This document shows, piece after piece, positions 1 to 64,000 of a stretch of 64,000 bases of DNA. A program made the position numbers and the translations under genes. Under the pieces are notes generated by a model. That model was not told where the DNA came from. It searched no databases and saw only the letters and a program-made list of their open reading frames with translations. The stretch is taken from the NCBI GenBank assembly GCA_963666515.2, contig OY762897.2, positions 2,240,001 to 2,304,000 of the forward strand, given 5' to 3'. The DNA comes from Candidatus Binatia bacterium (lineage in GTDB: Bacteria > Desulfobacterota > Binatia > UBA9968 > JAJDTQ01). Positions within the stretch are counted from its first letter, which is position 1; every line of letters begins with the position of its first letter.

Positions 1-1145
1 TCCAGCACGCCGACGTGGCTGGTCCCGCCCCCCTCCGCGCTGCGCGCCGCGGGCCCGGCGACGGCGTGGCGCGCGGCCTGGTCCAGGGAGATGCGCTTGC
101 GGACCGCGGAGGCGCGCTCCCGGGAGGTGATGCGCTGGACCGGGACCTCGCTGGAGTCCGGGTCTCCGAGGTCCCGCAGCAGGCCGGCCGTTCCCGCCTT
201 GGTGGTCTCCGCCACCAGGTGCAGGTAGGCTCCCGAGTTGTGGCGGAACTGGTCCGGCCCGTAGCCTTCCATGACGTTCAGGAGCCCCACCAGCGCCACT
301 CCGCCGGCGCTCGGCGGCGGCGCGGTGACCACGGTCCTGCCCCGGTAGCCTCCGATGACCGGCCGCCGCCACACGGGCTTGTAGCTGCCGAGGTCGTCCA
401 CGGTCACGGCGCCGCCGTCGTTCGCGATCCGGGCCGCGATGGCCTGCGCGACGGCGCCCCCGTAAAAGGCTGCCGGACCCTCCCTGGCGATGGTCTTCAA
501 GGTCTCCGCCAGCTCCGGCTGGCGGACGATCCCACCCACCTCGTGAGGCGCCCCCGCGGCGTTGAGAAAGATGCGCGAGAAGTTGTCCCGTTGCCGCAAC
601 GCCGGCAGGTTCTCCTCGATGGCCCGTCGAAGCCCCGGCGTCACCGGCGACCCCTCGGCGGCGTAGCGGATGGCCGGCGCCAGCACCGTCTCCAACGGCA
701 ACCGCCCGAACCGCTTCAATGCCTCGGTGAGCCCGGCCACGGTTCCGGGAACGGCCGCGGCCAGGGCGCCGCTCTCCAGCCGGTCCCGGCTGACACCGGC
801 TCCCGTCCGATAGAGCGCCGGGGCCACCGCCGGCGACACTTCGGTGAAGTCCAGCGCGTGGGCCTTCTTCTCCCGGGACTGGTAGAACACCATGACGCCG
901 CCTCCGCCGAGGCCGGACGAGGCCGGGTCCACCACCGCCAGGGCAAAGGCCGTCGCCACCGCGGCATCGACGGCGTTGCCGCCCTGCTCGATGATCTCCA
1001 TGCCCGCCCGGACCGCGGCATCGTGGTCGGCCGCCACGACGCCGTCGAGGCGGGTCTGCGCAGGGGAAAACGACGGGCCGGCGAGGAATGAAAGCCCCAG
1101 AACCAGGGTTGCGCCGAAGACACGGTTTCGGACGGCAACGGTCAT
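1..1145 (-). CDS. ggt: gamma-glutamyltransferase (3' end outside window)
   Basis: Not in the ORF track because it runs off the edge. Manual translation from ATG 1145: signal peptide, then GVVAADHDAAVRAGMEIIEQGGNAVDAAVATAFALAVVDPASSGLGGGG; autocleavage motif GTSHVGVL near position 23. Confidence 0.92.
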   Translation of the reverse strand, partial: MTVAVRNRVFGATLVLGLSFLAGPSFSPAQTRLDGVVAADHDAAVRAGMEIIEQGGNAVDAAVATAFALAVVDPASSGLGGGGVMVFYQSREKKAHALDFTEVSPAVAPALYRTGAGVSRDRLESGALAAAVPGTVAGLTEALKRFGRLPLETVLAPAIRYAAEGSPVTPGLRRAIEENLPALRQRDNFSRIFLNAAGAPHEVGGIVRQPELAETLKTIAREGPAAFYGGAVAQAIAARIANDGGAVTVDDLGSYKPVWRRPVIGGYRGRTVVTAPPPSAGGVALVGLLNVMEGYGPDQFRHNSGAYLHLVAETTKAGTAGLLRDLGDPDSSEVPVQRITSRERASAVRKRISLDQAARHAVAGPAARSAEGGGTSHVGVL

Positions 1146-1294
1146 GACCCCCGGAACCTAGTTCTTTGTCGGCTGGTTTGCAACGGCCAATCTTTCCGGG
1201 GGGCGGCGGTTGTGTTAGTCTTGGTTCTGCTGCCGCGGGTCGCCGGTCCCGGCAATCCGCGTGATGAACCCCGGCAACATCCGGAGACGAACGC

Positions 1295-3295
1295 TTGGCG
1301 CGCAAATACGTCCTCAAGAACATCGACCCCGCCCCGTCCCCTGCCGTATCCGCGATCGATTACGAGGAGGAGCTCAACGAGGCGCAGCGCGAGGCCGCGA
1401 TGTTCCTGGAGGGTCCGTTGCTGGTGGTGGCCGGCGCCGGCACCGGCAAGACCCGGACCCTGGTGTACCGGGTGGCGCGGCTGATCGAACGGGGCATCGA
1501 TCCCCAGTCCATCCTGCTGATGACCTTCACCCGCCGGGCCGCGGAGGAGATGCTGCAGCGCGCGAGCCTCCTGACCGACTCCCGTTGCGAGCGCATCGCC
1601 GGCGGCACCTTCCACTCCTTCGGCAACATGGTGCTGCGACAGTACGGCCAACTCATCGGACTGGCGCCGGGCTTCACCATCATGGACCGTTCCGACAGCG
1701 AGGACGTGATCCAGCTCCTGCGCGCCGACATGGGCCTCGACAAGCGCGAGAAGCGCTTTCCCAGGAAGCAGACCATCGGGGAGATCCAGAGCCTGGCGCG
1801 CAACAAGCAGGTGCCCCTCCCCGAGCTGGTCGAGCGCGAGTACTCGCACCTCGCCGAGTTCCTGGAGGAGCTGACGGTGCTCGCGGAGCGTTACCGGGTC
1901 TACAAGCGCGAGAAGTCGCTGCTGGACTACGACGACCTGCTCACCTGCCTCAAGGACCTCCTGGAGTCCCACGAGGACCTGCGGCGGCGGCTGTCGGAAC
2001 GCTTCCGCTTCGTCATGGTGGACGAGTACCAGGACACCAACCGCCTGCAGTCCGACATCATCCGCCGGCTGGCCTTCACCCACGACAACGTCATGGCCGT
2101 GGGCGACGACGCCCAGAGCATCTACTCGTTCCGCGGCGCCCACTTCCGCAACATCATGGACTTTCCCAACCAGTTTCCGGGAACGACGATCATACCCCTG
2201 GAGGAGAACTACCGCAGCACCCAGCCCATCCTGCGGCTCACCAACGAGATCATCACCCGGGCCGCGGAGCGCTACGAGAAGAACCTCTACAGCCGCAAGA
2301 GCGACGGCGAGACGCCGATCCTGGTCCAGGCCGAGAGCGAGCACACCCAGTCGCGGTTCGTGTGCCAGCGCGTGCTGGAGCTGCGGGAGGAGGGGGTGCC
2401 GCTGTGGGACATGGCGGTGCTGTTCCGCTCCAGCTTCCACTCCTTCGACCTGGAGATCGAGCTGGCCCGGCACGACATCCCCTTCGTCAAGCGCGGCGGC
2501 TTCCAGTTCATGGAGACGGCCCACGTCAAGGACGTGCTGGCGCACCTCCGGGTGGTCAGCAACCCCAGGGACGCGGTGTCCTGGGGCCGGGTGCTGATGC
2601 TGCTGGAGGGGGTCGGCCCGCAGATGAGCCGCAAGCTCATCGACCGCATCCTGTCCGAGGCGGACCCCAGTGAATGCCTGAAGCGGACCGAGTCGCGCGG
2701 CCGCGCGGCCCAGGCGATCAAGACGCTGGGACAGGTGCTCGGCGAGTGCTCGGAGCGGACCCGGCCGGCGGACTTGGCGCAGTACCTGATGCAGTACTAT
2801 CTTCCCATCCTCAAGCGGAAGCACGCCGACGACTACCCCAAGCGGCTGCGGGACCTGGAGCACTTCCAGGGGCTGACCGAGCGCTACCAGAGCCTCGAGC
2901 GCCTGTTGAGCGACATGGCGCTGGACCCGCCCACCGCCAGCGTGGACGATGCCGAACCGGTGGACCCCGACGAGGGCCCCCTGGTGCTGTCCACCGTCCA
3001 TTCCGCCAAGGGGCTGGAGTGGCATTCCGTGTTCATCATCTGGGCGCTGGAGGGACGGTTTCCCTCCTACTACAACACCAACAGCCTCGAGGAGCTGGAG
3101 GAGGAACGCCGGCTGCTGTACGTGGCCGCCACGCGCGCCAAGGAGAACCTCTTCTTCGCCTATCCGGCGCGCGTGTACGACCGTTCCCTGGGAATGGTGT
3201 TCTCGCAGCCGTCGCAGTTCATCGAGGGAATCCCCGAGGATCTGCTGGAACCCATGTCGCTGGTCCATGAAGACTGGTACTACAGCCAGCTTTAG
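1295..3295 (+). CDS. UvrD/PcrA/Rep-family ATP-dependent DNA helicase
   Basis: LNEAQ, AGAGTGKT, VDEYQDTN, GDDAQSIYSFRGA, NYRS, STVHSAKGLEW, EERRLLYVAATRA. Confidence 0.95.
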   Translation: MARKYVLKNIDPAPSPAVSAIDYEEELNEAQREAAMFLEGPLLVVAGAGTGKTRTLVYRVARLIERGIDPQSILLMTFTRRAAEEMLQRASLLTDSRCERIAGGTFHSFGNMVLRQYGQLIGLAPGFTIMDRSDSEDVIQLLRADMGLDKREKRFPRKQTIGEIQSLARNKQVPLPELVEREYSHLAEFLEELTVLAERYRVYKREKSLLDYDDLLTCLKDLLESHEDLRRRLSERFRFVMVDEYQDTNRLQSDIIRRLAFTHDNVMAVGDDAQSIYSFRGAHFRNIMDFPNQFPGTTIIPLEENYRSTQPILRLTNEIITRAAERYEKNLYSRKSDGETPILVQAESEHTQSRFVCQRVLELREEGVPLWDMAVLFRSSFHSFDLEIELARHDIPFVKRGGFQFMETAHVKDVLAHLRVVSNPRDAVSWGRVLMLLEGVGPQMSRKLIDRILSEADPSECLKRTESRGRAAQAIKTLGQVLGECSERTRPADLAQYLMQYYLPILKRKHADDYPKRLRDLEHFQGLTERYQSLERLLSDMALDPPTASVDDAEPVDPDEGPLVLSTVHSAKGLEWHSVFIIWALEGRFPSYYNTNSLEELEEERRLLYVAATRAKENLFFAYPARVYDRSLGMVFSQPSQFIEGIPEDLLEPMSLVHEDWYYSQL

Positions 3296-3313
3296 CGCCG
3301 CGTCAGGCGATCG

Positions 3314-4216
3314 TTGAAGGTGTCCCCGAAGTCCCTGATATCGGCCATCCTGGCGCCCATCGGGCGCGGCTGGGCCAAGACGCTGTACGAGAAGAATACC
3401 GGCCATCACCGCATCCGGGTGGAAGAGACCCGGGAACGCCGCTACCTCTACTTCGACGGAACGCTGCAAAGCTCCATGGACCGGCGCGACCCCACCTCGC
3501 TGGAACTGCTCTACTCCCGCTTCGCCTCGCTGGGGCTGGCGCTCCGGCCGGACGCCGCCAGGGCCCTGATCATCGGGCTGGGCGGCGGCTCCATGGCCAA
3601 GAAGTACCACCGGGAGTTCCCGGAGATGGAGATCGACTCCATCGAGATCGACCCGGACGTGGTGGAGGTCGCGCGCGCGTACTTCCACTTCCGGGAAGAC
3701 TCCAGGCAGAGGGTCCACGGCGGCGACGGCCGGGAGTTCCTGGCGCGCACCGGAGAACGTTTCGACCTGATCCTGCTGGACGCCTACTACGCGGACAACA
3801 TGCCCTTTCACCTGGTCACGCGCGAGTTCTTCGACACCGCCCGGGACAGGATGACGCCCGAAGGCGTGCTGGTGATCAACCTCATCGGCTCGTTGCGGGG
3901 ACCGGACAGCGCCATGGTCCGCGCCGCCATCAAGACGCTGAGCGACGTGTTCCCGCAAGTCTATACGTTTCCCACGTTCGGCAACCGCGGCCGGGTGCTG
4001 ACCGAGATCCAGAACGTCGTGGTGCTGGCCAGCAAGGCGCGGGAACGCATGAGCATGAAGGAGATGGAGCGGCGGGCCGCCCGCCTCGGCCGGGACCTGT
4101 TCCCCGACCCGGTCAGCAAGATCCGAAGGTCCTATTTCACCGGGCCGCTGGAGCAGGACGACGTCGAGCTCCTCACCGATGATGCCGCGCCGCTGGATGA
4201 TCTGGTGCGTCTTTAG
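3314..4216 (+). CDS. spermidine synthase-like SAM-dependent transferase (no N-terminal membrane domain)
   Basis: IIGLGGGS, IEIDPDVVEVA, GDGREF, LILLDAY, PFHLVTREFF, LLTDD. Confidence 0.8.
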   Translation: MKVSPKSLISAILAPIGRGWAKTLYEKNTGHHRIRVEETRERRYLYFDGTLQSSMDRRDPTSLELLYSRFASLGLALRPDAARALIIGLGGGSMAKKYHREFPEMEIDSIEIDPDVVEVARAYFHFREDSRQRVHGGDGREFLARTGERFDLILLDAYYADNMPFHLVTREFFDTARDRMTPEGVLVINLIGSLRGPDSAMVRAAIKTLSDVFPQVYTFPTFGNRGRVLTEIQNVVVLASKARERMSMKEMERRAARLGRDLFPDPVSKIRRSYFTGPLEQDDVELLTDDAAPLDDLVRL

Positions 4217-4846
4217 CGGCCTGCTGCTGGCGGGCTGCGCCGCCGGCCACCCGGACCGGGCCTCGCGGCCGCTTCGGGTGGTGCGGGTGAAGCTGGTGGC
4301 CGATCCGGCGTTGCGGCGGGCCGACCCGCGCTGGCGCGACACCGCGGAGGAGCTGTTGCGGGCGGCGTCCGACTACTACGAAGAGCGGTTCGGCATCCGG
4401 CTGGCGCCCCAGGCCGTCGAGCCCTGGCCCGTGGAGGGCACGACGTCGTCCTCGGTCACCCTGATGAGGCGCCTCAAGCGCGCCTATCCGAGGGGGGGCG
4501 GACACCGGCCCTACGACGTCGTCATCGGGTTGACCCGGCAGCCGCTCAACTTCTACCGGGGCGGCCGCGCCCGCGCCGACCGCTTCGGCAACTGCGTCCA
4601 GGGACTGGGAAACTACATCGTGAGCCACGTCGGGGAGTCCTTCGACTACGATGACCGCGAGTTGACCCACGACGCCGCGGCGCTGATCCACGAGATGGGG
4701 CACCTCTTCGGCGCCGTCCACACCGACGATCCGGAATCGGTGATGCACCGGGACTTCGACCTCAGGACGGGCTTCGACGCTCCCAACCGCGCCACCGTCA
4801 TGAGGAACCGCCTCTGCCCCTTCGGCGACCCGACGACAGGTGAACG

Positions 4847-4850
<4 letters not shown>
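4179..4850 (+). CDS. metzincin-type Zn metalloprotease, probable lipoprotein
   Basis: Lipobox LLAGC; HEMGHLFGAVH zinc motif; Met-turn ESVM. Confidence 0.75.
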
Positions 4851-6790
<1,940 letters not shown>

Positions 6791-6884
6791 CGGCGTTTGG
6801 CCCCTCGTCAAGAGGTGGTAGGATGAAGGCAGGAACCGGATGAGGGAACACGGATGAGGGAACGATAACGGGGAGGGACCGATC

Positions 6885-7439
6885 ATGGCCTGGGAGCAAC
6901 CCCAAAGCGAAAAGCTTACCTATCAGGACTACCTGAACACGCCTGACGACGTGCGCTACGAACTTATCGACGGCGAACTGATCGTCATGGAGCCGGCGCC
7001 GACCACGCCGCACCAGAGCGTTTCGATAAACCTCTCCACCCTGCTGTGGTCTTTCGTGAGACGCCATGGCCTGGGGAAGGTGTTCGCCGCGCCGACCGAC
7101 GTCTACCTCTCCGAGACCAACGTCGTGCAGCCGGACGTCCTGTTCGTGTCCGCGGCGCGGACCGCGATCATCACCGAACGCAACGTCCACGGCGCGCCGG
7201 ACCTAGTCGTCGAGATTGCCTCGCCCTCTACCGAAGCGCGTGACCGCGGCGTCAAGCTGGAGTTGTACGCCCGCTGCGGAGTGGCCGAGTACTGGCTGGC
7301 CGACCCCGCCGCCGAAACCGTCGAGACTCTGCGGCCGGAGGACGGGGAGTTCGTCGCAACCGGGCGCTACGGCCGGACGGACACCTTTACGACTCCCCTG
7401 CTGCCGGGGCTGGCCATCGACCTGACCGAGGTCTTCTGA
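6885..7439 (+). CDS. Uma2-family PD-(D/E)XK endonuclease
   Basis: YELIDGEL, VVQPDVLFV, GAPDLVVEIASPST, KLELYARCGVAEYWLADP. Confidence 0.9.
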   Translation: MAWEQPQSEKLTYQDYLNTPDDVRYELIDGELIVMEPAPTTPHQSVSINLSTLLWSFVRRHGLGKVFAAPTDVYLSETNVVQPDVLFVSAARTAIITERNVHGAPDLVVEIASPSTEARDRGVKLELYARCGVAEYWLADPAAETVETLRPEDGEFVATGRYGRTDTFTTPLLPGLAIDLTEVF

Positions 7440-7481
7440 GAACGTGGCCGGAACACCGTCGATGATCCCGGCAGGGCGCCG

Positions 7482-7913
7482 ATGAAGATCAACTCCCGCA
7501 GCACTTACGGCATTCTGGCCCTGGAGGAACTGGCCCGGCGGTGGGACGCAAGGACGCCGATCCAGGTGAAGGAGATCGCGGAAAGGAAGGCGATCCCCGA
7601 AGAGTTCCTCGGGCAAATCATGATCTCGTTGAAACAGGCGGATATCGTAGGCGCGGCCAGGGGACCCGGCGGTGGATACTATCTCACGCGGCCGCCGGAA
7701 CGGATCCGGCTGCGGGAGGTGCTGGAGGTGCTGAGCGGGTCGGCGCCCGGGCCGGAGGAAAGCCTGCGGAAATACACGGCCGATTCCGTAGCCGCCCGAA
7801 AAGTGCTGGAGACCTGGAGAAGGGCGGCCGACGCCATGGATGACGTCCTCGACGGCGTCACACTCGCCGATGTCTGCGAGCCGGACGACCGGCCGCACAT
7901 GTACTACATCTGA
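7482..7913 (+). CDS. Rrf2-family transcriptional regulator (CymR-like, no Fe-S cysteines)
   Basis: STYGILAL, EIAERKAIPEEFLGQI, RGPGGGY, C-terminal MYYI. Confidence 0.88.
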   Translation: MKINSRSTYGILALEELARRWDARTPIQVKEIAERKAIPEEFLGQIMISLKQADIVGAARGPGGGYYLTRPPERIRLREVLEVLSGSAPGPEESLRKYTADSVAARKVLETWRRAADAMDDVLDGVTLADVCEPDDRPHMYYI

Positions 7914-8001
7914 GGCTCGACCTGATTCTTCGCAGGCGGGACTCGTGGAGGCCGGCGGGCTGCCTTTGGAGCCCGCCCGTTCAAACGTGGAGGCATGACG
8001 A

Positions 8002-8841
8002 ATGGAAGCGATCAAACGAGGCGAGCGCGTGAAGGGCAAGGTGGCGCTGGTGGCCGGCGCCGGGTCCATCGAGGCCGGCTGGGGCAACGGCAAGGCCGCG
8101 GCCGTGCTCTACGCGCGCGAAGGCGCCAAGGTGTTCGCGGTGGACTACCGTCACGAAGCCGCGGAAGAGACCCGCGCCATCATCGAGTCCGAGGGGGGCG
8201 TATGCGCGACCTTTGCCGCGGACGTGACCTCGGAGACGGACGTCAAGGCCATGGTGGAAGCCTGCATGGACGCCTTCGGCCGCATCGACATCCTCCACAA
8301 CAACGTCGGCGGCCAGGGGCCGGGGCGGTGGGTGCTGGACATCGAGCGCGACGACTGGGACGCGGTGCTGGCCCGCAACGTGACCTCGGTGCTGCTCACC
8401 TGCAAGGCCGTCATCCCCATCATGATCCGCCAGGGCGGCGGCGCGATCGTCAACATCTCCTCCATCGCCAGCATGCGCCACGTCAACGTGCCCACCGCCT
8501 CCTATTCCGCGGCCAAGGGCGCGGTCAACCTGCTCACCCAGAACCTGGCGCTGCAATACGCCGACAAGCACATCCGCGCCAACTGCGTGCTGCCCGGCTA
8601 CATCGACACGCCGTTCACGCGGCGCATCGTGGCCGGAAAACCCAGCTACGAGCACAAAGGGTTCACTTCGGCGGAAGAGTACCGCAAGGCCCGCGACGGC
8701 ATCGTCCCGCTGGGCCGGGGCGGCACCGCGTGGGACGTGGCGCAAGCCGCGCTGTTCCTGGCCTCGGACGACGCCGACTACATCACCGGCGTGATGCTGC
8801 CGGTGGACGGCGGCGTCACCGCCACGTGCCCCGGCGTCTGA
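8002..8841 (+). CDS. SDR family oxidoreductase
   Basis: GAGSIEAGWGNG, NNVG, YSAAK, NCVLPG, VDGG. Confidence 0.92.
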   Translation: MEAIKRGERVKGKVALVAGAGSIEAGWGNGKAAAVLYAREGAKVFAVDYRHEAAEETRAIIESEGGVCATFAADVTSETDVKAMVEACMDAFGRIDILHNNVGGQGPGRWVLDIERDDWDAVLARNVTSVLLTCKAVIPIMIRQGGGAIVNISSIASMRHVNVPTASYSAAKGAVNLLTQNLALQYADKHIRANCVLPGYIDTPFTRRIVAGKPSYEHKGFTSAEEYRKARDGIVPLGRGGTAWDVAQAALFLASDDADYITGVMLPVDGGVTATCPGV

Positions 8842-8847
8842 AGTATG

Positions 8848-8886
8848 CGTCCTTCGACTTCGCTTCGCTACGCTCAGGACGAACGG
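8848..8886. repeat. REP-like repeat, CCTTCGAC..CGCTCAGGAC family
   Basis: cgtccttcgacttcgcttcgctacgctcaggacgaacgg; related copies at 49991-50040 and 29910-29950. Confidence 0.75.
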
Positions 8887-8911
8887 GACTATGATGTGAG
8901 AACCAGACCGC

Positions 8912-9886
8912 CTACAGCGACCGCGCGAACTCGCCGAGGAACTTCAGGGTCCGCTGCCGGGAGGCTTCGAGGTCTTTGCCGGCGGGCAGCACGCTGGCCA
9001 TGATCTCCCCGGTGCCGAACGAGAACAGCTCCCGCAACCGGCGCTCCGCTTCCGCCTCGTCGCCGGAGATCACCAGCGCCTTCAGCATCGGGGTGCTCCA
9101 GGCCCGCTTTCCGGCTTCCGCGAAGCCGGCCAGGCGGTACATCTCCACGTAAGGGTCGCGCCGCATGTAGGAGTCGAAGCGCTCCCGCGCCACCGCTTCG
9201 ACTTCGTCCCAGTCCTCGTGGAGGCTGACGGCTACGTGGGCGATGAGCGGCGGCGCCGGCTGCCCGGCCTTCGCCGCGCCCGCGGCCATGGCCGGCAGGG
9301 CGAAGTCTCGCAGGTAGGCGCCGGGACACAGCCAGCTTATGGCGCCGTCCGTGAACCTGCCGGCAAGCTCGAAGGACTTCGGCCGCACGGCCGAGATCAT
9401 CACGGGCACGTCCACGGGCTCGTTGTCCGCGGTCTGCGCGCGGTAGTGACGCCCCTCGAAATCCACCCTGCCCTCGCGCAGCACCGACCTCACGATGCGC
9501 ACGTACTCGGTCAGGTGACCCAAAGGACGCTCGAACGCGAAACCGTAGGTACGCTCGATGGGCGCCTTGTTGCCCGGGCCGACGCCCAGGCGGAACCGGC
9601 CCGGCGCAAGCTGCGCCATGGCCTCGCAGTACTCGACGAAGGACAGGGGATGGCGGGGCCACGTCAGCACGATGGCAGTGCCCAGTTGGATGGTCTCGGT
9701 GCACATGGCCGCGGCCGCCAGGATGCTCGGGGTGTCGCGGCGGATGTTGTTGTCCGCGGTCCTGGGTCCGCCGGTGGTCATCCATACGGCCTGGATCCCC
9801 AATGCCTCGGCCTCGCGGATGTCGCCCAGCACCTGGTGGACATCCGATCCGGGAACTTCAATGCCGACTCTTGATTCCGCCATCAC
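8912..9886 (-). CDS. LLM-class (luciferase-like) flavin/F420-dependent oxidoreductase
   Basis: AEALGIQAVW, IQLGTAI, RHP, GRFRLGVG, FELAGRFTDG. Confidence 0.88.
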   Translation of the reverse strand: MMAESRVGIEVPGSDVHQVLGDIREAEALGIQAVWMTTGGPRTADNNIRRDTPSILAAAAMCTETIQLGTAIVLTWPRHPLSFVEYCEAMAQLAPGRFRLGVGPGNKAPIERTYGFAFERPLGHLTEYVRIVRSVLREGRVDFEGRHYRAQTADNEPVDVPVMISAVRPKSFELAGRFTDGAISWLCPGAYLRDFALPAMAAGAAKAGQPAPPLIAHVAVSLHEDWDEVEAVARERFDSYMRRDPYVEMYRLAGFAEAGKRAWSTPMLKALVISGDEAEAERRLRELFSFGTGEIMASVLPAGKDLEASRQRTLKFLGEFARSL

Positions 9887-9991
9887 CTGTCCTGCTATAA
9901 CCGTTCTGATGGACGCCGGTCAACTTTCGGCCGGTGTCGGTATCTCATCCATGCGTTTACGGACATGTTCCCTGTTTGAACGGAGGCGAAG

Positions 9992-11122
9992 ATGGAATCG
10001 AGAATGCGATCCCTCGAAGAACTGAAACCGGAGATCCTCCGGCGCGCCGGCCGCGCCAACCCCTTCGAGTGGGTCCGGCGGGAGGACGTGGAAGAGGTGG
10101 TCTCGTGGCTCCTGTCCACCGAAGATGACCACTGGGCAGAAGTCTGGGGCCGGATGGGGAAGCGGTACGAGGCGCTGGGCGAAGCGCAGGAGAAGAACGG
10201 AGAGCCGTGCGGCGAGTCCTACTACCTCGCCTACGACTACTACCGCATCGGCCGCTACCCGGTGTCCTCGACCCCCGGGAAGATGGCCTGCTACGAGGCA
10301 TCGCTGCGGAATTTCCTGAAAGCGGCGCAGCACCTGGACCCGCCGGTGGAGCGGGTGGAGATCCCCTTCGAGGGGAAGTCGATCATCTGCTACCTCCAGG
10401 TACCGCGCGACGCTGACCGCCCTCCGGTGGTGCTCCACTGGGGCGGCGTGGACGGCTGGAAGGAGGACCGCCGCAGGCCCAGCGAGGCGCTTCACCGGCT
10501 TGGCCTCGCCACCATGACCATCGACATGCCCGGGGTCGGCGAGAGCCCCGTTCTGGGCTCCGACCCCAAGGCCGAGCGGACCTTCTCCGCAGCCCTGGAC
10601 TACCTGGAGACGCGCACGGACGTGGACGGGTCACGCCTCGGCGCCATGGGCGGGAGCTTCGGCGGCTACTGGGCAGCCAAGGTCGCCCACGTCGAAGCGG
10701 AACGGCTCAAGGGGGTCGTGGACTGGGGCGGCGGCGTGCACCTGACGTTCCAGGAGGAGTGGCTGCGGCCCGCTCTGACCACGCGCGCCGAACAGTATCT
10801 CATGGGTCCCGCCAGCCTGCTGGACGCGCGCGGCTACATCTTCCGCACCCGCGATCTGGACGAGATCCTGAAGCTGGCCCCGCAGCTCTCGCTGGTGACC
10901 CAGGGGCTCATCGACGGGCCGTGCGCCCCGCTGCTGCTCATCAACGGCAAACTCGACGACCAGCACCCCATCGACGACTTCTACCTGCTGCTGGAACACG
11001 GCGACCCCAAGGACGTGTTCATCATTCCGGACGGAGGGCACATGGGGCGCGTGCCCGGCAAGTCCAACGAGCCGGCGCTGAACGTGCTGGCGCAGTGGCT
11101 GCACCGGAAGCTCATGGGCTAA
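9992..11122 (+). CDS. alpha/beta hydrolase, FrsA / 2,6-dihydroxypseudooxynicotine hydrolase-like
   Basis: VEIPFEG, GGVDGWKE, DMPGVGES, nucleophile GGSFGG, NGKLDD, GGHMG. Confidence 0.82.
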   Translation: MESRMRSLEELKPEILRRAGRANPFEWVRREDVEEVVSWLLSTEDDHWAEVWGRMGKRYEALGEAQEKNGEPCGESYYLAYDYYRIGRYPVSSTPGKMACYEASLRNFLKAAQHLDPPVERVEIPFEGKSIICYLQVPRDADRPPVVLHWGGVDGWKEDRRRPSEALHRLGLATMTIDMPGVGESPVLGSDPKAERTFSAALDYLETRTDVDGSRLGAMGGSFGGYWAAKVAHVEAERLKGVVDWGGGVHLTFQEEWLRPALTTRAEQYLMGPASLLDARGYIFRTRDLDEILKLAPQLSLVTQGLIDGPCAPLLLINGKLDDQHPIDDFYLLLEHGDPKDVFIIPDGGHMGRVPGKSNEPALNVLAQWLHRKLMG

Positions 11123-12296
11123 AAAATCCCTCCTTCACGGCCCAGAGCCACAGGTGGGCGATCTTTTCGTTGTGCAACTCGGCATAGCCCACGTGGCCGT
11201 AGCGGGGGATCAGCACCACGTGGCAGCCGCGGGCCGTCTCCGCGTACTTGGCGCCCATGAACATCTCACGCTTGTCCTCCAGCCGGTCCCCCCTGATCCA
11301 ATGTCCCTTGTCGTTCTCCCCTACCACCAGCAGCACGCCGGCATCCTTCAGCCACTCGGGGTCCGGGTCCTGGAGGTGATCGTAGTATTCCTCTCGCGGG
11401 AGGCCGGTGAGCTCTATGTAACGGTCCAATATCCCCACGGCGCCGTTGTGCTGGTTGTCGCACAGGCTGGTCTTCATCTGGGAGCGCCTCGGATTGGCCC
11501 ACGCCATGTACTCTTCCGGGCCGCCCCAGGGGGTCAGATCCTCCGGGTCCTCGTAGCGCGCCGCACGAAAGCTCTCGGGCGAGCGCCGCGAGATCTGCTC
11601 CACGGGGATCTCGCTATACTCCTCGGCGCCGGTGCGCTCGCGCCATTCCTTGCGCCAGCCGTCGGGGCCGCCGGAGCCGAAGCCCAGGAGGCCGGTGATG
11701 CGGGCGTTCCGGACGAAACGGTGCAGGTGCGCGGCCATGGGTCCGCCGGTGGAATGGCCGAAGGCGAGCACGTCCCGTCCCGGCAGGTGCGTGTCGGTGA
11801 GCAGCCCGGCGCCCTTCAGGATGGTGTTGAACGTGCACTTGAGGTTGCGGTCCAGAATCTCCTTCACGGGCAACTCCCGGTCGAGCAGGTACACCGGCAG
11901 GCGCTCGGGCACGGGTTCGGTCCACGCCCCGCCCGGCGGGTAGTGGCCCGGATAGGTGACGGCCAGGGTCACGAATCCCTGCGACGCCAGCACCCGCGCC
12001 AGTCCCGGGCGGCCGTCCGGGGTCGTGTCCATGATGCGCTCGCTGCCGGCGCCGCCGTGGAACACCACCACGGCCCGGCCGGGGTCGGCCTCCCGCTCCG
12101 GCGTGTAGAGGGTGCCGTGGATGTCCCACGCGTAGCCGTTGCGCTCGTAGCGCGCGGTCACCTCGCGGCTCGTGAACCCGGTCTCCGGATAGGGCGCGGG
12201 CATGGCCAGCCAGCCTTCCCAGTCCATCTTCAGCAGCAACTTGGCCGAACCTAGCGCCGCCAGGACCGTTTCAATGTTTCCGCTCTGCATGTTCAT
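11112..12296 (-). CDS. alpha/beta-fold hydrolase, uncharacterised
   Basis: 3' part of the track ORF 11112..13571; HGGAGS, GHSTGG nucleophile elbow, VVGENDK, YGH; start ATG at 12296 or 12290. Confidence 0.75.
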   Translation of the reverse strand: MNMQSGNIETVLAALGSAKLLLKMDWEGWLAMPAPYPETGFTSREVTARYERNGYAWDIHGTLYTPEREADPGRAVVVFHGGAGSERIMDTTPDGRPGLARVLASQGFVTLAVTYPGHYPPGGAWTEPVPERLPVYLLDRELPVKEILDRNLKCTFNTILKGAGLLTDTHLPGRDVLAFGHSTGGPMAAHLHRFVRNARITGLLGFGSGGPDGWRKEWRERTGAEEYSEIPVEQISRRSPESFRAARYEDPEDLTPWGGPEEYMAWANPRRSQMKTSLCDNQHNGAVGILDRYIELTGLPREEYYDHLQDPDPEWLKDAGVLLVVGENDKGHWIRGDRLEDKREMFMGAKYAETARGCHVVLIPRYGHVGYAELHNEKIAHLWLWAVKEGFFSP

Positions 12297-12431
12297 GGCG
12301 TTGGCGAATACTACAGCATCGACGATGGGGCAACCAGGAGCCGGTTCAACCACCGGCGGTTTCATAGTAGATTCATGGCGGCGCCCTACCGCCAAGGGAG
12401 AATTCGACATGCAGAAGTCCGGGGCACGCTG

Positions 12432-13487
12432 ATGCGCTCTTCCATGAAAGCCGTAACCGTCAGGGAGTTCGGCGACGTCGACGTGATGCGGATGGAGCAG
12501 CTTCCCGTCCCGTCCCCCGCGGCGGGAGAGGCGCTGATCCAGGTACACTCGGTTTCGGTCAATCAGACGCTGGACATCGCGGTGCGGCAGGGCCGCTACC
12601 GCACCGACCTCAAGTTTCCGGTGGTGCTCGGCACCGATCCCGCGGGTGTGGTGGTGGCCACCGGCGACGGGGTGGCGTCCACGCAGCGCGGCGAGCGGGT
12701 CGCGGTGGTGGCCTCCATCCGCTGCGGCGAGTGCCGCTTCTGCCTCATGGGACGGGAGGACTCGTGCCCTCGGAGCAAGCACTTGGGGCTGGATCGCTGG
12801 GGCGGGTACGCGGAGTACGTCACCGTGCCGGCGGAGAACGTCTTCCCGATCCCGGACAACCTGTCCTTCGGTGAAGCCTCGGTGGTCACGCGCCACTTCC
12901 CCACGGCCATCAACCTGCTGCTCAACCACGCGAAGCTCGAGAAGGGCGAGTGGGTGCTGATCATGGGGGCGGCGGGGGCTCTGGGCAGTTGCGGCGTGCA
13001 GATCGCCAGGCACACGGGCGCCCGCGTCATCGCGGCCGCGGGTGCCGATTCCAGAGCCGAGGCCGCCCGAGGGTACGGCGCCGAGTTCACGGTCAACTAC
13101 CGGGAGCAGGACCTGGAGCGGGAAGTGCTTCGGATCACGGACGGCCACGGCGTCGACGTGCTGTTCGAGAACATCGCCGACCCGACGCTGTGGCCCGGGG
13201 CCTTCAACAGCCTCGCTTTCGCGGGCCGCCTGGTGACCGCGGGGGCCCACGGCGGCGGCACCGTGCCGCTGGACGTGAAGCGGCTCTACCTCAGGCGCAT
13301 CCGCATCACCGGACAGCCCGGCGCGACCCGCAAGGACATGGGGCTGGCCCTGTCCCTGGCCGGCCAGAGCGCGGTCCGGGCCATCATCGACCGCACCATG
13401 CCCCTGGAGGACGTGAAGGAGGCGCACCAACTGCTGGAACGGGGCGGCATCATCGGCAAGATCGTCCTCGACCCGACCCTCGGCTAG
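12432..13487 (+). CDS. zinc-binding alcohol dehydrogenase / quinone reductase (MDR) family
   Basis: MKAVTV, structural-Zn motif CGECRFC..C, GGYAEY, GAAGALG, GKIVL; catalytic Zn Cys not evident. Confidence 0.88.
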   Translation: MRSSMKAVTVREFGDVDVMRMEQLPVPSPAAGEALIQVHSVSVNQTLDIAVRQGRYRTDLKFPVVLGTDPAGVVVATGDGVASTQRGERVAVVASIRCGECRFCLMGREDSCPRSKHLGLDRWGGYAEYVTVPAENVFPIPDNLSFGEASVVTRHFPTAINLLLNHAKLEKGEWVLIMGAAGALGSCGVQIARHTGARVIAAAGADSRAEAARGYGAEFTVNYREQDLEREVLRITDGHGVDVLFENIADPTLWPGAFNSLAFAGRLVTAGAHGGGTVPLDVKRLYLRRIRITGQPGATRKDMGLALSLAGQSAVRAIIDRTMPLEDVKEAHQLLERGGIIGKIVLDPTLG

Positions 13488-13507
13488 GGCGGAACCAGGA
13501 ACCGCCC

Positions 13508-14143
13508 ATGCTTCGACTCTACGACAACCATCTTTCCGGCAACGGCTACAAGCCGCGGCTGCTGCTCGCACACCTCGGCCGGACTTACGAGCGTATCGAG
13601 GTGGACATCCTGAAGGGCGAGACCCGCACGCCCGAGTTCCTCGACATCAACCTCAATGGCCGCATCCCGGTGCTGGAATTGGAGGACGGCACCCGCATTG
13701 CCGAATCCAACGCGATCCTGTTCTTCCTCGCGGAAGGCTCGCGTTTCCTGCCGTCCGACCGGCTTGCCCGCGCGCTCTGCCTGCAGTGGATGTTCTTCGA
13801 ACAGTACAGTCACGAGCCCTGCATCGCGGTGGCGCGCCACTGGATCCAACACGTCGAAATGACGGAGGCGCAACGCGCCCAGCTCCCGGCCAGACAGGAA
13901 GGCGGGCGGGCCGCGCTGGCCGTCATGGAGCGGCACCTCGGCGCGACGGACTGGTTCGGGGACGACGCCATGAGCATCGCCGATATCGCGCTCTACGCCT
14001 ACACCCACGTGGCGGACGAAGGCGGCTTCGACCTGTCGGACTATCCCGCGGTCAAAGCCTGGGTTGCCCGCGTCGCGGCGCAGCCGGGCCACGCCCCGAT
14101 GAATCCCGCGCCCGCGGGCGTCGTCGAACCGGCCGATCCCTGA
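13508..14143 (+). CDS. glutathione S-transferase family protein
   Basis: RBS AGGA then ATG 13508; SGNGYK, NLNGRIPVL, ESNAIL, SIADIALYAY. Confidence 0.92.
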   Translation: MLRLYDNHLSGNGYKPRLLLAHLGRTYERIEVDILKGETRTPEFLDINLNGRIPVLELEDGTRIAESNAILFFLAEGSRFLPSDRLARALCLQWMFFEQYSHEPCIAVARHWIQHVEMTEAQRAQLPARQEGGRAALAVMERHLGATDWFGDDAMSIADIALYAYTHVADEGGFDLSDYPAVKAWVARVAAQPGHAPMNPAPAGVVEPADP

Positions 14144-14181
14144 GCCGGTCCGGCACTACCAGGAAACCAAGGAGACAATCC

Positions 14182-15042
14182 ATGGCGCAACTCGTCACCA
14201 TGCTCGGCATCACCCACAACCCCTTCATGCCGAAGATGTTCAAGCAGGCGCAGCAACCGCCGGGGGCGGCCAGGGTCCAGGAACGGATCGCCATGATGCG
14301 CGAGAAGCTGGCGCACCACAAGCCGGACGTGCTCATCACCATCGGCAACGACCACCTGCACCAGTTCTTCATGGACAACATGCCTGCCTTCATGATCGGC
14401 AAGATGGACCGCTTCCACGGCACCTTCTACGACGAGGTGCGGGAGTTCGGGCTGCCGGAGTGCGAGGTGCCGGGCGACCTGGAGATGTGCAACCGGCTGC
14501 TGGAGGGCGCTTACGAACGCGGCGTGGACTTCGCCTATTCCAGCGAGCTCACCGTGGATCACTCCATCGTGGTGCCCATGCTGTTCGTCAGGCCGGAGAT
14601 GGACATCCCCATCGTGCCCATCCTGACCAACTGCATCGCCCCGCCGCTGCCCACCGCACGGCGCTTCTACGAGGTGGGGCAGGCCATCCGCTCGGTCATC
14701 GACGGCATGCCAGACGGCAAGCGCATCGGCGTCCTGGTGAGCGGCCACCTGTCTCTGGAGGTGGGCGGCCCCAAACAGTTCGAGCGGCGCCTGATGGACC
14801 CGGACTTCGACGCCTGCGCCGTGGGCTGGATCGCCGCCGGCGACATCGACGCGGCCGCGCGCGCCTGCAACCTGGAGCAGATGGTCCCCTCGGGCAACAT
14901 GACCATGGGGTTCCTGAACTTCCTGATGGCCATGGGCGTGGCCAACGGGACGTCCCCCACGCACGCGGAAGGACTGGACGCGGGGTTCCCGGCGGTGCCG
15001 TTCTTCGCCTGGGAGCAGAAGGAAGAGGGAGCGGGACTGTGA
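14182..15042 (+). CDS. LigB-like class III extradiol dioxygenase large subunit (atypical)
   Basis: RBS AGGAG; GITHNP, GNDHLHQFFMDNMPAF, VDHSIVVP, VPILTNC. Confidence 0.8.
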   Translation: MAQLVTMLGITHNPFMPKMFKQAQQPPGAARVQERIAMMREKLAHHKPDVLITIGNDHLHQFFMDNMPAFMIGKMDRFHGTFYDEVREFGLPECEVPGDLEMCNRLLEGAYERGVDFAYSSELTVDHSIVVPMLFVRPEMDIPIVPILTNCIAPPLPTARRFYEVGQAIRSVIDGMPDGKRIGVLVSGHLSLEVGGPKQFERRLMDPDFDACAVGWIAAGDIDAAARACNLEQMVPSGNMTMGFLNFLMAMGVANGTSPTHAEGLDAGFPAVPFFAWEQKEEGAGL

Positions 15043-15350
15043 GCAAGTACCTGGTCAACAAGTTCATGCACGTGGTCAACATGAACCAGGAGGCGGAAGA
15101 AGCCTACGTGGAGAACCCGCCGGGCTTCGTCGCCCGGTGGGAGAAGGGAGAGCGCCTCGAGTTCACGCCCGAGGAGCGGCGCGCCCTGGAGCGGCGCGAC
15201 TACGGCAGCCTGTACGCCATGGGCGCGCATCCGTTCCTGCTGTGGAGCTTCACCGAGGCCATCTGGCGCCACGAGGTAGACCGGGAAGAACTGGTGAAGG
15301 ACTACAAGGCCAAGGCGGCCGCGGCGGGCTACCCGGACTTCGAGAGTTGA
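15039..15350 (+). CDS. LigA-like dioxygenase small subunit
   Basis: GTG overlaps the ligB-like stop; SKYLVNKF, FTPEERRALERRDYGSLYAMGAHPFLL. Confidence 0.78.
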   Translation: MSKYLVNKFMHVVNMNQEAEEAYVENPPGFVARWEKGERLEFTPEERRALERRDYGSLYAMGAHPFLLWSFTEAIWRHEVDREELVKDYKAKAAAAGYPDFES

Positions 15351-15393
15351 GCACCCGCTCCGGACCCGGGAACCTGTGTTGCGGCGGACCCCG

Positions 15394-15421
15394 GTAGGGG
15401 CGACCGGCCGGTCGCCCCTAC
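15394..15421. repeat. GTAG-family REP palindrome
   Basis: Perfect 28-bp palindrome gtaggggcgaccggccggtcgcccctac between convergent genes. Confidence 0.85.
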
Positions 15422-15474
15422 CATGTATCGACTACTGGGACAGGCTCCCGGGATTCGATCACCGGGCTGGATGC

Positions 15475-16737
15475 CTATTTCATCTTGAGCTTGGCCCGCA
15501 CCTCCGCGGCGAGCTTCTTGATCCTGTCCTCGGGATCGGCGCCTTCGATGACGTCCACCAGCGCGGCCCCGATCAGGTCGGTGACCGCCACCCCTTCGGC
15601 GCCGGGATACGCGTACCAGGGACCCGAATAGGACGCCACCTGGGCGTGCGCCCGCCGTGAATTCTCGTTACGGGCGTAGAACTCGCCGAGATAGCTCTTG
15701 TCCTTGAGCACCAGCTCGTTGGTCGGCGCATACCCGGTGTTCTCCACCACGATCTTGGCGCCTTCCGGGCCGGTGGCGAACTGGATGTATCTCCACGCCG
15801 CCGCCTGCTTCTTGGGATCCTGCGTCAGCATGACGATGGCCGAACCGCCGGTGGGGAAATAGACCGTGGACTTGTCCTTCGCGGCCACCACCAGCGGCAG
15901 CAGCGTCACCTTGAAGCGGTCTCCGGCGCCGGCGACAACCCGCGTCAGGTAGGAAGAGCTGTCGATGTAGATGCCCAGGGTGCCCGCGGCGAACGCCTGC
16001 CGCGCGGCCTTGCCGCCATAGGTCTTCATGCCGGCTTCCTTGCCGAGGCGCGAATAGAGCCTTGCGGCGTTGATGCCGGCCTCGCTGTCGAAGGTGATGT
16101 TGGACTCGTCTTCGTTCATGGGCCGGCCGCCGTAGGAGCCCAGCATGCTCTGGAAACGCCAGTCATGCGCCGACACCCACACGCCGTCGATCTGGTCGCC
16201 GAGGGCGCTGATCTTGGTGGCCAAGCTGATCAGGCCGTCGAAGTCGGTCGGGAAGTTGTCTACCGAGCCGCCGGCCTTGGCCACCAGCTCGGGGTTGACG
16301 TAGATCACCAGCGTCGAGGCGGAGGCCGCGATGGCGTATTGCTTGCCTTGGTACTGGCCCAGGGAGCGCAGAGCCGGGGTGTAGCCCTGCGCTTCGAACT
16401 TGGCGGCATCACCGATGAACGGATCCAGCTCCACCGCCAGCCCGCGGGCCTGGAGGATGCGCCAGCGGTTCAGACCGAGGAAGGCCACGTCGGGAAGCTT
16501 CTTGGCCACGGCTTCCCGGAGCAGGCGCTGAACGCCCGCAGCGTAGTTTTCCGCGGGCGCCTGGATCTCGAGCTTGATATCCGGGTTCTTCTTCATGAAC
16601 GCATCGGCGACCAACTCCTGGACCTTGGCCCAGAGGTTGGGGTGTGCGTAGTGCAGGGTGAGCGTCACGTCCGCCGCCTTGGCCGAGCCCGCGGCCAGGA
16701 AGCTCGCCACCAACATCGCGAAGAGTATCCTTCTCAT
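15475..16737 (-). CDS. ABC transporter substrate-binding protein (CUT1/UgpB-like)
   Basis: Signal peptide MRRILFAMLVASFLAAGSAKA; PTGGSAIVM, AAWRYIQF, TGYAP. Confidence 0.88.
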   Translation of the reverse strand: MRRILFAMLVASFLAAGSAKAADVTLTLHYAHPNLWAKVQELVADAFMKKNPDIKLEIQAPAENYAAGVQRLLREAVAKKLPDVAFLGLNRWRILQARGLAVELDPFIGDAAKFEAQGYTPALRSLGQYQGKQYAIAASASTLVIYVNPELVAKAGGSVDNFPTDFDGLISLATKISALGDQIDGVWVSAHDWRFQSMLGSYGGRPMNEDESNITFDSEAGINAARLYSRLGKEAGMKTYGGKAARQAFAAGTLGIYIDSSSYLTRVVAGAGDRFKVTLLPLVVAAKDKSTVYFPTGGSAIVMLTQDPKKQAAAWRYIQFATGPEGAKIVVENTGYAPTNELVLKDKSYLGEFYARNENSRRAHAQVASYSGPWYAYPGAEGVAVTDLIGAALVDVIEGADPEDRIKKLAAEVRAKLKMK

Positions 16738-16805
16738 CGCCAGACTCCTTTCTTTTCGCCCGTTCACGGGCGATGCCGTTGTTGCCGACGCGGCTCGGGA
16801 CCGCG

Positions 16806-17636
16806 TCATCCCTTGAGCCCGCTCATGGTGATGCCCTGGACGAACTTGCGTTGCGCCGCCAGGAACGCGATCACCAATGGAGCTGTAACCACGGTTGCGG
16901 CCGCCATCAAGGGGCCGAAGTCGGATCCCGCCTCCTCGTCGCGGAAAAACAGTATCCCTCGCGGGGGTGTCGCCAGGTTCGGGTCGCTGATGGCGATCAA
17001 CGGCCAGAACAGGTCGTTCCAGTGCGCGACCACGGAGAAGATGGCGAACGCGCTCACCGCAGGCCAGGCGTTGGGAAACGCGATGCGCCACACGATGGCC
17101 GTCTCGCTCAATCCGTCGATGCGCGCGGCGTCGATGATCTCGGCGGGCACCGTGGCGAAGAACTGCCGGAACAGGAAGATGCCGAAGACCGAAGCGACGA
17201 ACGGGATGATCAGCGCCGGGTAGGTGTCCAGCAGACCGATCTCGGCAAAGCCCAGGAAGACCGGGATCGCGGTCACGTGATAGGGAACCAGCAGGCCCGC
17301 GAGCACCAGCCCGAAGATCACCCAGCGAAGCCCGAACTGCCGGTGAGCCAGCGCATAGGAACAGGGCACCGCGATGAGGATCTGAAACACCAGGATGCCG
17401 GCGCAGACTATGACTCCGTTAAGCAGGAATCGGTGCAGCGGAACCTCCGCGAACGCTTTCGCGTAGTTGCGCCACTCGATGCGGCTGGGGAACAGGTCGA
17501 TGCCCGGCGCGAAGATCTCGGCGGCGGGCTTGATGGATAGGGAGAGCATCCAGAAGAACGGCAGCAGCACGAACGCCGCGCCGGCCAGCAGGAGCGCAAG
17601 CATGACGGCCCGGCCGAGGTGGAAGCGAGCGGTCAT
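16806..17636 (-). CDS. carbohydrate ABC transporter permease (UgpE-like)
   Basis: 3' part of the track ORF 16806..18563; IIDAARIDG, WNDLFWPL. Confidence 0.88.
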   Translation of the reverse strand: MTARFHLGRAVMLALLLAGAAFVLLPFFWMLSLSIKPAAEIFAPGIDLFPSRIEWRNYAKAFAEVPLHRFLLNGVIVCAGILVFQILIAVPCSYALAHRQFGLRWVIFGLVLAGLLVPYHVTAIPVFLGFAEIGLLDTYPALIIPFVASVFGIFLFRQFFATVPAEIIDAARIDGLSETAIVWRIAFPNAWPAVSAFAIFSVVAHWNDLFWPLIAISDPNLATPPRGILFFRDEEAGSDFGPLMAAATVVTAPLVIAFLAAQRKFVQGITMSGLKG

Positions 17637-18538
17637 CGGTAGTGCACCCGCCTTTCGAGCACACCGAACTGCACGAGCGTCAGCGTCAGGACGAAAGCGA
17701 AGAACACCATGGTGACCGCGCTGGCGTATCCCGCCTTGAAGTAGACGAACCCCTCCCGGTACATGGCATAGACGAGCGTGTCGCTCGCAAACCCCGGGCC
17801 GCCGGCGGTCAGCGTGGCCACGGTTTCGAAAACGCGGAACGCGCGCGCCGCGGTGACCACGAGGACGAAGAGCGTCGTCGGGCCTAGCAGAGGCCACGTG
17901 ACCGTCCAGAAGCGATCCCAGCCTGGGCGCACGCCGTCGATCTCCGCGGCGTCGTAGAGGTGTTCCGGAATCGCGGTCAGCCCGGCGAGGAAGAGAACCA
18001 TGTTGTAGCCGACGGTCTCCCAGATACCGATCACCGCCAGTGAGTAGAGCACGATCCCGCGGTCGGACAGCCACTCCTGTCCCGGCAGGCCCGCCAGTCC
18101 CAGGACCTGGTTGAAGAGTCCGACGTTCGGATGCATGAGCATCTGCCAGACCGTCGCCATGGCCACCAGCGTGCCCGCCACCGGCATGAAGTAGGCGGTG
18201 CGAAGCACTCCCGCAAGCGTCGCGTTCCAGCTCGCGACCCGGTGAACCCCAAGGGCCACCAGCAAGGCCAGGATCATCGAGGCGGGCATGACGATGGCGA
18301 CGTAGATCAGCGTGTTCACCACGGCCCGCCGGCCGATGGGATCGGTGAACAGCACGCTGTAGTTGTCGAGCCCGATCCAGGCGAAACTCTGGGCGCCGAG
18401 CTGGTAGTCGGTGAACGACAGCACGGCGACGGCGAGCACCGGCCCGAAAATCAGCACGAGCATCCCGATGGTAGCCGGACCCACCAACCAGGCATTGGTC
18501 AATGCTTCGCCTACGGCGGACGGCAGCCGGGACATCAT
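17633..18538 (-). CDS. carbohydrate ABC transporter permease (UgpA-like)
   Basis: GLDNY, YDAAEIDG EAA loop, multiple transmembrane segments. Confidence 0.9.
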   Translation of the reverse strand: MMSRLPSAVGEALTNAWLVGPATIGMLVLIFGPVLAVAVLSFTDYQLGAQSFAWIGLDNYSVLFTDPIGRRAVVNTLIYVAIVMPASMILALLVALGVHRVASWNATLAGVLRTAYFMPVAGTLVAMATVWQMLMHPNVGLFNQVLGLAGLPGQEWLSDRGIVLYSLAVIGIWETVGYNMVLFLAGLTAIPEHLYDAAEIDGVRPGWDRFWTVTWPLLGPTTLFVLVVTAARAFRVFETVATLTAGGPGFASDTLVYAMYREGFVYFKAGYASAVTMVFFAFVLTLTLVQFGVLERRVHYR

Positions 18539-19701
18539 GACACCGGACCTGTCGCCGTCGCACGGAGTGGCGACCTCGGTACGAGGCGAGCCTTGAGCCG
18601 CACCCCGGTCGAACCGTCGAAAAGGTGTGCGTGGTCCGGGTTGAAGCTGAGACGGATCTCGTCGCCGGGCTGGCGCAGCGCCGAATGGGTCGGAAGGACG
18701 GCGTGAACCGTCTGGTCGCCGGGCAACACGACGGTTGCCACGGCCTCCGAGCCGAGGTACTCGATCCGCACCACCCGCCCGGCGAGCAGACCGTCGTCAG
18801 CCGGGACCAGCGCTTCCGGGCGCAGGCCGATTACCACCGTATCATTGATCAGTCTTGTGTCGAAGGCGAAAGAGGTGAACGGCTCCGGCAGCTCGCGGGA
18901 ACGTGCCGGGACCTCCACCAGGTTCAGGGGATGGTCGCCGACGAAGGCGGCGATCTCCTGGGTGGCGGGACGTTCGTATATCGCACGCGGCGTGCCGGAC
19001 TGAACGATGCTGCCGTCCATCATCACCGCGATCTGATCGGACATGCTCATTGCCTCGGCCTGGTCGTGCGTCACGTACACGAACGTGCGGCCGGTGCGCT
19101 GGTGCAGGTCCACGAGCTCGCCGCGCATCTGGAGGCGCAGCTTGACGTCGAGATTGGAAAGCGGTTCGTCCAGCAGGAACGCAACCGGGTCCCGCACCAG
19201 CGCCCGGGCCACCGCGGCGCGCTGTTTCTGGCCGCCGGAGAGCTGGCTGGGCTTGCGGTCCAGCAGCGTCTCGATATCCAGCAGGGACGCGACTTCGCGG
19301 ACCTTGGTCCGGTGGGCCGCCGCAAGGTCGCGGGCGGAGGCCAACAGACGGTCCATCAACGGCAGGCGCTGCCAGACGCTCATGTTCCGCATCGCCAGGG
19401 GAAGGTTGATGTTCTGGCGAACGGTCATGTGGGGATAGAGCGCATAGGACTGGAACACCATGGCGATGTTACGTTCCGCGGCCCTCAGGCCGGTCACGTC
19501 GCGCCCGTCGATCAGCACCTGTCCGGAGGACTGCGGCTCAAGCCCGGCAACGATGCGCAGGGTAGTGGATTTCCCGCAGCCGGACGGCCCAAGGAGTGTC
19601 GTAAAGCTTCCTTCGGCGATCTTCAGCGAGATACCGTTGAGCGCGTTGGTGGCGCCGTAACGCCGGCGGACATCCTTGAGCTCGATCCTGCCGGAACTCA
19701 T
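18535..19701 (-). CDS. ABC transporter ATP-binding protein (UgpC/MalK-like)
   Basis: GPSGCGKST, VFQSYALYPHM, LSGGQKQR, DEPLSNLD, C-terminal TOBE region. Confidence 0.93.
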   Translation of the reverse strand: MSSGRIELKDVRRRYGATNALNGISLKIAEGSFTTLLGPSGCGKSTTLRIVAGLEPQSSGQVLIDGRDVTGLRAAERNIAMVFQSYALYPHMTVRQNINLPLAMRNMSVWQRLPLMDRLLASARDLAAAHRTKVREVASLLDIETLLDRKPSQLSGGQKQRAAVARALVRDPVAFLLDEPLSNLDVKLRLQMRGELVDLHQRTGRTFVYVTHDQAEAMSMSDQIAVMMDGSIVQSGTPRAIYERPATQEIAAFVGDHPLNLVEVPARSRELPEPFTSFAFDTRLINDTVVIGLRPEALVPADDGLLAGRVVRIEYLGSEAVATVVLPGDQTVHAVLPTHSALRQPGDEIRLSFNPDHAHLFDGSTGVRLKARLVPRSPLRATATGPVS

Positions 19702-19880
19702 GAGCGATCTCCGGTAGTTCAGTCAGTAGCCCCGGACGATGACGATCCGTCGCACGGAAAGGTTAAAGTCTGGTGACAGAGCCGCATTCGGAGAAGCACT
19801 TCACCAGAGTCGGAACCCGGAAGGGAAGATAAGACACACCGGATGCGGGCGCAAGGTATTCCGCGGTCGCGGGAGAACCC

Positions 19881-20126
19881 TCAGCTCCTTTTCCTCAACC
19901 TGGAGGTCCACGACAACCATGGGAACCGTTCCCGGTAGCGGCGCACCAGTTCGCGCCCGCCGATGGCGCAGCCGGCCCAGAAGACCACCTGGCTCACGAA
20001 GTAGATGCCGGCCGCCACCACGACCCTGTTGTACTCCAGGTAGACAAAGGGCAGCAGCAGAATCGTGGCGGTAATCGCCCACGAGCCCGCCATCAACACC
20101 ACCGCGAACTTTTCGAGAAGGGTCAT
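19881..20126 (-). CDS. small two-TM membrane protein ('transporter suffix domain'-like)
   Basis: LLLPFV..SQVVFWAGCAIGGRELVRRYR pattern recalled for that family. Confidence 0.6.
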   Translation of the reverse strand: MTLLEKFAVVLMAGSWAITATILLLPFVYLEYNRVVVAAGIYFVSQVVFWAGCAIGGRELVRRYRERFPWLSWTSRLRKRS

Positions 20127-20182
20127 GTAGGGGATGGACGCCGTCGCCGCCCCGTGGATACGGAGCGCGTCTGACGGCGCCG

Positions 20183-22261
20183 CTACCGGGAATTGCGGAC
20201 GATGCGCACGTCCACCGCGGCCACTCCCGCGCCCGCCTCCTTCACCATCAGCGGATTGATCTCCAGGTCGCTCAGGTGCCCCCGGTGCGCGGCGAACAGG
20301 GTGGACAGGCCGGTGATGGCCCGGACCAGGGAGTCGACGTCACGAGGCTTCTGCCCGCGCACGCCTTCGAGGATCCTGTAGCCCTTGAGCTGGCGGAGCA
20401 TGGCCTGCGCGTCCTCGGTGGTGACCGGGACGAGGCGCAGCGCCACGTCCTTCAGCACCTCCACGAAGATACCGCCGAGGCCCACCATGACGAAGGGGCC
20501 GTACTGCGGGTCCACGCGGGCGCCGAGGATGACCTCGGTGCCGCCGACCATCTCCTGCACCAGCAGCTTCGATCCGGCGGGGCCCTTGGCCAACAGTTCC
20601 GTCCCCGCGTGCTCCACCCGTTCCGCCGAATCGAGTCCCAGCACCACGCCGCCCACCTCGGTCTTGTGCACCACCTCCGGCGACTGGAGCTTCAGCACCA
20701 CCGGGAAGCCCATTTCGCCGGCCTGGGCCGCGGCTTCCGCGGGAGTGTCCACCACCGCTTCCCGCGGCGGCGTCAGCCCGTGCGCGGCCAACCGCTGCTG
20801 CCACGCGGGTCCTTCCAGGTCCTCCGCCGTGGCGCCGGCGGGAGGCATTGCCGGTATTCCCAGGCGCCGGCGCTGGCCGTAGGCGCCGAGGCCGTTGAGC
20901 GCCCGCAGGGTTGCCTTGATGCCCTGCAGGTGCGGCACCTCCGAAGCCTCCTGAAAGGCGCGGCTCTCGTCCTGCAGGCTGTACGTGGAGCGCGCGTGCG
21001 CCACGATGGGCTTGTCGATGCTCCGGGAAATGTTCTTCAGCAGGTCGGGATTGCGCTTCTCGCCGAAGCGCGGCAACTCGCCGTGAATCGCCAGCAGGTC
21101 CACGCCGTCGTCCTCGGCGTGGATGCGCACGATCTCGGCGAAGGTGTTCTCGTTGCCGAAGCCGGCCACGCCGCACTCCAGCGGGTTCTCCACCACCAGG
21201 TCGTCGGGGATGAGCGGGCGCAGCGCCTGGTTGGAGACGTCGCTCAGGGTGGCCAACTCGATGCCCACCTCCTCGATGTGGTCCAGCAGGATGCCCTTCA
21301 TGCCGCCGGAGTTGACCACGATGGCGGCGCGTCCGCCCCGGGGGCGCCGGCCCGGCAGGAACGCCAGGGTCATCTCCGTCAGGTCCTCCAGGCTGTGGCA
21401 GCGCACCATGCCGTAGCGGTCGCAGGCCGCGGAGAAGACCTCGTCGTCGCCCGCCAGAGAGCCGGTGTGGGAGATGGCTTGGCGCTTGCCCATCTCCGAG
21501 CGGCCTAGCTTCACCACGATGACGGGCTTGTCGGCCTCCAGCGCACGAGCGGCCATCTCCAGGAACATCTTCGGGCGGCGGATGCCCTCCACCATGAGCA
21601 GGATGATCTTCGTCGCGTCGTCATCGACGAGAAACGACATGTAGTCCACCACGTCCAGGCTCACCTCGTTGCCGCTGGAGATGGCGTAGCTGAAGCCGAC
21701 GCCGCGCTCCGCCGCGCCCTTCATCCAGTTGCCGAGCGAACCGCCGCTCTGGAACACCGCGGCCACGGGACCGGGCCTGAGCAGCGGCTGGCGCTGGGCG
21801 TAGGTCATCATGCGCTGGTTCACCGACGCCGCGCCCATGCAGTTGGGGCCGCAGCAGACGATGCCGCTCTCCTCGCAGAACTCGGCCAGCTCGCGCCCGC
21901 GCTCGTGGCTCTTGGGATCGGTCCCCTCGCCGAAACCCGCGCTGTAGATGGTGGCCGCCTTGACCCCCAGCGGGGCTGCCTGCCTGAGGGTAGGGATCAC
22001 CGCCCGGCTCGGCACCAGCATGAGCAGGTGATCGGGCGGCTCCGGCAACGCCTCCAGGCTCGGGTAGCAGGGCGCGTCCCACAACTCCTCGTAGTTGGGA
22101 TTGATGAGATAGATGTTGCCGGGAAACTCCGCCGCCTTGAGGCTGTGGAAGAGCAGGTTGGGCCAGTTGCCCTTGGGCGAGGCGCCGACGATGGCCACGC
22201 TCCTGGCGTGCAGCAGGTTGGCCGCGGGTAGAATCGTGGTTCTTTCCGTCGTTTCGGTCAT
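20183..22261 (-). CDS. ADP-forming acyl-CoA synthetase (acetate--CoA ligase family), candidate FerA-like
   Basis: SVAIVGAS, GPNCMG, QSGG, phospho-His motif SHTGSLAG, ATP-grasp PVVLK..HKTEVGGV, LEINPL. Confidence 0.9.
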   Translation of the reverse strand: MTETTERTTILPAANLLHARSVAIVGASPKGNWPNLLFHSLKAAEFPGNIYLINPNYEELWDAPCYPSLEALPEPPDHLLMLVPSRAVIPTLRQAAPLGVKAATIYSAGFGEGTDPKSHERGRELAEFCEESGIVCCGPNCMGAASVNQRMMTYAQRQPLLRPGPVAAVFQSGGSLGNWMKGAAERGVGFSYAISSGNEVSLDVVDYMSFLVDDDATKIILLMVEGIRRPKMFLEMAARALEADKPVIVVKLGRSEMGKRQAISHTGSLAGDDEVFSAACDRYGMVRCHSLEDLTEMTLAFLPGRRPRGGRAAIVVNSGGMKGILLDHIEEVGIELATLSDVSNQALRPLIPDDLVVENPLECGVAGFGNENTFAEIVRIHAEDDGVDLLAIHGELPRFGEKRNPDLLKNISRSIDKPIVAHARSTYSLQDESRAFQEASEVPHLQGIKATLRALNGLGAYGQRRRLGIPAMPPAGATAEDLEGPAWQQRLAAHGLTPPREAVVDTPAEAAAQAGEMGFPVVLKLQSPEVVHKTEVGGVVLGLDSAERVEHAGTELLAKGPAGSKLLVQEMVGGTEVILGARVDPQYGPFVMVGLGGIFVEVLKDVALRLVPVTTEDAQAMLRQLKGYRILEGVRGQKPRDVDSLVRAITGLSTLFAAHRGHLSDLEINPLMVKEAGAGVAAVDVRIVRNSR

Positions 22262-22303
22262 TTCATCTCTTCTTTCCGGAAGCCTGCGTTGAGGTGAACT
22301 CCC

Positions 22304-22330
22304 GTAGGGGCGACCCGCGGTCGCCCCTAG
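22304..22330. repeat. GTAG-family REP overlapping the tctB stop codon
   Basis: gtaggggcgacccgcggtcgcccctag. Confidence 0.8.
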
Positions 22331-22842
22331 AACAGCTCGACGCCCAGGAAGCGGAACAGCTCGCCCTCGTACCACGAGGCGTGAATCACCTGGTCGAATA
22401 CCCCGTACAAAAAGGCGATGGCGCACGCGGTCAGGAACAGCGAAAGGACCCATCCCTCATTCGATCCGACCTTCAGATAGAGGAAGACGAACAGCGGCAA
22501 CGCGATGAGCTGTCCCAGAAGCCATGTGCCCGCGAATATCCCGGCGAGCCACGCGCAGATGATGAATGTCCGTTTCAGTGCCTCGCCGCTACGGAGGTTC
22601 ACATCGAGGTAGAGGTCCGCGGCGCCGCCCGGACCTTCGGGAGCCTTCGCGTCCCCTCCCTTTATCCCGGTCCACAGCGAAAGAACCACGGCGATGATAC
22701 AGCCGGAAACCCCGATAAGCGTGGGGAACAACGCGCTCTTCGCGGGCCACTCCCTGGCCGTGACCACGCCGGCGGCGAACATGACCGCCATGGCGAGTAT
22801 GAACAGGCTTTCAACGTAGTGCTCGCGGATCCGTGGTACCAT
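22327..22842 (-). CDS. tctB: tripartite tricarboxylate transporter TctB-like small membrane subunit
   Basis: Four to five TM helices, FP motif, directly after tctA. Confidence 0.8.
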   Translation of the reverse strand: MVPRIREHYVESLFILAMAVMFAAGVVTAREWPAKSALFPTLIGVSGCIIAVVLSLWTGIKGGDAKAPEGPGGAADLYLDVNLRSGEALKRTFIICAWLAGIFAGTWLLGQLIALPLFVFLYLKVGSNEGWVLSLFLTACAIAFLYGVFDQVIHASWYEGELFRFLGVELF

Positions 22843-22843
22843 C

Positions 22844-24328
22844 TCAAGCCTCGCCGGGTTGCTGTCGACGCATCTGAGCCCGCGTCGCGTAGTAAAGCGT
22901 CGCCAGGGTCATCAGGATCAGGATGATGCAGATGGGCCGCTCCCACAACCACACCCAGCCGTAACGGCTGACGCTGATGTCGAGGTAGCGCTCCATGATG
23001 GGACCCAGGACGATGCCCAGGGCGATGGGCGGCCTCGGCCAGCCCCACCGCTTCATGAGATATCCCAGCACACCCAGGCCCATCAGCACGAGCCAGTCGC
23101 CCAGCTCCTGCGTCGCCATCCAGGATCCCATGAAAACCAGCACCAGGATGATCGGAATCAGCACGCTGCCGCGTATGGTAGTGATCTTGGCCAACTGGTT
23201 GGTGCAGCCCATCAGCAGCATCGCGGTCAGGATGTTGGCGATCACCAGCGCCCAGATTACCGAGAAAGTAACGTCGAGCCGTGTGCTGAGGAGTTCGGGA
23301 CCCGGGTAGATCCCGTGGATCAGGAAAGCGCCCAGCAGGATGGCCATGGTGGCGCTGCCGGGAATACCGAAGGCGATGGTCGGGATCAGAGAACCGCCCT
23401 TCATGGCATTGTTGGCGCTCTCCGGGGCGATGACGCCCCGTACCTCACCCTTGCCGAACTCCGCCTCCGGGTCCTTGTTGGACTGGACCGCGTGGCCGTA
23501 GGCCACCCAGTCGACGATACTGGCTCCGAGACCGGGGATGAAGCCGATGTAGGCGCCGATGACCGCGCACCGGAGCGCCAGCCACCAGTTACGAACGGCA
23601 TCGCGCACCCCGTCCAGAAGGCCCTTGCCCATCTCCGGCACCTCCGAGAGGGTGCCCCGGCGTACCGCCAGCTCCACCACCTCGGGAAGCGAGAACAGAC
23701 CCAGCACGCAGGGGACGATGGGAAACCCCTCCAGGAGATACGGCACCCCGAACCAGAAGCGCGGGATGCCGTCCTGTGGCGAATAGCCGATCATGGAAAA
23801 CTGCAGGGCCAGCAGACCCACCAGAATGCCCTTGGCCGGGGCATTGCCGCTCAGGGCGCCCACCATGGCCATGCCCAGGACTCCCAGGAGGAAGAACTCG
23901 GGAGCGCCGAACGAAAGCACCAGGGGGCTCAGGATCGGGATCGACAACACCAGCAGGATGGCGCCGACGACGCCGCCGAAACCCGACACGGTGTAGGCGG
24001 CGCCGAACGCCCGGGCCGCCTCGCCCTTCTTCGCAAGGGGGTAGCCGTCCATGATGGTGGCCTGGGAGCCGGCCGTGCCCGGAACGCCCAGCAGAACCGA
24101 CGATATGGTGTCCGAGGTAGAGGTAATGGCGTACATGCCCATGAGCAAGGCCATGGCCTCGTAGGCCTGGAGGTCGAATGTGAAAGGCAGCAGGATGGCC
24201 ATCCCGGAGAGTCCGGAGAGGCCGGGAACCATGCCGAAGAAGACCCCCAGACTGATGCCCAGCAGCAGATAGCCGAAGGCCGGCCACGCGAGGATACCCT
24301 GAAGTCCCAGTTGGGCTGCTTCTAGCAT
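22844..24328 (-). CDS. tctA: tripartite tricarboxylate transporter TctA
   Basis: GMVPGLSG, VPGTAGSQATIMDGYPLA, PESANNA, FGIPGS. Confidence 0.93.
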   Translation of the reverse strand: MLEAAQLGLQGILAWPAFGYLLLGISLGVFFGMVPGLSGLSGMAILLPFTFDLQAYEAMALLMGMYAITSTSDTISSVLLGVPGTAGSQATIMDGYPLAKKGEAARAFGAAYTVSGFGGVVGAILLVLSIPILSPLVLSFGAPEFFLLGVLGMAMVGALSGNAPAKGILVGLLALQFSMIGYSPQDGIPRFWFGVPYLLEGFPIVPCVLGLFSLPEVVELAVRRGTLSEVPEMGKGLLDGVRDAVRNWWLALRCAVIGAYIGFIPGLGASIVDWVAYGHAVQSNKDPEAEFGKGEVRGVIAPESANNAMKGGSLIPTIAFGIPGSATMAILLGAFLIHGIYPGPELLSTRLDVTFSVIWALVIANILTAMLLMGCTNQLAKITTIRGSVLIPIILVLVFMGSWMATQELGDWLVLMGLGVLGYLMKRWGWPRPPIALGIVLGPIMERYLDISVSRYGWVWLWERPICIILILMTLATLYYATRAQMRRQQPGEA

Positions 24329-24418
24329 TGTCGGGGAGAGGTCAAGCCCTTAACACTTGAGGAGATCCCGTTGCCGACCCCATGAGCTTGCGGCCGGCAA
24401 CGGGACACGGTTGATGGC

Positions 24419-25510
24419 CTATTTCTTGGCCGCGAGCTTGCGCCCTTCTTCTATGTAGTCGGCGCGGAACTTCTTCAATTCGGCGCCGGCCGTCTTCCAC
24501 GGCGTCATGGCCTTCTCGATGCCCTTGGCCGTGGTCACCATATCCGGCTCGACTCCGACCGACTTCCTGTACTCGGCCCGGAACCCGGGATCCTTGTTCA
24601 TGGAAGTGAACGCAGCGCGAATCGCGTCCACGGCGGCCTGGGGCACCCCCGGCGGCGCGAGAATCTGGCGGTAGCTGGTGTGGACCTGAAAGAGCTGCCA
24701 TAGCGGCCCGGAAGGTTCCTTGCCCGAAAGCAGCTTGACGAAATCACGCGCGGGCACGCCCGGGGCGATGGCGGGAATCTGCGTGTCACCGCCGTGCCAG
24801 AGGGGAACGGCCGTCCCCTTGTCCACGGCAATGGGCTTCACCCGGGGAATGTAGAACGGCGTGCTGCCGTCGATGTAGTCGAGTTCACCGCGGAGGAACG
24901 CCGAAAGAAGGTCCGCCGACCCCTGGTATCCGGTGACGTACTTGAACTTCACTCCTGCCAACTCGAACAAGGTGCGGAACTTGAGGTCCTTGGCGCTGTC
25001 GGCGCGGAAGCCGCCCACGTTGAAGCTCTTGACGTTCTTGAGGTCTGCCGGCTTCTTGAGCGGCGGGTCGAGGTCCGTCCTCGCCACTCCGACGCTGTAC
25101 ACGGGCGTGAACATGACCGGGATGATCTCCGCCATGTTGGCCCGGAGACCCGCTTTCTTGGGGTCGCCCACGAACCATTCCGTGTAACGGCCGCTGGCGG
25201 TCTGGCAACCCATGATGGTGCCGTTGCGCCGCGCCCGCTCGTAGATCCAGTTCATGGCCAGGTTGCCGCCGCCGCCCGCGCGGTTCTGGATCACGATGGT
25301 GGGGTTGCCCGGGAGGTGCTTCTTCAGATGACGGGCGTAGATCCGGCACTCGATATCCGTGGGTCCGCCCGCCGAGTAGTCGACGATCAGCCTCAGCGTC
25401 TTCCCTTGGTAGAAAGGCTTGTCCGCGGCGGACGCCTGGGCCCCGAGCAAGAGCCCAAACACGAGCACCGCAACAATGAATAGCACGGCTTTCTGTAATG
25501 TGGACTTCAT
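24419..25510 (-). CDS. tctC: TctC/Bug-family substrate-binding protein
   Basis: Signal peptide, YSAGGPTD, PGNPTIVIQNRAGGGG, GYQGS, APPGVP. Confidence 0.88.
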   Translation of the reverse strand: MKSTLQKAVLFIVAVLVFGLLLGAQASAADKPFYQGKTLRLIVDYSAGGPTDIECRIYARHLKKHLPGNPTIVIQNRAGGGGNLAMNWIYERARRNGTIMGCQTASGRYTEWFVGDPKKAGLRANMAEIIPVMFTPVYSVGVARTDLDPPLKKPADLKNVKSFNVGGFRADSAKDLKFRTLFELAGVKFKYVTGYQGSADLLSAFLRGELDYIDGSTPFYIPRVKPIAVDKGTAVPLWHGGDTQIPAIAPGVPARDFVKLLSGKEPSGPLWQLFQVHTSYRQILAPPGVPQAAVDAIRAAFTSMNKDPGFRAEYRKSVGVEPDMVTTAKGIEKAMTPWKTAGAELKKFRADYIEEGRKLAAKK

Positions 25511-25624
25511 CGTTTGCTCCCTCCTTGGGTCAGTGATTGCCGTCGTCCGGCGTTTTGGGGCGCCGGTCCGGGACCATCCGGGCCGACGCCCCGCCACATG
25601 ACACTCGTCGGTATTCCTCTCGAC

Positions 25625-26461
25625 CTAGGATGCCTTGTTGACCCGGGCCATGGGACCCAGACCCGGCTTGTAGGTCTTGTCGTCGATGAACTGCTTGATC
25701 CCTTCGTCGTAGCCGCTCTCGCGGTCCGACTGCTTGATCCACGCGCCCTTGGCGGCCAGGTAGTCCTCGGCCTGGGAGTAGTCCATGCCGCGCACCAGCT
25801 TGTAGGCCTGCTTGGTGGCCCGCAACGCCCAGGGGTTCTTCTCCATCAGCTTCCTGGCCAGCTTCACGGTCTCGTCCCGGAGCTGGTCCGCCGGCACCGA
25901 GTAGTTCACCAGCCGCATCTCCGCGGCCTTCTTGCCGTCGAACGGGTCGCCGGTCATGGCGTGGTAGAGGCCGTCGCGGAGCGTCATCATGTCCGTGACC
26001 ACCCGGCTCACGAGGCCGCCGGGCAGGATGCCCCAGTTGACCTCGGACAGGCCGAACAGCGCGTCGTCCGACGCGATGGCGAAGTCACAGGCCACCAGCG
26101 GCGTGAAGGCGCCGCCGAAGCAGAAACCGTTGACCATGGCGATGGTGGGCTTGGGAAAGGTGAAGAGCTTGCGCCAGCGCCACTCCTGGCTGCACCAACT
26201 CGCCTGCCGCCGAAGCTGCGGGTTCTTGTCGCCCTCGCGGAAGTATTCCTTGAGGTCCTGGCCGGCGCACCAACTGCTGCCGGCGCCGGTGATGATCATG
26301 ACCTGCGTCTCCGGGTCTCCCTCGCATTCCGTCACCGCGTCATACATGTCGAAGTGGAGCTGCGGGCTCATGGCGTTCCGCTTCTCCGGGCGGTTCAGGA
26401 TGACCCAGGTGATGCCGTCCTCCTTCTCCACCAGGACCGTCTTGTATTCTTTGGTTGCCAT
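25625..26461 (-). CDS. p-hydroxycinnamoyl-CoA hydratase/lyase (copy 1)
   Basis: NRPEKRNAMSP, AGQDLKEYFRE, GLSEVNWGILPGG, EDYL, KTYKPGLG. Confidence 0.92.
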   Translation of the reverse strand: MATKEYKTVLVEKEDGITWVILNRPEKRNAMSPQLHFDMYDAVTECEGDPETQVMIITGAGSSWCAGQDLKEYFREGDKNPQLRRQASWCSQEWRWRKLFTFPKPTIAMVNGFCFGGAFTPLVACDFAIASDDALFGLSEVNWGILPGGLVSRVVTDMMTLRDGLYHAMTGDPFDGKKAAEMRLVNYSVPADQLRDETVKLARKLMEKNPWALRATKQAYKLVRGMDYSQAEDYLAAKGAWIKQSDRESGYDEGIKQFIDDKTYKPGLGPMARVNKAS

Positions 26462-26554
26462 TAAACGTATACCTCCTTGAAACCTTTCAGGTGATTGAAA
26501 TTTCCGCCAACTCTATGCAGTCGCGCTTGCGGAGTCAAGGCATGAGTCCCGGGG

Positions 26555-27391
26555 TCAGGAATCCTTGTTGACCCGGGCCATGGGGCCCAGGCCCGGCTTG
26601 TAGGTCTTGTCGTCGATGAACTGCTTGATCCCTTCGTCGTAGCCGCTCTCCCGGTCCTGCATCTTGATCTGGGCGCCCTTGGCCGCCAGGTAGTCCTCGG
26701 CCTGGGAGTAGTCCATGCCGCGCACCAGCTTGTACGCCTGCTTGGTGGCCCGCAGCGCCCAGGGGTTCTTCTCCATGAGCTTCTTGGCCAGCTTTACCGT
26801 TTCGTCCCGGAGCTGGTCCGCCGGCACCGCGTAGTTCACGAGCCTCATCTCCGCGGCCTTCCTGCCGTCGAACGGGTCGCCGGTCATGGCATGGTACAGG
26901 CCGTCGCGCAGGCTCAACACGTCGGTGACCACGCGGCTCACGAGGCCGCCGGGCAGGATGCCCCAGTTGACCTCGGACAGGCCGAACAGCGCGTCCTCGG
27001 AGGCGATGGCGAAGTCACAGGCGATCATGGGGCTGAAGGCGCCGCCGAAGCAGAAGCCGTTCACCATGGCGATGGTGGGCTTGGGGAAGGTGAAGAGCTT
27101 GCGCCAGCGCCATTCCTGGCTGGCCCAGCCCACCTGCCGCTGGAACTCGGGGTTCTTGTCGCCCTCGCGGAAGAACTCCTTGAGGTCCATGCCCGCGCAC
27201 CAGCTATTGCCCGCGCCGGTGATGACCAGCACCTGGGTTTCCGGGTCCCCTTCGGCTTCGGTCACCACGTCGTACATGTCGAAGTGGAGCTGCGGGTTCA
27301 TGGCGTTCCGCTTCTCCGGACGGTTGAGGATGGCCCAGGTGATGCCGTCCTCCTTCTCCACCAGCACTGTCTTGTATTCCTTGGTCGCCAT
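26555..27391 (-). CDS. p-hydroxycinnamoyl-CoA hydratase/lyase (copy 2)
   Basis: Same length (278 aa) and near-identical to copy 1; AGMDLKEFFRE. Confidence 0.92.
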   Translation of the reverse strand: MATKEYKTVLVEKEDGITWAILNRPEKRNAMNPQLHFDMYDVVTEAEGDPETQVLVITGAGNSWCAGMDLKEFFREGDKNPEFQRQVGWASQEWRWRKLFTFPKPTIAMVNGFCFGGAFSPMIACDFAIASEDALFGLSEVNWGILPGGLVSRVVTDVLSLRDGLYHAMTGDPFDGRKAAEMRLVNYAVPADQLRDETVKLAKKLMEKNPWALRATKQAYKLVRGMDYSQAEDYLAAKGAQIKMQDRESGYDEGIKQFIDDKTYKPGLGPMARVNKDS

Positions 27392-27442
27392 TGGCGTGTG
27401 CCTCCTTGAGTCGTTCGGGCTCGCCTGCGTTGCAGGCGGTTC

Positions 27443-28183
27443 TTACCCCTTAAGGTGCCTGCCCAGGAACGCCAGGGTCTTGGGCCAGATGTCTTTGGCG
27501 GACGCCTCGTGGTAGCTCGGGCGGTCGTCGCAGAAGAACGCGTGGCCCGCGTCCTCGTACAGATGCCACTCGTAGTCCACGTTGTTGGCCTTGAGCGTCC
27601 CCTCGATGGCGTCCCGCGCCTCCTGGGGAATGCCCTGGTCCTGCCCGCCCCACACGCACTGCATGGGTATCTTGATGTTGTTTCCCTGGGTCACGGGCTC
27701 CACCGGGCTCTTCTCGCCCCGCTGGCCGCCGGCGATCTGGCCGCCGTAGTACAGGCTGCTGGCCGCCAGGCCCGGGCAGTTGCACGCCGCCATCCACGAC
27801 ACCCTGCCGCCGAAGCAGTAGCCGATGATTCCCACCTTGTCCGGGTCCACGTCGTCGCGGCCCTTGGCGTAGGCGATGGCGCGGTTCAGGTCCTCGATGA
27901 CCTTGGTGTCGTAGAGGGTGCCGCGGGCGGCGAAGGCGCCGTCGCGGTCGGTGTTGGGGATGACCCGTTCATCCAGCCGGTAGTAGAGATCCGGTGAAAT
28001 GGCCACGTAGCCCTCGTTGGCGAAGCGGTCGGTCACGTCCTTCATGTGGGCGTTCACGCCGAAGATCTCCATGATCACCAGCAGCGCCGGCTTCCTGCCG
28101 TCGCCGTCCGGCGCGGCCACGTAAAGGCCCATGGACTTGCCGTCTTCGGCGGCAATATCCACCGTAGCGGTATTGATGCTCAT
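27443..28183 (-). CDS. dienelactone hydrolase family protein
   Basis: EIFGVN, GYCFGG nucleophile, YEDAGHAF. Confidence 0.92.
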   Translation of the reverse strand: MSINTATVDIAAEDGKSMGLYVAAPDGDGRKPALLVIMEIFGVNAHMKDVTDRFANEGYVAISPDLYYRLDERVIPNTDRDGAFAARGTLYDTKVIEDLNRAIAYAKGRDDVDPDKVGIIGYCFGGRVSWMAACNCPGLAASSLYYGGQIAGGQRGEKSPVEPVTQGNNIKIPMQCVWGGQDQGIPQEARDAIEGTLKANNVDYEWHLYEDAGHAFFCDDRPSYHEASAKDIWPKTLAFLGRHLKG

Positions 28184-28437
28184 CGCGTTCCTCCTGTTGG
28201 GTTCCTTTCGGATAAACGAAAGTCTTCACTCTGATCTTTCTCGATGGCAGACGGCCTTTCCTTCTCAGCCTGTTTGCCAACCGAAACGCTGCGTTGTGGC
28301 CATATGAATTCCGGTGCGGCTGGGCGTTTTTTGATTCGGGACTTGGGGTCAGGATTTATGCCGCCCTTTTGAACATAACTCCCAATATGACGGCGGCCCG
28401 TCGGACGCTTGGTCGAGTTTTCCGGTCTGTCTGCCAT
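28180..28437 (-). CDS. small Lys/Pro/Arg-rich hypothetical protein
   Basis: AGGAG RBS 6 nt upstream of ATG, overlapping the stop of the upstream gene; its stop overlaps the downstream ATG (ATGA). Confidence 0.5.
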   Translation of the reverse strand: MADRPENSTKRPTGRRHIGSYVQKGGINPDPKSRIKKRPAAPEFIWPQRSVSVGKQAEKERPSAIEKDQSEDFRLSERNPTGGTR

Positions 28438-28446
28438 GCCGTACTC

Positions 28447-29082
28447 CTATTCTTCGTCGCCTTGTTCCTGTGAGGGAAACTCGATGTGAATATCCGCCTT
28501 GTCTCGCGCGATATAAAGCCACGGCACCTCGGTCTTGCTATCTGTTTCATAGTATACGATGGCGTCTCTCAGCAAGATTTCCCGTAGCTTTTCCGTCTCC
28601 GAAAACGCGCTCACCCAGCCAGCGTATATGATTCTCTTGTCGAAATCCCGAACGTGAACATACTCGGTTTCCACCTCATGCGAGTTGAATGTCAGGTCCC
28701 AAACGTCCTCGTTTCCATATTTCCTCGTTGCTCGGATTTTATGCAGAAGCCGTGTCAGCCACTTGTACGTGTTTGCGTATAGCCAAACCACAGCCAAGAA
28801 AAAAGAGACCGGAATGGAAGTCAATATTTCGTCAAAGAAATCCGTTGTCAAAAATTTCGTTGAAGCTGAACCACTGATCTCCGGGATGGAAAAGTCACCT
28901 CCGCACACTCGATAAACGAGATAGACTCCCAGGTACGTCACCAGACCGAACATAAAAGCCCGAACAAGAAACTCGGCCGGTCCGGGCTTTTCTTTCAATG
29001 CGTATCGCGCGTCGAGTTGGGCCCAAATCAGGCCCGGAAGAAACACGATAGCAAGTTGAAACAGTAGACCGTCGATCTTCAT
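28447..29082 (-). CDS. DUF6338-like membrane protein (low-GC islet)
   Basis: N-terminal FLPG, three TM helices, EDVWD, soluble IYAGWV..FS..EILLRDA domain; AT-richer than flanks; family assignment from recall. Confidence 0.7.
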   Translation of the reverse strand: MKIDGLLFQLAIVFLPGLIWAQLDARYALKEKPGPAEFLVRAFMFGLVTYLGVYLVYRVCGGDFSIPEISGSASTKFLTTDFFDEILTSIPVSFFLAVVWLYANTYKWLTRLLHKIRATRKYGNEDVWDLTFNSHEVETEYVHVRDFDKRIIYAGWVSAFSETEKLREILLRDAIVYYETDSKTEVPWLYIARDKADIHIEFPSQEQGDEE

Positions 29083-29297
29083 TCCTCAAACCCTGTGCCA
29101 CTATACCAAGGGACAACACCTCCAGCAAATCTGCTCATCCTCTCATTGGATTCCCTCCCCTCCTTGGACCCGGCACTCACTGAACAAGACTCCGGTTTGC
29201 TCCCGTTCCGCGATGTGCTAGAAACCCGTTGGCCGACACCCAAGGTCCCGATGCCGTCGAGCGGGTGCTCTGAGCGAGACCGGGGAATACCGATACC

Positions 29298-29894
29298 ATG
29301 CAAATCTGCTGCCTGGACCTGGAGGGCGTCCTCCTGCCGGAAATCTGGATCGCGGTCGCCGACCACTTCCACAACGACGACCTCAGGCTGACCACGCGGG
29401 ACATCTCCGACTACGACCAGCTCATGCAGTACCGGCTGAAGATCCTGCGGAAGAACCGCATCCGGCTGGCGGACATCCAGGGCGTCATCGAAGGCATGAA
29501 GCCGCTGCCCGGGGCCAAGGCTTTCCTGGACGACCTCCGGCGGCATTTTCCGGTGGTGGTGCTGCTGTCGGACACCTACTACGAATTCGCCATGCCGCTG
29601 ATCCGCAAGCTGGGAAATCCGACGCTCCTGTGCAACTGGCTCACGGTGAGCCGGTCGGGGTACATCGAAAACTACGTCCTCCGCCAGAAGGACGGCAAGC
29701 GCAAGGCCGTGAGGGCATTCAAGCAGATCGGCTTTGGCGTGGTGGCGGCGGGGGATTCCTACAACGACCTGAGCATGCTGCGCACCGCCGACCGCGGCGT
29801 GCTGTTCAACCCGCCGGAGGCCATCGCCAAGCGCTACCCGGCTTTTCCGGTTTCACGCGACTACGCGACGCTGTCGCGGTTGCTGAAACAGTAG
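29298..29894 (+). CDS. thrH: bifunctional phosphoserine phosphatase/homoserine phosphotransferase
   Basis: CLDLEGVLLPEIWI, TTRDISDYDQLM, LSDTYYEF, AGDSYNDLSML. Confidence 0.95.
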   Translation: MQICCLDLEGVLLPEIWIAVADHFHNDDLRLTTRDISDYDQLMQYRLKILRKNRIRLADIQGVIEGMKPLPGAKAFLDDLRRHFPVVVLLSDTYYEFAMPLIRKLGNPTLLCNWLTVSRSGYIENYVLRQKDGKRKAVRAFKQIGFGVVAAGDSYNDLSMLRTADRGVLFNPPEAIAKRYPAFPVSRDYATLSRLLKQ

Positions 29895-29909
29895 CAGAGC
29901 TTTCGCCGG

Positions 29910-29950
29910 CGTCCTTCGACTTGGCTTCGCGAAGCCTGTCCTGAGCCCGA
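29910..29950. repeat. degenerate CCTTCGAC-family REP-like repeat
   Basis: cgtccttcgacttggcttcgcgaagcctgtcctgagc shares ends with the 8848 and 49991 copies. Confidence 0.55.
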
Positions 29951-29976
29951 CGCCGACACAACCAAGGAGAACTTCC

Positions 29977-31368
29977 ATGCTCGACGTGCTGATTTCCAAC
30001 GCCGACATCATCACCGCCGACCACCGCTACCAGGGTTCGGTGGGCATCCAGAACGGCTCCATCGCCGGGATCTACGCGCCCGGCGCCACGCCCGAGGCCG
30101 CCGAGGTGGTGGACGCCACCAACCTGGGGCTCATCCCCGGCGCGGTGGACATGCATTCACACCACCGCGAGGGCGGCGAGCCGGGCGGCTACGACTACAA
30201 GGAGAACATCCACACGGCCACCATGCAGTGCGCCGCGGGCGGCGTCACCACCTCGGTGGCCATGCCCAACGTGACGCCGCCGCCCAACACGGTGCCGCGC
30301 CTGGAACAGTTGTTCTCGGTCTACGAGCGCGAGTCGATCATCGACTTCAACGTAAACCCGGCCGGCGTCATCCCGGAGGAGATCCCCAAGCTGGCCAAGA
30401 TGGGCATCGGCGCATTCAAGGTGTTCATGGTGGTGGACACGGGGCGGGACTACCCGCACATGCCGGGCATCGGCGTTCACGACCACGGCAAGATCATGGA
30501 GATCATGGAGGCGTGCGCCGCGGCCAACGTGCCGCTCATGGTCCATCCCCACGACCAGCCTCTCATGGACTACATCGAGAAGAAGTACTGGGACCGGGGC
30601 GAGCGCGACTGCCTGGCCTACGCCAAGGCCTATGCCGAGCACGACGGGGTGATCTGGGAGACCGCCATCCAGTTCCTCATCCGCTTGCAGGCGGCCACCG
30701 GCGTGCACCTGCACGTGCTGCACGTCCAGACCGCGGGCACCGTGGAGATGATCCGCCGGGCCAAGGACAATGGCCAGCGAGTGACCGCCGAAGTCAACCC
30801 CTGGGCGATCTTCCTGGGATCGGACTGGAGCGAGATCGAGCGGCTGGGCTCGTACGCGCTCTCCTACTGGATACCCGAAAAGAACTCGCCGACCCTGTGG
30901 GAGGGTCTGTGCGACGGCACCATCGACATCGTCGCCACCGACCACGCGCCACACACGCGCGAGGAGAAGGAGATCGGCTGGGAGGACGGCTGGAAGGCCC
31001 ACACCGGGACGCCGTCCGCGCAGTACTACATGAGCCTGCTCATGGACGCCGTCTCCAAGGGCAAGATCCCGCTGAACCGCATGGTGGAGGCCACTTCCAC
31101 CCTGCCCGCGCGCATTTTCGGCGTGCACAACAAGGGCCGCATCGAGGTAGGCTACGACGCCGACCTGGTGCTCGTGGACCTGAACGCCGAGAAGGAGATC
31201 CGCGACGAGGACGTGCTGAGCCTCATCGGCTGGTCCCCCTACGCCGGGCGCACGCTCAAGGGCTGGCCCGTGCGCACGTTCGTGCGCGGGACCACGGTGT
31301 ACCGAGACGGCAAGGTGGTGGGAAAGAAGGGCCACGGCCGGCAGGCGAAGGCCACGTACCCCGGTTAG
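29977..31368 (+). CDS. dihydroorotase/allantoinase-family cyclic amidohydrolase
   Basis: DMHSHHREG, AGGVTT..MPN, FKVFM, ATDHAPH, GYDADLVL. Confidence 0.88.
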   Translation: MLDVLISNADIITADHRYQGSVGIQNGSIAGIYAPGATPEAAEVVDATNLGLIPGAVDMHSHHREGGEPGGYDYKENIHTATMQCAAGGVTTSVAMPNVTPPPNTVPRLEQLFSVYERESIIDFNVNPAGVIPEEIPKLAKMGIGAFKVFMVVDTGRDYPHMPGIGVHDHGKIMEIMEACAAANVPLMVHPHDQPLMDYIEKKYWDRGERDCLAYAKAYAEHDGVIWETAIQFLIRLQAATGVHLHVLHVQTAGTVEMIRRAKDNGQRVTAEVNPWAIFLGSDWSEIERLGSYALSYWIPEKNSPTLWEGLCDGTIDIVATDHAPHTREEKEIGWEDGWKAHTGTPSAQYYMSLLMDAVSKGKIPLNRMVEATSTLPARIFGVHNKGRIEVGYDADLVLVDLNAEKEIRDEDVLSLIGWSPYAGRTLKGWPVRTFVRGTTVYRDGKVVGKKGHGRQAKATYPG

Positions 31369-31438
31369 GGCGACCACGGGTCGCCCCTGCGTGGGGTTCA
31401 TCGCTGGGCAGTGTAGGGGCGACCCGCGGTCGCCCCTG
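31366..31438. repeat. pair of GTAG-family REPs (REPIN-like) between convergent genes
   Basis: agggcgaccacgggtcgcccctgc, spacer, gtaggggcgacccgcggtcgcccct in opposite orientations. Confidence 0.8.
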
Positions 31439-31457
31439 ACCGCCATGCTCCCGCGAG

Positions 31458-32213
31458 TTACGCGATGAAGACCCGGCCGCCGTCGACGTTGATCACCTGC
31501 CCGCTGATCATGTCGCTGTCGTCCGAGGCCAGGAAGACCACGACGCCGTCCAAGTCCTCCGGCAAGAGGTGGCGCTCGATGCAGCGTTGCCGCAGCATGT
31601 GCTCGGACGGCGTCTCCGGCGCCTCCCGGACCTGTGAGGTGTCCACCCCTCCCGGCGCAATCGCGTTGACGTTGATGTTGAACGGGCCCAAGTCCGTGGC
31701 CAGCGAGCGGGTCAGGCCGATCACCCCCATCTTGGACGATGCGTACTGATGGCTCAGGGTGCGGCCGTGGAGCGCCACGCTGGAGCTGATGTTGATGATC
31801 TTGCCCTTGCTCGACCGCTTCATGTAGGGCACCACCGCGCGGGCGGCGAGAAACGTCCCGGTAAGGTTGACCGCGATGATCCGGTGCCAGTCCGCCACGT
31901 CGGTCTCCTCGACGGGGACCCGCGGCGTGTTGCGCACGATGCCGGCGTTGTTCACCAGGATGTCGATGCTGCCGAAGTGATCGAAGGCTTTCTTCGCTCC
32001 GTCCAGCGTCTGCTGCTCGGAGGTCACGTCCATCTCCAGCGCCAGGGCCTTGCGGCCCTTCGCCTCCACCAGCCGGGCGGTCTCCCGTACCCCGGCGAAA
32101 CTCACGTCCGTGGCGCACACGTGAGCCCCTTCCTCGGCCAGCCTCACCGCATACGCCCGGCCCAGGCCCGTGGCCGCGCCGGTCACCAGGGCAACACGAT
32201 TTTCAAGTCTCAT
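31458..32213 (-). CDS. SDR family oxidoreductase (FabG-like)
   Basis: TGAATGLG, NNAG, YASSK, NAIAPG. Confidence 0.92.
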   Translation of the reverse strand: MRLENRVALVTGAATGLGRAYAVRLAEEGAHVCATDVSFAGVRETARLVEAKGRKALALEMDVTSEQQTLDGAKKAFDHFGSIDILVNNAGIVRNTPRVPVEETDVADWHRIIAVNLTGTFLAARAVVPYMKRSSKGKIINISSSVALHGRTLSHQYASSKMGVIGLTRSLATDLGPFNINVNAIAPGGVDTSQVREAPETPSEHMLRQRCIERHLLPEDLDGVVVFLASDDSDMISGQVINVDGGRVFIA

Positions 32214-32679
32214 GGCTCCGCTCCAGGTCGAGCAGGTACTGCTTCACGTCCAGCCCTCCGCCGTACCCGGTCAACTTCCCGTTTCCGCCGATGACCCGGT
32301 GACAGGGAACCACGATGGCGATGGGATTGCGCCCGTTGGCCGCTCCCACCGCGCGCACTGCGGCCGGCTGTCCTATGGCCCGCGCCTGCTCGCCGTAGGA
32401 GCGGGTGGCGCCGTAGGGAATGTCCTGAAGCGCCGTCCACGCGCGCAACTGGAACGGCGTGCCGGACGGAGCCAGAGGCAGGTCGAACCCTCTCCGCCGC
32501 CCCCGGAAGTATTCATCGAGCTGCCGCCTCGCCTTGGCCACCAACGCCCCACCCTTCCGCCAGCCTTCGACGACCCTGCCTGGATGCCGCCCCTCCCGGA
32601 AACCGATCATCCTGACCGCGTTCTCGTCGGCCACGATCAGAAGCTCGCCCACCGGACTCTCCATCCAGTCGTAGTTCAT
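32203..32679 (-). CDS. ogt: methylated-DNA--protein-cysteine methyltransferase
   Basis: GTPFQ, IPYGATRSY, RAVGAANGRNP, VPCHRV. Confidence 0.95.
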   Translation of the reverse strand: MNYDWMESPVGELLIVADENAVRMIGFREGRHPGRVVEGWRKGGALVAKARRQLDEYFRGRRRGFDLPLAPSGTPFQLRAWTALQDIPYGATRSYGEQARAIGQPAAVRAVGAANGRNPIAIVVPCHRVIGGNGKLTGYGGGLDVKQYLLDLERSHET

Positions 32680-32775
32680 GTCCTTCCCTTTCCACTCCCC
32701 GAAACTTGCTTAAAATCCAATCCTTGTTTGTGTGAACAAGCCGCAGAGTATTGACAAACTCGCGGGTGGCGCCCC

Positions 32776-33861
32776 TCAGTCTTCCACCGGCACCATCCAG
32801 CCGTGGCGGTCCGGCAGGCGGCCGCGCTGGATGTCCGACAGGTCGTTGAACAGGCGCTGTGCCAGCGGACCCACTTCGCCGCCGTGGACGCGGATCCGCT
32901 CGCCCCTGTAGGCCAGCTCGCCCACCGGGGAGATGACCGCGGCGGTGCCGGTGCCGAAGACCTCCCGCAGGGCGCCGTCGCGGGCCGCGGCCATGACTTT
33001 AGCGATGGTCACTGGCCGTTCGGCTACGCTCACGCCGTAGTCCCTTGCAAGCTGGAGCACGGACTCGCGGGTCACGCCCTCCAGCAGCGTGCCGGAGACC
33101 GGCGGCGTCACCAGCTCGTCGCCGATCACGAAGGCGATGTTCATGGAGCCGACTTCCTCGATGTATTCCTGGTTGATGCCGTCCAGCCACAGGACCTGGG
33201 CGAAGCCGTCCCGCTGGGCTTCTTCTCCGGCCAGCAGGCTGCCGGCGTAGTTCCCTGCGGTCTTGGCCGCGCCGGTGCCGCCCCGCACCGACCGGGCGTA
33301 GCGGTCTTCCACGCGGATCCGCAGCGGGTTGAAGCCTTCGGAGTAATAGGCCGCCACCGGCGAGAGGATGATGAAGAACTGGTAGGTGCGCGAGGGACGC
33401 ACGTGCAGGTCGGGGTCTTTCGCGAAGGCCACCGGCCGGATGTACAGGGAGGTGCCCGGCGCCCGCGGCACCCATTCCCGGTCCACGGCGACGAGCTGCC
33501 TGAGGGCGGCAAGGAACAGGTCCGGGTCGATGGGCGGCACGCACAGCCGCGTCGCCGAGCGGTTGAAGCGGGCGATGTTCCGGTCGGGGCGGAACAGCCG
33601 GACGGCATCATCTTCCCCGCGGTACGCCTTGAGTCCCTCGAAAATGCTCTGCGCGTAGTGGAGCACCACCGTGGCCGGCTCCAGCTCCAGCGGGCCGTAA
33701 GGCACGATGCGCGGGTCGGACCAGCCCGCGTCTCCCGCCGCGTCCAGGAGGAACATGTGGTCGGTGAACACTTGGCCGAAGCCAAGCTGGTCGTCCCGCG
33801 GCTTGGCCTTGGGCCGTTGGATGCGTGTAAACGGAATCTCGAAATTCATTGACGACAACAT
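32776..33861 (-). CDS. ilvE: branched-chain amino acid aminotransferase
   Basis: LGFGQVFTDHM, LHYAQSIFEGLKAY, AKTAGNY, EEVGSMN, GTAAVISPVG. Confidence 0.95.
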   Translation of the reverse strand: MLSSMNFEIPFTRIQRPKAKPRDDQLGFGQVFTDHMFLLDAAGDAGWSDPRIVPYGPLELEPATVVLHYAQSIFEGLKAYRGEDDAVRLFRPDRNIARFNRSATRLCVPPIDPDLFLAALRQLVAVDREWVPRAPGTSLYIRPVAFAKDPDLHVRPSRTYQFFIILSPVAAYYSEGFNPLRIRVEDRYARSVRGGTGAAKTAGNYAGSLLAGEEAQRDGFAQVLWLDGINQEYIEEVGSMNIAFVIGDELVTPPVSGTLLEGVTRESVLQLARDYGVSVAERPVTIAKVMAAARDGALREVFGTGTAAVISPVGELAYRGERIRVHGGEVGPLAQRLFNDLSDIQRGRLPDRHGWMVPVED

Positions 33862-33933
33862 ACTCCTTGAGTCCGCCCAGTGTACTACACGCTACGCCCG
33901 TTTCGGAAAAGCCCGTCCAGCCACGAAGCAGGT

Positions 33934-33962
33934 TTGACAGTGTAGCATTTCCGCAACATAAT
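33934..33962 (+). promoter_or_regulatory. sigma70-type promoter for the ABC operon
   Basis: TTGACA-N17-CATAAT. Confidence 0.6.
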
Positions 33963-34048
33963 CGGGTGCGGGTTTGTCGGGTGCGGATCGAGCACCCGGT
34001 TGCCCCACCACAAGCCGGACAACAACGGAAAAAGGAGGAACGAGAACC

Positions 34049-35395
34049 ATGTCCATAAGGAGACAGACATTCAGCATCCTGTTGGTTGCGCTGGCGCTGG
34101 CCGTCGCGGCGCCGTTCAGCGCCGGCGCGGTCGAGAACAAGCTGGTCGTCGTCACGTCGTATCCGCCGGACACGACCAACACGGTGAAGGCGGCCTTCGA
34201 GAAGAAGCACCCCGGCGTCAAGGTCGAGATGCTGCGGAAGAAGACCACCGCCGGCATCAAGTACCTGCAGGAGACCGCCGGCAACAACCGCTCCGACATG
34301 TTCTGGGCCTCGGCCCCCGACGCCTTCGAGGTGCTGAAGGGAGACGGGCTGCTGCAGAAGTACGAGGTCAAGGTCAAGGGCATTCCGCAGAAGGTGGGGG
34401 CTTTCCCCATCAACGATCCCGAGGGCTACTACAAGGGGTTCGCCGCTTCCGGCTACGGCATCATGTGGAACACCCGCTACCTCAAGGCCAAGAAGCTGCC
34501 GGTGCCGAAGACCTGGGCGGACCTGGCCAAGCCGGTCTACCACGGCCACGTGGGCATGAGCGCGCCGTCGCGCTCGGGAACCACCCACCTGACCGTCGAG
34601 ACCCTGCTCCAGGGGAAGGGCTGGGAAGAGGGCTGGGCCATCTGGAAGGCCATCGCGGGCAACTTCAAGACCGTCACCGAGCGCAGCTTCGGCGTGCCCG
34701 ACGGCGTCAACTCGGGCCAGTTCGGCATCGGCATCGTCATCGACTTCTTCGGGCTGTCGTCGGAGGCCTCGGGCTTCCCGGTGAAGTTCCTCTACCCGCA
34801 GGTGACGACCCTGGTGCCGGCGAACATTGCCATCGTCAGCAACGCACCGCACCCCAAGGCCGCGGGGGCTTTCATCGAGTTCCTGCTGTCGTCCGAGGGC
34901 CAGGAGGTGCTGCTGGACCCGAAGATCCGGCGGCTGCCGGTGAACCCGGCGACCTATGCCAAGGCGCCGGCCGGCTTCCCGAACCCGTTCAAGGACAAGT
35001 CCATCGGCGCCGCGGTCAAGTTCGACCTCGAACTCTCCAAGAACCGCTACAACGTGATCAACTCGCTCTTCGACGTCATGGTCACCTACCGGCTGGACGA
35101 CCTGCGCGCGGCCACCAAGGCGATCCACAACGCCGAGGCGACGATGGGGAGCAAGTCCAACGCCGAAGCGCGGAAGCTGATCGACGAAGCCAAGGCGCTG
35201 GTGGCCGCGGTGCCCATCGAGGCCGCCCAGGCGGGCAAGGCGGACTTCAACAGTATCTTCAAGAAGAAGCGCAAGAAGGCCACCACCAAGGTGACCGGCC
35301 GCCAGGCGGAGATCGAGCAGGCGTGGGACGCCAAGGTCAAGGCCAACTACACCAAGGCAAGATCGCTGGCCGAGAAGGCCGCGTCCATGCTGTAG
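34049..35395 (+). CDS. ABC transporter substrate-binding protein (FbpA/PgtC-like)
   Basis: GGAGG RBS, signal peptide, DMFWASAPDAF, PSRSGTTHL, GIVIDFFG. Confidence 0.87.
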   Translation: MSIRRQTFSILLVALALAVAAPFSAGAVENKLVVVTSYPPDTTNTVKAAFEKKHPGVKVEMLRKKTTAGIKYLQETAGNNRSDMFWASAPDAFEVLKGDGLLQKYEVKVKGIPQKVGAFPINDPEGYYKGFAASGYGIMWNTRYLKAKKLPVPKTWADLAKPVYHGHVGMSAPSRSGTTHLTVETLLQGKGWEEGWAIWKAIAGNFKTVTERSFGVPDGVNSGQFGIGIVIDFFGLSSEASGFPVKFLYPQVTTLVPANIAIVSNAPHPKAAGAFIEFLLSSEGQEVLLDPKIRRLPVNPATYAKAPAGFPNPFKDKSIGAAVKFDLELSKNRYNVINSLFDVMVTYRLDDLRAATKAIHNAEATMGSKSNAEARKLIDEAKALVAAVPIEAAQAGKADFNSIFKKKRKKATTKVTGRQAEIEQAWDAKVKANYTKARSLAEKAASML

Positions 35396-35496
35396 CCCGA
35401 ATGCGAGTCCGGTAGCCCGTGCCCCCGCGTGGGGTACGGGCCGCCGGTTATCTCGGCGGCGGGTCCGTACAGGCAAGGAACTCCGTGTACGCGGCA

Positions 35497-37194
35497 ATGC
35501 GCGGCCAGTGGGGGCCGGCGGCGGTGGTGGCCGTGGTGGGCCTCTTCCTGTTGGTGTTCCTGGTGCTGCCCGTAGTGAACGTGATCTACGTGGCGTTCCA
35601 GGACCCCAACACGGGCGCCCTCACCCTGATCAACTTCGTCGACTTCTTCCGCACCAGCCTGTTCCAGGAATCCTCCATCAACTCGCTCTACGTGGCGGCC
35701 ATGGCGGTGGTGGTGTCGTCGTGCTTCGCCCTGCCGCTGGCCTATTTCACCTCCCGCTTCAACTTCAAGGGCGCCGTCCTGATCCAGACCCTGGGCATCA
35801 TCCCGCTGATCATGCCCCCCTTCGTCGGCGCCGTGGCGATGCTGCTGCTGCTCGGCGAGAACGGCTCCGTCAACCTGCTGCTGGACGAGTGGTTCGGCTT
35901 CACCATCCCGTTCATGGAAGGGCTCAACGGCGTCATCCTGGTGGAGAGCATCCACTACTTCCCGTTCATCCTCATCAACCTCTCGGCGGCGCTCAACAAC
36001 ATCGACCGGTCCATGGAGGAATCGGCGCAGAACCTGGGCGCCAGCGGCCTGCGGCTGTTCCGCCGCATCGTGTTCCCGCTGGCCATGCCCGGATACGTGG
36101 CCGGCGCGTCGCTGGTGTTCCTGAAGGTGTTCGACGACATCGGCACGCCGCTCTTGCTGAACGTCAACAACATGCTGGCGCCGCAGGCCTATCTGCGCAT
36201 CTCCTCCATCGGCATCGCCGACCCCATGGGCTACGTGATCTCGGTGATCCTGGTGATCTTCTCGCTGCTGGCGCTGTGGACCTCCTTTCTGGCGTTACGC
36301 AACAAGGACTACGCCATGCTGCAGAAAGGGGGCGGCGGCCTGATGAAACGGGACCTCCGGCCGTGGGAGAAGGCCGCCTGCTACGGCGTGGTCGTCTTCA
36401 TCCTGCTGCTGGTGCTGTCGCCCCACTTCGGGCTCATGCTGCTGTCCTTCGGCACCGTCTGGTCGTTCAGCGTGCTGCCCGACGGCTACACCACCGCGCA
36501 CTACGTGCAGGTGGTGTCGTCGTCGTTCCAGTTCATCAGCAACACGCTGCTCTACGCCGGCCTGGCCGCGGCCATCGACGTCTGCTTCGGCACCGCCATC
36601 GCGTACGTGGTCTGGCGCACCAGGCTGATCGGCCGGCAGTGGCTGGACTACATCGCCATGGGGGCCGTCGCCATCCCCGGGGTGGTCCTGGGGATCGGCT
36701 ACCTGCGCACCTTCTACGAGTTCAACGTGCCCCTCATCGACAAGCCGCTGGCGTCCTGGTGGGTCATCATCGTCGTCGCCCTGGCCATCCGCAGGATGCC
36801 CTACGCTCTGCGCGCCTGCACCGCGGCGCTGCAGCAGATCAGCGTCATGCTGGAGGAAGCGGCCGAGAACCTCGGCGCCACCAAGGGCCGCACGGTCCGC
36901 CGCATCGTGGTGCCGCTGATGGCGGGGGGCATCGTCGCCGGCTTCGTCACCAGCTTCGCCACCGCCGCGGTGGAGCTGTCCACGACCATCATGCTGGTGT
37001 CGCAGGAATCGGACGCGCCGCTGGCGTTCGGCATCTACGAGTTCATGCAGTCGGCCGCGGGACGCGGACCCGGCGCGGCCCTCGGCATCGTCGCGGTGGT
37101 CATCGTCGGCATCACCACCTACGTCTCGCACCGCTTCATCCAGCGCAAGGAAACCCAGCGGACCCCCGACGTGACGGTGGTGGCGGGAGCGTGA
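35497..37194 (+). CDS. ABC transporter permease, FbpB-like (duplicated domain)
   Basis: Two EAA loops (EESAQNLGAS, EEAAENLGAT); start uncertain (35419-35497). Confidence 0.9.
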   Translation: MRGQWGPAAVVAVVGLFLLVFLVLPVVNVIYVAFQDPNTGALTLINFVDFFRTSLFQESSINSLYVAAMAVVVSSCFALPLAYFTSRFNFKGAVLIQTLGIIPLIMPPFVGAVAMLLLLGENGSVNLLLDEWFGFTIPFMEGLNGVILVESIHYFPFILINLSAALNNIDRSMEESAQNLGASGLRLFRRIVFPLAMPGYVAGASLVFLKVFDDIGTPLLLNVNNMLAPQAYLRISSIGIADPMGYVISVILVIFSLLALWTSFLALRNKDYAMLQKGGGGLMKRDLRPWEKAACYGVVVFILLLVLSPHFGLMLLSFGTVWSFSVLPDGYTTAHYVQVVSSSFQFISNTLLYAGLAAAIDVCFGTAIAYVVWRTRLIGRQWLDYIAMGAVAIPGVVLGIGYLRTFYEFNVPLIDKPLASWWVIIVVALAIRRMPYALRACTAALQQISVMLEEAAENLGATKGRTVRRIVVPLMAGGIVAGFVTSFATAAVELSTTIMLVSQESDAPLAFGIYEFMQSAAGRGPGAALGIVAVVIVGITTYVSHRFIQRKETQRTPDVTVVAGA

Positions 37195-37196
37195 GC

Positions 37197-38282
37197 ATGG
37201 AATCGGAAAACGCCGCCGGCGTGGTCATCGAGGGGCTCAGCCTGGCCTACGACGCCACCGACGTGCTGAAGGGCGTCGACCTGCGGATCGAGGCGGGCGA
37301 GCTGTTCACCTTCCTGGGTCCGTCCGGCTCCGGCAAATCGACCTTGTTGCGTTGCGTGGCCGGTTTCGGCCCGACGCCCCGCGGACGCATCCTGATCGGC
37401 GACCACGACGTGACGCGGCTGCCGCCCTGGCGGCGGAACGTCGGCATGGTGTTTCAGTCGTACGCGCTGTGGCCGCACATGACCGTGTACCGGAACGTCG
37501 CCTTCGGGCTCGAGGAGCGCAGAACGCCGTCGGCCGAGATCCCGAAACGGGTGAAGGCCGCGCTGGACATGGTGGGTCTCTGGGAGCTGGCGGAGCGGCG
37601 GCCGTCACAGCTTTCCGGCGGCCAGCAGCAGCGGGTGGCGGTGGCCCGTACCATCGTCGTCGAGCCTCGTGTCCTGCTGCTGGACGAGCCGCTGTCCAAC
37701 CTGGACGCCAACCTGCGCGTGCAGATGCGGCGCGAGATCCTCGACCTGCAACGGAAACTCAAGCTCACCACCATCTTCGTCACCCACGACCAGGAGGAGG
37801 CCAACACCATCTCGGACCGGATCGCGGTCCTCGACCAGGGCATCCTTCAACAGGTGGGATCGCCCATGGACCTCTACGACACGCCCGTCAACCGGTTCGT
37901 CGCCGATTTCCTCGGCAGCGCCAACCTGCTGGACGGGCGCGTGGAGGCAGCCGGCGAGGGCGCGCGCTTCGTGGCCGCCGGCGGCATCGTCCTGCCGCTC
38001 CCCGGTGAGCGCCACACACCCGGAGACGGCCGCACCGCCATGTTCCGTCCCCAGGACGCAAGCATCGCCGCGGCGGGCGATGCCGGCGGCGCCACGGCCT
38101 TCGCCGGCCGTGTCAGCCATCGCGAATTCCTCGGAAACCTCATCCGCTATACCGTCGCGGTCGACGACAAGGTGTCCCTGCTGGTTGACGATACGCACCA
38201 GTCCGGGCGCCGCGCCTTTTCGGTCGGCGACAGCGTGACGGTCAACGTCGACACCGAACGTGTACGGGTACTGACCGGCTGA
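37197..38282 (+). CDS. ABC transporter ATP-binding protein (FbpC/PotA-like)
   Basis: 3' part of the track ORF 35508..38282; GPSGSGKST, LSGGQQQR, DEPLSNLD. Confidence 0.92.
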   Translation: MESENAAGVVIEGLSLAYDATDVLKGVDLRIEAGELFTFLGPSGSGKSTLLRCVAGFGPTPRGRILIGDHDVTRLPPWRRNVGMVFQSYALWPHMTVYRNVAFGLEERRTPSAEIPKRVKAALDMVGLWELAERRPSQLSGGQQQRVAVARTIVVEPRVLLLDEPLSNLDANLRVQMRREILDLQRKLKLTTIFVTHDQEEANTISDRIAVLDQGILQQVGSPMDLYDTPVNRFVADFLGSANLLDGRVEAAGEGARFVAAGGIVLPLPGERHTPGDGRTAMFRPQDASIAAAGDAGGATAFAGRVSHREFLGNLIRYTVAVDDKVSLLVDDTHQSGRRAFSVGDSVTVNVDTERVRVLTG

Positions 38283-38332
38283 CGCGAGCACAGGGGTCCC
38301 GCGTCCACCTGCTCCGGGCGAACGGGGAGGCT

Positions 38333-38959
38333 CTACCCTTCCGCCCTGGCGGCGGCTTTCCGCGCTTCCAGCTCCGCGGCCTCGGCCGCGGTCTTGCCCC
38401 ACAGGGGCGGGTCCTTGAGGTACTCTTCCTCTTCCGGCGTGTTCGGGCGTCCCAGGACCGCGTTGCGATGGGGGAAGCGGCCGAAGCGCTTGATGGCGGC
38501 ATGATGGCCGACCGCAGCCCTCATGGAATCCTCGTTACCGAGGCTGCCGTAGAGGACCAGCGCCCGTTCCTGGTCGGCCAGCCGTTCGCTGTGCTCGAAC
38601 GGCAGGTAGATGAAAGTCCTGGGCCAGCGGGCGAACCCCCGGTCGTAACCCTGCTCCAGGGCATACCCGGCGACCTCGCGGGCCTTGGCGTCGGTGGCGA
38701 AGGCGCGGGGCGTGCCGCGGTAGATGTTGCGCGGGAACTGGTCCAGGGCCATGATCAGGGTCAGGCAGTCCTCGGGCGTCCGCTTGAAGTGGTCCAACTC
38801 GCCGGCCGCGGCGCGCTCGTGAACCCCGGTGTAGTGATCGACCAGGTGCCGGTCGAACTCCGGGGTGGCGCGAAACCACACCTGGCGCTTCTCCATCTCG
38901 ACGCTCAGGTCCAGCGTGCCGAACCAGAAAGTGAGTATCTCTCTCGATAGAGCTTCCAC
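38333..38959 (-). CDS. DUF924 family protein
   Basis: ILTFWFG, LDQFPRNIYRG, YLPFEHSE, RFGRFPHRN..LGR; GTG start at 38959. Confidence 0.88.
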   Translation of the reverse strand: MEALSREILTFWFGTLDLSVEMEKRQVWFRATPEFDRHLVDHYTGVHERAAAGELDHFKRTPEDCLTLIMALDQFPRNIYRGTPRAFATDAKAREVAGYALEQGYDRGFARWPRTFIYLPFEHSERLADQERALVLYGSLGNEDSMRAAVGHHAAIKRFGRFPHRNAVLGRPNTPEEEEYLKDPPLWGKTAAEAAELEARKAAARAEG

Positions 38960-39061
38960 GCGTCCTCCGGCGAAAGAAAGGTCGCTGCAAGTCTTGACCA
39001 ACAGAGGTCCAATTGCAACACTGCCCAAGCGCGGGCGGGTCGATCCGGTCTCCGGGAGGTC

Positions 39062-40024
39062 ATTACGGCAAACTTCGACGACAAGGTCGCGGCAAGCGGC
39101 CGGTCCCTCCACAAGCAGAAGCTGCAAGTGCTTCAGGTCAACATGGGGAAGTACTGCAACCAGTCGTGCTTCCACTGCCACGTGGAGGCCGGGCCGGGCC
39201 GCAAGGAGATGATGGACCGCGCCACCGTGGACGACGTGCTGCGGTTCCTCGAAAACTCCGACATCCCCACCGTGGACATCACCGGCGGCGCGCCGGAGCT
39301 GAACCCCCACTTCGACCATCTCGTGGAATCCTGCAGGGACATGGGACGCCACGTGATGGACCGATGCAACCTCACGGTCTTCTACGAGGAAGGCAAGGAG
39401 TACCTGCCCGAGTTCTTCAAGCGCCACCGGGTCGAGGTGATCTGTTCCCTGCCCTGCTACACCAGGGAGAACGTGGACAGCCAGCGCGGCAACGGCACCT
39501 TTGAACTGAGCGTGCGCGGGCTGCAGGAACTGAACCGCCTGGGCTACGGCCGGCCCGGCTCGGGGCTGGAGCTGAATCTCGTCTACAACCCCATGGGCAA
39601 CTACCTGCCGCCGCCCCAGGAGCAACTCGAGGGCGACTACCGGCGCATGTTGGGCGAGGAGTTCGGCATCGTCTTCAACCACCTCTACTGCCTGACCAAC
39701 ATGCCCATCACCCGCTTCAGGAAATTCCTCAAGCAGCGGGGACAGTACGACGACTACCTGCAGCTCCTGGAGGACAACTTCAACGCCGAGACGGTGGAGA
39801 AGGTCATGTGCCGCGACCTCCTGAGCGTGGCGTGGGACGGCTCGGTGTACGACTGCGACTTCAACCAGATGCTCGACATGCCCCTGGGCCGCGTGAACGG
39901 GAAGAAGCCCCACATCCGGGAGTTCTCGGCAGCGGACTTCGAGGACCAGCCCATCCTCACCGCGAACCACTGCTACGCCTGCACCGCGGGCACCGGCAGC
40001 AGTTGCGGCGGCGCCCTGGTCTGA
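39062..40024 (+). CDS. arsS: ArsS-like radical SAM / Cys-rich protein (arsenosugar-biosynthesis family)
   Basis: LQVNMGKYCNQSCFHCHV, DITGGAPE, SLPCY, YDCDFNQML, HCYACTAGTGSSCGG; first canonical start is GTG 39128 but the family-like N-terminus extends to about 39062. Confidence 0.87.
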   Translation: MTANFDDKVAASGRSLHKQKLQVLQVNMGKYCNQSCFHCHVEAGPGRKEMMDRATVDDVLRFLENSDIPTVDITGGAPELNPHFDHLVESCRDMGRHVMDRCNLTVFYEEGKEYLPEFFKRHRVEVICSLPCYTRENVDSQRGNGTFELSVRGLQELNRLGYGRPGSGLELNLVYNPMGNYLPPPQEQLEGDYRRMLGEEFGIVFNHLYCLTNMPITRFRKFLKQRGQYDDYLQLLEDNFNAETVEKVMCRDLLSVAWDGSVYDCDFNQMLDMPLGRVNGKKPHIREFSAADFEDQPILTANHCYACTAGTGSSCGGALV

Positions 40025-40056
40025 CGCGCCGACGCCCGGCCGCGGACGACCCGTCC

Positions 40057-40734
40057 ATGCGGCTTTCCATCATCATCCCCGCCCTGAACGAGGAACGCGC
40101 CATCGCCGGCGCCGTCGGCAACGCGGCGCGCATCGAACCCCACGAGATCATCGTCGTGGACGGCGGCAGCACGGACCGCACCCCGGACATCGTGCGGGAC
40201 GGCCCGGCCCGGCTGGTGTTCTCCGCCAGGGGGCGCGCGGCGCAGATGAACGAGGGCGCCCGGCGCGCCGAAGGCGACGTGCTGCTGTTCCTCCACGCCG
40301 ACACCGCGCTGCCCGACACCGCAAGGCTCGACGTCGAAGGCGGCATGGCCGACCCGGAATGCGTGGGCGGCCGTTTCGATATCCGCCTGGACAGCGAGCG
40401 CCCGCTGCTCCGGGTGGTCGGCCGCATGATCAGCCTGCGTTCCCGTCTGACCCGGGTGGCCACCGGAGACCAGGCCATCTTCGTGCGGCGGTCCGCGTTC
40501 GACGGGCTGGGCGGCTTCCCCGAGATTCCCATCATGGAGGACGTGGCGTTCTGCCGCGCGCTCAAGAAGGAAGGACGCATCGCCTGCCTGCGCTCGCGGG
40601 TGGTCAGCTCGGCCCGGCGGTGGGAGCGGAACGGCCCGGTGCGGACCATCCTGCTCATGTGGGCGCTGAAGCTGCTCTTCCTCGCCGGAGTGCCGCCGGC
40701 GACCCTGAAGCGGCTCTACAGCGAGGCCCGCTAG
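40057..40734 (+). CDS. GT2 glycosyltransferase, TIGR04283-like (ArsS-associated)
   Basis: SIIIPALNE, VDGGSTD, GRAAQMN, FLHAD, GDQAIF, IMED, SARRW. Confidence 0.88.
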   Translation: MRLSIIIPALNEERAIAGAVGNAARIEPHEIIVVDGGSTDRTPDIVRDGPARLVFSARGRAAQMNEGARRAEGDVLLFLHADTALPDTARLDVEGGMADPECVGGRFDIRLDSERPLLRVVGRMISLRSRLTRVATGDQAIFVRRSAFDGLGGFPEIPIMEDVAFCRALKKEGRIACLRSRVVSSARRWERNGPVRTILLMWALKLLFLAGVPPATLKRLYSEAR

Positions 40735-40800
40735 TGCCTGTGCCCGGACAGCCGCCAACTTTGACCGTTTCGCCGGCTTTGTGTTAGGTTGGCGTTCCCG

Positions 40801-52873: not shown

Positions 52874-53806
52874 TCATTTCGGCATCGGCCCCACCAGCAG
52901 CGCGGGGTCGAGGCGGCGGCCGAACAGGTTGATGCGCCAGTCGAGGTGGGGGCCGGTGGAGCGGCCGGTGGAGCCGACCTCGGCGATGGGCTGTCCCTGC
53001 TTCACCCGCTGGCCCTTCTTTACCAGGATGCGCGACAGGTGGAGGAACGCGGACGAGAGGCCGTGGCCGTGGTCGACGATCATGGTGCCGCCGGAAAAGT
53101 ACATGTCCCGGTGCACCAAGGTGACCACGCCGGCGGCGGGCGCCGCCACCCGGGTGCCCTTGGGCGCGGCGATGTCGATGCCGTAGTGGGGACGGCGCGG
53201 CTCGCCGTTCAGGATGCGCTGGGAGCCGTAGACGCCGCTGATGCGGCCCTTTACGGGCCAGCGGAAGCCTCCGAGGAAGTCGGTGCGCGGGTCATCGACC
53301 TTGCGCGCGCGCTTCACCAGGGCGACCTCCCGGCGGATGCGCTTGAGATCCTCCTTGCTGGGCGTCACCTTGCGCGGCGGCAGGCCGTCGATGCGCTGAA
53401 CGTTGTACTTGCGGGGCTTGACCACCAGCCCGTACCGCTGGCGCCGTCCGTCCGGGAAGACCACCGACAGCACGGCCCGCGGCGGGGCGTCGCGCCCGAA
53501 GCCGACGAGGAACCAGCCGTCACGGGAGACCCGCACCCGCTCGCCCTCGAACTCCACGACGGAACCCGGCGCCACGCGCCCGCGCAGCAGACCGCCCTGG
53601 ATCCGCGCGCCGTCCAGTTGAACCGCAGCCTCAGCGGCCCGCGACGCATCCGCGGGTAGCAGCACGAACAACGCCGCCAGACAAAGCGCCGTCAACGTCC
53701 ACCGGGACCGCAAACCAGGTACGTTCGTAACAGGTACGTTCACGGGATCAACCAAGACTGACGCGGAGCAACGTATCCTTCCTGTTGTGTCGCCAAGCGT
53801 CTGCAT
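52874..53806 (-). CDS. M23 family peptidase
   Basis: HYGIDIA, HLS, GSTGRSTGPHLDW; true start probably downstream of 53806. Confidence 0.9.
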   Translation of the reverse strand: MQTLGDTTGRIRCSASVLVDPVNVPVTNVPGLRSRWTLTALCLAALFVLLPADASRAAEAAVQLDGARIQGGLLRGRVAPGSVVEFEGERVRVSRDGWFLVGFGRDAPPRAVLSVVFPDGRRQRYGLVVKPRKYNVQRIDGLPPRKVTPSKEDLKRIRREVALVKRARKVDDPRTDFLGGFRWPVKGRISGVYGSQRILNGEPRRPHYGIDIAAPKGTRVAAPAAGVVTLVHRDMYFSGGTMIVDHGHGLSSAFLHLSRILVKKGQRVKQGQPIAEVGSTGRSTGPHLDWRINLFGRRLDPALLVGPMPK

Positions 53807-53947
53807 CTACAACATATGGTGTATGCGGGCTCCGGTGTCAACCGACCGGCCGGCTGCGGTCTTGACTTGGCGCTGCTTCGGTGGTCCGATGGAATCGGAA
53901 CAGGCTGGCGGTCCCTGCGCGGTCGGACGGAAAGGGAAAGGCGCCCG

Positions 53948-54436
53948 ATGGCACAGTGCGGTGATGGTTCCGGAGACGGCGGCACGACGCGGCGCGGCAC
54001 TCTCGCGCTGATCCTCATGGGCGCGGGGCTCGTCTTGAGCTACGGCCTGCTGGCCGCCCAGGGCTTCCTGTTTCTCCTGCCCCGGCGCCTCCGGCCCGAG
54101 GTCCGCTGGCTGTTCGCCGGACGGCTGGACCACTACCGGGAAGGCGCCGTCCGCAAGTTCACCGGCCTCGACGGCACGGAAATCCTCATCAAGCGCAGTC
54201 CGGGCGGCATCGAGGCCTTCAGTTCGGTGTGCCCCCATCTCGGGTGTCGCGTCCACTGGGTGCCGTCCCGGAAAGAGTTCTTCTGTCCCTGCCACAACGC
54301 GGTGTTCGACGGCGACGGCGTGGCCGTCTCCGGTCCGCCCGCGGACGCGGGACAGCGCCTGGCGCGGGTTCCGCTGAGGGTCGACGACGCCAGCAACGTC
54401 GTCTACGTCGGCGTCAGGGACACGGGCAAGGGTTGA
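53948..54436 (+). CDS. Rieske 2Fe-2S subunit of a Rieske/cytochrome b complex
   Basis: Twin-Arg TRRGTL plus TM helix; CPHLGC and CPCH boxes; SGPP. Confidence 0.92.
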   Translation: MAQCGDGSGDGGTTRRGTLALILMGAGLVLSYGLLAAQGFLFLLPRRLRPEVRWLFAGRLDHYREGAVRKFTGLDGTEILIKRSPGGIEAFSSVCPHLGCRVHWVPSRKEFFCPCHNAVFDGDGVAVSGPPADAGQRLARVPLRVDDASNVVYVGVRDTGKG

Positions 54437-54443
54437 CGAAGCC

Positions 54444-55502
54444 ATGAGCAAGCCTCCCGGAGCCGGCCGCCTGCAAGCCATGTTCCCGTTCGACTGGGAG
54501 CTGCTGAGGCACGCCGGCGCCGAGCCCATCCCCAACCACCTGAAGAAGTGGTGGTTCTGCCTGGGCGGCACCGTCCTCTACCTCTTCATCGTCCAGGTGG
54601 TCACGGGCATCGCCCTGACCTTCTACTACGTGCCCTCCGCGGAGGAAGCCTACGCCAGCGTGGCCGCCATCACCCGCGAGGTCCGCTTCGGCTGGTTCAT
54701 CCGCTCGCTGCACAAGTGGGCCGCCAACCTCATGATCATCGCCGTGATGCTCCACATGCTGCGGGTGTTCGTCACCGGCGCCTACCGCCACCCGCGGCAG
54801 CTCAACTGGTGCGTGGGCTTCCTGCTGTTGCTGGTGACCCTGGGCTTCGGCTTCACGGGCTACTCGCTCGTCTTCGAGCAACTGAGCTTCTGGGGCGCCA
54901 CCGTGGCCACCAACCTGGCCGAGGCGGTGCCGCTGGCCGGGCCGTGGATGGCGCACTTCCTTCGCGGCGGCGCCGAGGTCGGCGGCGCCACGCTGACCCG
55001 CTTCTACATCCTCCACATCGGCGTGCTGCCGACGGTGGCGTTCGCGCTGCTGGCGCTGCACATCCTGCTGATCCGGCTGCAGGGCGTCACGGAACTGGAG
55101 CCGCCGGACGAAGAAGACACGGCCGGGAAACGCCACTTCCCCTTCTGGCCGGACCACGCCACCACCGAGATCCTGATCGGCGTGCTGCTGATGTATCTCC
55201 TGACCATCCTGGCCCTGGTCTTCCCCGCGGGGCTCGGGCCGGCCGCCGATCCCACGCAGACCCCCGATCACATCAAGCCCGAGTGGTTCTTCTATTTCAG
55301 CTTTCGCCTGCTCAAGCTGACGTCGCTGCGCGTGAGCGTGGCGCTGACCGTGGCCATGGGCGCCATCGCCTTCTTCTGGCCCTTCATCGAGGAATGGTGC
55401 CGGCGCCGCTGGCGGGTGCCCGACGGCGTCCCGGTGACCCTGGGCACCCTGGCCTTTCTGGTCTTTCTCGTGCTGACCGTGTGGGAATCCTTTGCCGACT
55501 GA
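54444..55502 (+). CDS. cytochrome b, b6-type fused to subunit IV
   Basis: WFCLGG (heme ci Cys), RSLH..MLH, ILH-x14-H, PEWF. Confidence 0.93.
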   Translation: MSKPPGAGRLQAMFPFDWELLRHAGAEPIPNHLKKWWFCLGGTVLYLFIVQVVTGIALTFYYVPSAEEAYASVAAITREVRFGWFIRSLHKWAANLMIIAVMLHMLRVFVTGAYRHPRQLNWCVGFLLLLVTLGFGFTGYSLVFEQLSFWGATVATNLAEAVPLAGPWMAHFLRGGAEVGGATLTRFYILHIGVLPTVAFALLALHILLIRLQGVTELEPPDEEDTAGKRHFPFWPDHATTEILIGVLLMYLLTILALVFPAGLGPAADPTQTPDHIKPEWFFYFSFRLLKLTSLRVSVALTVAMGAIAFFWPFIEEWCRRRWRVPDGVPVTLGTLAFLVFLVLTVWESFAD

Positions 55503-55526
55503 CCGTCACGAGTCTGGAGCCATGCC

Positions 55527-57122
55527 ATGAGCCTGACCTTCAAACGCTACGTCATTGCCGGCCTGTCCTTCCTCTTCCTCGGGGCGCTTCTGCTGGTGGC
55601 CTGGCAGGAGTCCCGGCGCCACCGGGTGGATCAGGGCCACGAGCCCGTGGTCACCGCGGCCAACCAGGCGTGCGTGACCTGCCACAAGGTCGATTCACCG
55701 GCCATGGTCATGCAGTGGGAGCAGTCCCGGCACGCCCGCTTCGGCGTGGGCTGCGTCGATTGCCACCGGGCGGTCGAGGGCGACATCGACGGCTGGATGC
55801 ACGAGGGGACGCTGGTCTCGGCGCTGGTGACGCCCCGCGACTGCGCCCGCTGCCACGTGCGGGAAGAGGAGCAGTTCGCGCGCAGCCACCACGCCCGCGC
55901 CGGCGAGATCCTGGCGAGCCTCGACAACGTGCTGGCGGAGAAGGCCGCCGGCATGCCCGGCAACATCGCGGACGCGGTCAACGGCTGCTGGCAGTGCCAC
56001 GGCAGCATCATCAGGTTCAAGCGGGACGCGGACGGCGCGGTGCTGCGCACGGGCAAGGAGAACAAGCCGGTCATCGACCCGGACACCTGGCCCAACAGCG
56101 GCATGGGGCGCCTCAACCCCGACGGCTCCAAGGGGTCGTGCCACGCGTGCCATTCACGCCACTCGTTCCAGGCCAAGCTGGCGCGGGCGCCGGAGAACTG
56201 CGGCAAGTGCCACATGGGACCCGACCATCCGCAGATCGAGATCTACAACGAGTCGAAGCACGGCATCGCCTTCTACGCCAACCGCGCGAACATGGCGCTG
56301 GACAAGGAAGGCGACTGGGTGCTGGGACGGGACTACGCCGCCGCGCCCACCTGCGCCACCTGCCACGTCAGCAGCCACATGACGCCGCAGGGCGTCCGCA
56401 CGGGCAACAAGCACGACGTGGGCGAGCGCATAAGCTGGACGCTGCGGCCGGTGATCAGCACCAAGCTCAACCGGGTCGTCTTCAAGGACGGCTACCAGGA
56501 AGACTACCCGGATACCCGGGCGCTGCCGGAGATCGGCGCCACCGTGGACACCGTCGAGAAGGTCGTGCGCAACGAGAGGCTGGTGAACCGGACGGTGCCG
56601 CGCCAGGTGGCCCGCATCGTGACCTGGGAGCAGCGGCGGGAGAACATGAAGCAGGTCTGCCGCAACTGCCACAACGACACCTACATCGACAACTTCTACC
56701 GCCAGTTCGACCAGCTCGTGGTGCTCTACAACGAGAAGTTCGCCCGCCCGGCGCAGCGGATCATGAACGAACTGAAGGCCGACGGCGTGCTCCGGGCCAA
56801 CGCCCCCTTCGAGCACGACGTGCAGTGGGACTTCTGGGAGCTGTGGCACCACGAGGGCCGCAGGGCGCGCCACGGCGCCAGCATGATGGGGCCGGACTAC
56901 ACCCACTGGCACGGCATGTACGAGGTCTCCAAGCACTTCTACCTGAAGTTCCTGCCCCACGTCATCAAGGCCGCTGCCACCAAGGGGCCGGAGATGAAGG
57001 ACAAGTACACCCGGCGGGTCCAGGAGCTGCTGGCGCGGCCCGAGAACGTTTGGCTCAAGGGCCTCAGCGCCGAGGAGGCGGAGGCGCTGCGCAAGGCGTA
57101 CGAGGAACGTTACGACCAGTGA
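55527..57122 (+). CDS. octaheme cytochrome c, hydroxylamine oxidoreductase (HAO)-like family
   Basis: Eight CxxCH motifs (CVTCH, CVDCH, CARCH, CWQCH, CHACH, CGKCH, CATCH, CRNCH); GPDHPQIEIYNESKHG; MMGPDYTHWHG; N-terminal TM/signal. Confidence 0.92.
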   Translation: MSLTFKRYVIAGLSFLFLGALLLVAWQESRRHRVDQGHEPVVTAANQACVTCHKVDSPAMVMQWEQSRHARFGVGCVDCHRAVEGDIDGWMHEGTLVSALVTPRDCARCHVREEEQFARSHHARAGEILASLDNVLAEKAAGMPGNIADAVNGCWQCHGSIIRFKRDADGAVLRTGKENKPVIDPDTWPNSGMGRLNPDGSKGSCHACHSRHSFQAKLARAPENCGKCHMGPDHPQIEIYNESKHGIAFYANRANMALDKEGDWVLGRDYAAAPTCATCHVSSHMTPQGVRTGNKHDVGERISWTLRPVISTKLNRVVFKDGYQEDYPDTRALPEIGATVDTVEKVVRNERLVNRTVPRQVARIVTWEQRRENMKQVCRNCHNDTYIDNFYRQFDQLVVLYNEKFARPAQRIMNELKADGVLRANAPFEHDVQWDFWELWHHEGRRARHGASMMGPDYTHWHGMYEVSKHFYLKFLPHVIKAAATKGPEMKDKYTRRVQELLARPENVWLKGLSAEEAEALRKAYEERYDQ

Positions 57123-57192
57123 GATCCCTCGCGGCCAACGGAGTACGGGAACCGTTGCGGAGGAATCGGCGTCCGGAGGTTGCCGGCCGGGA

Positions 57193-58503
57193 TCAGGGCT
57201 TCGTGCCCACCGCCGAGTGGAACGGTTGCGAGATGAAGAACTGGTTGCCGGCCGAGGCAATCGCGTCCCGCCACTCCTCGGCCTCCTCCGGCGTCAGCCG
57301 CGAGGCCATGCGTTCCTGCTGCTGTTGCAACCGCTCCCCTGATGCGTAGGTGGCGTACTGCGGCAGCATGACCACGTCCCGGAGTCCGGCCCGCTCCATG
57401 CGCTCGTAGAGGCTCGCGTCCGCGCAACCGCCCCGCACCACGTCGCCGTAGCCGGTCTGGGCCTTGTGCTTGAGGTCGGACCGTAGCGGCAGATTGACCC
57501 ACCACGGCATGTCCAGGGAACGGACGATGGCCGCCACCTTGCCGCCGGGCCGGGTGACCCGAACCAACTGGGCCAGCATGGCGTCGGCGTCGCCTTCCTC
57601 CATGACCGTGAACGCCAGGGCTGCGTCGAACCGGCCGTCGGCGAACGGCAGTTCCTCGCCGTTGGCGCTCCGCCACTCGATGACGCCGTCGAGCCCTTCG
57701 CTCACCGCCAGCTTCCCCGCCTCGCGAAGCAGATAGTTGTTGATGTCCGCGCCCACGATGGGGTTGCGCTTATCGGTGTAGCGGGCCAGCCAACGCGCCA
57801 CCGTGCCGGCGCCGCAACCCACCTCCAGCACCGTCTGACCGGGTTCGAGCCCGACCTCGTCCACCACGCTCCGCACCACCCGCAGGTATCCGGGGCCGCG
57901 GGTCTCCAGGAAAGCCACCATGCCCAGGTAACGGCCGCCCAGGGTCACGGTCGTGTAACGCTCGGCGAGGGCGGGCAGCAGCGGATCCCACTGCGACGCC
58001 GCCAAGCCTAGCGGAAAGAGCAGCAGCGGCGGCCCCGATCCCCGGACCGTGTAGGAGATGCCGGCCTCCTCACCCTCCCCTTCCGGGATCTGAACCGACG
58101 GCAGCGGACTCTCCCTGTCCCGAACCGCGAGAAACTCCAGCATGGCCGACCCGACCTCGCCGGTGCGGTCCGCCATGACGTCCGCCCACATGGGGCTGAA
58201 GTAGTCGCGCAGCATGGTCAACGTGGTCCCCGGCAACCCGTCCACCGCACGCATGAGATCGCCCACCACGTTCCCTCCATCGCCCGATACGATCAGCAGC
58301 CGCGACGCATGGGGACGCAGCACCTCGGTCTTCATGCCCCGCGGACAGATGAGGGTGAGCGACGCCACCGCCGCCGGGTGCTGCTCCAGCAACCCGCTCC
58401 AGTCGCCGGGCAGGTAGGCCGCCACATGGGCCTTTTCGATGCCCAGGCGCCGCAGCAACTCGACGACACGGTCCTCCACCGAACGATTTTCCTGTGTGAC
58501 CAC
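57193..58503 (-). CDS. class I SAM methyltransferase with N-terminal alpha/beta-hydrolase-like region
   Basis: VLEVGCGAG, EELPFADGRFD, RVTRPGG; N-terminal LGIEKAHV and GSGPPLLL segments. Confidence 0.85.
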   Translation of the reverse strand: MVTQENRSVEDRVVELLRRLGIEKAHVAAYLPGDWSGLLEQHPAAVASLTLICPRGMKTEVLRPHASRLLIVSGDGGNVVGDLMRAVDGLPGTTLTMLRDYFSPMWADVMADRTGEVGSAMLEFLAVRDRESPLPSVQIPEGEGEEAGISYTVRGSGPPLLLFPLGLAASQWDPLLPALAERYTTVTLGGRYLGMVAFLETRGPGYLRVVRSVVDEVGLEPGQTVLEVGCGAGTVARWLARYTDKRNPIVGADINNYLLREAGKLAVSEGLDGVIEWRSANGEELPFADGRFDAALAFTVMEEGDADAMLAQLVRVTRPGGKVAAIVRSLDMPWWVNLPLRSDLKHKAQTGYGDVVRGGCADASLYERMERAGLRDVVMLPQYATYASGERLQQQQERMASRLTPEEAEEWRDAIASAGNQFFISQPFHSAVGTKP

Positions 58504-58615
58504 GGTGTCCCTCCTGTACTTGCCGACGGTTCAGCGTTAGTGAATTTCCCACGGCGTATCAAGTCCACCGCACGAGTCCCCGGCCCCACATTTCCATTGC
58601 AGCAGATCGTCAATT

Positions 58616-58715
58616 CGTCATTCCGGCGAAAGCCGGAATCCAGGGGCGGCGGCAGGCCGGGGCCGCAGTGCCGGCCGGCCCTACCCCCTGGATTCCGGCT
58701 TTCGCCGGAATGACG
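58616..58715. repeat. REPIN-like long inverted repeat (CGTC family)
   Basis: cgtcattccggcgaaagccggaatccagggg .. cccctggattccggctttcgccggaatgacg perfect arms. Confidence 0.88.
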
Positions 58716-58771
58716 GGTGCAGGCTATGGCAGCCCGGCCCGGCGTGACGGGTGCGGGCGTTGAGCCTCGCC

Positions 58772-58800
58772 TTGACCCCTCTCCGCATTCACGCCACTAT
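58772..58800 (+). promoter_or_regulatory. possible sigma70 promoter of carboxyltransferase copy 1
   Basis: TTGACC-N17-CACTAT. Confidence 0.4.
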
Positions 58801-58836
58801 GAGCAGTCTGCAACAGCACATCTTTCAGGAGACCAC

Positions 58837-60327
58837 ATGAGCGACATTCACTTCATCGACACGACCCTGCGCGACGGCAACCAGAGCCTGTGGGCGCTCA
58901 ACATGAAGACCGCGGCCATGGTGGAGGCCGCGGAGCAGATGGACCAGGCGGGCTTCGAGTCCATGGAGTTCTTCGTCACCAACATGTTCAAGAAGTACGT
59001 GCGCGAGCACAAGGAGGACCCGTGGGACTGGCTGCGGGAAGGCACCAAGCGGCTGCGCAAGACCGAGCTGCGGCTCCACGGCGGGCTCAAGGGCGGGCTC
59101 GAGAAGAAGCCGGCGTCCATCCTCAGACTCATCATCCAGAAGGTGGTGGACAGCGGCATCACGCTGACGCGCACGTCCAATAGCTGGAACGACTACGAGG
59201 TCTTCGGCGAGGAAGTGAAGGGGCTGCGCGAGCTGGGCATGGAAACCGTGGTGAACCTCATCTACTCGGTGTCGCCCCGGCACACCGACGAGTACTACGC
59301 GCAGAAGGCCCGGGAAGCCGCGGCCATCAAGCCCTACCGCATCTGCTTCAAGGACGTGGGCGGGTTGCTCACGCCGGAGCGCACCCGCTCGCTGGTCCCC
59401 TTGGTGTTGGAGAACATCGGCGACACCCCGGTGGAGTTCCACGCCCACTGCAACAACGGCTTGGCGCCGCTCAACTACCTGGAAGCCATCGAGCTGGGCA
59501 TGACCACCATCCACACCAGCGTGCCGCCGCTGGCCAACGCCTCGGCCCAGCCCTCCATCTTCAACATGGTGCGGAACATCCGCGCCGTGGGGCACACGCC
59601 GCTGGTGGACGAAGAGGTGCTGCGGCCGGTGGAGCAGCACTTCACCTACGTGGCCAGGCGCGACGGCCTCCCCATCGGCAAGCCCGTGGAGTACAACCAC
59701 GGCCAGTACCTGCACCAGGTGCCCGGCGGCATGATCTCCAACTTCGTGCACCAGCTCAAGCTCGTGGGCATGGAGGACAAGCTGCCGGCGGCGCTGGAGG
59801 AGGCCGCGCGGGTGCGCGCCGAGTGGGGCTATCCCATCATGGTGACGCCATTGTCGCAGTTCGTGGGCACCCAGGCGGCGTTCAACGTCATCCTGGGCGA
59901 GCGCTACAAGGAGGTGGCAGACCAGTCCATCCAGTACGCCCTGGGCATCTGGGGCCGGGAAGGCGCCGAGCTCATGGACCCCGACGTCAAGGACAGAATC
60001 CTGAGCCGCCCCCGGGCCAAGGCCTGGACCGAATGGGAGCAGCCGGAGCCGTCGCTGGCGGAGTTGCGGGGACAGGTGGGTGGACCCTCGATTTCCGACG
60101 AGGAGCTGGTGCTGCGGGTCTACGCCGGCGTGGACGAGGTCAGGACCATGATGGAGTCCGGCCGCCCGCGCGAGTACCTGAGCGCCCGCCAGCCGCTGGT
60201 GCGGCTCATCAACGAGCTGACCAAGCAGAAGGAGTACACCCAGGTGTACATCCGCAAGCCGGGCTTCTCCCTCACCCTGGGGCGGAACGCCGACGGAGAC
60301 GCGACCGAAGGTACTGCCGCCGCGTAG
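58837..60327 (+). CDS. PycB/OadA-like carboxyltransferase without biotinyl domain (copy 1)
   Basis: DTTLRDGNQSLW, CFKDVGGLL, HAHC, HQVPGGM, GYPIMVTPLSQ; no MKM motif. Confidence 0.9.
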   Translation: MSDIHFIDTTLRDGNQSLWALNMKTAAMVEAAEQMDQAGFESMEFFVTNMFKKYVREHKEDPWDWLREGTKRLRKTELRLHGGLKGGLEKKPASILRLIIQKVVDSGITLTRTSNSWNDYEVFGEEVKGLRELGMETVVNLIYSVSPRHTDEYYAQKAREAAAIKPYRICFKDVGGLLTPERTRSLVPLVLENIGDTPVEFHAHCNNGLAPLNYLEAIELGMTTIHTSVPPLANASAQPSIFNMVRNIRAVGHTPLVDEEVLRPVEQHFTYVARRDGLPIGKPVEYNHGQYLHQVPGGMISNFVHQLKLVGMEDKLPAALEEAARVRAEWGYPIMVTPLSQFVGTQAAFNVILGERYKEVADQSIQYALGIWGREGAELMDPDVKDRILSRPRAKAWTEWEQPEPSLAELRGQVGGPSISDEELVLRVYAGVDEVRTMMESGRPREYLSARQPLVRLINELTKQKEYTQVYIRKPGFSLTLGRNADGDATEGTAAA

Positions 60328-60590
60328 CGGCGGGGTTCAAAGTGTGCGGAGACCGGCTGGCGTAGGCTGCGCGCGCTTCGTGACCTGATCGCTCCCAAGC
60401 CCGCGCCAGTGCCGACCAAGGCCGAAGTCAAGGAACAGGTCAAGATTCGCCATCAGGACGGCTCCTTGCCCGACCCTGACGAATTGGCCCGTCGGGGTCA
60501 CCTCACTGGGAACATCCCTGGAAGGAGTTTTGCTTCAGGGTGGCAGCGAAGTTATCTATGCCATCGTGCTTGCGAACGCTTGAAAGGCGC

Positions 60591-60606
60591 ATAGCGGATA
60601 CGCTAT
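60591..60606. promoter_or_regulatory. putative TA operator
   Basis: Inverted repeat atagcg-gata-cgctat just upstream of the toxin. Confidence 0.55.
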
Positions 60607-60616
60607 ATGCCTAGAT

Positions 60617-60940
60617 GTGGGATGGCAGGTCGAAACCGTTTCCAGTGTCGATGCCGAAATCGCGGCCCTGCCGGTGAAGTTGCGTGCCCGGCTGGTGCGG
60701 CTGCTGGAGACAGTGGAGAACGTCGGTCTGGAGGCATTGCGGGAACCGCACGTCAAGCATCTCGAAGGCAAGCTCTGGGAACTACGGGTCAGGGCTGAAG
60801 GGGGGACCGCCAGGGGGATCTATGTGACAGCGGCGCAACGACGGGTGGTGGTCCTGCATGTGTTCGTAAAGAAGTCGCGGAGGACACCGCTTCGGGCTCT
60901 CGCGACAGCCAGGGAACGTATGAAGCAGGTGAAGCTATGA
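60617..60940 (+). CDS. RelE/HigB (Gp49-like) toxin
   Basis: EPHVKHLEGKLWELR, VLHVFVKKSRRTP. Confidence 0.9.
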   Translation: MGWQVETVSSVDAEIAALPVKLRARLVRLLETVENVGLEALREPHVKHLEGKLWELRVRAEGGTARGIYVTAAQRRVVVLHVFVKKSRRTPLRALATARERMKQVKL

Positions 60941-61221
60941 CCAGACTGAAGGAACTGAAGAAGCGTCTTATGGAAGACCCGGAATTCCGGGAGGAGTACG
61001 CGCGGATTGATGACGAGTACACGCTGATCGAGGCGCTGGTTCGTGCCCGCACGGCGGCGAAGCTGACGCAGGCGGAACTGGCCCGGCGCCTCGGCACGAC
61101 GCAGTCGGCCATCGCGCGGCTGGAGGGCGGCGGAGTGTCGCCGTCGTTTACCACCTTGCGCCGCTACGCTGAAGCGACCGGCACGCGGCTGACCGTTGAG
61201 TTGGTACAAGCCAACCGCTGA
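60937..61221 (+). CDS. HigA-like XRE HTH antitoxin
   Basis: DPEFREEY, LTQAELARRLGTTQSAIARLE; ATGA overlap with the toxin. Confidence 0.9.
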   Translation: MTRLKELKKRLMEDPEFREEYARIDDEYTLIEALVRARTAAKLTQAELARRLGTTQSAIARLEGGGVSPSFTTLRRYAEATGTRLTVELVQANR

Positions 61222-61303
61222 AGGGGGCATGCTTCACCCCGCGATGGCGCCAAGCCGTCATGCAGAATCCTCCCGAGCCCGAACGCTTCTGAAACGCCGC
61301 TTC

Positions 61304-61638
61304 TCAACTCAGCACCCGCAAGGCGGTCTCCGGCATCTTGTCGAGAACCCGGGCAAGGCTCTGGCGGCGCCGGTGGGGCCGCGTTTGCCCTGCTCCCAGT
61401 TGCGGACCGTCTCGTGCGACACGTCGATGCGTCGCGCGAACTCCACCTGCGTAAGCCCGAGGCGCCGACGAACGCGGCGCGCGAACCGCGCCATGTCGCG
61501 CATCGCCTCGGCATCGTCCTCCCGCTGCTGCGATGCGAGGTCCGCCTCCGTGGCGCCGTCCACGACCGCATGATCGATCCTCCCCTCGGGCAGGCTGCGC
61601 GGATCGTCCGGATCAATCCTTACGCGCTTCGTGTTCAT
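61304..61638 (-). pseudogene. HTH antitoxin with C-terminal frameshift
   Basis: LGLTQVEFARRI..RNWEQGKRGP; a shifted frame after ARAL gives RVLDKMPETALRVLS-stop, implying a 1-nt deletion near 61362. Confidence 0.7.
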
Positions 61639-61748
61639 ACTCGCGAACCTCCTTCCCGTTGGCCTTGCGGGCCGAGATGATGCGGATGGCTGAGCCGCGC
61701 ATGGGAAAAACAGTCATCGCTCTTGGCATCGTCCCACTCGAAGTCCAT
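61613..61748 (-). pseudogene. brnT: BrnT-family toxin remnant with internal deletion
   Basis: MDFEWDDAKSDDCF joined out of frame to RGSAIRIISARKANGKEVREY; only 136 bp remain. Confidence 0.78.
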
Positions 61749-61757
61749 GTGCTGATA

Positions 61758-61772
61758 TAGGCCAATGGCCTA
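61758..61772. promoter_or_regulatory. putative operator of the decayed BrnT module
   Basis: Inverted repeat taggcca-a-tggccta. Confidence 0.5.
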
Positions 61773-61986
61773 CAAAGGTCAATGATTGGCGGTTGCCCGC
61801 GATGAAAGGCGGGGGTGATCGGCGCCCGCCGCGTGTGCTAAGTTCGAGAATTCCGTTTGCAGGGCATTGGCAACAGCCGCGAATCAGAATCGCGCCCCAC
61901 AGGGCAGGACGGATGCGGGTGGACGCTCGGAGGCGCCACCGCCGCATCACGGGCGATTGCATGGCAACGACCACCGAGGAACACGC

Positions 61987-63477
61987 ATGAGCGACGTCAC
62001 ATTCGTGGACACCACGCTGCGGGACGGCAACCAGAGCCTGTGGGCCTTCAACATGAAGACCGCGGCCATGCTGGAAAGCATCGAGCGCATGGACCGGGCG
62101 GGCTTCGAGTCCATGGAGTTCTTCACCGCCACGATGTTCAAGAAGTACGTGCGCGAGCACAAGGAGAACCCGTGGCACTGGCTGCGGGAGGGCGCACGGC
62201 GCGCGCGCAACACCCCGTTACGGCTCCACGGCGGCATCAAGGGCGGACTGGAGAAGAAACCCACGTCGGTGGCGCGGCTGGTGGTCCAGCACGTCATCGA
62301 CAGCGGCATCACCCTGACCCGCACCTCCAACCCCTGGAACGACTACTCCGTATTCAAGGAGGACGTGGAGGCGCTGCGCGAGGTGGGCATGAACTGCGTG
62401 GTGAACCTGATCTACTCGGTGTCGCCGCGGCACACCGACGAGTACTACGCGCAGAAGGCCCGGGAAGCCGCCGCGCTGAAGCCCTGGCGCATCTGCTTCA
62501 AGGACGTGGGCGGCCTGCTCACCCCCGAGCGCACCCGGACACTGGTACCCCTCGTGCTGGACAACATCGGCGACGTGCCGGTGGAGTTCCACGCCCACTG
62601 CAACAACGGGCTGGCGCCGATCAACTACCTGGAAGCCATCGAGCTGGGCATGACCACCATCCACACCAGCGTGCCGCCCCTGGCCAACGGCTCGGCCCAG
62701 CCGTCGATCTTCAACATGCTCCGGAACGTACGCGCCATGGGCCATACCGCATCGGTGGACGAGGAAGTGCTGAAGCCGGTGCAGGAGCACTTCACCTTCG
62801 TCGCCAAGCGCGACGGCCTGCCCATGGGCGCGCCCGCGGCCTTCGACCAGTCCGTCTATGCCCACCAGGTGCCCGGCGGCATGATCGCCAACTTCCGCCA
62901 TCAACTGGGGTTGGTAGGCATGCTGGACAAGCTGCCGGCGGCGCTGGAGGAGGCCGCGCGGGTGCGCGCGGAGTGGGGCTATCCCATCATGGTGACGCCG
63001 CTGTCCCAGTTCGTCGGCACGCAGGCCGCCATCAACATCATCATGGGGGAACGCTACAAGCAGGTCACCGACCAGTCCATCCAGTACGCCCACGGCATCT
63101 GGGGCCGGGAGGGCGCGGAACTGATGGACCCCGACGTGAAGGACCGCATCCTGGGGCGGCCGCGCGCGAAGGACTGGGAAGGCTGGCAGCAGCCGGACCC
63201 GTCGCTCCCCGAGGTGCGGACGCAGCTCGGCAGCTCCTCCATGTCCGACGAGGAGCTGATCCTGCGGGTCTTCGCCGGGGACGAGGCGGTGGAGGAACTG
63301 CAGAACGCCGGCCGGCCCCGCGAGTACCTGAGCGCCAGCCAGCCGCTGGTGCGGCTCGTGAACGAGCTGACCAAGCAGCAGGAGTACACCCAGGTCTACA
63401 TCCGCAAGCCGGGCTTCTCCCTCACCCTGGGACGGAGCGCCGACGGCGAGGCGGCGGAAGACACCGCGGCCCTGTAG
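61987..63477 (+). CDS. PycB/OadA-like carboxyltransferase without biotinyl domain (copy 2)
   Basis: Same motifs and same length (496 aa) as copy 1; GAGGA RBS. Confidence 0.9.
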   Translation: MSDVTFVDTTLRDGNQSLWAFNMKTAAMLESIERMDRAGFESMEFFTATMFKKYVREHKENPWHWLREGARRARNTPLRLHGGIKGGLEKKPTSVARLVVQHVIDSGITLTRTSNPWNDYSVFKEDVEALREVGMNCVVNLIYSVSPRHTDEYYAQKAREAAALKPWRICFKDVGGLLTPERTRTLVPLVLDNIGDVPVEFHAHCNNGLAPINYLEAIELGMTTIHTSVPPLANGSAQPSIFNMLRNVRAMGHTASVDEEVLKPVQEHFTFVAKRDGLPMGAPAAFDQSVYAHQVPGGMIANFRHQLGLVGMLDKLPAALEEAARVRAEWGYPIMVTPLSQFVGTQAAINIIMGERYKQVTDQSIQYAHGIWGREGAELMDPDVKDRILGRPRAKDWEGWQQPDPSLPEVRTQLGSSSMSDEELILRVFAGDEAVEELQNAGRPREYLSASQPLVRLVNELTKQQEYTQVYIRKPGFSLTLGRSADGEAAEDTAAL

Positions 63478-63498
63478 GGGTGGGTTTCAAACCCGCCC
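63474..63498. repeat. GTAG-family REP overlapping the stop codon
   Basis: gtaggggtgggtttcaaacccgccc. Confidence 0.65.
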
Positions 63499-63553
63499 GC
63501 GCCAAGGCAGGTCGCCGGCGGTCTGAATTGGCGGGAACCACCGAGGAACAGCC

Positions 63554-64000
63554 ATGAGCGACGTCACATTCGTGGACACCACGCTGCGGGACGGCAACCA
63601 GAGCCTGTGGGCCTACAACATGAGGACCGCGGCCATGCTGGAGGCCATCGAGGGCATGGATCGGGCGGGCTTCGAGTCCATGGAGTTCTTCAGCGCCACC
63701 ATGATCAAGAAGTACGTGCGCGAGCACAAGGAGAACCCGTGGCACTGGATCCGTGAAGGCACCCGGCGCGCCCGCAACACTGGGCTGCGGATGCACGGCA
63801 GCATCCGGGGCGGGCTGGAGAAGAAGCCCACGGCAGTGGCCAAGCTGGTGGTCAGCCACCTGGTGGAGAACGGCATCCGCCTGACGCGCAACTCCAACCC
63901 GTGGAACGACTACTCGGTGTTCAAGCAGGAGGTGGACGACCTGCGCGAACTGGGCATGGATGCCGTGGCGAACATCATCTACTCGGTGTCGCCGCGGCAC
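63554..64000 (+). CDS. PycB/OadA-like carboxyltransferase (copy 3, runs off the window)
   Basis: MSDVTFVDTTLRDGNQSLWAYNMRTAAM..; open to the window end; not in the ORF track. Confidence 0.9.
   Translation, partial: MSDVTFVDTTLRDGNQSLWAYNMRTAAMLEAIEGMDRAGFESMEFFSATMIKKYVREHKENPWHWIREGTRRARNTGLRMHGSIRGGLEKKPTAVAKLVVSHLVENGIRLTRNSNPWNDYSVFKQEVDDLRELGMDAVANIIYSVSPRH

Follow-up and report, generated by a model that had tools for sequence, protein, structure and literature searches.

A Rieske/cytochrome b6-type core encoded with an octaheme HAO-superfamily protein in a Candidatus Binatia bacterium: a candidate quinol-driven reductase

We found a plus-strand operon of three genes, encoding in order a Rieske protein, a cytochrome b and an octaheme cytochrome c, in a 64-kb window of the Candidatus Binatia genome (the whole 64,000-nucleotide stretch analysed; Table 1). 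We consider it probable that the three products form one membrane complex that uses (mena)quinol to reduce nitrite, hydroxylamine or NO, with coupling by a Q cycle. Gene anatomy, protein families, cofactor ligands, synteny, the co-occurrence of membrane anchor and cassette, and a predicted contact surface between anchor and cytochrome b are directly supported by the data below. All sequence features described in an earlier note on this DNA are present at the positions it gives. Its compactness was confirmed, with intergenic gaps of exactly 7 and 24 bp, as was the reading of an operon free of c1 or other small cytochromes: the octaheme gene is its sole cytochrome c gene. Judged from the genes of the window, the host looks like an oxygen-using heterotroph; a LigB dioxygenase, a luciferase-like monooxygenase and a GMC oxidoreductase are also encoded there, and genes for nitrate reductase, nitrite transport or any other nitrogen-oxide function were not found within the 64 kb.

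Table 1. Features of the operon and its neighbours (positions in the window)
Feature	Position	Strand	Remarks
Upstream neighbour, M23 peptidase	52874-53806	opposite to operon	
Rieske [2Fe-2S] subunit	53948..54436	+	162 aa from ATG 53948; ORF open from 53816
Rieske twin-arginine motif RR	53990-53995	+	R15, R16 invariant in 25/25 sequences
Rieske single hydrophobic anchor helix, after RR	54002-54058	+	residues 19-37; hydropathy
Rieske cluster-binding box I, CPHLGC	54230-54247	+	
Rieske cluster-binding box II, CPCHNAVF	54284-54307	+	Ser and Tyr hydrogen-bond donors missing
Cytochrome b6 fused to subunit IV	54444..55502	+	352 aa; seven predicted membrane helices
Cys39 in WWFCLGG, haem-ci Cys position of cytochrome b6	54558..54560	+	aligns with CLGG of 7R0W
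Haem b ligands H90/H104 (13 residues between) and H191/H206 (14 between)	54711..55061	+	four His invariant, 25/25
Qo-site motif PEWF (PEWY type)	55278..55289	+	residues 279-282; P, E, W invariant in 25 sequences
HAO-superfamily octaheme cytochrome c (IhOCC / epsilon-Hao-like)	55527..57122	+	531 aa
Octaheme N-terminal membrane anchor	55548..55604	+	residues 8-26; one hydrophobic helix by hydropathy
Eight CxxCH haem-binding motifs	55671..56672	+	starts at residues 49, 76, 106, 154, 205, 225, 276, 378
Asp233-His234	56223..56228	+	aligned with active-site Asp267-His268 of Nitrosomonas HAO (HMMER)
Met453 and Trp461 (in PDYTHWHG)	56883..56909	+	epsilon-Hao signature at place of cross-link Tyr
Asn507, second candidate column for cross-link equivalent	57045..57047	+	putative assignment
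Downstream neighbour, methyltransferase	57193-58503	opposite to operon	

The Rieske protein (Pfam Rieske, E 6.7e-10) likely starts at the ATG in Table 1, because a GGAAAGG-type ribosome-binding stretch lies upstream and homologues show no alignment ahead of it, their matches beginning near residue 63 in the numbering of the long ORF. By its sequence it is of the Tat-exported type, and its best solved match is the Kuenenia Rieske protein 9RK4 (E 1.3e-17), followed by PetC of b6f. The lack of Ser and Tyr in box II, remarked on previously, extends to all 25 cassette-linked homologues compared: the motif is CPCH-x-[G/A]-x-F in 25/25, with Phe replacing Tyr and Gly or Ala replacing Ser in every one. 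In the yeast Rieske protein, loss of the Ser and Tyr donors lowered the potential by 130 and 65 mV (PMC12954380). These features support a low-potential type, lacking the donors of high-potential Rieske proteins.

Pfam matches (Cytochrome_B, E 4.3e-58; Cytochrom_B_C, E 2.3e-07) and solved relatives (cytochrome b6, 7R0W, best at E 2.4e-65; subunit IV, 1Q90_D, E 1.6e-11) support a b6-type cytochrome b, in which hydropathy predicts seven hydrophobic segments. The haem-ci Cys and the fused, PEW-bearing subunit IV that the first reading reported are both present (Cys39 and PEWF), and the His spacing proved to be 13 residues in one pair and 14 in the other. In b6f, the Cys of CLGG binds haem ci. Among cassette cytochromes b this column holds Cys in 22/25 and Ala in 3/25, and the three lacking it count against our preferred reading; the fourth residue of the Qo motif is Tyr in 18/25 and Phe in 7/25. 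Cytochrome b6f and Firmicute-type bc complexes share the spacing of the four His, the haem-ci Cys motif, the PEWY-type motif and the Tat export and disulfide cysteines of the Rieske protein. Unlike those, the operon fuses b6 and subunit IV, has a Rieske protein without the Ser/Tyr pair and contains no cytochrome f, c1 or dihaem c.

Solved relatives, profile and fold matches all bear out that the third gene encodes an HAO-like octaheme protein, with the eight CxxCH motifs, N-terminal anchor and PDYTHWHG motif (456-463) all present as first described. Its closest solved relative, however, is IhOCC of Ignicoccus hospitalis (4QO5; E 1.1e-42 by single sequence, 7.5e-61 by profile), and not an anammox or epsilonproteobacterial enzyme; the Kuenenia HAOr structure 6H5L is distant (E 2.6e-20). 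An AlphaFold2 model (pLDDT 94.3) gave Foldseek TM values of 0.66 to 4QO5, 0.53 to 6H5L and 0.49 to 1FGJ, and MccA and OTR structures were absent from its significant Foldseek matches. These results support membership of the HAO superfamily, with a full HAO/IhOCC fold predicted. The Cys and His of all eight haem motifs are invariant in 116 aligned sequences. The HMMER alignment to 1FGJ pairs its residue 236 with octaheme residue 202 and continues through GxDH; Asp267 and His268 of Nitrosomonas HAO are functional residues (PMC3814345), and of the 116 relatives, 101 keep the corresponding Asp and 97 the His.

The earlier note had expected Trp where oxidative HAO has its cross-linking Tyr. Trp461 is indeed present, with Met453 eight residues before it (Trp in 99 and Met in 112 of 116 sequences), but the HMMER alignment to Nitrosomonas HAO stopped at about residue 423 and a C-terminal profile retrieved no HAO. 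As that enzyme is not directly alignable at the site, the Trp461 assignment depends on a signature taken at second hand from a paper whose accessible part places, in epsilon-Hao, a Trp where nitrifiers have the cross-link Tyr, with a Met eight positions ahead of it (PMC8940962, citing Haase 2017). The second candidate column, at residue 507, holds His in 74, Tyr in 10, Asn in 7 and a gap in 22 of the 116; the Tyr occurs in 10 of 53 distant relatives, a distant sister group with PxYG, and a His-to-Tyr switch at the key site has been described (PMC12758564). Tyr thus stands at neither candidate site here (W461, N507), and the P460 haem is absent from IhOCC (PMC9250108). From the Met/Trp pair, the missing Tyr, the kinship to IhOCC and the conserved Asp/His we infer an enzyme of reductive type. 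That it instead oxidizes hydroxylamine, or scavenges NO or hydroxylamine in an aerobe, with the core acting as a tether or running in reverse and yielding no Q-cycle energy, seems to us very improbable. The oxygen-using character of the window, the inclusion of oxidative HAOs in the same superfamily and the Tyr of the sister group would suit such a role, whereas the lack of Tyr, the reductive signature and the conservation of all Qo and Qi features of cytochrome b speak against it. A Rieske/cytochrome b complex reducing quinone would, moreover, need energy input.

The octaheme family is very common, with relatives in at least 597 species genomes; its rarity was overstated in the earlier note, and the cassette is widespread. 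The distribution survey called for there covered the synteny of the 80 closest loci among those at least 597 matches, and found the octaheme gene immediately preceded by one for cytochrome b in 28, spanning more than ten phylum-level labels taken from record titles. The Rieske gene is also visible in 26 of these 28, the remaining two (L010 and L014) ending at a contig edge. Genes flanking the cassette are otherwise unrelated between loci, and thus the three genes move together as one unit. The invariance of all eight haem motifs, together with the gene order in 26 independent loci, argues that this unit is not a product of chance. At some cassette loci other reductases adjoin: L056 has a NapA-like gene close to the cassette, and in L022 a Nar/Nxr-like enzyme of the type II DMSO-reductase family is encoded immediately downstream.

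Adjoining reductases would fit an octaheme protein that is a mere electron wire, an interpretation we consider unlikely. Bacterial bc complexes often have a multihaem cytochrome in place of c1 (Dibrova 2013, cited in the accessible part of PMC5317091), and in NCBIfam our cytochrome b scores best against ExtP of the Geobacter selenite/tellurite cluster, although the 234.7 bits fall under the cut-off of 290. An enzyme is better suited to the retained Asp-His pair, to a predicted fold that is more than a simple haem wire, and to the identity of 69-95% across phyla among the best 120 relatives; the same protein also occurs in a stand-alone periplasmic form.

Physical association of the octaheme protein with the Rieske/cytochrome b core, as first suggested, is supported by cassette synteny, by the distribution of the anchor and by its predicted docking on cytochrome b. 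The anchor is present in 28/28 cassette-linked copies, all aligning from residue 1, and absent from the 52/52 stand-alone copies among the 80 closest loci, whose alignments start at residues 24-142; none of the 49 of these 52 with at least 1700 nt of upstream DNA has a Rieske or cytochrome b gene there. In 25 cassette sequences M1, L3, K6, L18, L21, L22, V24, A25, E28 and R33 are invariant. A complex prediction from shallow alignments, limited to cytochrome b, the Rieske protein and octaheme residues 1-60, scored 0.74 (runs 0.71-0.78; partner pLDDT at least 64) against 0.00 for the best of three controls, passing a mark reached by 116/157 solved complexes and 2/215 mismatched pairs. Predicted anchor contacts fall on cytochrome b residues 99-111, 276-284 and 326-350, though the three runs disagreed on contacts (agreement at least 0%). 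HAO-type enzymes are trimers and bc complexes dimers, a symmetry mismatch that counts against the proposed complex.

This symmetry mismatch, and the confinement of the prediction to the anchor region, would be accommodated if the genes were co-transcribed without forming a stable complex, the core reducing a diffusible carrier encoded elsewhere that in turn reduces the anchored octaheme enzyme; NapM was weighed as such a mediator in Caldithrix (PMC5317091, accessible part). We give this arrangement little credence. The operon has no carrier gene and its gaps leave no room for one, the conserved anchor is confined to cassette copies, the prediction passed with controls at zero, and the subunits of the Kuenenia R/b-3 complex all co-migrated, the HAO-like one included (PMC12954380). 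Against our own reading, AlphaFold3 gave no reasonable model of that anammox complex with its HAO-like subunit (PMC12954380).

The arrangement is not wholly new, and its rating in the note as the best candidate for a new energy-conserving module overstated its novelty: the anammox R/b-3 is known, and the same gene adjacency and proposed electron path were described for Caldithrix abyssi in 2017. According to the accessible part of that account (PMC5317091), Cabys_2558, 2557 and 2556 encode in the same order a Rieske protein, a cytochrome b and a Tyr-less Hao-type octaheme protein, with no monohaem c1, and electrons were proposed to pass from quinol through Rieske/cytochrome b to epsilon-Hao, possibly directly and perhaps electrogenically. 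There the genes form the end of a nap cluster and the authors preferred the tetrahaem NapM as mediator, whereas the Binatia cassette is isolated, with unrelated genes on either side; we assume orthology from the published description, not from sequences. R/b-3 of Kuenenia stuttgartiensis (kuste4569-4574) likewise has a b6-like cytochrome b, a subunit-IV-like part and an HAO-like octaheme protein, Kuste4574, a proposed nitrite reducer whose complex subunits co-migrate (PMC12954380, PMC12485887), and a Kuenenia Rieske protein (9RK4) is the best solved match of ours. It differs in its six genes, among which are those for an additional multihaem cytochrome c and an NAD(P) oxidoreductase, in its separate cytochrome b and subunit IV, in a Rieske protein with Ser127 and Tyr129 in place and a titrated potential of +303 mV (PMC12954380), and in that Kuste4574 has been described as a close HAOr homologue, whereas our protein is much nearer IhOCC than HAOr.

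IhOCC is membrane-associated and carries eight haems in the HAO arrangement without the P460 cross-link (PMC9250108), but it is archaeal, shares only 22% identity in structural alignment and stops shortly past the helix after the W461 region, the protein here being about 45 residues longer C-terminally; the accessible part of PMC4429474 reports no Rieske/cytochrome b partner for it. Epsilonproteobacterial epsilon-Hao and Kuenenia HAOr (Kustc0458) are Tyr-less reductive enzymes converting nitrite to ammonium or NO (PMC8042395) and match in the Trp/Met signature as relayed in PMC8940962; HAOr itself is only distantly similar. They differ in being soluble or paired with NapC/NrfH-type or dihaem cytochromes, with no Rieske/cytochrome b core.

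Sulfur or another non-nitrogen compound (sulfite, tetrathionate, polysulfide, a metal or metalloid) is an unlikely substrate. Ignicoccus hospitalis is a sulfur-reducing archaeon, and the physiological substrate and in vivo role of IhOCC are not known according to the accessible part of PMC4429474; the related octaheme families MccA and OTR work on sulfur compounds (PMC9250108), and the window is devoid of nitrogen-cycle genes. Against this, IhOCC has been termed an octaheme nitrite reductase (PMC9250108, citing Parey 2016), epsilon-Hao proteins reduce nitrite and hydroxylamine in vitro (PMC8042395), and MccA and OTR are missing from the fold matches. The cassette neighbours in L056, L022 and, in the published excerpt, Caldithrix are Nap- or Nar-like, not sulfur genes, which suggests a nitrogen-oxide role.

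In the nitrogen-reducing complex that we favour, the b6-type core would oxidize a quinol, probably a low-potential one such as menaquinol, and the high-potential branch would end in a catalytic octaheme enzyme replacing cytochrome c1 or f and tethered to the membrane through a helix at its own N-terminus. Electrons would pass from quinol at the Qo site to the Rieske cluster, to the haems just past the anchor and down the haem chain to a five-coordinate catalytic haem, where nitrite, hydroxylamine or NO may be reduced, to ammonium or NO. The second electron would reach the Qi site by way of haems bL and bH (and ci), and we therefore propose that a Q cycle links reduction of the nitrogen compound to proton translocation. 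Of the original quinol-driven reductase reading, the b6-type core, low-potential Rieske protein, HAO-type octaheme protein and their association drew support, while assembly itself, the quinol type, reductive direction, substrate, product and energy coupling are what we infer. If this scheme is correct, quinol oxidation would be joined directly to an octaheme enzyme, and nitrite or related nitrogen compounds could be respired by this route.

We find that the octaheme gene of Candidatus Binatia belongs to a compact cassette with a Rieske gene and a cytochrome b gene, and that this trio recurs in other genomes. That the three products form one complex, as an earlier note made from the sequence had proposed, is plausible, and is better supported now by synteny, by co-occurrence of a membrane anchor with the cassette, by a predicted interface and by a reductive sequence signature.

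The cassette genes, separated by gaps of 7 and 24 bp, lie between unrelated minus-strand genes (table below); the operon is thus self-contained and leaves no space for a gene of a small cytochrome. The cassette lacks genes for c1, f and dihaem c, which leaves the anchored octaheme protein, judged by gene content, as the sole candidate acceptor for Rieske electrons within the operon. No sigma-70-like promoter was found at the operon and no convincing terminator flanks it. All motifs cited in the earlier note were recovered in place in the three ORFs: the Rieske boxes CPHLGC and CPCHNAVF; WWFCLGG and PEWF of cytochrome b, with its His pairs spaced by 13 and 14; and the third protein's eight CxxCH motifs, its hydrophobic N-terminal helix (residues 8-26) and PDYTHWHG (456-463). 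The 64-kb window holds no nitrogen-cycle genes, and its remaining genes (LigB dioxygenase, luciferase-like monooxygenase, GMC oxidoreductase) fit an oxygen-using heterotroph.

Features of the window and of loci around octaheme relatives (L numbers, coordinates within each locus)
Feature	Position	Strand	Remark
Rieske ORF	53816-54436	+	ORF reading; likely start ATG 53948
Cytochrome b ORF	54444-55502	+	352 aa
Octaheme ORF	55527-57122	+	third gene of trio
M23 peptidase	52874-53806	-	flank of operon, unrelated
Class I methyltransferase	57193-58503	-	flank of operon, unrelated
Fic-domain protein	48246-49244		small mobile-type module near cassette
Phd/YefM-like antitoxin and PIN toxin	49300-49936		small mobile-type module near cassette
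Gp49-like protein and HTH partner	60617-61221		small mobile-type module near cassette
Another HTH gene	61309-61638	-	adjoins Gp49-like/HTH pair
HMGL-like and PYC_OADA carboxylase domains	58717-60327		first of three successive paralogues
HMGL-like and PYC_OADA carboxylase domains	61867-63477		second of three paralogues
HMGL-like domain	63554-64000		third of three paralogues; continues past window end
ORF of about 205 aa	L008:7615-8232, L011:7604-8215, L053:7609-8238, L061:7618-8223, L052:4663-5280		also in L009, L010, L014, L039
Cytochrome c/haem b (EB_dh) protein and 1172-aa type II DMSO-reductase-family enzyme (Nar/Nxr-like)	L022:6837-11905		directly 3' of cassette
NapA-like gene	L056:10133-12526		about 2.5 kb downstream of cassette
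Tetrahaem cytochrome, NrfC/TtrB-like FeS protein and NrfD-like membrane protein (upstream); NapA-like (downstream)	L074:3297-5853 and 9326-11713		

The G+C content of the window is high (about 0.57-0.70 in 2-kb blocks), with a dip to 0.568 at 28001-30000 against about 0.65-0.70 elsewhere; at about 28200-29300 there is an apparent gene-free stretch with dienelactone hydrolase and HAD hydrolase genes on either side. No tRNA was found in the whole window. Two very long minus-strand ORFs at 38333-42849 (545 and 958 aa, first-codon-position G+C of 0.82-0.93) were rejected as shadows of plus-strand genes, namely radical SAM/DUF3641, GT2 glycosyltransferase, class III aminotransferase and ABC permease genes; on that minus strand, the DUF924 part near 38333-39000 alone looks real. 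The HMGL-like paralogues are interrupted by a toxin-antitoxin-like pair, and also flank the cassette in two of the closest loci (L001 and L002).

The Rieske protein (Pfam Rieske, E = 6.7e-10) shares its main features with 25 cassette-linked sequences, all of which keep CPHLGC and CPCH, comprising the cluster ligands and two disulfide cysteines, together with an invariant twin-arginine motif that precedes a single hydrophobic helix. In all 25, box II has the form CPCH-x-[G/A]-x-F, and Ser and Tyr are absent. As an excerpt of PMC12954380 has it, these Ser and Tyr residues lift the Rieske potential via hydrogen bonds, and yeast Rieske without these donors loses 130 and 65 mV; the same excerpt reports that Kuste4569 of Kuenenia, which keeps both, titrates at +303 mV and that a Tyr-less Rieske protein can still reach +335 mV. 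It is reasonable to infer from the box II sequences that the Rieske protein of the cassette is low-potential and, in turn, that its quinol donor is low-potential too.

Cytochrome b matches Pfam Cytochrome_B and Cytochrom_B_C. Its profile finds cytochrome b6 (7R0W, E = 2.4e-65) as the best match among solved structures, and its C-terminal third matches subunit IV of b6f (1Q90_D, E = 1.6e-11). With seven predicted helices and both parts in one 352-aa ORF, it is therefore a fused b6/subunit IV, and the separate polypeptides of the b6 type are not seen. Helices B and D each carry a His pair (H90/H104 and H191/H206), and all 25 cassette cytochromes b keep these four residues; 13 residues lie between the helix-B pair and 14 between the helix-D pair. 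A 14-residue helix-D spacing tells b6 from bc1. Cys39 lines up with the CLGG motif in cytochrome b6 (CxGG, the position of covalent haem ci), and this putative haem-ci Cys is kept in 22 of the 25 sequences, with Ala in 3. The Qo motif is PEWF in the window; across the 25 sequences PEW is invariant and the fourth residue is Tyr or Phe. The NCBIfam equivalogs for the Geobacter Ext cluster (ExtO/P/Q) that were scored stayed below their cut-offs (ExtP, 234.7 against 290; ExtQ, 22.2 against 150).

From its sequence and modelled fold, we conclude that the octaheme protein is a member of the IhOCC-like branch of the HAO superfamily. The nearest solved structure is IhOCC of Ignicoccus hospitalis (4QO5; E = 1.1e-42, profile E = 7.5e-61), followed in the sequence search by the reductive Kuenenia HAOr (6H5L) and then by oxidative HAO, HOX and HDH structures; the NCBIfam hydrazine dehydrogenase equivalog reached 64.7 bits, where its cut-off is 900. 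Eight CxxCH motifs follow the conserved HAO-superfamily order, and all eight are invariant in 116 relatives. An AlphaFold2 model built on the 116-sequence alignment was confident (pLDDT 94.3, pTM 0.87), a run with 23 sequences (pLDDT 61.5) having been set aside. Long C-terminal helices at 384-418, 431-452 and 456-484 reproduce the HAO fold. Foldseek ranked 4QO5 first (TM 0.66), then HAO-family entries only (TM 0.48-0.53), with E from 2.9e-22 to 1.5e-09 for 4QO5, 6H5L, 1FGJ, 6T5E, 4N4J and 6HIF; NrfA and ONR were not significant in this search (E > 0.01). In the alignment to Nitrosomonas HAO, Asp233-His234 fall in its GxDH stretch, where Asp267/His268 are functional residues (PMC3814345).

The cross-link site bears on the direction of catalysis. 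According to the available part of PMC8940962, which cites Haase 2017, epsilon-Hao has Trp where nitrifiers have Tyr, plus a conserved Met eight residues earlier, and a 2026 preprint describes Trp at the cross-link site in another anammox HAO-like protein. In the window protein, M453 and W461 match the Met(-8)/Trp spacing of epsilon-Hao exactly; both are invariant in 63 close relatives, and overall 112 of 116 sequences have the Met and 99 the Trp. The Trp that the earlier note had expected at this site is to this extent borne out, as a sequence-based match to the signature in that part of PMC8940962 rather than a structural placement.

Haem-8 spacing and a group of sequences with PxYG at column 507 would instead place the site near residues 486-509. 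We did not adopt this placement, because the Met(-8)/Trp signature excerpted from PMC8940962 fits 453/461 exactly, and it is kept as an alternative. Reductive forms have His and oxidative forms Tyr at a key site (PMC12758564), and column 507 holds His in 74, Tyr in 10, Asn in 7 and a gap in 22 of 116 sequences. With Asn at this column in the window protein, both placements lead to one conclusion: as far as its sequence tells, the octaheme protein has no cross-linking Tyr, whether the site is assigned to 461 or to 507. Neither candidate, W461 or N507, is a Tyr like the cross-linking Tyr467 of Nitrosomonas HAO (NeHAO, 1FGJ), to which HMMER gave no alignment in this region. NeHAO does match the octaheme profile (E = 8e-22), and in phmmer and profile searches against the PDB 1FGJ aligned no further than about query residue 423. 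A C-terminal-only profile found 4QO5 alone in the PDB (E = 0.085) and no HAO, and two distant representatives tried as bridges (P0185, P0189) had 4QO5 as their own nearest match and yielded no C-terminal HAO alignment.

The PxYG motif lies near the C-terminus of P0165, P0171, P0178, P0183, P0189, P0192, P0208 and P0262, distant representatives that form a sister group within the IhOCC-like branch. Its Tyr sits at the column that is His in the main family and Asn in the window, and Tyr occurs there in 10 of 53 distant representatives, which were drawn from the best 150 of 2440 matching clusters, down to E = 1.2e-50. Judging from the motif, this sister group could consist of oxidative enzymes with a Tyr cross-link that lie outside the classical HAO clade. 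They are consistent with the separate His-to-Tyr switch in Desulfobacterota described in PMC12758564.

The octaheme family is very large, with only 2 of 8000 scored candidates not significant, 2440 clusters (50% identity) matching the profile and at least 597 matching stretches of species genomes; the best 120 relatives are 69-95% identical and mostly exactly 531 aa long. Among the 80 loci kept of these at least 597 matches, to which all synteny counts refer, cytochrome b lies directly upstream of the octaheme gene in 28. A Rieske gene is also seen in 26 of the 28, L010 and L014 reaching the contig end. The survey proposed in the earlier note thus found the full trio in 26 of 80 loci. Going by their record titles, the 28 cassette loci carry more than ten phylum-level labels, covering Binatia, Syntrophobacterales-labelled MAGs, Latescibacterota, Deltaproteobacteria/Myxococcota, Gemmatimonas, the FCB group, Ignavibacteriota, Bacteroidota, Thermoanaerobaculia/Acidobacteriota, Planctomycetales, Anaerolineae, Zixibacteria and KSB1. 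Flanking genes are common to the window and L001-L003 (90-92% identity, the closest among the 80), which points most likely to a Binatia-like source for the window; they differ outside that lineage. By gene order, then, the three cassette genes are a unit that moves together. No flanking gene conserved across phyla was found among the loci compared, and we therefore claim no further subunit for the window.

Directly 3' of the octaheme gene, 9 of the 28 cassette loci and none of the 52 stand-alone loci have a conserved ORF of about 205 aa. It has invariant WGWH and FYQGWQDR motifs and two invariant Cys, with no Pfam or NCBIfam match or obvious signal peptide, and may be an accessory or maturation factor; it does not occur in the window. 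In a branch 48-51% identical to the window protein (L071-L077 and L080, a Desulfocapsa/Desulfobulbaceae group), another quinol module lies upstream (L074 in the table). From this gene content, one catalytic subunit seems to have been combined with different membrane modules. The plasmid collection holds distant homologues only, at most 38% identical, including proteins annotated as multihaem c-type cytochromes on NZ_CP090010.1 (Desulfobaculum bizertense) and NZ_AP021877.1 (Desulfosarcina ovata) with 37-38% identity over 82% of the length.

The membrane anchor co-occurs with the cassette. All 28 cassette-linked octaheme proteins align from residue 1, with the N-terminal helix conserved, and all 52 stand-alone ones align only from residues 24-142, with N-termini that are signal-peptide-like or unrelated; Rieske and cytochrome b genes are absent within at least 1700 nt upstream in 49 of the 52. 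When the cassette label is mapped on a FastTree phylogeny built from the mature domains, it requires 3 changes against a mean of 22.7 in shuffles. Internal support is weak, and so we make no claim about the order of events inside the cassette clade. Twelve stand-alone rows (L020, L021, L040, L042, L043, L046, L060, L062-L065, L079) from Brocadia and Scalindua anammox bacteria and other Planctomycetota share 64-72% identity with the window protein, have no Rieske or cytochrome b gene alongside, and form a clade that nests among cassette-linked sequences at weak support (90-93, SH-like). These stand-alone anammox paralogues may descend from the cassette.

Complex prediction with cytochrome b, Rieske and octaheme residues 1-60 scored 0.74 (three runs, 0.71-0.78); of 157 solved complexes, 116 attain such a mark, as do 2 of 215 mismatched pairs. 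The highest score among three controls was 0.00. Partner pLDDT was at least 64 and between-run contact agreement at least 0%. The anchor is predicted to contact cytochrome b at residues 99-111, 276-284 and 326-350. The model thus supports binding of the octaheme anchor to cytochrome b; of the association expected in the earlier note, the docking of the anchor is the part backed by this prediction, and the haem domain lies outside the residues modelled.

The module is less novel than the earlier note had claimed. An excerpt of the Caldithrix abyssi genome paper (PMC5317091) already describes adjoining Rieske, cytochrome b and epsilon-Hao genes and proposes the same electron path. In the open-access full-text literature, we found no biochemical study of a non-anammox cassette and no description beyond that genome paper. 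Judging from the available part of PMC12954380, the only such complex with experimental support, namely co-migration, is R/b-3 of Kuenenia stuttgartiensis. As excerpted there, R/b-3 has six genes, including an extra multihaem cytochrome c and an NAD(P) oxidoreductase, compared with three here; its b6 and subunit IV are split, whereas they are fused here; and its high-potential Rieske protein has the Ser and Tyr that are both absent here. Its HAO-like subunit is, by description, a close homologue of HAOr, whereas the octaheme protein here falls in the IhOCC-like branch. For this reason, the association of the octaheme protein with Rieske/cytochrome b may have arisen separately from R/b-3.

We tentatively suggest, as a possibility short of probable, that a catalytic octaheme protein stands in place of cytochrome c1 or f, giving a three-subunit quinol oxidase and terminal nitrite (or NO or hydroxylamine) reductase that conserves energy through a Q cycle. 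In the electron path that we propose, the Qo site would oxidise quinol; one electron would pass from the Rieske cluster along the haem chain of the anchored octaheme protein to the catalytic haem, and the other through the b haems across the membrane to the Qi site. Because a short linker joins them to the anchor, the haems of motifs one and two (residues 49 and 76) would lie near the membrane surface and would be reachable by the Rieske head. HAO-type enzymes are trimers and bc complexes dimers, a symmetry mismatch. By analogy with epsilon-Hao, which reduces nitrite and NH2OH in vitro, with HAOr, which turns nitrite into NO (both PMC8042395), and with IhOCC, termed an octaheme nitrite reductase (PMC9250108), the substrate would most likely be nitrite, hydroxylamine or NO. 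Some relatives of the cassette have a nitrogen context, with a NapA-like gene near L056 and a Nar/Nxr-like enzyme after the L022 cassette, and the Caldithrix cassette lies, in the excerpt of PMC5317091, at the end of a nap cluster.

The cassette is compact, conserved and widespread, being found in 28 of the 80 closest loci of at least 597 genomes with a relative. Known ammonifying and NO-forming nitrite reductases draw electrons from NrfH/NapC-type or soluble carriers, with little or no energy conserved at that step. If our suggestion is true, wiring a Rieske/cytochrome b core to the reductase would make the reduction of nitrite (or NO or hydroxylamine) electrogenic, and would alter the growth yield and competitiveness to be expected in its carriers. 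Many of these lineages are known from metagenomes only, including Binatia, Latescibacterota, Zixibacteria, KSB1, Ignavibacteriota and Thermoanaerobaculia. Being simpler than the six-subunit anammox complex, the cassette also offers a model for electron handover from a Rieske protein to a multihaem enzyme, and suits study of how a trimeric enzyme would fit a dimeric bc core, a likely mismatch. Annotation pipelines often call the octaheme genes hydroxylamine dehydrogenase, a label that can mislead on nitrification. As the cassette occurs under so many phylum labels that are frequent in soil, sediment and groundwater, it would, if our suggestion holds, represent an overlooked route of energy-conserving nitrite reduction, missed by surveys of nrfA, nirK and nirS.
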